In this document: in pieces, positions 1 through 64,000 of the stretch
Position numbering within the stretch: position 1 is the stretch's first letter
Layout of the letters: each line of letters starts with the position of its first letter
NCBI GenBank assembly: GCA_963674595.2
Contig: CAXXFV010000008.1
Span: 64,001 to 128,000, forward strand
DNA from: a bacterium
GTDB lineage: Bacteria > Zhuqueibacterota > Zhuqueibacteria > Residuimicrobiales > Krinioviventaceae
Length of the DNA stretch: 64,000 bases
Direction: 5' to 3'
The notes under the pieces: model-generated
What the model was told of the DNA's origin: nothing
The model's database searches: none
The model's input: the letters and a program-made list of their open reading frames with translations, nothing else
Made by a program: the position numbers and the translations under genes

Positions 1-1224
1 ATTGATAAATTTGAAAAATTACTGGGCATTAAATTTAGTGAAAAAGAAAGTCACGAACTTGATGAAACAATCAATACGTTTCCATTATCTGTAACACCTT
101 ATTATATTTCATTAATAAACAATAATGATTATAAAAATGATCCTATTTATAAACAGGCTTTTCCCTCATCTTGTGAACTAAATATATCAGAATATGATAT
201 GGCCGATCCTCTCTCTGAGGACAAGGACAGTCCGGCGCCAGGGATCACTCATCGCTACCCGGATCGGGTGCTTTTTACAGTCAGCAACATGTGTTCCATG
301 TATTGTCGGCATTGCACACGCAAGCGCAAAGTAGGCGACGTGGACTTTATTCCCAACAAGGGAATGATTAAAGCAGGAATCAGCTATATAAAAAAAACAC
401 CGCAGGTTCGTGATGTATTATTGTCCGGTGGTGATCCGTTCATGTTGTCTGATGAATATCTTGATTGGATCCTGACCGAAATTCGCGCCATTCCGCATAT
501 TGAAGTTATTCGTATCGGAACACGAATGCCGGTTGTATTACCCTATCGTGTAACAGATGATTTGGTAAAAATGTTGAAAAAACATCATCCCGTTTGGATC
601 AATACACATTTTAATCATCCTCGCGAAATTACAGCTTCATCAAAAGAAGCTTTGGCAAAACTTGCAGACGCCGGTATTCCGCTGGGAAACCAGACCGTTT
701 TGCTTGCCGGTGTTAATGATTGTCCCAGAATAATGCGAGCTCTGGTACATCAACTGGTCCAAAATCGTGTCAGGCCCTATTATATGTACCAGTGTGATTT
801 ATCGGAGGGGCTTTCACATTTTCGAACACCGGTTGGAAAAGGAATTGAAATTATTGAAAGTTTAATCGGTCATACCAGTGGGTTTGCTGTTCCTACCTAT
901 GTCATTGATGCTCCCGGAGGGGGAGGGAAAATACCGATTATGCCGAATTATATTGTTTCCTGGTCTACGAATAAGGTTGTATTGCGAAATTATGAAGGTG
1001 TTATTACCACCTATAAAGAACCGGATAGTTACGAGCCTGTTTTTTGTGACCGTAATTGTGAAAGATGTGATTTGCAATTGGACCTTAGAGGTTCTGATGA
1101 ATACAATGCAACCGGTATCTCTGAACTGTTGTCTGATGCTGATGATACGATTTCTCTGGTCCCTGAGAATAATGAACGAATTGAACGACGGAATACGAAC
1201 GAAAACGGTAATGGTGAATACTAA
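1..1224 (+). CDS. ablA: Lysine 2,3-aminomutase (AblA/KamA type), 5'-truncated by the window edge
   Basis: Frame is open from base 1. Radical SAM motif [20 protein letters not shown]-lysine motif [10 protein letters not shown] and C-terminal Cys cluster CDRNCERC. Lies upstream of an ablB-like acetyltransferase. Confidence 0.93.
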
Positions 1225-2642
1225 TGCATTTTATTGATTATCTTATTTTTTTGGTATATTTTTTATTAATATTATATATCGGTTTTTATTTTTATCGAAA
1301 AAACCAAAATAAAGAAGACTATTATGTGGGTGGACGAAATATTCCCGCGAGTCATGTGGGTTTATCTATTGTAGCGACAGATGTGGGCGGTGGTTTTTCC
1401 ATAGGTCTCGGCGGACTCGGGTTTGTTATGGGACTTGCCGGTAGCTGGTTGCTTTTTACCGGACTTGTCGGCGCCTGGCTGGCTGCTGTTTTAATTATTC
1501 CACGAATAAAAAAGATAGATGCCAAACATGGCATGTTGACTTTTCCGGATTTCCTGAGACATAGTTACGGAGAAAAGGTCGCTCTTGTGGCTTCATTGAT
1601 TTCCGGAATAGGATATTTGGGTTTTACCGGTGCACAAATACTGGCCGGCGCTAAATTAGCCGCCGGGACAGTATTTTCAGATATTCATTTTATGGATCCG
1701 TTGCATCTGGCATTGTTTGTTATGGCCGGTATTGTGCTGGTTTATACTGTGCTTGGCGGCATTAAAGCCGTAATTTATACCGATACGGTTCAGTGGATTG
1801 TCCTCTTGAGCGGCCTCATGTTTTTTGGTGTTCCTTATACGTTGGTCCATGTCGGCGGCTGGGGAGCATTACAAAGTAATTTGTCTGCTGAATATTTCAG
1901 CCTCGGAAATATTAAAACTGTACAATTTATCAACTGGTTTTTTACCATCGTTCCGATTTGGTTTATTGCCATGACGCTTTATCAGCGAATTTTTTCCTGT
2001 AAAAACGAAAAAGAAGCAAAAAAAGCATTCTACATTGCAGGCGTGTTCGAGTATCCGGTTATGGCGTTTTTAGGCGTTTTTCTGGGTATGGCGGCACGGG
2101 TCTTTTTCCCCGGTGCGGAACCGGAAATGGCTATGCCCATGCTGCTCAAAAATGTTTTACCGCTTGGGCTCACCGGAATTGTTATTGCCGCTTATTTTTC
2201 TGCCATCATGTCTACGGCTGATAGTTGTTTGATCGCTTCATCTGGGAATTTTGTTAATGACATTATAGAAAGGTTTATTTTTAAAAATCGCTCGGATCAG
2301 TTTATAATAAAACTTTCTCAGATAGTCACTCTCATTATTGGCGCGTTGACCCTGATTATTGCCAGTTCTTTCAGCACGGTTTTGGAGATTATCCTTCATG
2401 CCTATTCTTTTATGGTTGCCGGTTTGTTTATTCCAACACTGGGAGCCTACTTTTGGAAAAAAAGTCATCCAACAGCAGCGTTAGCGGCCATGATTATCGG
2501 CGGATCCAGTACGCTGTTTTTGATATTTGCCAAGGTTAACATTATATGGGAGCTGGATGCCAGTGTGATTGGTATCGCTGTTTCTGCTGTGATATTTACA
2601 AGTATTTCTCTTATAAAAAATAAAAGGTTGTCTAATGTGTGA
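1224..2642 (+). CDS. Sodium:solute symporter family protein (PutP-like)
   Basis: About 13 hydrophobic segments. Motifs [22 protein letters not shown] and [14 protein letters not shown] overlap with the ablA stop. Confidence 0.9.
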
Positions 2643-3484
2643 TGTTGTGGAGAAACTCGGAAAATCAGTTATTCAGCATGGTAAAAGTAATGATAGAATT
2701 TATTTAATGAAACTGGATAAAAGTAATTATCCGACAATTATCAAAGATATGAATGCCATAGCCGGGAAAAATGAATATACAAAAATATTTGCCAAAGTGC
2801 CTGAATGGGCTGTAGAAGGATTTTTAGAGGCAGGCTTTATAAAAGAAGCGGATATTCCCGGTTTTTATGATGGTGTAACAAATGTTTACTTTTGTTCCAT
2901 GTTTATTGATTATGCGAGAGCCTTTTTAGATAGTGAGGCAAAATCCACAGTAATGCAGAACATTAAACTGGCCTTGTCTAAACAGAACAAGCCGTTGCGG
3001 ATTCAGAAAAACCATTCTTTTAATATAAAAATACTGACGGAAGATGATATTGCAAATTTGACCGAGCTCTATTCCAAAGTTTTTAAATCCTATCCTTTTC
3101 CAATTTTTGATAATGATTATATTAAAAAAACGATGCAGGAAAATATAGTTTATTTTGGGTGTTTACCTGGGAAATAAATTGATTTCCGCATCATCTGCTG
3201 AAATGGATGTCTCTGCGAAAAATGCTGAAATGACGGATTTTGCTACAGACCCGGATTATGCCGGAAATAATCTTTCATTGCACCTGCTTCGTGAAATGGA
3301 AGCAGAGATGCGTAAAAGAAAAATGAAAACGCTCTATACCATTGCACGGTCTTTTTCCGCTGCGATGAATATTACATTTGCAAAACTGGATTATAAATAC
3401 ACCGGAACATTGGTCAACAATACTAATATTTTTGGAAAGATTGAAAGTATGAACATATGGTATAAATCTTTACAAGAGCTTTAA
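2635..3484 (+). CDS. ablB: Beta-lysine N6-acetyltransferase (GNAT), split by a 1-nt frameshift near 3157
   Basis: N-terminal part has [20 protein letters not shown] and [12 protein letters not shown]-terminal part has [14 protein letters not shown] and GTLVNNTNI. Removing one G from ttttgggtgtt joins the ORFs (YFGVYLGNK) into about 282 aa. Confidence 0.88.
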
Positions 3485-4800
3485 ACTTTCAATACATTCT
3501 TTTCCGGATTTTATCATATCATGTAAATGTGTATAACGAAATTGGGCATTTCTGCCGATATGGGTGGCATTGAACGGTCTTAAAAATTCAAATATCTTTG
3601 CCAGCTTTTCCTGGTGGACTGTGGTTTAATACAGGGTAAGCATTGTAAACATACTGTGCCCGGGATTCTATAATATCTTTATCATCAATCCAGCCGATTT
3701 GTTTCAGCTTTGTGATGACGGTTTCTGTTATATCCTTTTCGTTAATGTATTTTTTGTCTCTATCAGACCAGGGGATTTCTGTTACTAGTGATGTTTTTCC
3801 CGGTGGGGACATGTATCGGCTTCTGTTTTTCGGTTCAAATACCCGTGTAAAGGGAAATTCCGGTTCCGGAAAATAAATCGTTCCATGTTTTGTTACTGAA
3901 TTTTTATTAATAAAAAGAATTACCAGTGAAAGGTTTTGAAAAAATAATTCGTCAGCCGCATGGACTATTTCATCCGGTACCTGTGGAAACATTATTTTTA
4001 CAAATGTGGAAATAGGGAGGGTGTTTATAACAAAATCCAGTCCAACTTTTTCTTTGTTATTTATTTCAATAGCATTGATTTTTCCATCTGTATGAAAAAT
4101 TTTTGTAACTCTTGAATTGAGCCTAATATTCTCGTTACCACAAAATTCAGCTAACCTGTCTGTAATCATACCGTTTCCATATTTGGGATAATAAAAGGAA
4201 CCGTCCAGGTGTTTTGTTTTGGTTTTGCCGCCGAATATGGTTTCTGTTAAAAATGCCTGTAAACTCAGGCCTTTGAGCCGTTTTCCTGAAACATCTGGTG
4301 CCAGTTGCCGGCAGGGAATTCCCCAAAGTTTTTCTGAATAATTTAATAAAAACTGTTCGGCTATCACCGGACCATATTTATAATTGGCGTATTTTTCAAA
4401 ATTTTCAAAACTCTTTTTTTGAAACAGTCTTGAGAGAAAAAGTGAATATGCTGCTTTACCAATTTTTACAGGACCCAGATTTTTTAACAGGTTTAATGGG
4501 GAAAGCGGAAAGTCGATTAGCTGATTTTTTGAATAAATCTGGCTTGGAATGGTGATTTGCTGTAAATCTTTTCCCAGCAACGTTTTTATCTGATCTGTAA
4601 TCGCCTTAATTTTGTCGTGAAAACGGTGTGCACCAACATCATAGAAAAATTCACCATGCTGTACGGTTTTACACATACCGCCTATTTTACCTTCAGCCTC
4701 ATAAATAGTAAAAGGTATTTGATGAATTTTTGCATAATACCCTGCAGTAAGACCATGCCGGTCCCCCTCCGAGTATCGAAATGTGTTCTTGTCGGTTCAA
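3470..4800 (-). CDS. FAD-dependent oxidoreductase (protoporphyrinogen oxidase / UDP-galactopyranose mutase-like), two frameshifts
   Basis: Reading from TTG at 4800 gives ISILGGGPA, then after a frameshift near 4755 GLTAGY...YEAEGKIGGMC...DVGAHRFH. The C-terminal IGRNAQFRYTHLHD is in another frame after about 3615 and ends at 3470. Confidence 0.8.
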
Positions 4801-4854
4801 TAGTAATCCTGTGGTTGTTATTTTTTACAATCCAATATTACATTACCATCGATC

Positions 4855-6217
4855 TCAATTGTTTACATCATTGACCTCATTATTTTGAAAGATTCTGGGA
4901 TAAGGATTTTTATTTTTTATTTTACAGTAAGCAAATTTATATTTTTTACCCGGATTCGGATAAGGTACTTCATCCACATGAAAGATTTTTATTTCAACAT
5001 CCTGACCGAGTTTTTCTTTATATTTTTGAATTAATCTTTTATCGTTTTCACTATTATATTTTTCCATTGGTACAATAAATATATGTACAAGGTTTTTGTT
5101 TTTCCTGTATGAGTTGGGATTTTTTGATATCATTTGCTACTTGAATGGGAAAATGTGGTCCGGAAACCCATTTTCCATTACTTGTTAGAATAAATTCGTT
5201 AATTCGACCTGTTAGATGTTCAATAAGTGGCAGTGTCCTGCCGCAGGTGCATGTTTTATCTGAAGCTATGGCATAATCCAGCGTATCATATCGAAGTAAC
5301 GGAAACGCTTTGTTATGAAGCCCTGTCGCAACGATTCGGCCTTCTTCACCTGGTTGTGCCGGTGTTCCATCTTCCTTGATGATTTCCACAATGCCGTACT
5401 CGGGAGCAATATGATAACCGCCATGTGGGCATTGACAGATGAGAGCAATATGTTCAATTGATCCATAATTATCACACAGAGGTTTACCTGTCCAGGTTTC
5501 GATAAACCGGCGTTGATAGTCCAAAATATTTACTGAAACGCTAATAACAGCTTGTGGTTTAACGTCATCAATTCCGGCATTGTTTAGGAGCCTGCATAAA
5601 TAGTCAATGGATTGCGGATAGCCTCGCCAGAGTTTGATTTTGTATTTTCGTAATAAATCTGCATAATAATCTATATTTTCAGCGTTGATATAATCAGATG
5701 AAAGTTCCAAAGATTTGCATTTCCAATTCCATTTAAATTTTTTCTCATCTTGAAAAACAACGCTGCGAATATCCAATATGCCATCACCAAGTTTATACCC
5801 GCTCCAGGAAAAGTGACGGTACTGGCATAACAACTCTAAAATGTTTGAACCTTTATCCCAATATACATTCATCGGTGCGCCTGTTGTGCCTGAGGTACGT
5901 ATTTTGAGTGGTTTGTATTTATTAAAATCAGTTGCCTTGAATTGCTGTGCATTCTCTAAAAGAACATACCTGTCGATAATCGGTAGACGCGTCAGATCAT
6001 TTAACGACTGAAAGTCAGCTCTTTTTAATCCGATTTTATGAAAAAGTTGTTGATAATAAGGTACTTTATTAAAACAATGATCCAGGATATCGGAAAAAAG
6101 TTTCCATTGGAGTTTTTCCAGAATTTCCGGTTTTTGAAATTGAGTTTTCCAGAGAAGGTGTCGCCAGTAGAGTAAACGATGAGGATATAAAAAATCAGAA
6201 AAGTTAAATTTTATCAT
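4855..6217 (-). CDS. Phenylacetate-CoA ligase family (CapK-like) adenylate-forming protein, frameshift near 5100
   Basis: Motifs VPYY, RTSGTTGAP, DNYGSIE, FPLLRYDTLD and GRTLP..GR. The C-terminal domain (..GKKYKF) is in the overlapping ORF 4855..5133. Confidence 0.82.
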
Positions 6218-6363
6218 AATAACAATCCTGTTTTAGTAAAAATTTTTTAAGACAAAACAGAGATGATAATTATGCTTTATTGTTCGTTGACTGTTATTAT
6301 CGTTATTTGCTGGAAAATTTTAGCCTGAAAATATCAACAAAATAAAAATTGTTATAAAATGAA

Positions 6364-6675
6364 TTAAGTCAGTTTTTTTATAATGATTGCCAATTTTTTT
6401 CTTGTGGTTACGTTTTTAAAATGTTTTAAAATTAACAGGCTTGTTACAATAATTCCAATGCCGCCCAACAGACCGGGAACAAATACATAAAAAACAACCC
6501 GGTTGTTAAGATTGTTTACCGTTAGGATGATTGCAGATGTAAAAAGTATCATTCCCAACAAACTAAAAATACTCGTGTATAGAAACAAGTATTTGGGGGG
6601 CTGACTGATTCTTTCGGATTTTTTTATAAATTCCTTCAGGAATTGATTTTCATGACTTGTTAATTGATTTGCCAT
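6364..6675 (-). CDS. Small hypothetical membrane protein (2 TM)
   Basis: 103 aa ORF with two hydrophobic helices and an AGGAGG Shine-Dalgarno upstream. Confidence 0.7.
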   Translation of the reverse strand: MANQLTSHENQFLKEFIKKSERISQPPKYLFLYTSIFSLLGMILFTSAIILTVNNLNNRVVFYVFVPGLLGGIGIIVTSLLILKHFKNVTTRKKLAIIIKKLT

Positions 6676-6702
6676 TTCTAATCCTCCTGATAAAATGGTT
6701 AT

Positions 6703-8295
6703 TTATTGAGGCGATGATTTTATGTGTGACTGATACCATTCGTACCGGTCATTTCTGATCCACATTTGGTGATAATCGAAAAAGGTCAGGTGGTAGTTGG
6801 AGGTCAAAAAATTTGCCAGTTGAGAAGCTTGATCCGTGTTTATTATTTTATTTTTTTCCAATTGACAGACAATACCAATATCTTCCGGTTTGTTCATAAT
6901 AATTGCCGGGTTGCCGGTAATTATTTTTTTCTACTACATTTTTACCAAGCCTGGCCCGGATTTCCGGGTAAGACAACCAGAATCGGTATTCCCAGCCGTT
7001 TGTTATGTCAAGAGCGTCAAAGTTGGTTACGGGATGCAATGCCGGATGGCATATAATCGTTTCTTTCTGAGCAATGGTTTTCAATTGTTTAATCAGGTTG
7101 TTCAATTTGATAAAGTTTTTTGACTTTAATTCAAATTGAATACGATGCAGTCCCGGCCATATCAGCAGGCCAATGATTACTAGAAGGAATATATTTTTTT
7201 TGCCGGCAAGCCATCGATTTGAAACAATAAGCAGTGCACCAGCCGCCACAACACAAGATACCAGCACAAACATTTGTTCATAATATTCGTAATGGCGTTG
7301 GGAGGGTTTTAAATAAACCAATGCTGAGACAATTAAAAATGTGCAAAGAATTCTCCCTGATTGTTTTATTTTTTGATCTGGTGATGTTATTAAAAAATAA
7401 ATCCCTGTTAGTGTAAATATGAGCAGCAAAAAATTAAAATTTATACCGATTGTTTTTGGTATCAGTCCTTCTCTTAAATTGAATTGAAACACCCATTCAA
7501 AAAAGGGCTGAACTAACTGATGAGCGTTTAACCAAATCACCAAGGGTGTTAAACCTGCGAGTATTCCTGCCAGATAAATAAAATTACGGGGTAGAAAATA
7601 AAGGAATTTTTTATAATCAACCACACTCATTAAGGGTAGGGCAGCGATAAGCGGTAAATATTTGGGAGAGAAAGAAAGTGAGATGCCGAAACACAGGCCT
7701 GCTGCAAAACAGGCCCAAAATTTTTGGTGTTTTGTAAGCAAAAAATAAAATGCAGCCAGGTTAAAAATATTACAAAAAACATCCGGGCGAAAGAGGAACA
7801 TTTCATGGGAAATGCAAATACTCATAACAAATATCAGCATATAAAGCACAACTTTTTTCCCCTGCCAGATATATTTTGTTATGAGTGTTAAAAAAAATAT
7901 GGATACCAGCGTACATCCCGTTGCAATGATCCTTATCATAACACAAAGGTTTTCTGTAAACAGGCTGCTTTTATATAATGGCGCCAGTAAAATCCACAGG
8001 GCCGGGCTGTGGTGCTGAAAAAAATCGATAAAAAGATCAAGCCCTTTGAACATTAACCAGGTTGCATGGGCATGTTCTATTTCATCATGGTCAGGGGGCT
8101 TTACCAAATATCATTCCGATGATAAAAATTACAGCAAAAAAGCCCCATAGATGAGTTGATAACAAAGCTTAAATATTGTTTTTTACCATAACGCTGCCAT
8201 AACCATCCGATGAAAAAACACAGCCCAATAAATAGAATGGTCATAAACAGGGCATTTGGAAAAGTTAACTCATAACGCAATGATAGTTTAAACAT
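6703..8295 (-). CDS. Polytopic membrane protein, GT-C/ArnT-like glycosyltransferase, multiple frameshifts
   Basis: Three ORF pieces: 8101..8295, 6848..8107 and 6703..6897. Motifs DHDEIEHAH, DFFQHHSP and RPD are typical of GT-C-fold membrane transferases. Many TM segments. Confidence 0.65.
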
Positions 8296-8392
8296 TTTTT
8301 TCTCTGAAAATAGTTTTAGCCAACACTGCTTTAGTAAAATATATATTTATTTCTGCTAATCAAAATAGTTTTTGATATTTATTTTTATTTAC

Positions 8393-9760
8393 TTACCCGG
8401 CCTGATTAGCAAGTTCTTTGCGATGTTCCAGCTCTTCCCGAATTTTATTACATGTTTTTTTGTCCAGTTTGTACCATGCTACAACAAGAATCAGCATTAG
8501 ATAGCCGATAATGGGGACCAATGTAAAAATAGTTACAATACCCTGTATGGCCCTGGGCGTTTGGCTTATTGCTTCACCCAAATAGCCATAATAGGCCAGC
8601 AACCAGCCCAAAACCGCACCGCCGACTGCCATTCCTAATTTTAGTGAAAAGAGCACACCGGAAAAAACAAGACCGGTAATTCTTCGTTCTGTTTTATACT
8701 CTCCATAATCCACTGTATCGGCCATCATAGCCCATAAAATAGGCACAGCCATTTGAGAAAAGAATTGAACAACAGAGAACAAAACAAAAATGAGTAAAAT
8801 TTGGTCCTTTTCTACAAAAAAGAGGGCAGCGGAAAAAATAACGACCAGAATGTGGATTAAAATATAGGATTTTACTTTGGAAAGCCGTTTTTCCAAAGGG
8901 GTGGCAAACATGGTTCCGAGCATTGCGGCAACCATACCTGTTGTTAAAAACCAACTGGTTAAATCCGCACGTCCGGCAAACCATTTCAGGTAATAAATGG
9001 CCGTACTGATACGAATGACCTGAGCAATAAGAAGGACAAAGTTTAACAGGGCCACAATGATAAACTGGTCATTTGAAAACAGAATTTTAATATCCTCTTT
9101 TAAGGATGTTTTTTTCGCAGAAACCTGAACAACCCGTTCTTTTGAAGAATAAAATGAAATTAAAAACATAAAAATGGCCAGAGTTCCCAACACGACCATT
9201 GCCAGTTGAAAACCTTTTTGCTGGCTGCCTCCGCCAAGCCAGTCTGCCAGCTTCATTGTTGTTGAAGCGACAAGCACACCACCACCGGTCGCCAGAAAAA
9301 AACGGTAACTGTTTAACGATACTCGTTCATTCGTGTCCGGTGTAATAACCCCGCCCAGGGAACAATAGGGGATGTTGATGGCTGTATAGATTATCATTAA
9401 CAGGGAATAGGTGATATAGGCATAAATTAATCTGCCCGTTGCGCCAAACGGAGGGGTGGTAAAAGTAATTACAGTTATGACTGCAAACGGAACACAAAGC
9501 CATAACAAGTAGGGTCTGAATTTGCCCCAGCGTGTATTTGTTCGGTCCGACAGGGCGCCCATCATCGGATCAGTAACGGCATCAACAATTCTTACCACCA
9601 GAAAAAGTGTTCCCATAGCAGCGGCACTGATTCCAAAAATATCTGTATAGAAAAAGGCCATAAACATCATGACGGATTGAAAAACAATATTACTGGCCGT
9701 GTCTCCGAGTCCGTAACCGATTTTTTCAAGCGCTGAAACTTTACCATAGTCGTTCTTCAT
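8393..9760 (-). CDS. MFS glycoside-pentoside-hexuronide (GPH):cation symporter
   Basis: Motifs EKIGYGLGD, DAVTDPMMGALSDRTNTRWGKFRPYLLW and MADTVDYGE. 12 TM. Confidence 0.92.
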   Translation of the reverse strand: MKNDYGKVSALEKIGYGLGDTASNIVFQSVMMFMAFFYTDIFGISAAAMGTLFLVVRIVDAVTDPMMGALSDRTNTRWGKFRPYLLWLCVPFAVITVITFTTPPFGATGRLIYAYITYSLLMIIYTAINIPYCSLGGVITPDTNERVSLNSYRFFLATGGGVLVASTTMKLADWLGGGSQQKGFQLAMVVLGTLAIFMFLISFYSSKERVVQVSAKKTSLKEDIKILFSNDQFIIVALLNFVLLIAQVIRISTAIYYLKWFAGRADLTSWFLTTGMVAAMLGTMFATPLEKRLSKVKSYILIHILVVIFSAALFFVEKDQILLIFVLFSVVQFFSQMAVPILWAMMADTVDYGEYKTERRITGLVFSGVLFSLKLGMAVGGAVLGWLLAYYGYLGEAISQTPRAIQGIVTIFTLVPIIGYLMLILVVAWYKLDKKTCNKIREELEHRKELANQAG

Positions 9761-9849
9761 TTTTTCCTCGTTCTGTGTGAAAGGTGAATTCCCGGTTTTG
9801 TGTTAGATTGAGAATTGATTATTATTTTAATTTCGGTATAGTCCGTTTG

Positions 9850-12585
9850 TTAGTTTTTAACTTTAAATTTATATGTACCGGATTGTATCGAAAAAATTAC
9901 ATAATTATTTTCAGTATTGATATACTTGATGCCATAACTGGTTTTTGCCGGTTTTCCGCTTTCGAATACCTGGTCCGGATCAGCGGCGGGTATATAAACA
10001 TCGGCGGTTGCGTTTACAGGAACTGAGACATTTAATGTCAAACCGGATTCCTTTTTTTTCCAACCGGAGCTGATCGTCCCTTGAATGGTTTGGATGGAAG
10101 CCCAGGCATATTCAAGCGTTTCCGGAATGTATGGTTTGATCATCACTTTGCTAAAGCCCGGGTAAGATTCAAGCGGGACAATCCCTGTCAGTGTTTTATA
10201 AAAAAAGGCATCGATGCTGCCGGTCATAACATGGTTATGGGACTGCTTTAACGTCCAGAATTCGCACATGGTTGTGTATTTGGCTACCATATCGCTCCAA
10301 CTGGGGTAACCTGTCTGCGTCGCCAATAGCCAGGCAACATCCGCCCGATTGTTTCGGCTCAGGGCGTCAATCATATATTTTGAACCCAAAACACCTGTTG
10401 TCAGGTGACCCTTGTTTGTTTCGACAATGTCCTGAACAAGGTTGTTGAGAACATTTTGTTTATGTTCTGGTGGAACAAGTTTCAGAAATAACGGAAAAGC
10501 ATTTGCCATCTGGCTGCCGTCGTTATACTGATTTGATTCCTCATTAAAGAATTTTTTATTAAATGCATTTTTTATATTTTGGGCCAGTTTTTCAAACTTT
10601 TGTTGTTTATCTTTTTTATCCAGAACGGCTGCCATTTTTGACAGGATAACAGAATTCCAGTAATAAAAGGCTGTAGGAACCGATTCCGGTTCTCCTTCTT
10701 TCCAGCCATTTACCAAACTTCCCCAATCGCCAATCCATCCCGGTTTTAAAATGTAATCGGTTGCAATACTGTCAAGAAATTGCATATAACGGTCCATTGT
10801 ATCAAAATGATCTGCGAGGATTTGTGTATCTCCATAGTAGATGTAATATAGCCAGGTAAGGACGATATAGGTACTGCTCCATTCAACACCTTCATCCCAG
10901 ATATAAGGGCGGGGTGATATAATGGGTATATCTCCTGTTTTTTCGTCCTGGTTTTCTCTAATCCCGCTTAACCAGTTTTTGTAAAATAAAGGCATATCAA
11001 AGTTAAACATGGCTTCTTCGGCAGTCACCTGAGCGTCTCCAAACCAGCCGAGACGTTCATCACGCTGGGGGCAGTCCATGGGATAGCCGAGCATATTGCT
11101 TTTCTGTGACCAGATGGTTGCTTTATGGATTTTATTTACGGTTTCATTGCCGCATTCAAAATCCCCGGTCTGTTCACAATCAGTGTGAACGACGCACCCG
11201 GTGACGTTTTCAATTATCGGGCATTCGGGTGCACCGGTTATTTCAACATACCTGAAGCCAAAATAGGTAAACCGTGATTCATAAATTTCAGGAGCATCTC
11301 CCTTCAGGATGTATATTGCTGTTGCCTTTGCATGTTCGTTACTGGTTGTGTTTATTGTGTTGTCATCATTAATATCTTCCGCAAATCGCAATTTTACCTT
11401 TGTGCCTTTTTTCCCGTCAAAAATTACTCTAACCCAACCGGTAAAATTCTGCCCCATATCATAAACATAAACTCCCTCTGATGGTTGATGCTTTTTTACC
11501 GGTTTAATATGACCGATAACTTTAATAGCCGGCATTGTATGGGAAATCATTTTGCCGTGAGGTGCCTTTACAGTTTTAACCGGAAGCCATTCGTTATCAT
11601 CGAATTCCGGTTTCGCCCAGTTTGGCTGTTCCAAATTAGCATCATAAATTTCACCATCATAAATGCAATTAAACGTGACAGGGCCATTGGAGTATTTCCA
11701 CTGCTCATTAGTGGTGAAAATTTGTGTTTCCCCGTTTTGATATTCAACGTGCAGTTGCAGTATGGCTCGTTTTGAGCCGAACCATTGCATGCGATATGGC
11801 CGCCACCATTTTTTATAGGGATTAAACCAGCCATTGCCGAGATGAATCCCCAGAGCATTTGCACCATTTTTTAACTGGTGAGTCACATCATAGGTATCAT
11901 AAAGGATTTGTTTATTGTAATTTGTTTTGGCCGGGGCAAGAACATGGTCTCCAATTTTTTCACCGTTAATATACAATTCATAAAATCCAAGACCGGTAAC
12001 AAAAACCCGGGCCCGTTTAATATCATTAAGACAATTAATTTCACGACGTAAAAGTACTGAACCGCCGTCATAAATCACTGTGTCGGCAAACTCGTATTGC
12101 TCTTTTAAACTTTGATAAAAACCCTGATCCGATAGTGCTTCTGCTACAGGGTCAGCGGCGATCCAATTTGCTGACCAGACAGTATCTGATAAAAATGCTG
12201 TTGAAAATTCGGCAACATCGCTTTCAATTAACTGATTATCCTTGTCCCAAATTTTAACTTTCCAAAAATATTGACTGTTGTTGTTAAGCGGTTTTCCGTT
12301 ATATTCAATGTGTGAAGATTGAGAGGATGATTTTTTCCCGGAATTCCATAAAATTTGATTTTCGTTATTTAAATTATTTTTTGACCGGCTGACCAATACC
12401 TGGTAAGCAGTTTGTCGTTGTCCTCTCGTATCAGATTTAGTTACCCAACTGAAATGCGGATGTTGACAGTCAATATTGACCGGGTTTTTAGAATATTCAC
12501 ATTTTAATAAAAGTTCGATGTTTTTATACGTATGGCAGGATAGAAGAAAAATGATAAAAATCGGCAAGAAAATTATGTTCTTCAT
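9850..12585 (-). CDS. GH78 alpha-L-rhamnosidase family glycoside hydrolase, probable lipoprotein
   Basis: Motifs DCPQRDERLGWFGD, DMGQNFTGW, FTYFGFRYVEI and SHNH. Likely start at ATG 12585 after GAGGG, with lipobox FLLSC. Confidence 0.9.
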   Translation of the reverse strand: MKNIIFLPIFIIFLLSCHTYKNIELLLKCEYSKNPVNIDCQHPHFSWVTKSDTRGQRQTAYQVLVSRSKNNLNNENQILWNSGKKSSSQSSHIEYNGKPLNNNSQYFWKVKIWDKDNQLIESDVAEFSTAFLSDTVWSANWIAADPVAEALSDQGFYQSLKEQYEFADTVIYDGGSVLLRREINCLNDIKRARVFVTGLGFYELYINGEKIGDHVLAPAKTNYNKQILYDTYDVTHQLKNGANALGIHLGNGWFNPYKKWWRPYRMQWFGSKRAILQLHVEYQNGETQIFTTNEQWKYSNGPVTFNCIYDGEIYDANLEQPNWAKPEFDDNEWLPVKTVKAPHGKMISHTMPAIKVIGHIKPVKKHQPSEGVYVYDMGQNFTGWVRVIFDGKKGTKVKLRFAEDINDDNTINTTSNEHAKATAIYILKGDAPEIYESRFTYFGFRYVEITGAPECPIIENVTGCVVHTDCEQTGDFECGNETVNKIHKATIWSQKSNMLGYPMDCPQRDERLGWFGDAQVTAEEAMFNFDMPLFYKNWLSGIRENQDEKTGDIPIISPRPYIWDEGVEWSSTYIVLTWLYYIYYGDTQILADHFDTMDRYMQFLDSIATDYILKPGWIGDWGSLVNGWKEGEPESVPTAFYYWNSVILSKMAAVLDKKDKQQKFEKLAQNIKNAFNKKFFNEESNQYNDGSQMANAFPLFLKLVPPEHKQNVLNNLVQDIVETNKGHLTTGVLGSKYMIDALSRNNRADVAWLLATQTGYPSWSDMVAKYTTMCEFWTLKQSHNHVMTGSIDAFFYKTLTGIVPLESYPGFSKVMIKPYIPETLEYAWASIQTIQGTISSGWKKKESGLTLNVSVPVNATADVYIPAADPDQVFESGKPAKTSYGIKYINTENNYVIFSIQSGTYKFKVKN

Positions 12586-12631
12586 TTTTCCCTCTTTATA
12601 AAAGAACTTGAGTGTTTGAATATTAAAACAT

Positions 12632-12660
12632 ATCGTACAAAATTGTAATGATAAAATCAA
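12632..12660 (-). promoter_or_regulatory. Putative sigma70 promoter of the GH78-GPH operon
   Basis: TTGATT-N17-TACGAT on the minus strand, about 45 nt upstream of the start. Confidence 0.5.
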
Positions 12661-12923
12661 GCAAAATGAATGGATCAATGGATTAATGTTATAAAAATCA
12701 AAATTTTACATGATATGTTTTTATATCTCAATAATCAGTTCATAGTATGCTTATTTTGAAAAAAAATGAATTATTTTCAAAAAACTGATGCATTAGACAA
12801 TTTTTTTTCTTATACTTAGATTGATGTACTATTTTTGGCTGATACCAGAACGTCTGATAACGGATTTAATAAGAACATTTATAATAATGTTGTATGAATT
12901 CTGAATAGAGGTTGGAGCAAATA

Positions 12924-14072
12924 ATGACTGTACCATTTTACGGAGCAGAAGATTTGCTTGAGGAAACGCCAGGCTATCCTTATAGAATTTCACGGCATAA
13001 AACGATCATTGCGATGGCCGGAGGAAAGGGAGGGGTTGGGAAAACAGTTACGACTGCTTCGATTGGTATTGCCCTGGCAGAAGCCGGAAAAAGTACGGTT
13101 GTTGTTGATGCTGATTTTGGCGGTGCAAACTTGCACCAATCTTTGGGATTTATGAATCCGCATATTTCCGTTTTAGATTTTTTTACCCGCCAGGAAAATG
13201 ATCTTAACAAGTTATTGTTAAATACTTCAATTCCTTACCTGCGTATTTTAGCCGGTGCGCCTGGTGCTGTTGGTCTTGCTAATTTACCTTTCTGGATAAA
13301 ACTTAAACTCTTTAGACATATAAATCGGATTAATGCTGAATTTATCGTTTTGGATATTGGGGCTGGTGCTGCGTTTAATCAACTCGATTATTTTAATTAT
13401 GCAAATTTGGGTCTGGTCGTTATCACGCCGGAACCTTTTGCCATTCAGGATGGATTTAATTTCCTTAAAGTTGCCTTGTTAAGAAAATTATATCGCAAAT
13501 TTCGTAAAGTCGACGAGATCCGTGCTATATTTAAAAAACTTTTGAAAACTGATATTCGTTTATACCCGATTTCCATCAAAGCATTAACAGAAGAAATATC
13601 TCATTTAAACGGTTCCATCCTTTATGAATGGGTGAGAACAATAAAATCGTTTAAACCTGCTGTTGTAATCAATATGGTCGAAGATAAAAAAGATCAGGTT
13701 GAATGTCTTGCTTTGCAGGTTGCCGCAAAAGAAATTTTAGACATTGATTTAAATACTTTTTGTTTTGTTCATTATGACGATAACTATCGAAAAGGCGCCA
13801 AGTTAATGCGCCCGGATTTATTAATGGCAAATGACGGTTTAGCAGCCAATGATATTCGGGTGAGCGTGAAACATTATCTGGATGAGGACGTTAGTGCGCT
13901 GGAAAAGCATATCCCAAATTCATTTTGGAGTTCTTTACAGTCCCAGGATGATATGGAAAATGAAGATATTATCTGCTCCATAAAATGTACACTATGGGGC
14001 CGGTGTAGTGCACAAAACGGAGGGTATCCCTGCCGAATTAAGGTCATTGGGTTTGCCAACCAAAAAAAATAA
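12924..14072 (+). CDS. MinD/FlhG-like P-loop ATPase with a C-terminal Cys-rich tail
   Basis: Deviant Walker A GGKGGVGKT, DADFGGANLH and LDIGAG. Tail CSIKCTLWGRCSAQNGGYPC. Start placed at the ATG after GGAG. Confidence 0.85.
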   Translation: MTVPFYGAEDLLEETPGYPYRISRHKTIIAMAGGKGGVGKTVTTASIGIALAEAGKSTVVVDADFGGANLHQSLGFMNPHISVLDFFTRQENDLNKLLLNTSIPYLRILAGAPGAVGLANLPFWIKLKLFRHINRINAEFIVLDIGAGAAFNQLDYFNYANLGLVVITPEPFAIQDGFNFLKVALLRKLYRKFRKVDEIRAIFKKLLKTDIRLYPISIKALTEEISHLNGSILYEWVRTIKSFKPAVVINMVEDKKDQVECLALQVAAKEILDIDLNTFCFVHYDDNYRKGAKLMRPDLLMANDGLAANDIRVSVKHYLDEDVSALEKHIPNSFWSSLQSQDDMENEDIICSIKCTLWGRCSAQNGGYPCRIKVIGFANQKK

Positions 14073-14073
14073 T

Positions 14074-14637
14074 TTAATCAGCATGAGAATAGGGGATGTT
14101 CTTACAATGCTCCTCGTAACGGGCCAATACATACAGCACGTCCGAAAGCCTGTTAATATAAGGTAAAATAATCGGATTTTTAATTTCATCGTTTTCATAT
14201 AATCTGACGATGTTTCGTTCTGCTCTGCGAACAACCGCTCGGGCAACGTCAAGAATTGCTGAGACCTCATCCTGTCCGTACAATACAAATTTTTTGGGTA
14301 AATCAAGTTTTGGTTCGATTTCCTGATGATTTTGTTCCAGGATTTTTAAATGATCTTGTTTTATTTTTTCTTTTAATAAAGATAACGATTCCGGCGGGCA
14401 GGCCAGTTCAGAGTTAATTAAATAGATATGCTTTTGTATTGTTAATAGAAGGCCTTGTGTTGTTTTGATATTTGTTTTAACTCTGGCAAGACCTATAAAC
14501 GCATGCGCTTCATCCAGTGTGCCGTATGCTTCCGGCCGGCTATCGGATTTTTTTATTTGCTTTTGGTCCAATAATCTTGTACGGCCGGAATCTCCGGATT
14601 TTGTTGTAATAGAATTTTTTTTATTCTGATCATTCAT
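14074..14637 (-). CDS. pduO: PduO-type cob(I)alamin adenosyltransferase
   Basis: Motifs TTKSGDSGRT, AYGTLDE, ARAVVRRAER and YINRLSDVLYVLAR. Confidence 0.9.
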   Translation of the reverse strand: MNDQNKKNSITTKSGDSGRTRLLDQKQIKKSDSRPEAYGTLDEAHAFIGLARVKTNIKTTQGLLLTIQKHIYLINSELACPPESLSLLKEKIKQDHLKILEQNHQEIEPKLDLPKKFVLYGQDEVSAILDVARAVVRRAERNIVRLYENDEIKNPIILPYINRLSDVLYVLARYEEHCKNIPYSHAD

Positions 14638-14643
14638 ATCAAA

Positions 14644-16431
14644 CTATTTCTCAATAATTAAATGGTCTGCAATATTGCCTTCATCGTTATAACTTTTGTA
14701 AATGAGTTTGTTCCCGCTGACAAGAATATCAAGAATTTGAAAGGTAGATGTATTTGTAAATCCATTTTCAATATAATCATAATCACCCTGTTTATACATT
14801 TTAGTGCCTGAAACAGATACAACATATACTGTACCTTCCTTTGTCGATTCCACTCTTTTGTTATCTTTCATCGGGTATGTTCTTAAATAAGCGTGATCGT
14901 GTCCCTGCAGGACCATGTCGACATGATGCTTGTCAAAAATTGGTAACCAGGCAGAACGATGTTCCGGGTTGTCCCGGTTGTTGCTGGAAGAATAGATTGG
15001 ATGGTGAAACATGACAAATTTCCAGGTTGCTTTGCTGTCTGTTAAGGTCTGGTCCAGCCACTGGGCTTGCGAGGCGGGATCTAAATTGCTGTCCAATGAA
15101 ATAAATAAGGCATTGCTATATTCAAAACTGTAAACACGTTCTTTTTCAATAGGCTTTGGCGCGTTTTCAGGCAGGTGTAATAGTTGTAAATAGAGTGACG
15201 GATGCCCGCCCTGGCATTCATGGTTTCCGATGGCCGGCATCAGGCTCGCCGATGCAAAGTTTTGGTCGGCATTTGAAAACAGTGCATCCCAATCGTCTCT
15301 TTGAGCGCCTCTGTTTACCAGGTCTCCGGCCATTAGGATAAATGAAACATCCGGCCGCATACGATAGGCTGTTTTCATCAGAGAACCCCAGCGTTCCAGA
15401 CCATTTTGTGCATCGCCCATATATAAAAATGAAAAGGGTTGAGTCCGGTCCGGGGCCGTCGTAAATTCGTATAAACTGCTTTTGTAGGACCCTGTCTCGT
15501 CTGAGATGGAATAAACATAGGTGGTATTTGGTTCGAGGTTTTCAAGAGTTACAAAATGCCTGTAAATTGCCTTGTCGTTAAATACAGTATTTGTTGAAAT
15601 TTTTTCTATCGTCGAATTTGCTTTTTGTGGTTTTTCCGGATTGAAATTATAAAAAAGACTTTTCTTTTGATAATACAGATATCCGGAAGTAATTGTTGTG
15701 TCCGTACGCCAGCTTACAGTTTGAGTTGTACGCGGGTCTTTAGTCCAGCTTAAAATGATATGGTCCGGTTGTTTCTGACTTGGGTACTCTGTTACCGTAT
15801 AAATATTGGTTAGCCTGGCCGCATCCTTGTTTGCATATATTGTTTGAAAGATATAGCTGTCGTTTAAAATTTCAGGAAACGAATCCAGGAGAGTGGCACG
15901 GTCAACATATATACTGGTATTTTTTTCTGTTTTAGCTAGTTTATGTTGCCCGGGATAGATTTTATCAACTTTAAAAATTTTATCGGATTTAATAAATACG
16001 GCATAATGGCGGCCGCCGCCCCTGACGGAATTAATACCCAGATTTATCCGTCCTTTATTAAATTTTTTTTCCCATAAATTATACTCACCATCATTTGTTT
16101 TTATTTTTTCCCCGGTTAAGCGAAATCCTGTTTTTTGAAGCCAGAATGGAGTTTGGTTACGATAATTAACGGCAATATAAACAGTAATATTTTGATTTGC
16201 TGAAAATGTAATATATTCTGTTGATAATAGTTCTAATTCCTGATCTGTGAGGTATGTATGAATGTTATCCGAAGATAGTTTATTAATGGTTTCAATGGAA
16301 ACTGTTTGGCTCAGACGTTTCAGGATATCAGCGGTTATATCATGTATCGAACCTGTATTATTTACATGTCCGTTTGCAAAAACAACATATAAAAACAGAA
16401 CCAGTGGTGCTATAATAATACTTTTTTTCAT
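14644..16431 (-). CDS. Secreted purple acid phosphatase-like metallophosphoesterase with FN3-like domain
   Basis: Signal peptide. Motifs GDAQ, GDLV, GNHE, HHP and GHDH. FN3-like segment TVSWRT..LEPNTTYVY. Confidence 0.85.
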   Translation of the reverse strand: MKKSIIIAPLVLFLYVVFANGHVNNTGSIHDITADILKRLSQTVSIETINKLSSDNIHTYLTDQELELLSTEYITFSANQNITVYIAVNYRNQTPFWLQKTGFRLTGEKIKTNDGEYNLWEKKFNKGRINLGINSVRGGGRHYAVFIKSDKIFKVDKIYPGQHKLAKTEKNTSIYVDRATLLDSFPEILNDSYIFQTIYANKDAARLTNIYTVTEYPSQKQPDHIILSWTKDPRTTQTVSWRTDTTITSGYLYYQKKSLFYNFNPEKPQKANSTIEKISTNTVFNDKAIYRHFVTLENLEPNTTYVYSISDETGSYKSSLYEFTTAPDRTQPFSFLYMGDAQNGLERWGSLMKTAYRMRPDVSFILMAGDLVNRGAQRDDWDALFSNADQNFASASLMPAIGNHECQGGHPSLYLQLLHLPENAPKPIEKERVYSFEYSNALFISLDSNLDPASQAQWLDQTLTDSKATWKFVMFHHPIYSSSNNRDNPEHRSAWLPIFDKHHVDMVLQGHDHAYLRTYPMKDNKRVESTKEGTVYVVSVSGTKMYKQGDYDYIENGFTNTSTFQILDILVSGNKLIYKSYNDEGNIADHLIIEK

Positions 16432-16504
16432 TTACGCTCCTTTTAATAATTGTCTTTTCAAACAATTCCTTACCCTGTGATATTCCTCAAAAAGAGTGGT
16501 GGTT

Positions 16505-18769
16505 TTATTCAAGATTATTGAGGGCTTGCAGCCTTTTTTCTGCATTAGCCTTGTATTCTAATGAACCTTTATGAGAAGGGTCAATTTGCAGGGCTTTATT
16601 CCATTCATAAATTGCCAGTTCATATTTTTCTTCGGTATATAATTTTAAGCCTCTGTTAAAATAATCATCTACCTGGTCGTTTAAAAACATCCTGCACCTT
16701 TTGTCAAGAATTAATGTTTCTTCATTATGTGGGTCTATTTCAAGGGCTTTGTCAAAGTATTCCAATGCTTCGAGATACCGGCCGCTCAAAAAGTCAGATT
16801 TGCCTTTTTCAATAAATTGTTCCAGGTTATAACGTTGCGACGTTTGTTCTTTAAGAAGAATCGCTTCATTAAATTTCGGGTCCAATACAAGTGCGGAATC
16901 CAGGGCTGCCAGCGCATATTCCCACTGTTGTTGTTGAATAAATTCTTTGGCTCTGATTATATATTGATCAGTTTTCGAATTCGTTTGCTGGGTTATCTGG
17001 GAAATATATTTACCGGCTTTGGGATGGTGATGTTGAATCTTTAATACATTACGAAAGTGTTGCTCGGCTTTTACATAATCCTCATCCTTGAGAGCTTTTT
17101 CGCCTTGAGCTAAATGATAGCTGATTATTTTTGATAATCGTGCATTTATATTGTCTATTTTGTTTGAGGCAGATTCATTTTTCGGATTGAGACTGAGAAT
17201 TTTTTGGTATCTTGATTTTGCTTTGATTAATGCATTTTGATTTTCATAAAATTGTGCTTCTTTTTCAAGTGTTTCTATTTGGTCATTTGTTTTTGCACTT
17301 TCATCTTGGATTTTTTTAAGGTATTCCTGCGAATCGGTATAATTAGCATCAAACTTTAATGATTGAAGAAATTCCTCTTCAGCTCTTTTATAATTTCGCT
17401 GACTGTAAAAACCAAGTCCTGTGTAAAAATGATTTTCTGCATATTTTTTGTTTATTTCGTCAATCTTTTTTAAATAGGATTTTGTTTTATAGTGGTCCGG
17501 ACGAACAAGCATTATAGATTCAAATATTTCCTGTGCTTCTGCGTATGATTCTTTATTAAAGTAATCAACAGCAATATTGAACCACTTGTCGATGTGCTGT
17601 TCCAGTTTTGGACGGTTCTGAATAAATGCTTCTGTCGCTTTTTCATGATTTGGATTTATTTTTAAAATTCTGAGATAAAGAGCTGCCGCTTTAATATACC
17701 ATGATTTTTCTTCATAACTTTTTGCAATTAAAAGCAAAGAGTCAATTTTATTGTTTTCATTTTTAATATATTGTGAAAGTGAATTTTCAAGGTTAGCAGC
17801 CTGCATATAGCCGGGATCATAAGCAACAGCTTTTTTGGCATTTTTTAATGCTGCCCGATGATCATTGTCTTTTAAATATTTTTTTGCTTCATTAAATTCC
17901 TTTTGTGCTAAAATATCAGGACTTGGACCGATGCGAAAAATTGTTGACACTGCTATTTTTTCTATATTTGTATCATAGCTCAAGTCAAAACCAATATTTT
18001 GCCATTTTGTTTGAATACCAAAGGTGAAATTTCGGGATTCAAAATCTTTAAAGCCTCCTGCTATTTCAAGACCTTTCAAGAGTGGAAATTCAAATCCGAG
18101 GTGGTCTGTGTCAACATTCCGATGAAAATGATGGGCGTAAAAAACTTTGGGCCCCTTGTTAAACAACGCATAGGACCCGCCGACTCTTATTTGGTGGTCG
18201 TAATCATTTACGATAAAAGGAATATTTTGTACACTCACACCAATGGTGAGTTTGTTGGCTAAAAGCGGTGAGTCGAAAATATTTTTATGATTGTTGTCAG
18301 CATCGAATAAAAATCTTTCCGGTTTGAATATGAAACCAAATCCTGCTGTTGTCCAGCTTTCGCGGTCAATTGAAAGTGCGGAAATAGAGGCCCCGAACGA
18401 GAAATACCTGTTTAGCTTTCGTCCCCATCCAATGCTGCCAAATTCAACGGCATTGTCCATTTTACTTGTTCGGGCTATATTTACGGCAAATGTACCGTGT
18501 AACGGATTAAAAAAAGCATATCCGGTATAATTTAATTGAAAAGCCTCATGGATGGCCGTAGTTATTTGATGTTGACGAATATAACCGAGAGCCGCCGGAT
18601 TCCAGTAAAGAGCAGTTGGGTCATATATTTCAGTAACGCCTGATTTCCCTAAACTGGAAGATAACGCGCCGGGTGAAAAGTCAAGCAATTGCTGCTGGCT
18701 ATAAAGTAAATGTTGTGTGTAAAGTATTGTGATAACTAAAAGTATGCACTTAATTCGAGCATTTTTCAC
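16505..18769 (-). CDS. PorV/UPF0164-like beta-barrel N-terminal domain fused to a long TPR array
   Basis: Signal peptide. DPTALYWNPAALG matches the PorV/FadL-family N-terminal motif, followed by about 250 aa of alternating beta-strands. About 460 aa of TPR repeats follow (ALEYFDKALEIDP, WNKALQIDP). Confidence 0.78.
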   Translation of the reverse strand: MKNARIKCILLVITILYTQHLLYSQQQLLDFSPGALSSSLGKSGVTEIYDPTALYWNPAALGYIRQHQITTAIHEAFQLNYTGYAFFNPLHGTFAVNIARTSKMDNAVEFGSIGWGRKLNRYFSFGASISALSIDRESWTTAGFGFIFKPERFLFDADNNHKNIFDSPLLANKLTIGVSVQNIPFIVNDYDHQIRVGGSYALFNKGPKVFYAHHFHRNVDTDHLGFEFPLLKGLEIAGGFKDFESRNFTFGIQTKWQNIGFDLSYDTNIEKIAVSTIFRIGPSPDILAQKEFNEAKKYLKDNDHRAALKNAKKAVAYDPGYMQAANLENSLSQYIKNENNKIDSLLLIAKSYEEKSWYIKAAALYLRILKINPNHEKATEAFIQNRPKLEQHIDKWFNIAVDYFNKESYAEAQEIFESIMLVRPDHYKTKSYLKKIDEINKKYAENHFYTGLGFYSQRNYKRAEEEFLQSLKFDANYTDSQEYLKKIQDESAKTNDQIETLEKEAQFYENQNALIKAKSRYQKILSLNPKNESASNKIDNINARLSKIISYHLAQGEKALKDEDYVKAEQHFRNVLKIQHHHPKAGKYISQITQQTNSKTDQYIIRAKEFIQQQQWEYALAALDSALVLDPKFNEAILLKEQTSQRYNLEQFIEKGKSDFLSGRYLEALEYFDKALEIDPHNEETLILDKRCRMFLNDQVDDYFNRGLKLYTEEKYELAIYEWNKALQIDPSHKGSLEYKANAEKRLQALNNLE

Positions 18770-18789
18770 GTTAATCGTTTTCCTTATCC

Positions 18790-20316
18790 TTACAATAAAA
18801 CAGAATGATCATAATCGATACGAAAAATTTCCACAGGTTGACTTTTGCCTTTGACAGTAACCGGATTTAATGTGATTGTCGGGTACGTGCCTTCAAGGTG
18901 TTTAAACATTTCAGTTGGTGCTAAAATTTCGCCGGCCTCTGCAATGGAACAAAGGCGCGATGCCAGATTTACAACATCACCAATTACTGTGTAATCCAAC
19001 CTGGACTGCGAGCCCATATTTCCCATAACAGCCGAACCAATATTCAAACCGCAGCCTACAGTAAAAACAATTTCTCCTTTTTTGAAACGTTTTTTATTCA
19101 GATCTCTAATGGCACGCTGAACTTCTATTGCCGCTTGTACGGCATTGTCCGCTTGCTTTTCACCGAGAAAAATCGCCATAACCTGATCACCCATAAATTT
19201 ATCGACAATACCTTTTTTTTCTTCAATAATACGTGATTGAAGATCAAGGTATATATTCACTAATTTTACTATTTCTTCCGGTTTTGATTTTTCCGTTAAC
19301 GCTGTAAAGTTTCGAACATCTGAAAATAACAGTGTAACTTGTCGCTGCTCGCCTGTCGGCGAAAGGTCCATACGGGAACGGTGACGAATCATTTCGACTG
19401 TTAATTTTGAAACAAATTTTTGCATGTGCAATTTTTCCCTCAGGTGGCCAACCATGCTGTTAAATTCGTTTGCCAACTGTCCCAATTCATCATTGGAAAG
19501 CACCGGAATTTCTGATTTTAAATTTCCCGTTGAAACTTTTTTTACGCCAATTGTCAGAACGTCAATTTGTCTTGTCATTCGTTGTGCGACATAAAATATA
19601 GCAATAATTGCTATAATAATTATTAAAAATGTTGCATAGATAATGGACTGGGTGACTCTTTGAATAGGTTTTACAATAATATCTCTAGAGAACCCAAGAG
19701 TCACAGTGCCCAAAAATATTTTCTTACCGTTTTCCCGTTTAATGATGATGGGGTGTATATACTCTATAATTTTTTCTTTACTGCGTTTCATTGTAGTTTT
19801 GAGATTGGAAAACAATACGCTGTCTTTTTCAGAAATTTTTTGATTTATCTGATCAATCGTTGTATGAGCGATGATAGTACCTTCTCTGTCTGTAACTCCC
19901 GTATATAAAAGGCCGGCAATATCTTCTTTCATTATACCAAGAACCGTTTCACGAATATGCCCCAGTGTTTGTGTGTGGCTTTTATCATTTGTCGTGCTTT
20001 GATAAAGTAAAAGGTCGTTTTTTATTGTTTCTGAAACGTGGCGTAATGAAAGATTACAGGTCTGGTCAAGCCTTTCCTGTAAAATTGTTTTTCCATTTTG
20101 AATGATGAGAAATCCAAAAACAGACATTAACAGAGTAAATAACAGCCCAATAATGATGATAAGTTTGATTCTTATTTGCAGTGAAGTGAAAAACCAGCGA
20201 AAATATTTATAAGCCCCGCGAAACCACAATAATTGATAAGCTGTCTTTTTTTGTAATAATTTTAAAAAAGATAAAATTGTATTATTTAGTCTTTGTACGA
20301 TAATTTTAAAAGTCAT
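18790..20316 (-). CDS. Membrane class III adenylate cyclase (2 TM, periplasmic sensor, HAMP, cyclase)
   Basis: Motifs LFSDVRNFT, VDKFMGD and DYTVIGDVVNLASRL. The Lys/Thr specificity pair indicates ATP as substrate. HAMP motif DELGQLANEFNSM. Confidence 0.9.
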   Translation of the reverse strand: MTFKIIVQRLNNTILSFLKLLQKKTAYQLLWFRGAYKYFRWFFTSLQIRIKLIIIIGLLFTLLMSVFGFLIIQNGKTILQERLDQTCNLSLRHVSETIKNDLLLYQSTTNDKSHTQTLGHIRETVLGIMKEDIAGLLYTGVTDREGTIIAHTTIDQINQKISEKDSVLFSNLKTTMKRSKEKIIEYIHPIIIKRENGKKIFLGTVTLGFSRDIIVKPIQRVTQSIIYATFLIIIIAIIAIFYVAQRMTRQIDVLTIGVKKVSTGNLKSEIPVLSNDELGQLANEFNSMVGHLREKLHMQKFVSKLTVEMIRHRSRMDLSPTGEQRQVTLLFSDVRNFTALTEKSKPEEIVKLVNIYLDLQSRIIEEKKGIVDKFMGDQVMAIFLGEKQADNAVQAAIEVQRAIRDLNKKRFKKGEIVFTVGCGLNIGSAVMGNMGSQSRLDYTVIGDVVNLASRLCSIAEAGEILAPTEMFKHLEGTYPTITLNPVTVKGKSQPVEIFRIDYDHSVLL

Positions 20317-20384
20317 GGATGCTTCTTTGTTGCTTTATGTTGATTATATGAATTGCTTTCAAACGATGCATTTTAAATAAAACT

Positions 20385-20654
20385 TTATTCTACAACGATA
20401 ACCTCTTCAACGGTTATTGTCGGTTTTTTGCCGGCATTTTTTATCGTTGTGTTTCCGGCTTTTTTGTTCAGATAGTATGACATGAGTGCCAGTAGAATGA
20501 CCAATATAACCAGTCGGAATGTTGAGCCTTTTTTCGTATGTTTGTTTTTTCGCAACTGTTTAAAACGAATTCGCTTTTCATCCTCGTCTTGCGGTGTGTA
20601 AAACTTGGGTCGATAATTAAATTGTCTTGGTTTATTTATATTTTTAAAAAACAT
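20385..20654 (-). CDS. Small single-TM hypothetical protein
   Basis: ATG 20654 after AGGAG. KPRQFNYRPKFY N-terminus and one TM helix. Confidence 0.7.
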   Translation of the reverse strand: MFFKNINKPRQFNYRPKFYTPQDEDEKRIRFKQLRKNKHTKKGSTFRLVILVILLALMSYYLNKKAGNTTIKNAGKKPTITVEEVIVVE

Positions 20655-20707
20655 GTTTTCTCCTGAAAAATGGATGAATAAATGCATTTATTAATAAAAC
20701 ACAAGAT

Positions 20708-22189
20708 TCACCGTCTAAAATTCGTTAAATTTTCACAAATTTTTTCATGTAAAGATTTGGTAAAATCACCTGAACAGGAATAATTATTAGTCAATATGGA
20801 AAAAGTAAAAAGTTCATTATCTCGTGTTCTGGTATAGCCTGACAATGCTTTAACATGGCCCATAGAGCCTGTTTTGGCAATTGTTTTGTTTGCTGAATTT
20901 GTATTTTTAAAACGGGACTCCAATGTCCCGTCTGTTCCCGCAATTGGAAGACTTTTCATAAATATATCTGCATATACACTTTTTTGCATAAAAGATAATA
21001 GAGTTGTTATAGCTTTTGGTGAAACAAAATTTTTTCTGGATAAACCTGAACCGTCCACAAGAACAAGCTGGTTTTTGTCAATTCCCATTTTTTCACATTC
21101 CTGCCGGATAATTTCAATGCCTGCTTTTGCATTTCCTTGTCCATGAATAATGGCCGCCAGGTTTCGCAGTAAAAGTTCTGCATATAAATTATTACTTTTT
21201 TTGTTGATTATAAAAATGATTTCCGCCAAAGTAGGGGAGTACCATTCACCAAGTATGTTTTCATTTTCATATTTATAATTTTCAAGGCTGTCAATATCGA
21301 TACAGTTTTTGTTTGTTGTAATGTTGTTTGTATTTAAAAAAGATTGAAACAGCGTTGCCGTATAAAGTGCCGGATTATCAATTGTTACGGTGTCATCATA
21401 TTTTTCATCGGAAAACGGTAAACAACCGGAACATTCGATAATATTACTTTGTTCTATTCTTTCAAGATTAATATCGGTTTCAAGGCAGGTGTCTGAACGG
21501 ATGATGTGATTTTTAATTGTGACATAATCTGTTTTTGGGAAAATGGAAATTTCTGTTCTCGAAGCGGATTGTAAACAGGGTGATATTAAAATTTTTACAA
21601 TATTGTCAAAAGATGACAAGGCACTGATTTGGGCAGAAAAGTCATAGGATTGATCATCCCATGCCCAGGCATAACCCAGCTTATGGTCTGTATAATATCG
21701 GTCATCACCTATAATTCGGCCGTTTATCGATGTAATGCCTTTATCCCGAATTTTTGATAAAAAATACATAAAAGCCGTATCCGGATTGAGTTGGACCAAT
21801 GAACTGCCAATTGTCGGGTCGCCGAATCCTTTTAATATAATATCTCCGTTTAGTGTCCCCTGCGAATCTATTTCTCCTGTATAAGATAAACGGGTTGGAA
21901 ATCGATAATCGGGACCCAGTTTTTCGAGCGCTACGGCTGTTGTGAAAAGTTTTGTGTTTGAAGCGGGAATAAAATTTTTGTTTTCGTTATAGGCAAAAAT
22001 AGTTTCTCCCCTATCAATAGATTTTACGGAAATGCCAAAGATTGCCGAGGATAAACCGGGATCGGAAATAATTAAATCTATTTCCTGAGACAATGCCTGT
22101 ATCGGTGATTTTTTAGATGGATGAACCAGATATTGGGTGCAGGAAATAAACTGAAAAATTAATAAAGTTGTAAATAGGTATTTTTTCAT
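20708..22189 (-). CDS. dacB: D-Ala-D-Ala carboxypeptidase/endopeptidase (PBP4, peptidase S13)
   Basis: Motifs PASNTK (SxxK), SNN, DGSGLSR and AKTG. Lipobox FISC. Confidence 0.93.
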   Translation of the reverse strand: MKKYLFTTLLIFQFISCTQYLVHPSKKSPIQALSQEIDLIISDPGLSSAIFGISVKSIDRGETIFAYNENKNFIPASNTKLFTTAVALEKLGPDYRFPTRLSYTGEIDSQGTLNGDIILKGFGDPTIGSSLVQLNPDTAFMYFLSKIRDKGITSINGRIIGDDRYYTDHKLGYAWAWDDQSYDFSAQISALSSFDNIVKILISPCLQSASRTEISIFPKTDYVTIKNHIIRSDTCLETDINLERIEQSNIIECSGCLPFSDEKYDDTVTIDNPALYTATLFQSFLNTNNITTNKNCIDIDSLENYKYENENILGEWYSPTLAEIIFIINKKSNNLYAELLLRNLAAIIHGQGNAKAGIEIIRQECEKMGIDKNQLVLVDGSGLSRKNFVSPKAITTLLSFMQKSVYADIFMKSLPIAGTDGTLESRFKNTNSANKTIAKTGSMGHVKALSGYTRTRDNELFTFSILTNNYSCSGDFTKSLHEKICENLTNFRR

Positions 22190-22336
22190 AGTCGTTTTTA
22201 AATTTTAAAAAATTAATCAAAATTGCGACAATAATCAAGAGCTTTAAATCACTCGATATGCATCTTAATAATCGGTTGATTTTCATTATGATAATATCTA
22301 ACTTTATTGTTGAATTTTTAATGTACAAGAAACGGA

Positions 22337-23140
22337 GTGATTATTTTGAATACTATTGGTGAAAAGTTTGAACGGCTTGTAGAAATTATGGCTATTTTAC
22401 GAAGTGAAAACGGATGTCCGTGGGACAGGGAACAAACCCATAAATCACTGAGGCAACATTTGCTTGAAGAGGCTTATGAAGTTATCGAAACTCTTGATGA
22501 AGAGAATTGGGAAGAGTTGCCTGTTGAATTGGGTGATTTACTGCTTCAGGTTATCTTTCATGCACAAATTGCCGATGAAGTGAATTCTTTTAATATTGGT
22601 GATGTAATTGATGCCATTAATAATAAATTGGAAAGAAGGCATCCACATGTTTTTGGTGATGTTGTTATCCGAACGGCTGAGGAACAGGTCGTTCATTGGG
22701 AAAATTCCAAAATAAAAAAAGAGGGTAAAAAGTCCGCTATTGATGGTGTTCCCAAGCAGTTGCCGGCCCTGGTACGTTCCTATCGAATGCAAAATAAAGC
22801 GGCCACAGTTGGATTTGATTGGGAAAAGATCGAATCTGTTTGGGACAAAGTAGATGAAGAAATGTCTGAATTAAAACAGGCAATTGATACCGGAAATAAA
22901 AATGATATTGAAGATGAACTGGGTGATTTGTTATTTTCTCTGGTAAATGTTTCCCGGTTTTTGCATGTCAATCCGGAGGATGCTCTGCGGCATACCATTG
23001 AAAAGTTTGACAGACGCTTTCGTCAGGTAGAATACGAGTTTAAATCAAACGGCAAATCTATAACCGATGCTTCTCTGGAAGAGATGGACAACGTGTGGGA
23101 AACAATAAAGCAGCAGGAAAAAAACTATTCAGAAAAATAG
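22337..23140 (+). CDS. mazG: Nucleoside triphosphate pyrophosphohydrolase MazG
   Basis: Motifs GCPWDREQT, EEAYE, ELGDLLLQV, RRHPHVF and a second ELGDLLF. Confidence 0.95.
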   Translation: MIILNTIGEKFERLVEIMAILRSENGCPWDREQTHKSLRQHLLEEAYEVIETLDEENWEELPVELGDLLLQVIFHAQIADEVNSFNIGDVIDAINNKLERRHPHVFGDVVIRTAEEQVVHWENSKIKKEGKKSAIDGVPKQLPALVRSYRMQNKAATVGFDWEKIESVWDKVDEEMSELKQAIDTGNKNDIEDELGDLLFSLVNVSRFLHVNPEDALRHTIEKFDRRFRQVEYEFKSNGKSITDASLEEMDNVWETIKQQEKNYSEK

Positions 23141-23607
23141 GGTTTTAACAAATCCCAACTTTCATATAAACCCTGAGAGTTTACTTTTGTATGGCCGGTG
23201 ACAGGCATAAAGTTTGTGTCTCCGCTCCAACGCGGAACAATATGAAAATGTAAATGATCATCAATCCCTGCGCCGGCTATTTTACCCAAATTCATACCGA
23301 TATTTAATCCTTCACAATTGACAGCCTCTTTTAAAATTGCAGCACATTTGGTAACCAAATTCATCATTTCTAAACGTTCTGGATCTGTTAAAAGAGAGAG
23401 GTCAGAAAGATGTCTATAGGGAACGACCATAAGGTGACAATTGTTATAGGGATAGTAATTCATTATTACAAAATTATATTCACCTTTAAATAAAATCAGA
23501 TTTTCTCTTTCTTTTTCAGAAAGGTTTGGTTTTTCGCAAAAAATACATCCCTGCTGTTTTTCTGAAAGAATGTATTCCATTCGCCAGGGAGCCCAAAGTT
23601 TTTCCAT
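23125..23607 (-). CDS. HIT family protein (Ap4A phosphorylase/hydrolase type)
   Basis: Motifs LWAPWRMEYI, CIFC and HLHFHIVPRW. Start placed at ATG 23607. Confidence 0.9.
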   Translation of the reverse strand: MEKLWAPWRMEYILSEKQQGCIFCEKPNLSEKERENLILFKGEYNFVIMNYYPYNNCHLMVVPYRHLSDLSLLTDPERLEMMNLVTKCAAILKEAVNCEGLNIGMNLGKIAGAGIDDHLHFHIVPRWSGDTNFMPVTGHTKVNSQGLYESWDLLKPYFSE

Positions 23608-23625
23608 AATATTGTGTCCTGAATT

Positions 23626-23660
23626 AAAAAAAGCGCAATCTAAAAACAAATAGATTGCGC
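23626..23660 (-). terminator. Rho-independent terminator downstream of the EF-G paralogue
   Basis: Perfect 10-bp stem GCGCAATCTA/TAGATTGCGC followed by T7 on the minus strand. Confidence 0.8.
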
Positions 23661-23684
23661 CCTGTTATATAAATATTTTAAAAG

Positions 23685-25754
23685 TTATTCTTCTTTTGAT
23701 TCCGCAATGACTTTTGCTTCAGCATCTTTTGGAACAGGATCGTAATGTGATAATGTTCGTTTATGTGTAGCTCGTCCCTGTGTTATAGAGCGAAGTTGTG
23801 TTGCATAGTTGTGAAGTTCTGCCAAAGGAACCAGGGCCTTAACGACCTGAAAGCGTCCTTCTGCTTCCATACCCTGAATTTTACCTCTTCGGCTGGACAA
23901 GTCACCCATTACGTCACCCATGTACTCTTCCGGACATTTGATAGCAACTTCATAAATGGGTTCCAATAGAATTGGTTTTGCGTTTTTCATTGCCAGTTTA
24001 AACACTTCCCGTCCGGCAATTTGGAAAGCAATATCTTTAGAATCTACTGGGTGTTCTTTACCGTCATAGACAACAGCTTTAACGTCTACAATTTTATATC
24101 CTGCAATAGCACCTTCGGTTAAAATCTGCTGGATTCCTTTTTCAATTGAAGGAATAAAAACAGAAGAAATGGCGCCTCCAACAACGGCACTTTCAAATTG
24201 AAAACCGCCACCACGCGGCATGGGTTCAATTCGCATCCAAACTTCACCAAATTGACCGGCCCCACCGGACTGTTTTTTATGTCTGTATTTTTCGTCGGCT
24301 TTGCCGGTAATTGTTTCACGATATGGAATTTTGGGTTTCTTTTGTTCAACTTCAACTCCATAACGTTCTTTAAGCCTGTTAATTACGATTAACAGATGCA
24401 TCTCACCTTGTCCGGAAATGATTGTCTGATGAAGTTCCGGATCAACCCTTACAAAAAAGCTGGGATCAATTTCGTGTAAGGTATGCAGACCGTTACCAAT
24501 TTTATCCTCATCACCTTTTGCTTTTGGTTCTACGGCCATATCTACAACCGGTTCAGGGAATTCTATCGGAGCAAAAACAACGGGTTGTTTTTTAGATGCA
24601 AGAGTATTCGCTGTATGTGTATTTTTTAATTTTACCAAAGCGCCGATATCACCGGCTTTTAATGTGGCTATTTCAGTCCTGTTTTTACCGTTTAATACAT
24701 ACATCTGACCGATTTTTTCACTAGAGTCGTTTGAAGTGTTTAGTACTTCATCTCCAGGTTTAATTGAACCAGAGTTGATTCGTACAAGTGAAAGTTCACC
24801 AACGTGCATTTCAGAAATTGTTTTGAAAACAAGCGCTGAAAAGGGTTCATTCTCGTCAATTTTTACCTGAACTTGTTCATCTTTTATTGTGGCCGGGATA
24901 GTGCCAATATCTATAGGAGATGGGCCGTATTCTGCAATAAAATCCATTAATGATTGAACACCCATGTTCTTTGCCGCAGATCCGCAAAGTATTGGATAAA
25001 GTGAACGGGATAATATACCGGCTCTCAATCCTTTTACAATATCGCCTTCTGAAAGTTCACCTTCTTCAAAATATTTTTCAAGTATTTCATCATCACATTC
25101 GGCGATTTTTTCGATCAATGCATTTCTGAGTTCTTCTGCACGATCTTTAAGGTCTGCAGGAATATCTCCTTGTGTGTATGAACCGCTGCTATCACCTTTA
25201 AAGGTCAGCTTTTTCATGCGTAAAACATCAATGATGCTGTCAAATCCTTCACCTTCATTCACCGGGAATTGTACAAGAATACTGTTATTTCCAAAAGTCT
25301 CTATAATTTGCTCGGATGTCTCATTAAATTTGGAATGTTCCCTGTCAAGCAGGTTAACGTAAAACATGCGAGGTGTGCTATATTCTTCCAAAATTTCCCA
25401 GGCTATATCAGCTCCTACTTCGATACCGTGTTGAGAATTGATTAAAACAATAGCCAAATCAGTTACTTTTAATCCGCAGCGGACTTCACCAATAAAGTCA
25501 AGATAACCCGGCATGTCAATAATATTAAATTTTTTCTTATTCCATTCTAAATGTGACAATGCGGCACTGATGGAGATTTTTCGTTCAATTTCGTCTGCTC
25601 TAAAGTCTGAGGTTGTAGAGCCATCATCTATAGTACCAAGTCTATTGGTCTCACCTGCTGAAAATAACATTGCTTCAGCAAGTGTAGTTTTGCCTGTGGA
25701 TTGATGTGATACGAGGCCGATATTTCGGATATCGGTAGGAGCATATTCTTTCAC
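23685..25754 (-). CDS. fusA: Elongation factor G paralogue (EF-G2 type)
   Basis: 689 aa. SHQSTGKTT, ERKISI, DMPGYLDF, GQGEMHL, KQSGGAGQFG and LLEPI. Not adjacent to rpsL/rpsG/tuf. Confidence 0.9.
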   Translation of the reverse strand: MKEYAPTDIRNIGLVSHQSTGKTTLAEAMLFSAGETNRLGTIDDGSTTSDFRADEIERKISISAALSHLEWNKKKFNIIDMPGYLDFIGEVRCGLKVTDLAIVLINSQHGIEVGADIAWEILEEYSTPRMFYVNLLDREHSKFNETSEQIIETFGNNSILVQFPVNEGEGFDSIIDVLRMKKLTFKGDSSGSYTQGDIPADLKDRAEELRNALIEKIAECDDEILEKYFEEGELSEGDIVKGLRAGILSRSLYPILCGSAAKNMGVQSLMDFIAEYGPSPIDIGTIPATIKDEQVQVKIDENEPFSALVFKTISEMHVGELSLVRINSGSIKPGDEVLNTSNDSSEKIGQMYVLNGKNRTEIATLKAGDIGALVKLKNTHTANTLASKKQPVVFAPIEFPEPVVDMAVEPKAKGDEDKIGNGLHTLHEIDPSFFVRVDPELHQTIISGQGEMHLLIVINRLKERYGVEVEQKKPKIPYRETITGKADEKYRHKKQSGGAGQFGEVWMRIEPMPRGGGFQFESAVVGGAISSVFIPSIEKGIQQILTEGAIAGYKIVDVKAVVYDGKEHPVDSKDIAFQIAGREVFKLAMKNAKPILLEPIYEVAIKCPEEYMGDVMGDLSSRRGKIQGMEAEGRFQVVKALVPLAELHNYATQLRSITQGRATHKRTLSHYDPVPKDAEAKVIAESKEE

Positions 25755-25834
25755 TTTGTTCCTCCTAAATGAACTAGAATGTTAGAGTAAAAATATCTAA
25801 AAAATTAACAATTATCCTTTATGTTTTGCTGCGT

Positions 25835-27370
25835 TTAATTCGGTGTTGATCTATTTTTTTCCTGTTCACGCATTCTTAATACTCTTTTTAAAACTCGTCC
25901 TGTCGGACTTTTGGGTATTTCTTTTGAAAATTCAAAGTGTTTAGGTATTTTATAAACCGGTAACCTGTTTCTGCAAAAAGTATCCAGTTCTTCACTTGTA
26001 CATGATAAAGATTCTTTTAATACAACAAAGGCCTTTACTTCAGATCCCTGGATTTTGTCAGGCACTCCAATAACTGCTGTTTCATAAACACTTGTATGTT
26101 CTAACAGGATTTTTTCTATTTCTTCAGGGAATATATGAAATCCGCCTTTAACAATAATATCTTCTTTACGCTGCTGTATATGGAGATAATAATCTTCGTC
26201 CAAATATCCGATATCACCTGTAAAGAGCCAATCATTAACAAGTTTTTTTGTTGTTTCCTGCGGCTTGTTATAATATTGTTTCATAAGTCCGGGACCTTTT
26301 ACCCATATTTCGCCGCTTTCAGTTTGACGAACTTCGATCCCTTCATTGTTACGAATTTCAATTTCAACTCCAATTATCGGCAGGCCGACAGAACCAAATT
26401 TGCGGTCTCTGTCGACTCGGTTACACGCCACTAACGGACCGGCTTCGGAAAGTCCATAAGCTTCTAATATGGTAGCCGGATATTTTTTTTCAAAATCTTC
26501 AATAACCTGCGGGTCCAGTTTTCCGCCGTAACTTATGCAGAATTTTAAAGAGTTGACATCATCTTGAGAAACATCGTAATCTGCCAGGTCTTTAAACATG
26601 CTGGGTGCGGCCGCAAAAAATGAAGTATTGTTTTCTTTGATTGTTTGAACAACAATGTCCGGGGAATATTTCGGCAGCAAACTAATTGATGCACCTGCCA
26701 CAAAAGATGCACCCATTAACATAGTATGGCCTAACGGGTGGAACAATGGCAGTGCCGCAATTATATTTTCATTTTTAGATATTCGAAACATTTCACGGTA
26801 GGTAATAACATTGTTGGCAAGAGCAGCGTGAGTAAGCTCTGCACCTAGAGGAGCATCTGATATGCCTGATGTATAATTGATTACAGCCAGGTCGTCATCA
26901 GATATTTCAATTTGATGTTGCAGCGGTTGAGATTGGGCGATAAGTTGAGTGAGAGCTATACTATCTTTTGGAATATTATTCCCAAGAAAAACGAGTTTTG
27001 GCTTGGATTCCATACTTTCCAGTGCGGATAGTATTTGTGTCTGAAATCCAATCCAGGATATTAAAACTTTTGCACCGCTATCGATAAGGTGATGTTTGAT
27101 TTCATCCGGTTCAAACATTATATTGATAGGGACTACGACAGCACCTATTTCCAGAATGCCATAATACACAATGCAAAAATGAGGAACATTGGGCAGCATT
27201 AAAGCCACCCGGTCTCCTTTCTCGATTCCAAGGTTTTGAAGACCTTTGGCTAATCTTTTTACGGCTTCATAAAGCCGTCCATATTCAATCTTGGTCTCAT
27301 TAAATACAATTGCGATATGGTCTGTATATTGTTCTGCCGTCTTATTCAGATATGATACCAGTGTCGGCAA
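25835..27370 (-). CDS. Long-chain fatty acid-CoA ligase-like AMP-binding protein with degenerate motifs
   Basis: GDRVALMLPN, LPLFH, AYGLSE, GSVG and TGDIG are present. The P-loop reads YTSGISDAPLG. Confidence 0.85.
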   Translation of the reverse strand: MPTLVSYLNKTAEQYTDHIAIVFNETKIEYGRLYEAVKRLAKGLQNLGIEKGDRVALMLPNVPHFCIVYYGILEIGAVVVPINIMFEPDEIKHHLIDSGAKVLISWIGFQTQILSALESMESKPKLVFLGNNIPKDSIALTQLIAQSQPLQHQIEISDDDLAVINYTSGISDAPLGAELTHAALANNVITYREMFRISKNENIIAALPLFHPLGHTMLMGASFVAGASISLLPKYSPDIVVQTIKENNTSFFAAAPSMFKDLADYDVSQDDVNSLKFCISYGGKLDPQVIEDFEKKYPATILEAYGLSEAGPLVACNRVDRDRKFGSVGLPIIGVEIEIRNNEGIEVRQTESGEIWVKGPGLMKQYYNKPQETTKKLVNDWLFTGDIGYLDEDYYLHIQQRKEDIIVKGGFHIFPEEIEKILLEHTSVYETAVIGVPDKIQGSEVKAFVVLKESLSCTSEELDTFCRNRLPVYKIPKHFEFSKEIPKSPTGRVLKRVLRMREQEKNRSTPN

Positions 27371-27450
27371 TATTTATTCCTTTAATAATTGTCAGAATTT
27401 ACCAATTCTTGCAACTAACTTTAATAGACGGTTTTTCAAAAAAGTAAATT

Positions 27451-27479
27451 AAGATACCGCTAAACAAGGAAAATGTCAA
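27451..27479 (-). promoter_or_regulatory. Putative sigma70 promoter of the acyl-CoA ligase-like gene
   Basis: TTGACA-N17-TATCTT on the minus strand. Confidence 0.6.
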
Positions 27480-27541
27480 GAATATTTTAAAATCAGTGCT
27501 TTAGTTAGCTTACAAGCCTTCTTTGTGTTTATATTAATTAC

Positions 27542-27570
27542 TTGAATTTCATTCCTTAAAGTGTTATTAT
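27542..27570 (+). promoter_or_regulatory. Putative sigma70 promoter of the S41 peptidase gene
   Basis: TTGAAT-N17-TATTAT with an extended -10 TG. Confidence 0.55.
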
Positions 27571-27615
27571 ATCCCTGTATATTGTTGGTTTATATTCTAT
27601 TTTGGCTTGTTTTAT

Positions 27616-29166
27616 ATGAAAAAAATTTTTACTAAAAAGTATATCATTTATGCTTCTGTTTTCATTTTAGTTTGTTTTTTGTTTCTAGCCCGAAAGGCTT
27701 TTCTCAACGCCGCGCAGGTTTCCTATAATAAATGGATGGTGTTGACAATGGTTATTGACAAAATACAACGATATTATGTTGATGAAAAAAATCCTGACAG
27801 TCTGTTTGATAATGCTATACAGGGAATTTTGGCAGGTCTGGATCCCCATTCCGTTTATTTGTCTCCGGAAAAGTACAAGGAGTGGGTGAAAAAATATGAA
27901 GGGTATGTTGGAATTGGGGTGAAATATAATATTTTAGATGGCAAACCTGTGGTGGTTTCTGTTTTTGATGATGGTCCGGCAGATATTGCCGGTATTCGGG
28001 TTGGTGACAATATAGTAACGATTCAGGGTGTAAAAACAGAGAATAAAAAAAGTGAACAGATAAAAGATTTGCTGCTTGGACCTGTTAAATCTTCTGTATT
28101 TATACAGGTTAAGAGGCACAATAATGAAGGTTTATTGGAATTTAATGTTCCACGAGAAAATATTACGGTTAGCAGTATTCCCTGTGCATTTTTACTTGAT
28201 GCCGGGACCGGTTATATTAAAATAGACCATTTCAGCCATGCAACCCCTACTGAACTTGATGTGGCTGTTGCCGGACTTGCAGAGCAGGGTATGAAACAAT
28301 TAATGCTGGACCTTCGGGATAATTCCGGAGGTGTGTTCTCTGCCGGTATTGAAGTAGCCGACCGTTTTTTACAAGGCGGAAAGATCATTGTGTTTACCAA
28401 AGGCCGTGATGTCAAAAGTAATGAGCAATTTATATCTACTTTTGAAAAAACATTACCACAATTTCCGCTTGTTATTTTAGTAAATGAGGCCACAGCAAGT
28501 GATGCGGAAATTGTTGCCGGAGCTATTCAAGACTGGGACCGCGGTATCATTGCAGGGCAACAAACTTTTGGCAAGGCGCTTGTACAATCTGAATATGCTT
28601 TTCAGGATGGCTCTGCTTTATTGCTTACTACAGCCAGATATTATACGCCGCTTGGACGTCTTATACAACGGGAATATTATAATGATAAATCAGCCTCTAA
28701 AAATGATAAATTAAAAAAAGCTGAATTTATAACGCCAAAAGGCCGGGTTTTAAAAAGTAATGGCGGGATTAAACCTGATTATCTGTTACCTTTAGCTGAT
28801 TTTGAAATGTCGCATTCTCTTGCCTCTCTATTAATTAATGATGAAAACTCTATTAAGGGATTTATTGATAAAGTTGTCGAAAGTAATCGTATTCAACCTG
28901 ATGAAAGTGTGGCAGATTTTATCTCTCGTTTTCAAGTTTCGGATTCACTTTTTAACGAGTTTATAAATTTAAAAGAAAACAAGTCAAGCGTTATATCAGC
29001 TAAAGATCTGGATAAAAATAAAGATTTTTTAAAATTTTCAATTAAACGCCATGTTGTAACAAGAATTTGCGGAGAAGAAGGCCGATATATTTTTAATGCT
29101 TTAAATGATGATCAAATCAAAAAGGCTGTAAAATATTTTAATAATGCACAACAGTTGTTAAATTAA
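27616..29166 (+). CDS. S41 family carboxy-terminal processing protease (CtpA-like, PDZ)
   Basis: Motifs LDPHS, GIG (PDZ), LDLRDNSGG, TASDAEIVAGAIQD, TFGK and TTARYYTP. Confidence 0.92.
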   Translation: MKKIFTKKYIIYASVFILVCFLFLARKAFLNAAQVSYNKWMVLTMVIDKIQRYYVDEKNPDSLFDNAIQGILAGLDPHSVYLSPEKYKEWVKKYEGYVGIGVKYNILDGKPVVVSVFDDGPADIAGIRVGDNIVTIQGVKTENKKSEQIKDLLLGPVKSSVFIQVKRHNNEGLLEFNVPRENITVSSIPCAFLLDAGTGYIKIDHFSHATPTELDVAVAGLAEQGMKQLMLDLRDNSGGVFSAGIEVADRFLQGGKIIVFTKGRDVKSNEQFISTFEKTLPQFPLVILVNEATASDAEIVAGAIQDWDRGIIAGQQTFGKALVQSEYAFQDGSALLLTTARYYTPLGRLIQREYYNDKSASKNDKLKKAEFITPKGRVLKSNGGIKPDYLLPLADFEMSHSLASLLINDENSIKGFIDKVVESNRIQPDESVADFISRFQVSDSLFNEFINLKENKSSVISAKDLDKNKDFLKFSIKRHVVTRICGEEGRYIFNALNDDQIKKAVKYFNNAQQLLN

Positions 29167-29197
29167 ATATCCAATAATTATAATGATGAAAAATAAC

Positions 29198-29226
29198 TTG
29201 ATTCTCAAGTCCCGAAATTGTAATTT
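29198..29226 (+). promoter_or_regulatory. Putative sigma70 promoter of gcvPB
   Basis: TTGATT-N17-TAATTT, about 38 nt before the TTG start. GGAG Shine-Dalgarno present. Confidence 0.5.
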
Positions 29227-29263
29227 TTGTGATTCTAAAAAACATTGATTTGGAGAATATAAA

Positions 29264-30715
29264 TTGGAAAAATTACTATTTGAACAAAGTTCCCAGGGTC
29301 GTAGTGGAACTTCCCTTCCTGGAATAGATGTTCCTCAGAAAAATATTAATGAACTGATTCCGGAAAAATACCAAAGAAGTTGTATGGCGGATTTGCCTGA
29401 AATAAGTGAACCCGAGGTCGTTCGACATTTTGTCAATCTGTCTTCCCTGAACCATCATGTGGATAAAGGATTTTATCCCCTTGGTTCCTGCACAATGAAA
29501 TATAATCCAAAAATAAATGAGGAAACAGCCTCACTTGCCGGTTTTCAAAATATTCATCCGATGCAGTCACCAAAAAGTGCACAGGGTGCCCTCAAATTAT
29601 TATTTGAACTGGGTCAATATTTGTGTGAAATAGCCGGTTTGGCCGGTGTTACGTTACAACCGGCTGCCGGTGCTCATGGTGAACTAACCGGATTAATGGT
29701 GGCCCGGGCTTATCACCAGGCAAAAGGACGTCCGCGAAAATATATCCTTTTCCCGGATTCTGCACACGGCACAAACCCTGCCAGCGCTTCAATTGCCGGT
29801 TTTGAATGCAAACAGATAAAGTCTGATGAGCGCGGACTTGTTGATATTGAACAGCTTCGCCAGGCGTTAAACGAAGATACGGCTGCTTTTATGCTCACCA
29901 ACCCAAATACGTTGGGAATTTTTGAAAAACAGGTTGCTGAAATTGCTAAAATGGTACATGATGCCGGTGCTTTACTGTATATGGATGGCGCCAATATGAA
30001 TGCCTTGCTCGGTATAGTAAGACCCGGTGATTTGGGTTTTGATATTGTTCATTATAATTTACATAAGACTTTTTCTACGCCGCACGGAGGCGGAGGACCC
30101 GGTTCCGGGCCTATCGGCGTTTCTGAAAAGCTCGTTGACTTTTTACCTCGTCCCAAAGTTCTAAGTGGAGACCAGGAATATAGCTGGAACAAATCTGATG
30201 AACAATCCATAGGTAAAATAAGTACTTTTTATGGTAATTTTGGCGTTATGGTTAAAGCCTACACCTATATTCGCATGCTTGGTGCCAAGGGTTTGCGAAA
30301 TGTTAGTGAGGGCGCAATAATGAATGCAAATTATTTGCTGAGTCTGTTAAAAGAGTATTATGATTTACCCTATCAATGCCGCCCCATGCATGAATTTGTC
30401 CTTTCAGGTGACCGCCAGAAAAAGTATGGTGTAAAAACCTTGGATATTGCAAAACGTTTGCTGGATTTTGGCGTTCACGCGCCAACTGTATATTTCCCGC
30501 TTATCGTGTCAGAGGCGCTTATGATAGAGCCGACTGAAACAGAGTCTATTGAAACGCTGGAAAGTTTTGCAAAAGTTATGATTCAAATTGCAAAAGAAGC
30601 GGAATCCAATCCGGATATTTTAAAAAGTGCACCAACAACCACCCCGGTTACCCGGCTTGAGGAAGCGTTGGCTGCAAGAGAGTTAAATATTCGTTTTCAC
30701 ACTGAAAAAGAATAG
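29264..30715 (+). CDS. gcvPB: Glycine dehydrogenase (decarboxylating) subunit 2
   Basis: Motifs [30 protein letters not shown] and [16 protein letters not shown]. Confidence 0.96.
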
Positions 30716-30751
30716 AATTATTACTATTCTTTTAAACCTTTTTCGTGGAGT

Positions 30752-31726
30752 GTGAATTTGGAGAAATTGTTAAATAAAATCAGTACAAACCAAAAGGCAA
30801 AAATATTAGTAGTTGATGACATTCCTGTTAATATTCAATTATTAAAATCTTATTTGAATATTGCAGGTTATGAAATCTTTGATGCAAACAACGGGCATGA
30901 TGCCATAAAAATGGTTGAAAAGATTGAACCGGATTTGGTACTGTTGGATGTTATGATGCCAAAATTAAACGGTTTTGAGACATGCCGGTTATTAAAAAAG
31001 AGTGAAAAAACACGTCCCATTCCAATTATTATCGTGACAGCCTTGAATGAACTGGAGGATAAAATTAAAGGAATTGAGGCAGGTGCGGATGATTTTATTA
31101 CCAAACCGTTTAACAAGCTGGAACTATTGGCCCGTGTAAAATCACTCTTACGAATAAAAAATTTATACGATCAGTTACAGGATAAAGTAAAACAGTTGGA
31201 ACAAGCCAAGGAACGTTTACGGGAACTTGCTGTTACTGACGGACTTACCGGCTTGTACAACTATCGATATTTTAAAGAATATTTTACCCAGGAAATTCGG
31301 CGTGTTCTCAGACATAAAAAAATCGTATCGTTAATGATGCTCGATATTGATTTTTTTAAACAATATAATGACACACACGGCCATTTAGCCGGTGATGAGG
31401 TATTACGAACATTGGCAAAATTAATGATCGACAATCTTCGCAGTATTGATGTTGCGGCCAGGTACGGAGGTGAAGAGTTTGCACTTGTTTTGCCGGAAAC
31501 TGATAAAAAAGCTGCGCGGATCGTAGCCGATAAAATTAAAAGACTTGTACAAGAGTATAAATTCCAAAATGAAGAAACACAACCTAACGGATCGATTACC
31601 GTAAGTATTGGTGTTGCATCATTTCCTGAAGATGGTGAGAAAATGGATAATCTCATTAATATTGCCGACCAGCGTCTTTATCGTGCAAAGGCTGATGGCC
31701 GCAATAGAGTTGTGGACGAAGGGTAA
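30752..31726 (+). CDS. Response regulator diguanylate cyclase (REC-GGDEF)
   Basis: REC motifs VVDD, LLDVMMP and KPF. GGDEF domain with RxxD I-site (RSID) and RYGGEEF. Confidence 0.93.
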   Translation: MNLEKLLNKISTNQKAKILVVDDIPVNIQLLKSYLNIAGYEIFDANNGHDAIKMVEKIEPDLVLLDVMMPKLNGFETCRLLKKSEKTRPIPIIIVTALNELEDKIKGIEAGADDFITKPFNKLELLARVKSLLRIKNLYDQLQDKVKQLEQAKERLRELAVTDGLTGLYNYRYFKEYFTQEIRRVLRHKKIVSLMMLDIDFFKQYNDTHGHLAGDEVLRTLAKLMIDNLRSIDVAARYGGEEFALVLPETDKKAARIVADKIKRLVQEYKFQNEETQPNGSITVSIGVASFPEDGEKMDNLINIADQRLYRAKADGRNRVVDEG

Positions 31727-31734
31727 TTGTATTT

Positions 31735-33237
31735 ATGACCGAATGGATAAAACAACAAGTTAATAGCAGATTATTTCGAAAATTGTTTTTTGCTACATTG
31801 GCTGCGACAATGATTCCAATGTTTATTATGATTCTTCTTGGTATTCAAAGCGGCTATATGTTTGCAGAAAATAATCCGATTATCATTTTGGCCCAAATTG
31901 TTAGCATTGTTTTACTTGCTTTAATCCTAACGGTTATTGTTTCTTTTTATATTTCAAGATATGTTACGACGCCAATTTCCGAATTTACCAAAAGTGCAAC
32001 AGAAATTGCCCGGGGCAATTTTTCTCACAAGGTTAAGATAAATTCTAATGATGAAATCGGTAAACTGGCACGTTTATTTAATTACATGACAACGGAATTG
32101 CGAAGATTAAATGAAATGAATCTCGCAAATATCATTGCCGAAAGAAATAAAACCCAGACAATTATCCGTAATATTGCCGACGGAGTGATCGTTACTGATC
32201 ATAATGCACGTGTTTTAATAGTAAACTCGGCTGCCGAACACTGGTTCGGTCTTAATCAAAACCATGTGTTGGAGAAACCAATTTCACAGGTTGTAAATGA
32301 GCCGCGATTGATTCAGCTTGTTGATGAAGCAATTGAAAAGAAAAAGTCGGTTCTCCCTAATATCGAATTGTCTATAAAAATTAAGGGAGAATGGAAGCCA
32401 AGAATTTTACAGGTGATTGCTGCACGTGTATTACAGGAAGATAATACACTTATCGGAGTTGTCAGTATTCTCAGAGATGTTACCCAACAAAAAGAAATTG
32501 ACAAAATGAAAACCGAACTGGTTTCCATGGTAGCGCACGAGCTTCGCTCTCCGTTAACAAGTATATCCGGTTTTAGTGAATTGTTATTGGATACGGATGT
32601 TAACCAGGAACAATCGGAAGAGTATGCGGGGATTATTTTAAAAGAAGCGAATCGCTTGAGTGATTTGATTAATAAGTTTTTAGATATATCCAGAATTGAA
32701 TCCGGAAGAATTCAACCTAAAAAATCTAATGTTAATTTGGTAGAAATTGTTCAAATGGTTATCGGAAATAATTCCTACCTGGCAGGTCGAAAGAGAATTG
32801 AAGTTGAAGTGCACACACCGGATTCAGTTGATAAAATTTGGGCTGATAGCGGAATGATGGAACAGGTTTTAATTAATCTTTTCTCAAACGCCGTCAAATA
32901 TAGTCCGCAAAAAACAAGAATTGACATTATTGTTAAAAACTTGCAAGATCATATAAGCGTTGAAGTACATGATCAGGGATTTGGAATCCCTAAAAAGTCA
33001 ATACCAAAAATATTTGATAAATTTTTCCGTGTTACCGAAGATGAGCAAGTTCGGAATGTAACGGGCACAGGTCTTGGACTTGCATTGGTTAAACAGATTG
33101 TTGACATGCATAACGGACGGATGGAAGTGGAAAGCAAAGTCGGTGTCGGTTCTGTTTTTACCCTTATCTTTCCAACGATCACCAGCAGACAGCAATCCGA
33201 ACTTGCCAGTGAAGACTCGGAAAATATTATACATTAA
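31735..33237 (+). CDS. Sensor histidine kinase (2 TM, HAMP, PAS, HisKA, HATPase)
   Basis: Motifs AHELRSPL, NLFSNAVKY, DQGFGI and GTGLGL. HAMP motif DEIGKLA. Very short extracytoplasmic loop. Confidence 0.93.
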   Translation: MTEWIKQQVNSRLFRKLFFATLAATMIPMFIMILLGIQSGYMFAENNPIIILAQIVSIVLLALILTVIVSFYISRYVTTPISEFTKSATEIARGNFSHKVKINSNDEIGKLARLFNYMTTELRRLNEMNLANIIAERNKTQTIIRNIADGVIVTDHNARVLIVNSAAEHWFGLNQNHVLEKPISQVVNEPRLIQLVDEAIEKKKSVLPNIELSIKIKGEWKPRILQVIAARVLQEDNTLIGVVSILRDVTQQKEIDKMKTELVSMVAHELRSPLTSISGFSELLLDTDVNQEQSEEYAGIILKEANRLSDLINKFLDISRIESGRIQPKKSNVNLVEIVQMVIGNNSYLAGRKRIEVEVHTPDSVDKIWADSGMMEQVLINLFSNAVKYSPQKTRIDIIVKNLQDHISVEVHDQGFGIPKKSIPKIFDKFFRVTEDEQVRNVTGTGLGLALVKQIVDMHNGRMEVESKVGVGSVFTLIFPTITSRQQSELASEDSENIIH

Positions 33238-33273
33238 TTTCTATATAAATATGTGGCCTCGTTGGAGTTTGTG

Positions 33274-33906
33274 ATGTCAAAATATAAAGTTATATTAGTA
33301 GATGATAACTTGGACATGCTTTTAATCGGGCAGCGTATTTTTGAACGTGCCGATTTTCTTTTTTTCTCTGCTCATACAGCCAATGAAGGATTGAATCTTG
33401 CCCTTAAAGAACATCCCGATATCATCATTCTTGATTATATGATGCCGGATATGAGTGGAACGCAATTTATTAAAACAATTGCGACCAACTCACTTTACAA
33501 AACGCTACGAAACATACCGATTATATTGTTAACAGCAAGACCGAATTATATTGAAGATTTGGAAAACTGTTATCGAATGGGATTAAAGGCATTTCTTAAA
33601 AAGCCTTTTGGGCATCGTGAGCTTGTTAATGTTGCTGAAAATATAATTAAATTATCAAAATTTGAAAAAATACAAGAAACAGGAAATTCCCCAAAACTTT
33701 CTTCATCCGGTAAAAACGGTGATTGGCTGGAGGATATGCGTATAGCGGCGGGCACGATAACCAGTCTGTGCAAAGAACTCGCTCAAACAGACAAGGGAAA
33801 ACTTTCTGAGCAGCAGCGAATGGAAATTGAAGCAATTTATACGAGTAGCCGTCGTTTGTCAAAATTAATATTTCAAAAAAGCAGTAAAAACACTGTAACT
33901 GAATAG
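33274..33906 (+). CDS. Response regulator receiver with a C-terminal degenerate HisKA-like helical hairpin
   Basis: REC motifs LVDD, LDYMMP, LLTA and KPF. The tail WLEDMRIAAGTI...LSEQQRMEIEAIYTSSRRLSKLI resembles a DHp domain. Confidence 0.85.
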   Translation: MSKYKVILVDDNLDMLLIGQRIFERADFLFFSAHTANEGLNLALKEHPDIIILDYMMPDMSGTQFIKTIATNSLYKTLRNIPIILLTARPNYIEDLENCYRMGLKAFLKKPFGHRELVNVAENIIKLSKFEKIQETGNSPKLSSSGKNGDWLEDMRIAAGTITSLCKELAQTDKGKLSEQQRMEIEAIYTSSRRLSKLIFQKSSKNTVTE

Positions 33907-33911
33907 TTACG

Positions 33912-34865
33912 TTATTCCAATAAGAAACGCCCCTTTTCTAATATCTTTTTTCCATCTATCTCTACACTGGCTTTATATACTATCCCATCAAGATGAATAG
34001 GTACATTATTTTCTCCGCCAAATGAAACACTGTTTCCGATAGCAATGTGAATTGTCCCCAGCACCTTTTCATCTTCAAGTGAATACCCGCTGATTCGTGC
34101 CCATTGATTTGTGCCTATTCCAAATTCGGCAACCATTCTGCTCTGGGGGCCGTATTTTGTTAATTGACTTCTCAGTCTTTTCGCTGCAATATCACCTTTA
34201 ATTCGAACAGCTTTGCCTTCTTTTATTTTTAAAACCAGTGGTTCCTGTTCATCTTTGGAAACATACATGCCGCTGTCTACAACAAGATCTCCTTCAGTTG
34301 AATAATCATCGGGACAAATACATGCTTCACCTGCCGGCAAATTTGAAAAGGCTCCGGGTTTATCGAGTATACCAAAGTCGGCGTAACCTTGTCGCTTTTT
34401 AATTGAAAGTGTCAGGTCTGTTCCGCTGGGAGAAGTGATTTTTACATTTTGTGCAAATGTTAAAATTTCTTTTAGTTTATTGCTAAGGTTTGACATCCGT
34501 TTAAAGTCAATATCAGCAATTCGCAAAAAGGTCTGTTTGGTTATGTGCGGCATGCTGATAATTCGTGCCCCGTTACGACAGGCAGACCGCCTGGCATCTG
34601 TGTGTGAAATGGAAGGACTGGTTGCGGCAATTATAACGTTCATGCTTTGCATGAGTTGTGCCACTGAATCGGGCAGTTCGTTGTATAATAATACCGAGTT
34701 GAGTTCAAGAATTGATGTGTTTACGGATCGTTTCCTTGCTGCTGTAAATAAAAGACGTGCTATATCCAGTTGCGGTTCATTGGTGATAATGAGAACAGAT
34801 TCATCCTTTTTAATGTCAAGGCATTTATGAATAACTGTTTTTGCTGCTGATTCAAGTTTTGTCAT
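33912..34865 (-). CDS. M29-like aminopeptidase (aminopeptidase T/AmpS-related)
   Basis: Motifs GTDL, NLPAGE, AEFGIG, EDEKVLGTIHIAIG and PIHLD. Confidence 0.85.
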   Translation of the reverse strand: MTKLESAAKTVIHKCLDIKKDESVLIITNEPQLDIARLLFTAARKRSVNTSILELNSVLLYNELPDSVAQLMQSMNVIIAATSPSISHTDARRSACRNGARIISMPHITKQTFLRIADIDFKRMSNLSNKLKEILTFAQNVKITSPSGTDLTLSIKKRQGYADFGILDKPGAFSNLPAGEACICPDDYSTEGDLVVDSGMYVSKDEQEPLVLKIKEGKAVRIKGDIAAKRLRSQLTKYGPQSRMVAEFGIGTNQWARISGYSLEDEKVLGTIHIAIGNSVSFGGENNVPIHLDGIVYKASVEIDGKKILEKGRFLLE

Positions 34866-34882
34866 AGGAACGTCCTGTAAGT

Positions 34883-34922
34883 AAAAATCCTCCCGTTGAA
34901 TAAAATTACGGGAGGATTTTTT
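34883..34922. terminator. Bidirectional-type intrinsic terminator hairpin after the PqqD-family gene
   Basis: Perfect inverted repeat AAAAATCCTCCCGT / ACGGGAGGATTTTT with T-tracts on both strands. Confidence 0.8.
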
Positions 34923-34925
34923 ATA

Positions 34926-35297
34926 TTATTGTTGGTCCGATGTCAGGGTAATGAAATTACGCTGTGCTAATAAATTTATAAACAGCCCCAGCCTTTCATA
35001 AACCGGCTCAACATCCTGGCCATAGTCTTCTTTTAAATGATTGCCAATTTGCATTACAGAATTTTTTCCGTCAATATACTGCCAAACACGAGTGCCGAAT
35101 TTGTCCAGTTTTATTTTTAAATTTGGATTTTTCATTTTTGGCACCAAGTATTTAACAAGAAATTTATTCTTGAATTTTGGAACAAGTAATGCAATGTTCT
35201 GATCTTCTAATGTTTCCCATATCACGTTTTGTGTCGGATACATTTCCAGAACATTGGCTGGTTTTACTTCATTGTTGTTTTTGTCTGTTTTGGTCAT
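34926..35297 (-). CDS. Stand-alone PqqD-family (RiPP recognition element-like) protein
   Basis: IKLDKFGTRVWQYIDGKNSVMQIGNHL...ERLGLFINLLAQRNFI matches the PqqD winged-helix pattern. Confidence 0.82.
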   Translation of the reverse strand: MTKTDKNNNEVKPANVLEMYPTQNVIWETLEDQNIALLVPKFKNKFLVKYLVPKMKNPNLKIKLDKFGTRVWQYIDGKNSVMQIGNHLKEDYGQDVEPVYERLGLFINLLAQRNFITLTSDQQ

Positions 35298-35301
35298 TGT
35301 T

Positions 35302-37338
35302 CTATTTTGATTTTAATGCTTTAAGGTTTTTAAGCGGTGTTTTAATAAGCACATAGCCTAAAACTAAAAAGACAACAATGCCCAGCCACCAAAATCCTGA
35401 AAAAGAGCTTGGTATACCAATTAATGATTTTAGATCTATTTTTGAAACAACCAGACCGGCCAAAACAATTCCCATTAGCGCTTCGCCTGCAACCAGCCCG
35501 GATGCGAGTAAAAGACCTGTGTTTTCTACCGTTTCCTTGTCCTTTTCCTCGGTAATGTGTTTTTCTGCAGATTTGTCCAGCAAATATTTTATGACTCCAC
35601 CGACAAAAATTGCAAAAGTGGTGTTAAAAGGCAGGTACATTCCAACAGAGATTAACATAGGAGAAGGTGAACCGATGAGAATCAATGCAATGGCAAACAA
35701 CATGCCTGCAATAACCAGCGGCCATGCCATTTCACCACCGACAATACCTTTACTCATCATCGCCATAAGTCCGGCTTGTGGTGCCGGCAGAGCATCACTG
35801 CCGATTCCGTTTGCCTGGTGTAAAAGCATAATAGGCAGAACCAAAACCAACGAAGCTGCAATAACACCAACCATACCACCAATCTGCATTCTCCAGGGAG
35901 TTCCACCGAGAATATAACCGACTTTCCAGTCCTGCATCATGTCTCCGGCAACACCGGCTACACAGCAAACAACGGAAGCAACAGCAAGTACGGCGGCAAC
36001 ACCCGGATCACCTTTCATTCCAACCAGCACCATCAGTAAAGCTGCAATGAGGAGCGTGGAAAGCGTTAGACCGGATATTGGGTTGGAGGAACTACCGATA
36101 ATACCAACAAGGTATCCGGCAACAGCCGCGAAAATAAAGCCGGCAAATGCCATGACAACGGCTGCTAATAATGCTGAGCCCCAGTTATGGCTGAATGTCT
36201 GGTATAAAATAACCATACAGATAACAAGTACAACAATAGAAATTAAAACAAGGCCAAATGGAGCGTCTTTGTCTACCCGGCTTGTTTTAGAGCTGCCTGA
36301 ACCGGCTGCTTTAATGTCCTGAATACCTCTGGAAATGCCGCCGATGAGATTGCTGCGCATTTTAAAAAGAGTATAAAAAGCGCCGACAAGCATTCCGCCA
36401 ACTGCAATTGGTTTAACGGTTGAACTATAGGTTGCTTTTGCCATGGCAATCCAGCCCTGGGAAGCGGCAAAACCGTCAAGTTGATTGCCAAACAAAAACA
36501 TAACAATCGGCATTAAAAATAGCCAGCCAAATACACCGCCACTAAAGGTGATGGCTGCCAGTTTAAAACCTATAATATATCCTACGCCTAAAAAAGCGGG
36601 AGAAGAAGCCGGGCTTTGCAAATACATTCCACCTTTAAAGCTGAATTCTGCTTTCATCTTTTCACCGGCGTCTGTAACGGTTTCATATACCTTGCTGTCC
36701 GGATTTAATAATGATATTTTTGAAGCAGCAAACTGGAAAAAGCCGGAAACCGAATCTTTGATGATTTGGATTCCGTTGGCATTTTTTAAAAATTCAATTA
36801 ATGCGGCCAAACCCATGGAGCCGAAAACATATTTTGCACCGGACTGACCACCCTGACCTGCCTTTACGATTTCTGCACAGGCCTTGCTTTCGGGATAGGG
36901 AAGAGTTTGATCTTCAATAAGTGTTTTTCTAAGGATGATAACAAAAAGAACACCTAAAATACCACCAACAAGCATCAATAATGTGCTTTTCAGGTAATTA
37001 AAATCATCCCAAACTCCGGCCATTACAAATGCCGGGATTGTGAAAATAGCACCGGCAGCTAATGCCTCTCCAACCGCGCCGGTTGTTCTGGCAAGGTTTT
37101 CTTCCAAAATAGTTCCCTTAAAAGGCCGTAATACAGCCATTGCAATAACAGCAGCCGGAAAAGTGGCAGCAACGGTCATTCCTGCCTTCAATCCCAGATA
37201 GGCATTGGCAGCCCCTAAAATGATTGATAGAATTACACCCAGAAATAATGCTCTAAAGGTTAATTCTTTCATCGTTGTGTTAATGGGAACATAGGGTGTA
37301 AATTTTTCAGAGTTTGAGCGTCCATTGGTCTCTTGCAT
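35302..37338 (-). CDS. OPT family oligopeptide transporter
   Basis: Motifs ELTFRA, AANAYLGLKAG, LPYPE, GSSSNPISG, GDMMQDWKVG and LPAPQA. About 16 TM. Confidence 0.93.
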   Translation of the reverse strand: MQETNGRSNSEKFTPYVPINTTMKELTFRALFLGVILSIILGAANAYLGLKAGMTVAATFPAAVIAMAVLRPFKGTILEENLARTTGAVGEALAAGAIFTIPAFVMAGVWDDFNYLKSTLLMLVGGILGVLFVIILRKTLIEDQTLPYPESKACAEIVKAGQGGQSGAKYVFGSMGLAALIEFLKNANGIQIIKDSVSGFFQFAASKISLLNPDSKVYETVTDAGEKMKAEFSFKGGMYLQSPASSPAFLGVGYIIGFKLAAITFSGGVFGWLFLMPIVMFLFGNQLDGFAASQGWIAMAKATYSSTVKPIAVGGMLVGAFYTLFKMRSNLIGGISRGIQDIKAAGSGSSKTSRVDKDAPFGLVLISIVVLVICMVILYQTFSHNWGSALLAAVVMAFAGFIFAAVAGYLVGIIGSSSNPISGLTLSTLLIAALLMVLVGMKGDPGVAAVLAVASVVCCVAGVAGDMMQDWKVGYILGGTPWRMQIGGMVGVIAASLVLVLPIMLLHQANGIGSDALPAPQAGLMAMMSKGIVGGEMAWPLVIAGMLFAIALILIGSPSPMLISVGMYLPFNTTFAIFVGGVIKYLLDKSAEKHITEEKDKETVENTGLLLASGLVAGEALMGIVLAGLVVSKIDLKSLIGIPSSFSGFWWLGIVVFLVLGYVLIKTPLKNLKALKSK

Positions 37339-37466
37339 TGATGAACTCCTCTAAATGTTATGAAAATATATGTTGTTTGAATTTATTTTTATTGGGAATG
37401 TGCCGCAAGATGCTTGTGGGGAAATAGTGAAGCATTTTTTTCTCATCCTATTTTTTAAGTAAAGGC

Positions 37467-37495
37467 AAAATAGTAAATCGTGGTTTAAAGATCAA
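37467..37495 (-). promoter_or_regulatory. Putative sigma70 promoter of the OPT operon
   Basis: TTGATC-N17-TATTTT on the minus strand. Confidence 0.4.
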
Positions 37496-37581
37496 GAGAA
37501 AAAGTAAGAACCATAAACAGAGTTTTTGGTTGTTTTTTCTGGTATTTTTGGTTATATTTTCAAAATTTGTGAGAACTTTTT

Positions 37582-38391
37582 ATGCCCTTATTTACTGATA
37601 TAAGTCTTGGTCATTATTACTCTTGTGATTCTTTTATACATAAACTTGATCCTCGGACCAAAATAATTTCTATTCTTGTTCTTATGATTGGTCTGTTGTT
37701 TTCTTTTCAGCCTGTTGTGTTAATAGGATATGGTTTATTTTTTACGTTTGTTATTTATTTGTCAAAGTTGCCCTGGAGCCTGGTTTTAAAAAATTTACGG
37801 CCATTTATATGGTTGTTTATTTTAACGTTGTTGATCCATGTTTTATGGACATCCGGTGATAAAATTATAACAATTCCATACCTGAATATTGGAATATCAC
37901 ATGAGGGATTACTGCTTGGCATTGTTTATTCGTTACGTCTGCTGCTGCTTATTATCATTGCAGCCGTTCTAACTTTAACAACGTCGCCTATTGAGCTTAC
38001 GGATGCTTTGGAAAAACTATTTTATCCGCTCAAGCGCTTTCGTATCCCAACACATGAAATTGTAATGATGCTGACACTTTCCTTACGGTTTATACCAACT
38101 TTGATGGAAGAAGCTCAGCGTATAAAAAATGCTCAAATTTCACGAGGTGTTAGTTTTGAAGGCAATATTGTGAATAGAATGAAAAATATAATTCCATTAA
38201 TTTTGCCTTTGTTTATATCTGCATTTAAACGAGCCGACGATTTGGCCCTGGCCATGGATTCCCGATGTTATACGGGCGGCAACAACAGGACGTGTTTTAA
38301 AAAACTGCAATTTGAAAAACCGGATTTTATTTCGTTCTTTATAATTATTTTGGTTTTTTGCTCTGCTCTGTTTTTTTCATCTGGAGCTTGA
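37582..38391 (+). CDS. ecfT: Energy-coupling factor transporter transmembrane component T
   Basis: Motifs IHKLDPRTK, LTTSP, LRFIPTL, AQISRG and AMDSRCY. Confidence 0.92.
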   Translation: MPLFTDISLGHYYSCDSFIHKLDPRTKIISILVLMIGLLFSFQPVVLIGYGLFFTFVIYLSKLPWSLVLKNLRPFIWLFILTLLIHVLWTSGDKIITIPYLNIGISHEGLLLGIVYSLRLLLLIIIAAVLTLTTSPIELTDALEKLFYPLKRFRIPTHEIVMMLTLSLRFIPTLMEEAQRIKNAQISRGVSFEGNIVNRMKNIIPLILPLFISAFKRADDLALAMDSRCYTGGNNRTCFKKLQFEKPDFISFFIIILVFCSALFFSSGA

Positions 38392-38403
38392 TTTTATTTG
38401 ACT

Positions 38404-39174
38404 ATGCGTAATATTAAACTTGTGTTGGAATACGATGGTACCGATTTTCATGGCTGGCAGTCACAGCCGAATGTCAGAAATGTTCAGGATGAATTAGAGC
38501 GTTCTTTGTCGACCATTTCTCAGGAGGATATTCGCGTTACTGTTGCCGGCAGGACCGATACAGGAGTTCACGCATTAGGTCAGGTTGTAAATTTTAAAAC
38601 TAAAAGTCTTTTGCCTTTGGAAACCTTTCAAAGAGGCGGAAATGCTCTTTTGCCAAGAGATGTGAGGATTTTATCTGCGGAACCTGTTGAAGAAGATTTT
38701 AGTGCCCGGTTTTCTGCCCGGTTTCGGTCTTATCGGTATGTAATTTCACAGCGTCCTTCTGCTATTGACAGAAATTTTACATGGTATTTTCCCCTGCATT
38801 TGGATATTAGTGAAATGGACAATGCCTGTTCCTGCTTGTATGGAGAAAATGATTTTAAATCCTTTTGTCAGGCCGGCTCACAGGTTAATCATTATCGTTG
38901 TTTTGTGCACCATGCTTCCTGGAGCAAAACGGATGATAAAATAATTTTTAATGTTATTGCAAATCGTTTTTTGCACAATATGGTTCGTTCACTGGTGGGA
39001 ACATTGCTTGAGGTTGGTCAAAAGAAAATCAGCAGTGATGAAATGATACACATATTAAAGGCCCAAAACCGATGTGCAGCAGGACCTACTGCTCCTCCGC
39101 AGGGGCTGTTTTTGGTCCAGGTCGGTTATAATAGTTTTTCTTTATCCGAAAATTATAACAGGAATCAATCGTAA
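38404..39174 (+). CDS. truA: tRNA pseudouridine(38-40) synthase
   Basis: Motifs YDGTDFHGWQ, AGRTDTGVHA, FLHNMVR and TAPPQGL. Confidence 0.96.
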   Translation: MRNIKLVLEYDGTDFHGWQSQPNVRNVQDELERSLSTISQEDIRVTVAGRTDTGVHALGQVVNFKTKSLLPLETFQRGGNALLPRDVRILSAEPVEEDFSARFSARFRSYRYVISQRPSAIDRNFTWYFPLHLDISEMDNACSCLYGENDFKSFCQAGSQVNHYRCFVHHASWSKTDDKIIFNVIANRFLHNMVRSLVGTLLEVGQKKISSDEMIHILKAQNRCAAGPTAPPQGLFLVQVGYNSFSLSENYNRNQS

Positions 39175-39180
39175 TTTATT

Positions 39181-40329
39181 ATGTTTAAGATAATGAAAAG
39201 ATATATAACTATAGTATATAGTTTAGTTATTTTAGCGGTTTTTGTACCGTTGGTAAATGCTAATCCTTCTTCCGATGTTTCGCAGTCTCGTCAAAATGCT
39301 CTTACAAGAGCTATTTCCAAGGTAAGTCCTGCGGTTGTGGGCATAAATGTAACACAAGTAAAAAGATATATACGTAGTAATCCTTTTGCTGATGATCCTT
39401 TTTTTAAACATTTGTTGCCGTCTATTCCAATTGAAAAACGGGTCAAAAGTCTTGGTTCCGGTTTTATCTTTTCCAAAGAAGGATATATTTTAACAAACCA
39501 TCATGTTGTTGAAGATGCCAGTGAAATTATTGTTACAAAAACCGGCGGTAAACAGTTTGTTGCTAAAATTGTAGGTGTTGATTTTACAACGGATGTGGCA
39601 GTTTTAAAAATTGAGGGAGACGATTTTCCAATACTAAAGTTTGGTGATTCGGACCAAACAATTATTGGTGAATGGGCCATTGCGCTTGGAAATCCATTCG
39701 GTTTGTTTGATTTGTCTTCAAAGCCGACTGTTACAGTGGGTGTGATAAGCGCCAAAGATCAGGATTTTGGCCGGCAAAGTAATGATCGTATATTTCAGGA
39801 TATGCTGCAAACAGACGCTGCGATCAATGCCGGTAACAGCGGTGGTCCCCTGGTAAATTGTAACGGCGAAGTTATCGGAATTAATACCTGGATAATTTCA
39901 GGCAGTGAAACACGGTCAGCAAATATCGGTTTGGGTTTTGCCATACCCATTAATCGTGTAAAAAGAGTTTTGGATGACCTGTTAAATTACGGTCGTGTTG
40001 ATAGAAGTTTTTGGACAGGAATAAATTACGATGTAGTTAGTCCTTCTATAGCCCGTTATTTGGGAATGACATTGCCGCATGGTGTTATCATTTCGGATAT
40101 TGATCGGGGAAGCCCGGCAGAAAGAGCAGGACTTGAAATTGGTGATATAATTATTTCCATAAATGGAAATGAAATAAACGTATTTGATGATGTAAAAAAA
40201 ACTATAGATAATCTGGATTTGAAAAAAGGAGATGTTTTAAACATCCGGATTTTTCGTAACAAAAGTTACAAATACTTTAAACTAAAATTGGAAGCACACC
40301 CTGATTCAAACAAGAGGCGATATAAATGA
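39181..40329 (+). CDS. HtrA/DegP-like trypsin serine protease with one PDZ domain
   Basis: Signal peptide. Motifs GSGF, TNHHV and QTDAAINAGNSGGPL. C-terminal PDZ. Confidence 0.92.
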   Translation: MFKIMKRYITIVYSLVILAVFVPLVNANPSSDVSQSRQNALTRAISKVSPAVVGINVTQVKRYIRSNPFADDPFFKHLLPSIPIEKRVKSLGSGFIFSKEGYILTNHHVVEDASEIIVTKTGGKQFVAKIVGVDFTTDVAVLKIEGDDFPILKFGDSDQTIIGEWAIALGNPFGLFDLSSKPTVTVGVISAKDQDFGRQSNDRIFQDMLQTDAAINAGNSGGPLVNCNGEVIGINTWIISGSETRSANIGLGFAIPINRVKRVLDDLLNYGRVDRSFWTGINYDVVSPSIARYLGMTLPHGVIISDIDRGSPAERAGLEIGDIIISINGNEINVFDDVKKTIDNLDLKKGDVLNIRIFRNKSYKYFKLKLEAHPDSNKRRYK

Positions 40330-41620
40330 TAAAAAGATATACCCGTCCGGAAATGGGCGACATTTGGAGTGATGAAAATAAATATCGGAAATGGCTGGAA
40401 GTTGAAGTTGCTGTTTGTAAAGTTCAGGCCGAATTTGGCAGAATTCCCGAATCCGCTATTAAAAATATCGTTGAAAAAGCTGATTTTAATGTAGAAAAAA
40501 TAGAAGAAATTGAAGCAAGTGTCAAACACGATGTTATCGCTTTTTTAACCTGTGTTGCTGAATATGTCGGACCGGATTCCCGGTTTATTCACGCCGGCAT
40601 GACTTCATCTGATTTGCTGGATACCTCGCTGGCTCTGCAAATTAAACAGGCTGCGGCTATTCTTATTAAAGATGTTAAAAATCTTTGTGATGTTTTAAAG
40701 AAAAAGCATTGCAATATAAAGATACCATTTGTATTGGCAGAAGTCATGGTATCCATGCGGAGCCGACTTCGTTTGGGTTGAAATTTGCTTTATGGTATGA
40801 TGAAATGATGCGTAATCTGCAGCGTCTTGAAAATGCAACAGAGGCTATCCGCGTTGGTATGATTTCAGGTGCTGTTGGTACCTATGCTTTTATTGATCCG
40901 AGCGTAGAACGTAACGTCTGTGATATGCTCGGTTTAAAACCGGCCAATATTTCCACCCAGGTTATTCAGCGAGATTTACATGCCGAATTTATGTCTGCTT
41001 TGGCCCTTATCGGATGCACCATGGAAAAAATAGCTGTTGAGATTCGTCATTTACAGCGTACGGAAGTTTTGGAAGCAGAAGAACCTTTTACAAAAGGTCA
41101 AAAAGGATCGTCTGCTATGCCGCATAAACGAAATCCTATCGGCAGTGAAAATATAACCGGTCTTATTCGTTTATTACGAACCAATGCCCTGGCTGCCTAT
41201 GAAAATGTAGCGCTTTGGCACGAAAGAGACATCAGTCACTCTTCTGTTGAGCGTGTCATTTTCCCGGACAGTTGTATAATTGCTGATTATCTTTTGGCCA
41301 GACTAACACGTATATTAAGCAATCTTGTTGTTTATCCCGATAATATGATTAAAAATTTAAATTTAACAAACGGATTGATTTTTTCACAACCGGTTTTGTT
41401 AAAGTTGACGGAAAAAGGCATCACACGAGAGGATGCTTACAAATATGTCCAGGAAAATGCCATGAAATGCTGGCAGTCGGGAGTTAGTTTTAAAGAAGCA
41501 TTGCTCGCTGATGAAAGAATTATGTCAAAGTTAAACGCTAAAGATGTAGATGAATGTTTTAACGAAAAAGCAGCTCTAAAAAATGTTGATTATATAATGA
41601 AAAATGTTGGTATTCTATAA
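40326..41620 (+). CDS. purB: Adenylosuccinate lyase, split by a 1-nt deletion in an A-run at 40701-40705
   Basis: Motifs KHDVIAF, TSSD, GRSHGIHAEP and GSSAMPHKRNP. One added A restores a 431 aa protein (KKKALQYKD). Confidence 0.93.
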
Positions 41621-41749
41621 AATTTAGATTACTTTATATGGTGGGAAATAATTGCTGCATTGTGTCATTGGAATAAGAATATGCTGAGGAACATTTTGTT
41701 GCAGAGTTCCTTTCGATAAACAGAGAAATTTTGAGAAAGGAGAAGTAAA

Positions 41750-42451
41750 TTGAAGAGGCAAAAAATCTATGAGGGGCGCACCAAGAGAGTGTATAATGGT
41801 GATAATGAAAATGAGCTGCTTCTCGAATTTAAAGACACAGTAGATGAATTAGCAAGTTCTGGTAAAAAGGTTAAACTAAACGGAAAGGGAGGTATTAATT
41901 CCCAAATATCTTCACTTCTTTTTCGCTTTTTGTCAAGTTACAATATTCCAAATCATTTTATTGATCAGGCTGCTGCTCGTGAAATACGCGTTAAAAAACT
42001 GGAAATGATACCTCTGGAAATCGTTGTCCGTAACATTGCTGCCGGCAGTTTGGTTAAGCGATACAAAATAGAAGAAGGTAAAGTGCTGGAATGTCCGGTT
42101 ATCGAATTCTATCTTAAAAGTGAAGAAGATACACCTTTAATTAATGAAGACCACATTGTAGCTTTTGGACATGCCTTGACGGATGAATTAAAAGAAATTC
42201 ATCGGTTAATTTCGAAAACAAATGTCATTCTCAAAGATTTTTTTAGAAGACGTTCAATAAGTCTTGTTGATTTTAATTTAGAGTTTGGTAGACGTGAAGG
42301 TGAAATTACGCTTGGTGACGAAATTAGTTTGGATACCTGTCGATTATGGGATTTACAGACAGATGTTAAGATGTCAAAGGGTCAGCCAATACAAACTCTG
42401 GAAGAACTTGAAGAAAACTATAAAATAATTAAAGATCGAATTTTAACTTAG
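41750..42451 (+). CDS. purC: SAICAR synthetase-like protein (divergent)
   Basis: Motifs IPLEIVVRNIAAGSL, LVDFNLEFG and DEISLDTCRLWD. Follows purB. Several conserved residues are substituted. Confidence 0.8.
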   Translation: MKRQKIYEGRTKRVYNGDNENELLLEFKDTVDELASSGKKVKLNGKGGINSQISSLLFRFLSSYNIPNHFIDQAAAREIRVKKLEMIPLEIVVRNIAAGSLVKRYKIEEGKVLECPVIEFYLKSEEDTPLINEDHIVAFGHALTDELKEIHRLISKTNVILKDFFRRRSISLVDFNLEFGRREGEITLGDEISLDTCRLWDLQTDVKMSKGQPIQTLEELEENYKIIKDRILT

Positions 42452-42464
42452 CAGGGTTTATAAA

Positions 42465-43124
42465 TTGAGTAAAGAAGGTATTCCAACTATAATAATAGTT
42501 CTATGTTTTGCAGCCATTCTTGTTGGTTTTGGGAACAGTTACGAGAATAGTGTCGTAATAATATTTGGCGGGTTATTTTTAGCTTTCGGTTTGTTTTCGG
42601 TATATTTTTTTCGGGACCCAAAACGAACAGCTCCAGATGATCCAAATTGTATCGTTTCACCCGCTGATGGTCGTGTTCTTGATGTCACAGAAGTAGACGA
42701 ACCGTTATTTATAAATGGAAAAGCCATGCGTGTGGCTATATTTATGTCAGTATTTGATGTTCATGTCAATTATACACCTTTTCAGGGAACAGTTGAATAT
42801 ATCAAATACAATCGTGGAAAATTTTTACCTGCAAATTTACCTGAGGCTTCAATAAAAAATGTCAGTACTTTAGTTGGACTGGAAACGCCTTATGGAAAAC
42901 TTGCGTTTAAACAGTCAACAGGTTTGATAGCTCGTAGAATCGTGTGCCGGTTAATGCCGGGACAAATGGTAAAAACTGGGGAAAAGTTTGGAATTATTAA
43001 ATTTGGCTCAAGGATGGAAGTTTATCTTGAAGACTGGGCAACAATTACTGTAAAAAAAGGAGACCGATTGCACGCCGGGGAAAGCGTCATCGCAAAAATT
43101 AATGAAAAAGAAACAATATCTTAA
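42465..43124 (+). CDS. psd: Phosphatidylserine decarboxylase proenzyme
   Basis: Motifs FFRDP, SPADG, IFMSVFDVHVN, IARRI and the FGSR cleavage site. Confidence 0.93.
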   Translation: MSKEGIPTIIIVLCFAAILVGFGNSYENSVVIIFGGLFLAFGLFSVYFFRDPKRTAPDDPNCIVSPADGRVLDVTEVDEPLFINGKAMRVAIFMSVFDVHVNYTPFQGTVEYIKYNRGKFLPANLPEASIKNVSTLVGLETPYGKLAFKQSTGLIARRIVCRLMPGQMVKTGEKFGIIKFGSRMEVYLEDWATITVKKGDRLHAGESVIAKINEKETIS

Positions 43125-43863
43125 TGTGCCTAACCTGTTTACGTCGTTAAATTTGTTTTGCGGGTTTATGGCGGTTATTTTGGCTACATCCGGAAAGTTT
43201 TCCAATGCAGCCTGGTTTATATTTATTTCTGCAATATTTGATGGGCTTGATGGGCGTATAGCACGTGCTTCCGGTTTAAGCAGTGATTTCGGCCTGCAAA
43301 TGGATTCTCTTAGTGATGTTGTAGCTGCGGGTATTGCCCCGTCAATGCTCGTTTATGAAGTGCACTTTAAAACAATGGGGCATGTTGGGATTTTATTGTC
43401 CTTTTTGCCGTTATTGTTTGCTGCATTCAGACTTGCCCGCTTTAATTTGGACACACTAAGATCAGGAAAAAGTAATGATTTTAACGGTATGCCGGCACCA
43501 ATGGCGGCGGTTACTCTTGGCAGTGTGGTCATAATTTTTAGTGCGACAAACTGGAGTTTTTTACTACGCTTATTGGTCGTTCTTGTTCCTCTTGTAAGTT
43601 TACTTATGGCAAGTACTGTACGATACGATGGAATGCCCAGATTTTCTTTAAAAGTTCCCGGCAGTAACAGAATAAAACTTTTAGCCATGTTTGTTACTAT
43701 TGTTTTAATGCCGATCTTTCCAGAGTATATATTATTTATTTTTATGATGGTATATCTTATTTCCGGGCCTGCTAATTTTGTTATCGACCTTGTAAGAAAC
43801 AGAGAAGCTGATATTGATATAATCCCGGAGACTATGGAAGAACCCTATTCTGAAAATGAATAG
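43102..43863 (+). CDS. pssA: CDP-diacylglycerol-serine O-phosphatidyltransferase
   Basis: Motifs PNLFT, DGLDGRIAR, GLQMDSLSD and RLARFN. Adjacent to psd. Confidence 0.92.
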   Translation: MKKKQYLNVPNLFTSLNLFCGFMAVILATSGKFSNAAWFIFISAIFDGLDGRIARASGLSSDFGLQMDSLSDVVAAGIAPSMLVYEVHFKTMGHVGILLSFLPLLFAAFRLARFNLDTLRSGKSNDFNGMPAPMAAVTLGSVVIIFSATNWSFLLRLLVVLVPLVSLLMASTVRYDGMPRFSLKVPGSNRIKLLAMFVTIVLMPIFPEYILFIFMMVYLISGPANFVIDLVRNREADIDIIPETMEEPYSENE

Positions 43864-43895
43864 CTAGCGGTTTATTTTTTAAGGATGCATTTTTA

Positions 43896-44162
43896 ATGAG
43901 GTTAAAAATTTCATTTGCCTGGCTTGTAACCATTATTATTATAGGTGCTGTTATAGGTTCTGTGCTGGGACAAGTATTGGGTTTGGTGCTGCCGGCAGGT
44001 GTTGTAAAACAGTTTTTTTTAAGGTCTGTCGGTTTTGGTTTTAGCCCGGTTACCCTGGACCTTGCATTAATATCCTTTACGATCGGCCTGTCTCTTAAAA
44101 TTAATGTCATCGGCGTAATCGGCATATTCCTGGCCACTTATATTTTCAGATGGTATCGATAA
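43896..44162 (+). CDS. DUF4321-like small membrane protein
   Basis: GAVIGSVLG...TLDLALISFTIGLSLKIN pattern. Confidence 0.75.
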   Translation: MRLKISFAWLVTIIIIGAVIGSVLGQVLGLVLPAGVVKQFFLRSVGFGFSPVTLDLALISFTIGLSLKINVIGVIGIFLATYIFRWYR

Positions 44163-44208
44163 ATATTCAGTATTTAAAAGTCTGTACTTTTTATTATAAA
44201 CATAGTTC

Positions 44209-44237
44209 TTGCAATTAATACAATTCTGCAATATATT
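44209..44237 (+). promoter_or_regulatory. Putative sigma70 promoter of the tatA-gatAB-efp-acc-gcv operon
   Basis: TTGCAA-N17-TATATT. Confidence 0.5.
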
Positions 44238-44295
44238 TATCGGTTAAAAATAAATTGATAATTGTCCACAATTTTTTTATGTGGAGGAGGTTTAT

Positions 44296-44457
44296 ATGTT
44301 TCCTGCAATTGGAATGCCGGAAATGTTGGTTATTATGGTTGTCATTTTACTCGTGTTTGGATCCAAACGTTTACCGGACCTTGCAAAAGGGTTGGGAAAG
44401 AGTTTACGCGAATTTAAAAAAGCAGCAGAAGATGTTAAAAAAGAAATAGATATCTGA
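44296..44457 (+). CDS. tatA: Twin-arginine translocase TatA/E subunit (53 aa, absent from the ORF track)
   Basis: GGAGGAGG Shine-Dalgarno. Translation MFPAIGMPEMLVIMVVILLVFGSKRLPDLAKGLGKSLREFKKAAEDVKKEIDI. Confidence 0.92.
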   Translation: MFPAIGMPEMLVIMVVILLVFGSKRLPDLAKGLGKSLREFKKAAEDVKKEIDI

Positions 44458-44499
44458 GATGATTTCTAATTATATGTAACTGTGTTATTGGAGGCTATC

Positions 44500-44694
44500 A
44501 TGTTAATGATGTTTACACCCAGCGGCCCAGAGCTTTTAATTGTTTTATTTATTATTGTTTTATTATTTGGTGCTAAAAAATTGCCTGAACTGGCCAAAGG
44601 GTTGGGAAAAGGAATTCGTGAATTTAAAAAAGCGACGAATGAAGACGACGATGAAGTAAATACAAAAAACACATCATCCAAATCTGAAGAGTAA
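44500..44694 (+). CDS. tatA: Twin-arginine translocase TatA/E subunit, second copy
   Basis: GGAGG Shine-Dalgarno, ATG at 44500. [35 protein letters not shown]. Confidence 0.92.
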
Positions 44695-44731
44695 TCAGTA
44701 TCAGTTCATTTTTTATTTCACGAGGATTATA

Positions 44732-46168
44732 TTGAGTTTGACTAAAACAGACTATTTTTCGTTACAGCCGCAAATTATTAATGGTAATACAAGTTGTGAA
44801 AGTATTACACAAGAATATTTAAAGAACGTCTCTCAAAACCAGGATTTGAACGCCTTTATATCTGTTTTTAATGAAAGCGCACTTGAACGCGCCAGGGAAA
44901 TAGACCAGAAAATTGCTGCCGGCAAAGCCGGGCGTCTTGCCGGACTTGTTTTAGCGGTTAAAGATTTATTGAATGTTGAAGGTGAAAAAACAACCTGCGG
45001 TTCTAAAATATTATCGTCTTTTATCTCACCATATTCAGCCACTGCTATTGAAAAATTAAAAGCCGAGGATGTTATATTTATCGGCAAAACGAATATGGAT
45101 GAATTTGCAATGGGCTCTTCTAATGAAAATTCCGGCTTTGGGCCTGTAAAAAATCCATGCGATACAAGCCGGGTCCCCGGCGGATCTTCCGGCGGATCGG
45201 CTGCTGCTGTTGCCGGAAATTTGTGCATGGCATCGCTTGGAACGGATACCGGCGGTTCAATTCGACAGCCGGCTTCATTTTGTGGTGTTATAGGTCTTAA
45301 ACCGACCTACGGACGTATTTCACGTTACGGTTTGGTTGCTTATGCTTCTTCTCTCGATCAGATCGGACCGATAACAAAATCTTTAAAAGATTCGGCCTTG
45401 TTGTTACAGACTATGGCAGGACATGATCCTCATGATAGCACGTCAGCACCGGTACCGGTTGATAACTATGCTGAATTTTTAGGAAGAGATGTTGCCGGAT
45501 TAAAAATCGGGTTACCAAAAGAATACTATGCACAAGGGCTTGCCCCCAGTGTCAATTCTGCAATTCAGACCCAATTAGACGTATTGAAAAAAGCTGGTGC
45601 AGAAATTATTAATATTTCTCTTCCTCATACGGAATATGCAATCGCTGCTTATTATATTATTGCTACAGCAGAAGCTTCTTCAAACCTGGCCCGATATGAC
45701 GGGGCACGCTATGGCGTAAGAAGTGAAAATTCTGCCGGCCTGGAAGAAATGTATGTTAACAGCCGAAGTGAGGGATTTGGAGCGGAAGTTAAAAGACGAA
45801 TTATGCTTGGAACCTATGTGCTGTCTTCAGGTTATTATGATGCTTATTACAAAAAAGCACAACAAGCCCGAACTTTGATAAAAAATGACTTTCAAAATGC
45901 TTTGAATACTGTTGATTGTATAATTACACCAACAGCACCAACCACAGCATTTTCTATCGGCGAAAAAAGTGACGATCCTTTAACGATGTATCTTTCGGAT
46001 ATTTATACGGTTTCTTTAAACCTTGCCGGTTTGCCGGGAATATCGATCCCTGTAGGTAAGGATGCTGATAATTTACCCATTGGTATGCAGTTAATTGGAA
46101 ATCACTTTGCGGAAGGGACGTTATATCAAATTGCAGATGTTGTCCTGAATAATAGTAAGGAATTATAA
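44732..46168 (+). CDS. gatA: Asp-tRNA(Asn)/Glu-tRNA(Gln) amidotransferase subunit A
   Basis: Motifs [32 protein letters not shown] and EVKRRIMLG. Confidence 0.96.
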
Positions 46169-46174
46169 TTTAAA

Positions 46175-47623
46175 ATGAGTGAAAAATACGAACCGGTTAT
46201 AGGTCTTGAAGTACATATTCAGCTTTTAACAAAATCCAAAATTTTTTGTAATTGCAGTGCAGCCTTTGGTGCGGATCAAAACAGTCAGGTTTGCCCTGTG
46301 TGTTTGGGTTTACCAGGCGTTTTGCCTGTTTTAAATGAAAAGGTTGTAGAGTTTGCTACGCGATTGGCGTTGGCAACCAACAGTCGTATAAACAAACGTT
46401 CCATCTTTGCACGGAAAAATTATTTTTATCCGGATTTGCCCAAAGGCTACCAGATTTCGCAATTTGAAGAACCCTTTTGTGAACATGGCTTTGTAAAAAT
46501 AAACGTGGGTGATGAAACACGTAAAATTGGGCTTACACGAATCCATCTTGAAGAAGATGCCGGCAAGTCCATGCATTCGGAATCTTATGTTGCCAAAAAT
46601 GAAACATTGGTTGATATTAATCGTTGTGGTGTTCCTTTGCTGGAAATTGTAAGTGAACCTGAAATAAAAACTCCGGCAGAAGCTTATGCTTATTTGAACA
46701 GTTTACGGCAAATTGTCAGATACTTGGGAATTTGTGACGGCAATATGGAAGAAGGAAGTTTACGTTGTGACGCCAATATTTCCGTACGCCCGGTTGGTGC
46801 AACAACGCTGGGTACCAAAACTGAATTGAAAAACATGAATTCGTTTAGTGCTGTTGAAAAAGCACTCGAATATGAAATAAATCGACAGACGCAAATTGTT
46901 GAAAATGGCGGGAAAATTTTACAGGAAACATTGTTATGGGATGCAGATAACAATGTGGCTGAATCGATGCGAAGTAAAGAGTTTTCTCATGATTATCGCT
47001 ATTTCCCCGATCCTGATCTCGTGCCTGTAGTCATTAAGCAGGAATATATTGAGAACATACAAGCCCAAATGCCGGAGCTTCCGGCTGCAAAAAAACAACG
47101 TTATGTTGAGGAAATGAACATACCGGATTATGATGCCGGTGTTTTGACTGATGATCCCGAATTGGCCCAATATTTTGAAAATGTTGCTCAGCATGTTAAT
47201 GATAAAAAGTCTGCCAGCAACTGGGTGATGGGTGAGGTGTTACGCACCCTGAAAGAAGAGCAGTGCACAATAAGTGAAATGAATGTTACTCCCGAATATC
47301 TGGCGGAAATATTAACATCTGTGGATGAAGGTGTTATTACACGGAAAATGGGGCAAAAGGTTTTTAACCTTGTTCAGGAAACCGGTAAAACACCAAAAGT
47401 AATTATTAAAGAACAGGGGTTGGAACAAATTTCAGATACGTCTGAAATAGAATCAATTATTGAAAATATTCTCAATCAAAATGTTAAAGATGTTCAGGCT
47501 TATCAGGCCGGTAATAACAAAGTGTTTGGATTTTTTATGGGACAAGTTATGCGGGCTACCGGCGGCAAGGCTAATCCCAAAACAATTACAGAAATTTTAA
47601 AGAAAAAATTGGAATCAAAGTAA
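46175..47623 (+). CDS. gatB: Asp-tRNA(Asn)/Glu-tRNA(Gln) amidotransferase subunit B
   Basis: Motifs IGLEVH, RKNYFYPDLPKGYQISQ, HLEEDAGK and DYRYFPDPDL. Confidence 0.97.
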   Translation: MSEKYEPVIGLEVHIQLLTKSKIFCNCSAAFGADQNSQVCPVCLGLPGVLPVLNEKVVEFATRLALATNSRINKRSIFARKNYFYPDLPKGYQISQFEEPFCEHGFVKINVGDETRKIGLTRIHLEEDAGKSMHSESYVAKNETLVDINRCGVPLLEIVSEPEIKTPAEAYAYLNSLRQIVRYLGICDGNMEEGSLRCDANISVRPVGATTLGTKTELKNMNSFSAVEKALEYEINRQTQIVENGGKILQETLLWDADNNVAESMRSKEFSHDYRYFPDPDLVPVVIKQEYIENIQAQMPELPAAKKQRYVEEMNIPDYDAGVLTDDPELAQYFENVAQHVNDKKSASNWVMGEVLRTLKEEQCTISEMNVTPEYLAEILTSVDEGVITRKMGQKVFNLVQETGKTPKVIIKEQGLEQISDTSEIESIIENILNQNVKDVQAYQAGNNKVFGFFMGQVMRATGGKANPKTITEILKKKLESK

Positions 47624-47641
47624 AAAATAGAGGAAAAATAT

Positions 47642-48205
47642 ATGGCTTCAACATCCGATTTTCGGACAGGACTGATATTAATTATTGATAATGACCTTTT
47701 TTCAATTGTTGAATTTCAACATGTAAAAATGGGACGGGGCGGCGCTTTTGTTCGTACCAAATTGAAAAATGTAAAAACCGGGCGAGTGGTTGAAAAGACA
47801 TTTCGTGGTGGCGAAAAAGTCCAGGACGCACGTGTGGAACGTCGTCCGATGCAATTTCTTTATAAAGAAGGTGAATATTTTGTTTTAATGGATAGTGAAT
47901 CCTATGAACAAATGTCAATTCCTCAGGATTTGATACAATCCGGTTCCGAATTTTTAAAAGAGAGCGAAATAGTTGGTGTGCTCATGCATGGTGATACACC
48001 TATTGGTGTTGAAATGCCGAATTTTGTTAATTTACAAATTACTTCAACCGAACCAGGGTTAAAGGGTGATACGGTTTCCGGTTCTACAAAACCTGCTGTA
48101 TTGGAAACCGGTGGTGTTGTCCAGGTCCCACTTTTCATCGAAGAAGGAGAGATTATTCGTGTTGACACAAGGACTTCTACATATATAGAACGTGTCAAAG
48201 AATAA
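47642..48205 (+). CDS. efp: Elongation factor P (Arg32 type)
   Basis: Motifs FQHVKMGRGGAFVRTKLKN, EPGLKGDT, KPAVLETG and VPLFI. Confidence 0.96.
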   Translation: MASTSDFRTGLILIIDNDLFSIVEFQHVKMGRGGAFVRTKLKNVKTGRVVEKTFRGGEKVQDARVERRPMQFLYKEGEYFVLMDSESYEQMSIPQDLIQSGSEFLKESEIVGVLMHGDTPIGVEMPNFVNLQITSTEPGLKGDTVSGSTKPAVLETGGVVQVPLFIEEGEIIRVDTRTSTYIERVKE

Positions 48206-48262
48206 GTGATTGGATTTTTCTAAACCAACAGCCCTTTATTTATGAACTGATAAGGAGAAAGT

Positions 48263-48733
48263 ATGCGGGCAAAAAAAATTCAGGAACTCGTTAAAATTGT
48301 CGAAGAAAGTAATATCGGCGAATTGGAAATTACAAAATGGTGGGGACGTAAAATCAGGATCAGTAAAAGTTCATCGCCATCTCATGCTTCTTCACATATT
48401 ATGGTGCAAGCTCCACACGCGACTGAACAACAGGCTCAAAAACCCGCAGAGGTTGCTCCTGTTGCCAAACCAGAAGAAGCACCAAAAAATAATTATGTTG
48501 AGATAAAATCACCAATGGTCGGCACATTTTACCGAGCCCCTGCTCCGGATGCAGAACCTTATGTAAAAGAAGGTGACAAGATTTCTCCCGGAAAAGTAAT
48601 GTGTATTATTGAAGCTATGAAACTGATGAATGAAATTGAAGCTGAAGTGAACGGCAAGATTGTTAAAATCGTTGCTGAAAATGCACAACCGGTAGAATTT
48701 AATCAAACACTTTTCTTGGTCGAACCTGCATAA
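48263..48733 (+). CDS. accB: Acetyl-CoA carboxylase biotin carboxyl carrier protein
   Basis: SPMVGTFY and the biotin-lysine motif EAMKLMNEI. Confidence 0.95.
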
Positions 48734-48753
48734 AAAGGACTGATTTAATATAT

Positions 48754-50112
48754 ATGAAATTATTTAAAAAGATATTGATTGCCAATCGAGGTGAAATCGC
48801 TTTAAGAATAATTCGTGCCTGTAAAGAACTTGATATTGAAACAGTTGCCGTCTATAGTGAACCGGATGCTGACAGTTTACATGTGCGTTTTGCCGACGAA
48901 GCTGTTTGTATTGGTCCGGGACCCAGTCATCAAAGTTATTTGAATATTCCGCATTTGATAAGCGCTGCTGAAATTACAAATGCCGACGCTATCCATCCCG
49001 GCTATGGTTTTTTAGCTGAAAGCGCTCATTTTGCTGAAATATGTCATTCTTGTCATATACACTTTATCGGCCCCTCTGCCGAAGTCATTACACGTATGGG
49101 TGATAAAGCTTATGCCAAAGATACAATGAAAAAAGCCGGTGTTCCGGTTATTCCCGGTTCCGAGGGCATTCTTAAAGATGCAGAGCAGGCTGTTTTGTTG
49201 GCCGAAGAAATAGGATATCCCGTTATTATTAAGGCCTCTGCCGGTGGCGGCGGAAGAGGAATGCGGGTTGTGCGCAGCAAGGAGAATATGGAAAATGCTT
49301 TTAAAACAGCCAGTGCAGAATCTCAGGCTGCCTTTAATAATCCGGCTCTTTATATGGAAAAGTTCTTTGAAAGTCCGCGCCATATTGAACTTCAGCTCCT
49401 TGGTGATGATCATGGGAATGTTGTTTCTTTGGGAGAAAGAGAATGTTCAATCCAGAGGAAACATCAAAAATTAATCGAAGAATCGCCATCACCGGTGATA
49501 ACCGACAAGATTCGTGAAGAAATGAATGCTGTTGCCGTAAAAGGCGCTAAGCAAGTAAATTATAACAGTGCCGGTACCATCGAGTTTTTATTTGATAAGG
49601 GACAATTTTATTTTATGGAAATGAATACCCGAATTCAGGTAGAACACCCGGTGACAGAATCTGTTATTGGAATTGATCTGATCAAGGAACAGATACTTGT
49701 TGCTTGTGGTCATAAAATTTCTGAAAAAATTAAAGATTTTAAGTTACGCGGTCATTCTATCGAGTGCCGTATTAACGCAGAAGATCCGTTTAAGGATTTT
49801 CGTCCGTCACCCGGGAAAATTGTAAATTTTCATACTCCGGGCGGCCTGGGAGTACGTGTTGACACCCATGCGTATGACCAATACCAAATACCGCCGTACT
49901 ATGACTCTCTCATTGCTAAATTGATTACACATGGAAGAGATCGGGAAGAAGCAATTCGGAGAATGTTAAGATCATTGGATGAATTTGTTATCGAAGGTAT
50001 TGCTACAACAATTCCTTTGCATAAAAAGATTTTAAACCATGAAAAATTTAGAAGCGGTGATTTTAATACCAAATTTTTAGAAGATTTTGACTTTTCAAAA
50101 ATGGGAGAATAA
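48754..50112 (+). CDS. accC: Acetyl-CoA carboxylase biotin carboxylase
   Basis: Motifs [25 protein letters not shown] and [14 protein letters not shown]. Confidence 0.96.
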
Positions 50113-50114
50113 TT

Positions 50115-50492
50115 ATGCAAATTCCAGCCAATCTAAAGTATACAAAAGAACACGAATGGATTTCAGTTGAAGATGAAATTGCCACAGTCGGCATAACCGA
50201 TTATGCCCAGGGAGAACTGGGTGATTTGGTTTTTGTTGAATTACCGGAAACCGGTTCAACTGTTACCCAAATGGAAGCCTTTGGAACCATTGAAGCTGTT
50301 AAAGCTGTTTCTGATCTTTTTGCTCCTGTTTCCGGCGAGGTCGTGGAAGTTAATGAACAACTAAACGATACACCGGAAATTGTTAACAAAGACCCTTATG
50401 GTGAGGGTTGGATGATCAAGATAAAACTTGATAATCCGGATGAACTTGCAGAACTTTTGGATTCTGAAAGTTATAAAAAATTAATTTCCTAG
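50115..50492 (+). CDS. gcvH: Glycine cleavage system H protein
   Basis: Motifs YTKEHEW, GITDYAQ, the lipoyl motif EAVKAVS and DPYGEGW. Confidence 0.96.
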   Translation: MQIPANLKYTKEHEWISVEDEIATVGITDYAQGELGDLVFVELPETGSTVTQMEAFGTIEAVKAVSDLFAPVSGEVVEVNEQLNDTPEIVNKDPYGEGWMIKIKLDNPDELAELLDSESYKKLIS

Positions 50493-50508
50493 AGTTGGAG
50501 ACATAATA

Positions 50509-51852
50509 ATGACCTTTGTCCCACATACCGAAGCAGATAAAAACAAAATGCTTCAAAAAATCGGTGTAGAAAAGTTCGAAGACCTGTTGGAAAATATTTC
50601 TTCTGAATTATTGTACAATGGAGAATTGAACCTGCCGCCGGCAATGTCTGAAATGGAAGTGATGTCACATCTGAGAGAACTCGCTGCTGAAAATCAAAAT
50701 TGTGCTGATAATATTTGTTTTCTCGGCGGTGGTGCCTATGATCATTTTATTCCAGCGGCTGTAAAGCATATAACATCCAGATCAGAATTTTACACTGCTT
50801 ATACACCTTATCAACCCGAGGTAAGTCAGGGAACCTTACAAGCTATTTATGAATACCAAACAATGATTTGCGAATTGACCGGTATGGACGCTGCCAACGC
50901 CTCCATGTATGATGGTGGGTCTGCTTTAGCTGAAGCCGCCTTATTGGCTTGCGGACATACAAGAAGGCAGGAAATCATTGTTTCTTCTACTGTCCATCCT
51001 AATTACCGGGACATCATCCGAACATATTGTGTCGGTCGTAATATTGTTATTCATGAAATACCATTTGATAATGGTACAACAGATTTGAACAAGCTCAAAG
51101 AGATGGTTTCGGAAAAAACGGCTGCTGTCATCATTCAACACCCCAACTTTTTAGGCTGTCTTGAAGAAATGGATGATATTTCAGAATTAGTGCATCAATA
51201 TGGTGCATTGCTGATTACATCGAACGACCCTATTTCTTTAGCACTGTTAAAAAGTCCGGGAGAGTATAATGCGGATATTGTAACAGCCGAGGGCCAGGGT
51301 TTGGGTAATCCTATGAATTTCGGTGGCCCCTACCTTGGAATTTTTGCTGTAAAAAAGGAATTAATCCGCAAAATGCCCGGCCGTATTGTGGGTCAAACCA
51401 AAGACCTTAATGGCAAACGTGGTTTTGTATTGACGTTGCAAACACGTGAACAGCATATTCGCCGGGACAAAGCAACATCAAATATCTGTACAAATCAGGG
51501 ACTTATGGCCCTGGCAGCTACTGTATATTTGTCCTTAATAGGTAAAAATGGATTGAAACATATTGCTGAAATGTGTTTACAGAAAAGTCATTATTTGGCT
51601 GAAAATATTAACAAAATTGATGGCTTTGGCATAAAATTTGAAAAACCTTTCTTTAAAGAGTTCGTAATACAAACGAGCGACCCGACAGATGACATAATTA
51701 CAAACCTGGAAAAACGTAAAATTTTTGCAGGAATACCTTTGGAAAAGTATTATAAAGGTTTAAAAAACAACTTTCTGTGTGCCGTTACAGAAAAACGCAC
51801 AAAGAAGGAACTTGACTTTTTTATACAATCATTAAAGGAACTTATTAACTAA
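50509..51852 (+). CDS. gcvPA: Glycine dehydrogenase (decarboxylating) subunit 1
   Basis: Motifs YTAYTPYQPEVSQG, NASMYDG and TREQHIRRDKATSNICTNQ. Confidence 0.96.
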   Translation: MTFVPHTEADKNKMLQKIGVEKFEDLLENISSELLYNGELNLPPAMSEMEVMSHLRELAAENQNCADNICFLGGGAYDHFIPAAVKHITSRSEFYTAYTPYQPEVSQGTLQAIYEYQTMICELTGMDAANASMYDGGSALAEAALLACGHTRRQEIIVSSTVHPNYRDIIRTYCVGRNIVIHEIPFDNGTTDLNKLKEMVSEKTAAVIIQHPNFLGCLEEMDDISELVHQYGALLITSNDPISLALLKSPGEYNADIVTAEGQGLGNPMNFGGPYLGIFAVKKELIRKMPGRIVGQTKDLNGKRGFVLTLQTREQHIRRDKATSNICTNQGLMALAATVYLSLIGKNGLKHIAEMCLQKSHYLAENINKIDGFGIKFEKPFFKEFVIQTSDPTDDIITNLEKRKIFAGIPLEKYYKGLKNNFLCAVTEKRTKKELDFFIQSLKELIN

Positions 51853-51869
51853 AAAGATAGTTATATTAT

Positions 51870-51902
51870 AGTCCACAATCCAAAGGTTGTGACTCATTTT
51901 TT
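51870..51902 (+). terminator. Probable terminator after gcvPA
   Basis: Imperfect hairpin AGTCCACAATCC-AAA-GGTTGTGACT followed by CATTTTTT. Confidence 0.5.
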
Positions 51903-51910
51903 AATAGGTG

Positions 51911-51970
51911 TGTCATTTTTGTCACATGTATGAAAAAGCGCTTGATTATTGTAAAATGAATTGGTACTTT
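51911..51970 (+). promoter_or_regulatory. CRP/FNR-like site plus sigma70 promoter upstream of porV
   Basis: TGTCA-N6-TCACA at 51911-51926 matches 9 of 10 positions of the CRP core TGTGA-N6-TCACA. TTGATT (51942)-N17-TACTTT (51965) with an extended -10 TG. Confidence 0.55.
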
Positions 51971-51976
51971 AGCAAG

Positions 51977-52180
51977 GTTTAACAGAAAATATTACACAGG
52001 AGTAAGCTTATAAAAGTTCGTTAAAGATTTAAAGCCGAATAGTACTTTTAACTGGTAATCGTAAAAATTATATTTTGAAATTTCTTTTTTCGAACTTTAT
52101 TAAGGACTCCTCAGATGATAACCCGAATGTCTGTGAGTCGCAATTTTAGTGATTTTGATTCAACATTCGGATTTTTTTTT
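51977..52180 (+). ncRNA. Structured 5' leader or small RNA upstream of porV, ending in an intrinsic terminator
   Basis: AGGAGT..CTTA..AAAGTTCG (51998-52020) pairs with CGAACTTT..TAAG.ACTCCT (52091-52111). Terminator stem CCGAATGT/ACATTCGG is followed by T9 at 52172-52180. Confidence 0.5.
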
Positions 52181-52228
52181 CTGTAAGGAGTTGCCTGAAG
52201 AGTTTGGCAATTATACAGGAGGTATACA

Positions 52229-53332
52229 ATGAAAAAATTATTAATTTCTGTTATAATGATAACAATGATGCTTGTTTCATTTACGCAGGTTTATGCAGTC
52301 AGTAATGCTGCGGTGCTCTTTTTAATGATTTCACCAGGAGCCCGAGCTGCAGGTATGGGTGAAGCATTTGTCGCGCTCGCCGATGATGCAACTGCAGTTT
52401 ACTGGAACCCGGCAGGATTGGCGTTTCAGGACCAGAGAGAAATATCATTGATGCATGCAAACTGGTTACCTCAGTTTGGTGCTGATTTGTTTTATGATTT
52501 TGGGTCCTATATTCATCCTGTTGAGGGTTTGGGAACTTTTGGTTTTAATGTTACCTATTTAAACCTTGGGGAACAGACAATCACAGATGAAACAGGCCCG
52601 GAAGCACTCGGTACGTTTAAAAGTTATGAATATGCCCTATCTGCCACATATGGAACATTACTAGCTGAAAACTGGGGTGTTGGCCTTGGATTGAGATATA
52701 TTCGTTCAAATTTGTCAAGTGTTGGTATCGGTACTGCTCAGGGTGACGGAAAAGCAAATGCCTTTGCATTTGATCTTTCCACATTGTACAAAACACCGTT
52801 TCTGCCTAATCTGAGTTTGGGCCTTAACTTGTCAAATATGGGTCCCAAGATTACATATATCGATGCTGCACAAGCTGATCCTTTACCGACAAATTTAAAA
52901 GTAGGTTTTGCTTATAAAATTGTAAATTCAAAATATAACAAACTTACTGTTACCGGCGATATGAACAAATTAATGGTAACACCGCATAAAGATGGACAGT
53001 CCGACCCATTTTATAAGGCACTTTTTACTTCGCCTTGGACGACTCCAGATTCTGAATTATCAACAGAAACAGATGAAGATGGTAATCAAATTAACAAACC
53101 CGGGAAAAAGATTTTTAACGGAACGTTGAGTGGAGGAGCTGAATATTGGTATAGCGATATGTTTGCTCTTCGTATTGGATACTATTGGGATAAACCAGGT
53201 AAAGTAAAATATACTTCTTTTGGTGCCGGTATCCAATATAGTCTCTATCGTTTTGATTTTGGCTATGTTTCAGCCGGAGAGGGACATCCCTTACAAGATA
53301 CCATGCGTTTTTCTTTGACAATTGGGTTATAA
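52229..53332 (+). CDS. porV: PorV-family outer-membrane beta-barrel
   Basis: Signal peptide. Motifs FLMISPGARAAGMGEA, DDATAVYWNPAGL, NLSNMGPKITY and DPLPTNLKVG. C-terminal RFSLTIGL strand. Confidence 0.88.
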   Translation: MKKLLISVIMITMMLVSFTQVYAVSNAAVLFLMISPGARAAGMGEAFVALADDATAVYWNPAGLAFQDQREISLMHANWLPQFGADLFYDFGSYIHPVEGLGTFGFNVTYLNLGEQTITDETGPEALGTFKSYEYALSATYGTLLAENWGVGLGLRYIRSNLSSVGIGTAQGDGKANAFAFDLSTLYKTPFLPNLSLGLNLSNMGPKITYIDAAQADPLPTNLKVGFAYKIVNSKYNKLTVTGDMNKLMVTPHKDGQSDPFYKALFTSPWTTPDSELSTETDEDGNQINKPGKKIFNGTLSGGAEYWYSDMFALRIGYYWDKPGKVKYTSFGAGIQYSLYRFDFGYVSAGEGHPLQDTMRFSLTIGL

Positions 53333-53343
53333 AAACCAAATTT

Positions 53344-53379
53344 TAACAGGCAATAAAATTGATTTTTTATTGCCTGTTA
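53344..53379 (+). terminator. Hairpin after porV (terminator or mRNA-stabilising element)
   Basis: Perfect 15-bp inverted repeat TAACAGGCAATAAAA/TTTTATTGCCTGTTA with a weak U-tract. Confidence 0.7.
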
Positions 53380-53426
53380 CATTTTAATTCATCTGTTGGA
53401 TTCATGTGTTCATTTTGGATTGATAC

Positions 53427-56400
53427 ATGCGAAAATTAGTATTACTAAGAATTTATGCTGTCCTGTTTGTATGTTTTGTACTAAAAGTTCAGATCAGCTA
53501 TTCCAAACCGACTATTCTGCCAAAAATGACAACGATTGATCCTTTAAATGTTGTCAGTACCTTTTCAGAAGGCGGATTCAAAGATATTTCAACTCCCGAT
53601 ACTCTTAAAATTATGGCTTTGAGAGCAGAGTTTGTTCAGGATGAATTAGCCACAACAACAGGTGATGGCAAGTTTGATTATTCTTCAGACAGTGATTATA
53701 TTATAGATCGTCCTCCTCACAATAAAGTTTATTTTCAAGATCAATTACTGGCTCTTTCTAATTATTTTAAGCATATTTCAAACGGAAAACTTGTTTTACA
53801 GGCTGATGTTTTTCCTGAAGCATCGGAGCAGGCTTATTTGTTAAATCAAAATATGGTCTATTATTCCGGTGAGGAAGATGAAGAACTTAAAAATACTAGA
53901 TGGTCTGAACTTGTGAGGGATGTTTGCGAAATTGCCAAAGAACAGGATGATCTTGATTTTGCGAAATATGATGTTTTTGTTGTTTTTCACGCCGGTATAG
54001 GAAGCGATTTTGCTTTTGACTTTGATCCCACTCCCTATGACATCCAGTCTGTTTTTCTCGATTTTCAAACTTTAAAAGAAACTTTGGGCCAAAATCAGAA
54101 TGATTACAATGGCATTGACCTTGGCTCCGGAGTCTTTGTCCGCGAGGCAATAATTCTTCCTGAAATGCAAAATCAGGAAGAATATGATCTTGGATTGCTG
54201 GGCACAATGACACTGTTAATGGGAAGTCAGCTTGGCATGCCCAATCTTTTTAATACTGAAAACGGACGTGCCGGTATCGGCCGGTGGGGACTTATGGACC
54301 AGGGTTCCTATAATTTTCAGGGACTTGTTCCGGCAGAACCCTGCGCCTGGATGAAGCTGTATATGGGATGGGATACAGCCGTAACTGTTAGCAATGGTGA
54401 ATTGAGTGTCGGCAGCAATGTCACAACATCTGCACCGCACATTTTGAAAATACCCATAACATCTGATGAATATTTTTTAATTGAAAACAGACAAAAAGAC
54501 AGTAATGGTGATGGCGTTGCTTTTGGCCGTGACCAGGCCGGAAATCGTGCACAGTTTGATACGACGGGAAATATTTTAATTGAACCAAACCTAGGTGTTA
54601 TTACGTCAGTCGATGAGTATGATTTTGGTTTGCCGGGTTCAGGTATTCTTATTTGGCATATTGATGAATCTGTTATCCGGCAGAATCTTGAAGCAAATAC
54701 GATAAATAATGATATTAATCACCGCGGTGTTGACCTGGTTGAATGTGATGGCGCCCAGGACATCGGGTATTATTACTCTATGCTGGACGCTGCCTATGGC
54801 ACTGAAAGCGGAGATTATTTTGATCCATATTGGTCAGGGAATTTTTTCTCATACAATCGTTAACGAATCTGAAACGGTGGCGTTTTCTTCCCAGACAATA
54901 CCCAATAGCCGCGCTTATAACGGTTCAGATACCCATATTCGTATTGAAAATTTTAGCGCCAGGGATTCGGTGATGAGTTTTTCACTTTCATCGGATTGGG
55001 CACAAAATGGGTTCCCGCAATACGCAGGAAAAAAGATTTGTCAGGGCGGTTTAAAAATTGCTAAAATGGGCCAGGAATCGGTTATAATTGCCGTTACTGT
55101 TGATGGAAATATACTCGGCTGGACAGCTACCGGTGAAAAGATCATTCCCAATGATTCTCAAATTTCAGTTGATAATATCAACAATCAATCAGAAAATTAT
55201 GACTGGGCTTTATTAAATACCTGTTCCGATTCCATTCTCGTTGCTCCTGTTATTGTCGATTTGGATAGTGATGGGACCGATGAAGTTATTGTTGTTACAA
55301 AATCCGGAACCTTGACAGCATTTCAACTTTTAGACGCAGATAGTGACGGGCGTGCTGATATTGTTTTTGAAAAGGCCCTGGAAATAAACCCGTCTGTTCA
55401 TCCAATGGTTTTACAATCTAATGAGAATACTAACGTTGTAATCGGTGCCAATGACGGTTCTGTACACGTTGTTTCCATAAATTTAGACCTTGAACCTGTT
55501 GTTAATAGTTTTTCTGTTGCACAAACAAACATTTCCGGACTGGCTGCAACGGTTGATGAATCCGCTTTTGTTACGGCTTCAGCTTCGGGTGATATTTCAA
55601 GTTATTTATTGGACGGTACTTTATTATGGAATCGTCAAGTATTGGGCAATGGTTCGGATTTTAATATTTGTTCTGTTCAGCTTTATTCAAAAAATCAGGT
55701 GTACTATATTTTCTCCAATACGGGTGAATTTTACATATTAAACTCTTTTGGTGAAATAATTCAAAACAAGGCAAATTTAAATATTGAAGCCGGAATTCCT
55801 GCTCTTGGTGATGTTAATAAGGACGGGTATCCTGAGGTTTTGTTTAATACTAAAGGCCAACTTTGGGCCGTGTCAAATACCGGGATAACGTCTGCAAATT
55901 TCCCTGTCGATATTGATGAAGCGGTGGAACAATTTGCGGTACCGCCCTTGTTTATGCATGGTAAAAATAAAATTGCTTCAATTTGTTTTGCCGCCAACAG
56001 CAGCGGTCAAATAACCGCTGTTGATCAGGACGCCCGAAAATGTGATGGGTTCCCGTTAAGTGTTGGGCAGCAAATAAACGCCTCTCCATTGGTTGCGGAT
56101 ATTGATAAAGACGGAGATGTTGAGCTGGTTGCCATATCACAGGACGGATTTTTGTATTTATGGGACCTGGATTATTCAGCAGATGATTACGACATGATCT
56201 GGCCGCAATTTGGCGGGCGAACAGGACGTAATTTGTTCAACTATAAAAGCGATCTTGAACCTGTTGGTCAGGATAAAACAGGTGGTTTGCTGCCGTCTGA
56301 AAGTACGTTTTGCTACCCCAATCCTGCGGAAAACAATCGTACAAATATTCGTTATCTTTTAACATCCGATGCTGTTCGGGTGACTATAAAAATTTACGAT

Positions 56401-56571
56401 CTTGCCGGTGATCTGGTTAAAGAAATTGAGGCATCCGGAATAACTGCCGGAGAGCACGATGTTACATGGGATGTATCAGACATTCAAAGTGGTGCTTATA
56501 TCGCCAAAGTTGAAGCAGAAAATGAATCTGAAAAAAGTTATAAAATTATAAAAATCGCGGTGGTCAAGTAA
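53427..56571 (+). CDS. M6 (immune inhibitor A)-like pseudoprotease with FG-GAP-like repeats and T9SS-type C-terminal sorting domain, 1-nt frameshift at 54842-54847
   Basis: M6 landmarks VFHAG, LGMPNL, WGLMDQGS, CAWMKLYMGW, EYFLIENRQ and GILIWHIDE. Repeats DLDSDGTDE, GDVNKDGYPE and ADIDKDGDVE. CTD CYPNP...IYDLAG...SGAYI...KIAVVK. Removing one T joins both ORFs into about 1047 aa. Confidence 0.8.
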
Positions 56572-56577
56572 CAATAT

Positions 56578-59500
56578 ATGAAAAAGTTAAAACTTATATT
56601 AATTTTTGGGATTATATTTAATTTTAATCAGGTTTTTTCACAAATTTTACCAGAATATACACATCCTGAACTGGACTGGTATACAATTCAAACCGAACAT
56701 TTCAAGGTGCATTACCATAATGGAGCAGAACGCACAGCCAGGATTGTCGCCAAAATAGCTGAAGACATTTATGCTCCCGTTACCACGATGTATGACTGGG
56801 AACCGGATGGTATTGTTCATTTTATTATCAAAGATTATGAAGATAATTCCAACGGCGGCGCTTTTTATTATGATAATAAAGTTGAAATCTGGGCGCCGCA
56901 AATGACTTTTATTTTACGCGGAACCAATGATTGGCTGCGCAACGTAGTAACACATGAATTTTCACATATGATATCTCTGGGAGCTGCCCGTAAACTGCCG
57001 CGTAAAATTCCGGCTTTTTATATGCAAATGATCGGCTATGAGGAAGAAAAACGTCCGGATGTTTTATACGGATATCCGAACATTATCGCTTCCTATCCTT
57101 TACCCATGACCGTTATACCTATGTGGCTTGCCGAAGGAATGGCCCAGTTTCAGGTGCCGGGACTTGATTATGATCGTTGGGACAGTCACCGTGATATGCT
57201 TATGCGAACGGCTGTGTTAAACAAAGAACTACACAGTTTTACCGAAATGGGTGTTTTTGGTAAAAACAGTCTTGGTAATGAGAGAACCTATAATTCCGGA
57301 TATGCATTTGTGCGGTATATCGCCCATAATTATGGTGCTGAATCGATTCCGGCTTTTTCAAAAGAATTAAGTAAATTTTTTCATTTCGGCATCAATGGTG
57401 CCTTAAAAAATGTAACAGGTTTTAGTGGAACCGAGCTTTACGGACAGTGGTGCAAACAGATTACGGAATATTATACAAAACGAGTTGAAAAAATTCGTGA
57501 ACATGAAATAAGCGGAGAAAACATTACACCCAAAGGCATTGGAAATGTTTATCCTAAATGGTCACCTGATGGGAAAACACTGGCTTTTTGCGGCAGTGAG
57601 TCACAACAATATTTAAGCTTTACGAATTTAAAATTATACAACCTTGAAAAAAAGAAATTTGATAAAATTAAAATCGGTGTAAACAGTCAGCTTGCCTGGG
57701 ATGCTAAAGGCAATCAACTTTATTATGTTAAAAGAAAAGAAAACAAAAACCACTCTAATTTTTTTGATCTCTATAAATATGATTTGACTGGGAAAAAAGA
57801 GAAAAAGTTGACATCCTCGTTGCGGAGTGTGGACCCGGATTGGTCTGCTGAACTGCGGCAATTTGTTTGTGTTGTGCAAAAAGATGGAACAGATAATCTG
57901 GTTGTTTTGGATGAAAACGGTGATAAAGTAAAAAATCTGACAAATTATAAAAACAGCCAGGGTGTTTATTCTCCGCGATGGTCTAAAGACGGACAGTTTA
58001 TTGTATTTTCCCAATCAAGAAAACATGGCCGGGACATAAAAAAAATAAATGTCGAAACCGGAGAAATTTTTAATCTTATCAATGATCAAAATGATGCACG
58101 TGATCCGGTGATCAGCCCGGATGGAAAACGCATATATTTCTCCTGGGACCGTACAGGTATTTTCAATATCTATAGTATGGATATGAATGGGCAGGACATA
58201 AAATTGTGGACAAATGTCACCGGCGGCGCCTTTATGCCGGATGTATCTGTTGACGGAACATTAGCCTATTCCAATTTTAAACATGACGGTTATAAAGTTA
58301 ATATTCTTGAAAATCCTGTTGAAATTGATCAACGTTTGGCTGAATATGTGAATGCCTCGGATATCGCACCTGAACTGCAAAATATAAAATTGGCCGAATT
58401 ACCGGAGAACCTGAAATCAGTAACGAATTATAATGATTTTACGACACCATCTTATGATACCACAAAATATGGTATGGAATACAGTCAGGTCAGTTTTTAT
58501 CCGCGAGTTATGGTTGATTCAAATCAGGTAAAACTTGGGTCCTATTTTTTTATGGGTGATATCCTCGATAAATACAATGTGTTTGGTGGTGCGGCTGTTA
58601 ATTCCCGTAAAGATATTGATGTATTTACTTCATTTCGTTATAATAAACTGGGTCCGTCGTTATTTTTGGAGCTATACGGGTTTACCAGAAATATTGAACA
58701 AAGTATTGAAGTGATTGAAAATTATAAAAAAGCACCCGTTGATATTCGGTTTTCAATTTTAGAAGCCTATTTGGGTTCGGATTTTTATATTAATAAATCC
58801 AACGGTCTTAAAATTTCATTGTCCCACCATCGTTCCACCAGTAAAATTAAAGACTTTTTCTTTCAAGGCGTGACATGGCGTTCGCCTTCAAATACTTATT
58901 TTGTCGGCAACCATGTTTCATTCCAGTATACCCTGGATCAATTACCGGGCTTACCTTATCCTGTAACGAACAGAACAGCAGGACGTTATTTAACCTTTAC
59001 ATATACCCGTGAATTTAACAAGTTTTTTGAGGACTTTGCCACCGATAATGAATATAATTCCCCACAGGAAGTATATACGGATTATAATTATAACAGGTTT
59101 GAACTGGAATGGCGGGAATATTTACCGGTTCCCTGGCATCATCACCATTCGTTTGCCATGAACCTTCACGCCGGAGTTGTTGACCGTTCCGTAGACAGTT
59201 TTTTTAACTTTTTTGCCGGTGGAATGCCGGGACTTCGCGGGTATCCGTTTTACAGTATTGAAGGACGGAAAATGCTGGTAGGAAGATTTACCTATCGTTT
59301 TCCGATTTTCGATCAAATGCAAAAATCTTTTTTACAATTTACAACAGACAAACTTTATCTCGGTGCTTTTTTCGATTATGGTAATGCGTTTGATAAAGAT
59401 TTTTCTTTTTCGGATTTTAAAAAGGATGCCGGTCTCAGTTTGCGTTTTTCAGCATTTTCATTTTTTGGAATGCCGACAGCATTCCAGTTTGAGTCGGCTT

Positions 59501-59589
59501 ACGGATTTGACAAAGTTACCAATGAGGGCCAAATTTATGGTGAAGAATGGCGACATTATGTAACGTTGTTGTTTGATTTTATTGATTAA
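56578..59589 (+). CDS. Peptidase-MA-like / PD40 beta-propeller / Omp85-type beta-barrel protein
   Basis: Signal peptide. Gluzincin motifs THEFSH and WLAEG. PD40 repeats PKWSPDGK, PRWSKDG and PVISPDGK. Omp85 barrel motifs GLRGY and FFDYGNAF, with a C-terminal aromatic strand. Confidence 0.78.
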   Translation: MKKLKLILIFGIIFNFNQVFSQILPEYTHPELDWYTIQTEHFKVHYHNGAERTARIVAKIAEDIYAPVTTMYDWEPDGIVHFIIKDYEDNSNGGAFYYDNKVEIWAPQMTFILRGTNDWLRNVVTHEFSHMISLGAARKLPRKIPAFYMQMIGYEEEKRPDVLYGYPNIIASYPLPMTVIPMWLAEGMAQFQVPGLDYDRWDSHRDMLMRTAVLNKELHSFTEMGVFGKNSLGNERTYNSGYAFVRYIAHNYGAESIPAFSKELSKFFHFGINGALKNVTGFSGTELYGQWCKQITEYYTKRVEKIREHEISGENITPKGIGNVYPKWSPDGKTLAFCGSESQQYLSFTNLKLYNLEKKKFDKIKIGVNSQLAWDAKGNQLYYVKRKENKNHSNFFDLYKYDLTGKKEKKLTSSLRSVDPDWSAELRQFVCVVQKDGTDNLVVLDENGDKVKNLTNYKNSQGVYSPRWSKDGQFIVFSQSRKHGRDIKKINVETGEIFNLINDQNDARDPVISPDGKRIYFSWDRTGIFNIYSMDMNGQDIKLWTNVTGGAFMPDVSVDGTLAYSNFKHDGYKVNILENPVEIDQRLAEYVNASDIAPELQNIKLAELPENLKSVTNYNDFTTPSYDTTKYGMEYSQVSFYPRVMVDSNQVKLGSYFFMGDILDKYNVFGGAAVNSRKDIDVFTSFRYNKLGPSLFLELYGFTRNIEQSIEVIENYKKAPVDIRFSILEAYLGSDFYINKSNGLKISLSHHRSTSKIKDFFFQGVTWRSPSNTYFVGNHVSFQYTLDQLPGLPYPVTNRTAGRYLTFTYTREFNKFFEDFATDNEYNSPQEVYTDYNYNRFELEWREYLPVPWHHHHSFAMNLHAGVVDRSVDSFFNFFAGGMPGLRGYPFYSIEGRKMLVGRFTYRFPIFDQMQKSFLQFTTDKLYLGAFFDYGNAFDKDFSFSDFKKDAGLSLRFSAFSFFGMPTAFQFESAYGFDKVTNEGQIYGEEWRHYVTLLFDFID

Positions 59590-59611
59590 CGTTGATAGAT
59601 GGGAGTAAACT

Positions 59612-60427
59612 GTGCGTTATTTAACTTTTATTTTTATTCTGGTTTTTTCTCTGGCCAATAAACCGTTTGCACAAGATAACAAGTGGCAGGAATTTATGTT
59701 GGCAGGGGCAAAGTATGATGTTAACAGTATGTCCACGAATGAATCGCAAAATTTGTCCGGAATGGAGAAAAAATCAATTAAAAAACCTGCACTAATGTCA
59801 GTTGTTGTTCCGGGTGCCGGGCAAGTTTATAACGGATCTTATTATAAAGGCCTGGGTTTTCTTGCTATTGAAGCCGTATCGTGGACGATGTATATCACCT
59901 ACAATAATGAGGGAAATGATATAGAAGACGAGTTCCATGGTTATGCCAATACCCATTGGAGTGAACAAGATTACTGGAAATATGTTGCCCATCATAGCGG
60001 TATTGAATATACCGGTACCACTGAAAATATTGAAGCTTTGCGTGTTGAAGAAGGCAAATTATTCAGTCATGGTTTGCATCGGGAGAAAGACCAGCAATAT
60101 TACGAAATGATCGGCAAGTATGATCAGTTTAACTATGGATGGGATGATTATGATAAGGATTTAATTGGTAAAACAGTTAAAGAAATGCAATCACTACGCT
60201 CATCAAAACGGTTATATTATGAAGGACGGCGGGATGACAGTAACCAGGCTTTTAAAAAAGCGACAACAGGTGCCACAATAGCCCTGTTTAATCACATTTT
60301 CAGTGCCCTGGAAGCTGCCTGGAGTGTTAATAAATATAACAAAACGATAACTGCTCAAATGAATATGGAACCATTACATTTTAATAATCAATATTGTTCG
60401 GCCTTAACATTACGAATGACATGGTAA
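59612..60427 (+). CDS. DUF5683-like exported/membrane protein, paralogue 1
   Basis: Signal peptide. Motifs ALMSVVVPGAGQVYNG, QQYYEMIGKYDQF and NHIFSALEAAWSV. Ends in the beta-strand LTLRMTW. Confidence 0.72.
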   Translation: MRYLTFIFILVFSLANKPFAQDNKWQEFMLAGAKYDVNSMSTNESQNLSGMEKKSIKKPALMSVVVPGAGQVYNGSYYKGLGFLAIEAVSWTMYITYNNEGNDIEDEFHGYANTHWSEQDYWKYVAHHSGIEYTGTTENIEALRVEEGKLFSHGLHREKDQQYYEMIGKYDQFNYGWDDYDKDLIGKTVKEMQSLRSSKRLYYEGRRDDSNQAFKKATTGATIALFNHIFSALEAAWSVNKYNKTITAQMNMEPLHFNNQYCSALTLRMTW

Positions 60428-60432
60428 CTTTT

Positions 60433-61176
60433 ATGAAAGCTTTACAGTTTATTACTCTTTTGATCTTTGTCAATGTATGTTTGCTTTTCGCAGCAAGTCC
60501 GCAAAAGGTAAAATTGTCTTATCTGCCTAAAACAATATATACATCGGGATTTTCTTTAAATAATTCTCAACCTAAAAATATAGAGATAAATAAACCACTT
60601 ACAAAATCCAAGGGTAAAGCCTTTCTGCTTTCTTTAGTCGTTCCGGGTTTGGGTGAACATTATGCACAGGCATCTCATAAAACAAAATATTTTTTAGCTT
60701 CTGAAGCATTATTATGGTTGTCCTATGGGGGATTTGTGACATATAAGGATTGGAAAGAGGAAGATTATAGGACCTATGCCGCTTCTCATGCTCAGGTTGA
60801 TTTGGATGGAAAATCAAGCTCATATTTTATTGATGTGGGCAATTATGATAATATTGATGATTATAATGCGGAACAATTGAGGAACCGAAATTTACCAAAA
60901 TATTATTATGATACGGAAACCTATTACTGGAACTGGGAAAATGAAGCGCATCGCCAAAAATTTGATGATTTACGCATAGCCGCCGACACGGCACACAACC
61001 GGTCTCAATTTGTAATCGGCGCTATTATTGCCAATCATTTAATTAGTGCTATTGACGCTGTATGGTCTGTTTATAAATTTAACAAAACAAGTCAGGCAAA
61101 TATTGATTGTGATATAAAATTCGGTGATGGGATCATACAACCACATTTGAATATTCAGCTAACAGCCCATTTTTAA
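60433..61176 (+). CDS. DUF5683-like exported/membrane protein, paralogue 2
   Basis: Start at ATG 60433 gives a signal peptide. Motifs AFLLSLVVPGLGEHY, YFIDVGNYD and NHLISAIDAVWSV. Ends in NIQLTAHF. Confidence 0.72.
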   Translation: MKALQFITLLIFVNVCLLFAASPQKVKLSYLPKTIYTSGFSLNNSQPKNIEINKPLTKSKGKAFLLSLVVPGLGEHYAQASHKTKYFLASEALLWLSYGGFVTYKDWKEEDYRTYAASHAQVDLDGKSSSYFIDVGNYDNIDDYNAEQLRNRNLPKYYYDTETYYWNWENEAHRQKFDDLRIAADTAHNRSQFVIGAIIANHLISAIDAVWSVYKFNKTSQANIDCDIKFGDGIIQPHLNIQLTAHF

Positions 61177-61252
61177 AGAATAAGCTCATCTGTCATGTTT
61201 TAAAACTTTACTGTTAACGACAATTCCCCAATAATATTTTCATCATGTCGTC

Positions 61253-64000
61253 TCAAACCCTCGGTGTATAAAATTCTTCGTTCAATACTATCGTATAATA
61301 AAGTCCGTTTTTGCTTTCATAATTTAGGGTGCCGTGTAATTGATATTCTACAAGATCGAAAATTGTACGAATACCAATACCCTTTTGAGTGGCAAAATCA
61401 AAATCGTCCGGCAAGCCAACGCCGTTATCTGAAATGTTTAAAATTATTTCATTTTTGGGAGAGCGAATTAGTTTTATATCAATTTTTGCATCATATCCTG
61501 GTGGGAATGCATATTTGACGGAATTGGTTATAATCTCATTTATTAAAATGCCAACCGGCATTGCCGTATCAAGCAATACGTTGATATCTTGTCCCTCAAA
61601 ATTAATTGCGATTCTGGAAGAATCAATAATATTGCTTTCTTGTAATAATTCTACAAGGCCTCTGATATACTCTTTTAAATTCAGATGTGACAAGTCCTTT
61701 GTTTCATAAAGTTTCTGATGAACAAGGGCCATTGCAAGAATTTTATTTTCAATTTCTTTAAACTTTATCTTAAATTTTTCATCATCAATCGTACGGGATT
61801 GTAGCCGAAGCATGGACGAAATAACCTGCATATTATTTTTTGTTCGATGATAAAGTTCACGAATTAGTACTTCTTTTTCTTTCAAATCATGCTGTATTTG
61901 TTTTTCAGCAATTTTAATTTCACTTATATCATGAAAAGTACCTTGTACGCGTGTATAAATTCCATTTTCCTTAATAGGATTTCCTTGAATTCTACACCAT
62001 ATTAAATTATTTTTTGCGGTTCTAAATTCAAGTTCAAGATCAAATGGTACACCAACTTTGGATGCGAATTTATGTGCCTGCTCTAATTGTTTATTGTAGG
62101 GCTCGGGAAAATGTGATAAATATTGGTCAACGGTAGGTGGTTCCTGATCAAATCCGATTTCAAATATTTCATAGAGTGCCCGGGTCCATATAGCTTTACC
62201 TGTCTCAAAATTATACTCCCACCCGCCTATTTTTGCAATAGAACCTGTTCTGTTTAATATTTCTTCACTTTTTCTCAATGCCTCTTGTGTCCGTTTCTGG
62301 CTTACAATCTCCCATGTTAAATCAATATATTTTGAAACCAATTCTGCTTCTTTATCCGAGTAATTTTCCTTTCCATTACCAATATGGACAATTGCTACGA
62401 CATTATTTTTTCTTATAATCGGTACAACCAACTCACGATGAATATCAAAATCGTCTTTGCAAAACGGAATATTTTCAGACTTGTTTGGTTGTGAGTTTTG
62501 AATGATTGGTTTTTGCTGATTCACACATGCTTGCCATGTTGATTTATCTTCAAGTTTGAAGACATGGGATTGATCACAAAACCTAATAGATTGTGAGGGA
62601 ATTTTGCTGTAATATTGTTCCAGAGTCATCGATATTTGATCTGAATTTATAAAACAATAAAAGCCAATGGAACTTTTTGTAAGCAAACTGATTTCTCGAA
62701 GGACCTTGAGCAACACGTTTTGAAGTGTATGTTCAACGGCATAAGATGCCAGGGCTAATCTTTCATCCGTTAACCATCGTTCTTTATATTCTTCACTTTG
62801 GTCTCTAAATACCAGCACAACACCAATTATTTCATTTTTTTCATTTCTAATCGGAGCACCGCTGTCCGCTATGGGTATTTCTTGATTATCTTTTGTAACA
62901 AGCAGTGTATGATTCCCAAGTCCGACAACAATTCCGTTATTAATTACTTTTGTTACAGGAGATTCAATAGGCTTTCTGGTTTTTGCACTAATGATATGAA
63001 ATACATAATCTAATGGTTTACCGATAGCTTTGTATTCTTTCCAACCTGTCAATTCTTCAGCAACAGGATTCATTAATTCAATATTACCTTTGGCATCGGT
63101 TGAAATAACGGCATCACCAATCGAATGCAGGGTAACTGAATGTTTTTCCATATTTTCCCTGAGGGCTGTTTCTGACCGATAAAGTTCCTGATAATATGTG
63201 CTTAAATTGCGTTGTTGAAGTACTTTAGCGACGACCATAATAAAACCGACAGCTACGAACATTATAACTAGTATCAGGACAGAGATAAAATGCCAATTTG
63301 CAAGTGCTTCTTTTTCATCAATTTTGACTATGAGGTACCACGGTGTATGTGAAACCGGTTGAATAGCTGCGATGACTTTTTCTTCCCGATAGTCCAAACC
63401 GGAAATGACGCCGGTTGCACCATGAATTGCTTTTACAGCCAAATGATTGGTCTGATTAACAGGAATTCTTAAACGCATCGCCGTGTTTTTTATGTGCCGC
63501 AATTCATTTAAAAACAGAACATCATTACCCTCTTTTTTTATTAAAATTGTTTCCGCCGATTTGTTGGGTGTCGGCCAGAACTTGAGAATCGGGTCGAGAT
63601 ATTCAGAGGCGTCATTAATTAGTATTACCAAGCCAATTACATTTTGTTTTTCATTAACTATTGGTGCAATGGCGCCTACAAATGTTTTCCCCGGAAATTT
63701 ATCAAGCAGAAAAAAGTCTATAAAAATTGATGTACCATTTAACAGGGCAAACCTTATTGTATCTTCGAATGCCTGATATACCTGATCAACCTCACCAATA
63801 TTTAATTCAAGATTGCCGTTTTTATTGATGAGACCTATACTAAAATAGTCATGTTGTTGCTTAATTGAATGAAAAAGCGAAGACAGTTCTTGATCAGGCT
63901 GCAATCGAGGATTGGCGTTAATATGCTGTATTTTATTTGTTAAAAATTTGATTTTGCTAATCAGTTCTGCATCAATTTCCTGATCTTTTTTCCAGGAAGA
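61253..64000 (-). CDS. Multi-sensor histidine kinase (Cache-like, TM, PAS, GAF, PAS, HisKA_2, HATPase), 5'-truncated by the window edge
   Basis: Frame is open to base 64000. Motifs SIGDAVISTD, MNPVAEELTGW, IGGWEY, ELYHRTKNNMQVISSML, NEIITNSVKYAF and SDNGVG. Confidence 0.9.
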   Translation of the reverse strand, partial: SSWKKDQEIDAELISKIKFLTNKIQHINANPRLQPDQELSSLFHSIKQQHDYFSIGLINKNGNLELNIGEVDQVYQAFEDTIRFALLNGTSIFIDFFLLDKFPGKTFVGAIAPIVNEKQNVIGLVILINDASEYLDPILKFWPTPNKSAETILIKKEGNDVLFLNELRHIKNTAMRLRIPVNQTNHLAVKAIHGATGVISGLDYREEKVIAAIQPVSHTPWYLIVKIDEKEALANWHFISVLILVIMFVAVGFIMVVAKVLQQRNLSTYYQELYRSETALRENMEKHSVTLHSIGDAVISTDAKGNIELMNPVAEELTGWKEYKAIGKPLDYVFHIISAKTRKPIESPVTKVINNGIVVGLGNHTLLVTKDNQEIPIADSGAPIRNEKNEIIGVVLVFRDQSEEYKERWLTDERLALASYAVEHTLQNVLLKVLREISLLTKSSIGFYCFINSDQISMTLEQYYSKIPSQSIRFCDQSHVFKLEDKSTWQACVNQQKPIIQNSQPNKSENIPFCKDDFDIHRELVVPIIRKNNVVAIVHIGNGKENYSDKEAELVSKYIDLTWEIVSQKRTQEALRKSEEILNRTGSIAKIGGWEYNFETGKAIWTRALYEIFEIGFDQEPPTVDQYLSHFPEPYNKQLEQAHKFASKVGVPFDLELEFRTAKNNLIWCRIQGNPIKENGIYTRVQGTFHDISEIKIAEKQIQHDLKEKEVLIRELYHRTKNNMQVISSMLRLQSRTIDDEKFKIKFKEIENKILAMALVHQKLYETKDLSHLNLKEYIRGLVELLQESNIIDSSRIAINFEGQDINVLLDTAMPVGILINEIITNSVKYAFPPGYDAKIDIKLIRSPKNEIILNISDNGVGLPDDFDFATQKGIGIRTIFDLVEYQLHGTLNYESKNGLYYTIVLNEEFYTPRV

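Follow-up and report, generated by a model that had tools for sequence, protein, structure and literature searches.

The five genes at positions 52229 to 61176 of the window (the whole 64-kb stretch of DNA that was analysed) are the distal part of a canonical porU-porV operon and not an alternative system, as is seen from related loci in which porU stands beside porV in 40 of 57 cases and a SprA homologue lies within 10 kb in six. We give a probability of roughly 0.6 to the fuller reading, with its proposed mechanism attached, that they make up the distal half of porU-porV-M6i-PepOmp-DUF5683-like, an ancient operon belonging to the canonical T9SS of the non-Bacteroidia FCB branches; here, M6i is an M6-like inactivated metalloprotease and PepOmp is our name for a peptidase-propeller-barrel protein. 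We infer that the genes would function as a T9SS-linked outer-membrane processing or quality-control module. The original prediction had presented the cluster as an undescribed system, or an alternative biogenesis module, and this part of it has to be given up: in most related lineages, the cluster simply continues porU-porV.

The coordinates, the plus-strand orientation, and the intergenic gaps of 94, 6, 22, and 5 nt were reproduced from the ORF list, and the features of the region are the following.

52229..53332, plus strand: PorV-family outer-membrane barrel, 367 aa (scores on NF033709, NF033710, and PF19572)
53344..53379, no strand assigned: hairpin with a 15-bp stem, then a T-rich tail on both strands, within the 94-nt gap 3' of porV
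53427..54863, plus strand: M6i, N-terminal part in frame one, 478 aa (NF052323, TIGR03296)
54842..54847, plus strand: T6 homopolymer, the frame-change point of the M6-like gene (alignment with single-ORF homologues)
54847..56571, plus strand: M6i, C-terminal part in the second frame, with an FG-GAP/propeller region and a type A sorting domain at about 56314-56553 (NF052323, TIGR04183, FG-GAP_3)
56578..59589, plus strand: PepOmp, 1003 aa (profile, alignment, and AF2 evidence)
N-terminus of 56578..59589, plus strand: predicted PepOmp signal peptide (sequence)
about 56665-57507, plus strand: PepOmp MA-clan zinc peptidase, HExxH at 56953-56967 and the Glu ligand within 57124-57147
about 57535-58308, plus strand: PepOmp TolB-like PD40 propeller, then a linker
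about 58489-59586, plus strand: PepOmp 16-strand Omp85-type barrel, loop-6 RGY at 59230-59247 and FxDxGNA at 59368-59391
59612..60427, plus strand: DUF5683-like protein a, 271 aa, GTG start (PF18935)
60433..61176, plus strand: DUF5683-like protein b, 247 aa from the ATG (PF18935, likeness to copy a)

Signal-peptide-like N-termini are apparent by eye in the translations, and all genes apart from M6i are intact. The earlier description of five genes thus stands as to layout, gaps, and order but not as to the second gene being one intact ORF, as it falls into two reading frames at the T6 run. For copy b, the ORF list also offers an upstream TTG candidate at 60394; the ATG at 60433 yields the 5-nt gap. 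The hairpin behind porV could be a partial terminator or attenuator; given that terminator-like sites across the region are no commoner than in shuffles (8 versus 8.4), and that the promoter/terminator scan did not rise above shuffles overall, we treat it as a lead only. A scan of the whole window with Rfam gave no match.

Comparison across related lineages revealed the same order, PorV, M6-like pseudoprotease, PepOmp, and DUF5683-like protein, in all 80 related loci with sufficient contig, ranging over KSB1, Caldithrix, Zixibacteria, LCP-89, Fidelibacterota, Kryptonia, and Ignavibacteria. Such identity of order places the five-gene association beyond chance and bears out the claim of five co-oriented exported proteins in a fixed arrangement. 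Among loci with room, M6i directly precedes PepOmp in 71 of 71, and PorV lies upstream in 69 of 69. By script, a DUF5683-like gene was placed 3' of PepOmp in 69 of 72 loci, the three misses being split anchors that do carry one, and 27 of the 67 related loci with room for a second copy contain it. The median gaps between genes in the related loci are 29–56 nt. PepOmp is encoded by at least 556 species-level genomes, and the branching of its tree agrees with the lineage labels. Many of the relatives are genomes of Ignavibacteria or Kryptonia type, several records bear the label Bacteroidota, and the description of the lineage as non-Bacteroidota hinges on the taxonomy.

The link to the T9SS comes from the upstream side. 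Where there is room, PorU lies immediately 5' of PorV in 40 of 57 loci, to which come seven partial copies at contig edges; PorU candidates tested on NF033707 scored 675–1008 bits against a cut-off of 420 in seven cases out of seven. SprA/Sov homologues occur at most 10 kb from the cluster in the six loci mentioned above, and the SprA of locus L022 reaches 1032 bits on TIGR04189. Together with the sorting domain on M6i, the adjacency of porU upholds the prediction that the module is T9SS related. In 17 of the 57 loci and in the present window, porU is not adjacent, so gene order does not tie the cluster obligatorily to the sortase; the linkage has been lost in KSB1-type genomes, the window included. 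As had been noted earlier, no porU, sprA, or gldKLMN- and porKLMN-type genes are found among the 47 ORFs of the 64-kb window searched with NCBIfam, nine of which were re-scanned with Pfam.

The identification of the first gene as a PorV was well founded. Its product scores 313.3 bits on the PorV/PorQ family NF033709 (cut-off 90) and 115.1 bits on Pfam PF19572 (cut-off 27), and with 240.2 bits falls just short of the cut-off of 250 for the equivalog NF033710. Orthologues encoded directly after porU fall short of 250 bits as well (239.6 in locus L040 and 225.3 in L032), and the cut-off thus seems to be tuned to Bacteroidia. The window gene differs from the orthologues in the 40 loci in not being directly 3' of porU.

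The two halves of M6i are encoded by overlapping ORFs in different frames, 53427-54863 (478 aa) and 54709-56571 (620 aa), and frame one ends at a stop at 54861-54863. Both match NF052323, named by NCBI "T9SS-dependent M6-like inactivated metalloprotease": the N-terminal half with 383.9 bits over profile positions 36–492 of 1043 and the C-terminal half with 199.1 bits over positions 509–1043, a total of 583 bits against a whole-protein cut-off of 600. Intact KSB1-type and related orthologues also lie just below the cut-off with 536–593 bits, and an Ignavibacteria-type orthologue (L040) attains 986.6 bits. The pseudoprotease therefore already has a curated family whose name ties it to the T9SS. 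Its M6 homology is seen in the N-terminal half with TIGR03296 (E 4.8e-20, below that family's cut-off), and FG-GAP_3 matches the C-terminal half with 34.3 bits (cut-off 26.9). That the protein is dead and carries a sorting domain was predicted correctly. The Glu of HExxH is missing in all 14 aligned sequences, the window and 13 homologues, and at the degenerate zinc-motif position of the window protein (54213-54236), both His residues are lost too; the type A sorting domain at residues 536–615 of the 620-aa ORF scores 39.1 bits on TIGR04183 (cut-off 23) and 41.5 bits on Pfam Por_Secre_tail (cut-off 27). A sequence search of the N-terminal half against the PDB gave no match at E ≤ 1, and PorZ was not among the matches of M6i at E ≤ 0.01.

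An assembly error is the most likely source of the M6i frameshift. This is favoured by the purB gene in the same window, which is likewise split over two frames beside an A5 run. We rejected programmed frameshifting at the T6 run, as the homologues are single ORFs, no slippery site is conserved, and purB is split too. If the frameshift were real, the module would be damaged in the host organism; M6i would be a pseudogene and the cluster in decay, as the split over two frames and the stop in the first might suggest. We consider such decay improbable, given that the shift sits in a homopolymer, that a housekeeping gene is split in the same way, that both halves are still open and conserved, and that M6i is split at other, differing positions in five further loci from assemblies (L015, L024, L056, L064, and L069).

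PepOmp combines domains in an arrangement for which we know of no precedent: to our knowledge, no Omp85 protein with an active gluzincin peptidase and a TolB-like propeller has been described, and a literature search found no description of one with a gluzincin peptidase and such a propeller, nor any paper on the operon, on PepOmp, or on DUF5683 function. Residues H126, E127, and H130 of the HExxH motif (residues 126–130) and E186 do not vary among the 23 PepOmp sequences, and the intact HExxH...E site predicts an active gluzincin. Peptidase_MA_2 (PF13485) is found at E ≤ 0.01 in all 23 members, the window protein scoring 29.9 bits against a cut-off of 32.4. All 23 contain PD40, a profile match to TolB has an E of 3.7e-32, and no POTRA family appears among the Pfam matches of any of the 23, in line with the original claim of an intact peptidase and a PD40 propeller without POTRA domains. 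An origin of the M6i and PepOmp peptidase domains as a paralogous pair of pseudoenzyme and enzyme was tried and rejected, as BLASTP aligned only the signal peptides (best E 0.24).

The prediction of an Omp85-type barrel at the C-terminus of 56578-59589 is also supported. Hallmarks of Omp85 proteins are the (V/I)RG(F/Y) motif of loop 6, which lies between strands 11 and 12, and an FxDxG motif. In PepOmp, GLRGYP (residues 885–890) and FFDYGNAF (931–938) are conserved and aligned with the matching segments of TamA, the barrel of which is matched by the PepOmp profile in the PDB at E 4.9e-4 and 1.5e-3. The AF2 model (pLDDT 81.8, pTM 0.80) has 16 long strands at 638–999, onto which the N-terminal domains pack; before the strands come the peptidase, the propeller, and a linker of 60 residues. 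The RGY loop is placed between strands 11 and 12, so the standard topology fits. Pfam Omp85 (PF01103) matches six of 23 members (best E 1.1e-7), and the window protein has no match to it at E ≤ 0.01. In a fold search of the full model against the PDB, TolB and WD40 propellers fill the list, making the search silent on the barrel and the peptidase. In public annotation, the protein goes under "biopolymer transporter Tol" or "PD40 domain-containing protein". No curated family exists for PepOmp or for the DUF5683-like pair; precomputed PF26549 and PF26550 are attached to all homologues, and newer Pfam entries may already cover parts of the protein.

The last two proteins were proposed to be paired DUF5683-like proteins. 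They are 27% identical and have invariant residues in common, in agreement with the proposal, but only copy a passes the Pfam cut-off: on PF18935 (cut-off 26.7), it scores 30.8 bits, over profile positions 2–59 of 151 only, and copy b 25.3 bits, just below the cut-off, over positions 4–110. The AF2 model of copy a (pLDDT 85.9) consists of helices and, at the C-terminus, a beta hairpin, and had no match at E ≤ 0.001 in a fold search against the PDB. In 33 of 34 aligned DUF5683-like sequences, the last residue, beyond the predicted hairpin, is F or W. Atlas searches yielded no families other than those of the query proteins themselves, and the Atlas neighbours of the DUF5683-like proteins are DUF5683 clusters in which 35–40% of members have the family. 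A complex prediction for the PepOmp barrel (residues 580–1003) with copy a, run without controls, gave 0.00 against a mark of 0.32 and speaks neither for nor against binding.

The mechanism that we attach to the operon reading is as follows. PorV would act as the receptor and shuttle of CTDs. M6i, predicted to be surface exposed from its CTD, would be a T9SS cargo whose CTD is not cleaved and holds it on PorV at the surface, where it would serve as a noncatalytic binding platform; in Porphyromonas gingivalis, PorU and PorZ keep their CTDs and are bound through them to PorV and PorQ, according to passages of a review (PMC10202324). PepOmp would reside in the outer membrane with its peptidase and propeller in place of POTRA domains, and we lean slightly towards these facing the periplasm. 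The propeller would control access to the zinc site, such that only unfolded chains or peptides would be cleaved. By analogy, PepOmp might carry out BepA-like quality control or clearance of T9SS cargo or outer-membrane components, a suggestion that we regard as tentative. The DUF5683-like proteins would be small membrane partners, the aromatic-ended C-terminal hairpin of which may dock on the barrel. On the operon reading, porU would have been relocated elsewhere and the DUF5683-like gene duplicated in the KSB1-type lineage to which the window belongs. More doubtful is the idea that PepOmp and the DUF5683-like proteins could be unrecognised core components of an ancestral T9SS machine for surface attachment and processing, in which PepOmp, as an Omp85-family barrel with a peptidase of its own, would work with PorU, PorV, and M6i where Bacteroidia use PorQ/PorZ.

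Other roles for PepOmp deserve consideration. As a fused analogue of BamA and BepA, it might be an Omp85-family assembly factor that inserts or proofreads SprA, PorV, or the DUF5683-like proteins, using the propeller as a substrate dock and the peptidase to clear stalled substrates. The Omp85-type barrel with TamA-like motifs would suit such a factor, as would the operon shared with PorV, the proximity of SprA in six loci, and the resemblance of the DUF5683-like C-terminus, with its hairpin and terminal F or W, to an outer-membrane beta-signal. However, known Omp85 insertases require POTRA domains and PepOmp has none; we think the role unlikely, and it overlaps the preferred reading without excluding it. 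Slightly less credible is a type Vd-like autotransporter, the barrel exporting its own peptidase and propeller to the surface to act on T9SS cargo or environmental proteins beside M6i. The passenger-like enzyme, the 60-residue linker, and the 16-strand Omp85 barrel resemble patatin-POTRA-Omp85 proteins, and the neighbouring M6i is itself predicted to be at the surface. PepOmp lacks, however, the POTRA domain between passenger and barrel that marks type Vd autotransporters and two-partner secretion transporters, its N-terminal domains are packed against one face or the other of the barrel in the model (high pTM, 0.80), and the two MA-clan domains of M6i and PepOmp have no detectable similarity (best E 0.24).

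The alternatives to a T9SS role fare worse. The three downstream genes could form an independent outer-membrane unit for peptide processing or uptake that is merely co-expressed with porV, and the loss of porU linkage in 17 of 57 loci and the variable genes inserted between M6i and PepOmp in 15 might be taken to indicate this. Retention of the neighbourhood across very deep lineages (PorV in 69 of 69 loci and M6i in 71 of 71), the congruence of the PepOmp tree with the lineage labels, and the tight gene spacing all argue against it, and we hold it to be quite unlikely. The strong form of the original prediction, a self-standing secretion or assembly system that replaces the T9SS, drew on the lack of porU, sprA, and gldKLMN-type genes in the window, but the absence of a gene from a genome is not inferable from 64 kb. 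It is already contradicted by the type A sorting domain on M6i, by porU next to the cluster in 40 of 57 related loci, and by the nearby SprA in six, and has hardly any probability left.

If PepOmp, the DUF5683-like proteins, and M6i act with the sortase complex, as the operon reading would have it, both the parts list of the T9SS and its evolutionary picture would change. The system has been worked out almost wholly in Bacteroidia, and in the sister lineages (Ignavibacteria, Kryptonia, KSB1, Calditrichota, Zixibacteria, Fidelibacterota, and LCP-89, with at least 556 species-level genomes), porU-porV has three to four additional outer-membrane genes firmly joined to it. PepOmp would then stand for a new functional class within the Omp85 superfamily, and the ancestral machine, if true, would be the first link between the Omp85 and type IX machineries. 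Failing such a role, the cluster nonetheless serves as a clean marker operon and puts right a misannotation that is widespread.

Among known systems, the P. gingivalis attachment complex PorU-PorV-PorQ-PorZ is similar in that most related loci have the gene for a PorV-family barrel beside the sortase gene. M6i is like PorZ in being a large, noncatalytic CTD protein that contains a propeller, but differs in its dead M6 domain and FG-GAP repeats; PorZ keeps its CTD and through it binds a barrel of the PorV family, according to passages of PMC10202324. Unlike that complex, the cluster has no PorQ, save for a distant PorV/PorQ-like insert in locus L007 (41 bits, under the cut-off), and its PepOmp and DUF5683-like proteins have no counterpart in the complex as described; the words Omp85, BamA, and metalloprotease do not occur in the review (PMC10202324). 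With NF052323, the window M6i agrees end to end when its halves are taken together, the difference being the frameshift. Against the Omp85 superfamily (BamA, TamA, TpsB, and PlpD), PepOmp has the 16 predicted strands and the GG..RGY loop-6 and FxDxGNA motifs aligned with TamA, but a gluzincin peptidase and a TolB-like propeller form its N-terminus in place of POTRA domains. BepA of Escherichia coli is a separate M48 protease with TPR repeats that acts with the BAM complex. The likeness, a zinc metalloprotease placed at an Omp85 machine, is an analogy only and on that footing suggests quality control of outer-membrane substrates; unlike BepA, the PepOmp protease is of the Peptidase_MA_2 family, fused to the barrel, and capped by the propeller. 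Finally, the DUF5683-like proteins share the N-terminal S..PG.GQ.Y hairpin region with Pfam DUF5683 proteins such as P. gingivalis PG0140, which was found in outer-membrane vesicles according to the retrieved portion of PMC13744359, whereas the middle domain and the C-terminal hairpin are particular to the subfamily linked to the operon.

The five-gene module is real and very strongly conserved, and represents a lineage-specific extension to the sortase operon of the T9SS (type IX secretion system). As had been predicted, its genes are co-oriented, with gaps of 94, 6, 22 and 5 nt confirmed on ORF coordinates (the fifth gene counted from the ATG at 60433), and a putative, signal-peptide-like hydrophobic stretch opens all five translations. 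The predicted domain make-up was correct too, but the second gene is not intact and lies in two frames. The cluster and its surroundings are as follows.

44732–51852, upstream of the cluster: housekeeping genes gatA, gatB, efp, accB, accC, gcvH and gcvPA
52229–53332, plus: PorV-family barrel
53427–54863 and 54709–56571, plus: M6i, an M6-like inactivated metalloprotease, in two frames
56578–59589, plus: PepOmp, a peptidase–propeller–Omp85-type barrel protein of 1003 aa
59612–60427, plus: DUF5683-like a
60433–61176, plus: DUF5683-like b
61253–63904, minus: PAS/GAF histidine kinase, downstream and converging on the cluster

Among 8000 candidates scored, 1883 were full-length relatives of PepOmp, the best 120 at 43–60% identity; the PepOmp profile matched 6033 cluster representatives at E ≤ 1e-30, propeller-only matches included. 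When species-representative genomes were scanned, 556 out of 584 candidate stretches held up; the 80 best loci were retained, with record titles naming KSB1, Caldithrix, Zixibacteria, LCP-89, Fidelibacterota, Kryptonia, Ignavibacteria and 'Bacteroidota' MAGs. When the ORFs of these 80 loci were searched with the window's proteins, the gene order proved to be kept: M6i stands immediately 5' of PepOmp in 71/71 loci with room and PorV upstream in 69/69, while a script placed a DUF5683-like gene downstream in 69 of 72, the three misses being split-anchor loci where inspection of the ORFs found the gene present. A second DUF5683-like copy occurs in 27/67 loci, and the median gap between adjoining genes is 29–56 nt. 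In a tree built with FastTree from 73 PepOmp sequences, a 39-row Ignavibacteria/Kryptonia clade has a single DUF5683-like gene at every locus, and KSB1/Caldithrix/Zixibacteria/LCP-89 rows with two copies form another group; the window belongs to a starred clade of seven rows, most of the named ones being labelled KSB1. This grouping points to vertical inheritance.

What ties the cluster to a known system is the gene on its 5' side. Outside the KSB1/Caldithrix group, most loci have an ORF of ~1330 aa immediately 5' of PorV, and all seven tested are PorU sortases (NF033707, 675–1008 bits against a cut-off of 420). By homology, PorU adjoins PorV in 40 of the 57 loci with room, with 7 extra partial copies at contig edges, and the gene for the translocon, SprA/Sov, is found within 10 kb downstream in six loci (L022, L024, L033, L043, L047 and L074; in L022 at 16456–22734, TIGR04189, 1032 bits). 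The cluster therefore continues the canonical porU–porV operon, and the separate system of the original prediction was an over-reading. The absence of porU, sprA and porKLMN from the window, on which that prediction was right, holds for the scanned ORFs: no other T9SS gene was found in the rest of the 64 kb (47 ORFs against NCBIfam, 9 of them again against Pfam), a result that speaks for this stretch of the genome alone. In the window's lineage, gcvH–gcvPA stands at porU's place.

Several observations concern the surroundings. In the window gcvH–gcvPA is immediately 5' of porV, and gcvH with or without gcvPA is found likewise in KSB1/Caldithrix-type loci; the glycine-cleavage genes are apart, gcvPB (29264–30715) lying ~20 kb from gcvH–gcvPA (50115–51852). 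Inside the 94-nt gap between porV and M6i there is a hairpin (53344–53379) with a perfect 15-bp stem and T-rich tails on both strands, which may be a partial terminator raising PorV expression over that of the downstream genes. Window 1–3177 holds, on the plus strand, an apparent beta-lysine osmolyte cluster with a sodium/solute symporter and two further members:

within 1–3177, plus: lysine 2,3-aminomutase ablA, incomplete at the window start
within 1–3177, plus: beta-lysine N-acetyltransferase ablB-like ORF, covering only profile positions 2–164 of 266

The latter may be a further truncated or frameshifted gene. Fifteen related loci carry an additional gene, absent in the window, in gaps of 650–1400 nt between M6i and PepOmp (L007, L008, L012, L018, L020, L021, L022, L028, L029, L037, L038, L042, L049, L060 and L065). 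Apart from Big_5, all family matches of these inserts are under cut-off; the inserts of L008 and L065 appear unrelated to the others, and by eye several loci have ORFs similar to the L022 lipoprotein.

L007:8561–9877: distant PorV/PorQ-like protein (41 bits)
L012:9259–9957: small OMP beta-barrel, family match below cut-off
L018:9343–9987: ORF resembling that of L012, no family match; comparable ORF in L020
L022:8988–9647: lipoprotein with FlgD-Ig-like or CarboxypepD_reg-like matches, in an Ignavibacteria-type locus
L038:8580–9977: Big_5 protein, above cut-off

The first two proteins are of known kinds, M6i already having a curated name. The PorV barrel, correctly recognized beforehand, scores 313 bits with NF033709 (cut-off 90) and 240 with the PorV equivalog model (cut-off 250), a cut-off that orthologues directly after porU miss equally. 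In M6i, an M6-like domain (TIGR03296, E 4.8e-20) is joined to FG-GAP/propeller repeats and to a T9SS sorting domain of type A (TIGR04183, 39 bits, cut-off 23). The zinc motif was rightly called missing: the catalytic Glu is absent in 14/14 aligned sequences, and the window protein also lacks both His. NCBI names its model, NF052323, 'T9SS-dependent M6-like inactivated metalloprotease'; at a cut-off of 600, the Ignavibacteria-type orthologue of locus L040 scores 987 bits, KSB1-type and related ones 536–593, and the window's two pieces 583 in total. These pieces match profile positions 36–492 and 509–1043 of this single model, and when they are aligned with 13 single-ORF homologues the frame junction falls at a T6 run (54842–54847). 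The housekeeping gene purB (40326–41620, plus) is likewise in two frames, the split adjoining an A5 run at ~40701–40705:

40326–40781, plus: purB piece 1, profile positions 1–133
40709–41620, plus: purB piece 2, profile positions 132–435

Because purB is split in the same manner, we read both splits as probable homopolymer errors and not as true frameshifts, this second case in a housekeeping gene suggesting indel errors in the assembly.

PepOmp bears out its predicted architecture of an intact peptidase and a propeller in place of POTRA domains. HExxH (residues 126–130) and E186 are invariant in 23/23 sequences, Peptidase_MA_2 and PD40 are present in all 23, and their Pfam matches include no POTRA domain; the propeller is TolB-like (profile against PDB, E 3.7e-32; fold search, E 1.3e-9). 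The AlphaFold2 model (pLDDT 81.8, pTM 0.80) runs from a helical peptidase domain through the propeller and a 60-residue linker (residues 578–637) to 16 long strands (residues 638–999). The family profile matches TamA barrels (E 4.9e-4; C-terminal-only profile, E 1.5e-3), the C-terminal alignment spanning the GG..RGY loop and the FxDxGNA strand, both Omp85 hallmarks, and Pfam Omp85 is found in 6/23 members, the window protein alone being below Pfam significance; the predicted Omp85-type barrel is therefore supported. Nearly every homologue carries two precomputed Pfam accessions, PF26549 and PF26550, which may already cover parts of PepOmp. In PepOmp (56578–56650) and DUF5683-like a (59612–59680), Gln follows the likely signal-peptide cleavage site, where the PepOmp family consensus is Ala-Gln, in keeping with the 'Q-rule' for proteins that Bacteroidetes export.

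The DUF5683-like proteins are paralogues, as proposed, at 27% identity, and match Pfam DUF5683 near the cut-off and in the N-terminal part only. Modelling of DUF5683-like a (pLDDT 85.9) gives a helical protein in which two helices are very long and the C-terminus forms a beta hairpin; no PDB fold relative was found at E ≤ 0.001. Of 34 aligned sequences, 33 have F or W as their final residue, which resembles an outer-membrane beta-signal. In PMC13744359, PG0140, a DUF5683 protein, figures solely as a table entry in vesicle proteomes. The extension brings one new architecture, peptidase–propeller–Omp85, and one unexplained small-protein family: no NCBIfam model and, in full-text literature searches, no paper was found for PepOmp or the DUF5683-like subfamily, and public names of PepOmp homologues are generic or misleading ('biopolymer transporter Tol', 'PD40 domain-containing protein', 'BamA/TamA family outer membrane protein', 'peptidase MA family metallohydrolase').

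The function of PepOmp can be read in several ways. Predicted strands 11 and 12 flank its RGY loop, at the place of loop 6 in Omp85 proteins, which fits the usual topology; on this model, a periplasmic peptidase–propeller is slightly better than an even bet. A type Vd-like autotransporter would instead show the peptidase on the cell surface. PepOmp could also be an Omp85 insertase dedicated to T9SS barrels or to the DUF5683-like proteins with their aromatic C-termini, or the peptidase could belong to a functionally independent peptide-processing unit. Propeller-capped peptidases usually admit only peptides or unfolded chains, and on these grounds we tentatively favour, at a probability of about 0.3, a gated outer-membrane protease for clearance or quality control, which would serve the T9SS.

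Known systems offer parallels for M6i and for PepOmp. A 2023 T9SS review, in a term search of its whole text, has no Omp85, BamA or metalloprotease; it describes how P. gingivalis PorU and PorZ retain their CTDs (C-terminal sorting domains) and thereby sit on PorV and PorQ (PMC10202324). M6i is similar: it is an inactive enzyme that has both a propeller and a CTD, and its gene immediately follows porV. Given this precedent, its domains and its place, it is best read by analogy as a non-catalytic platform that PorV tethers at the cell surface. The role proposed for the gated protease PepOmp would, in turn, be analogous to that of BepA, which acts at the BAM complex.
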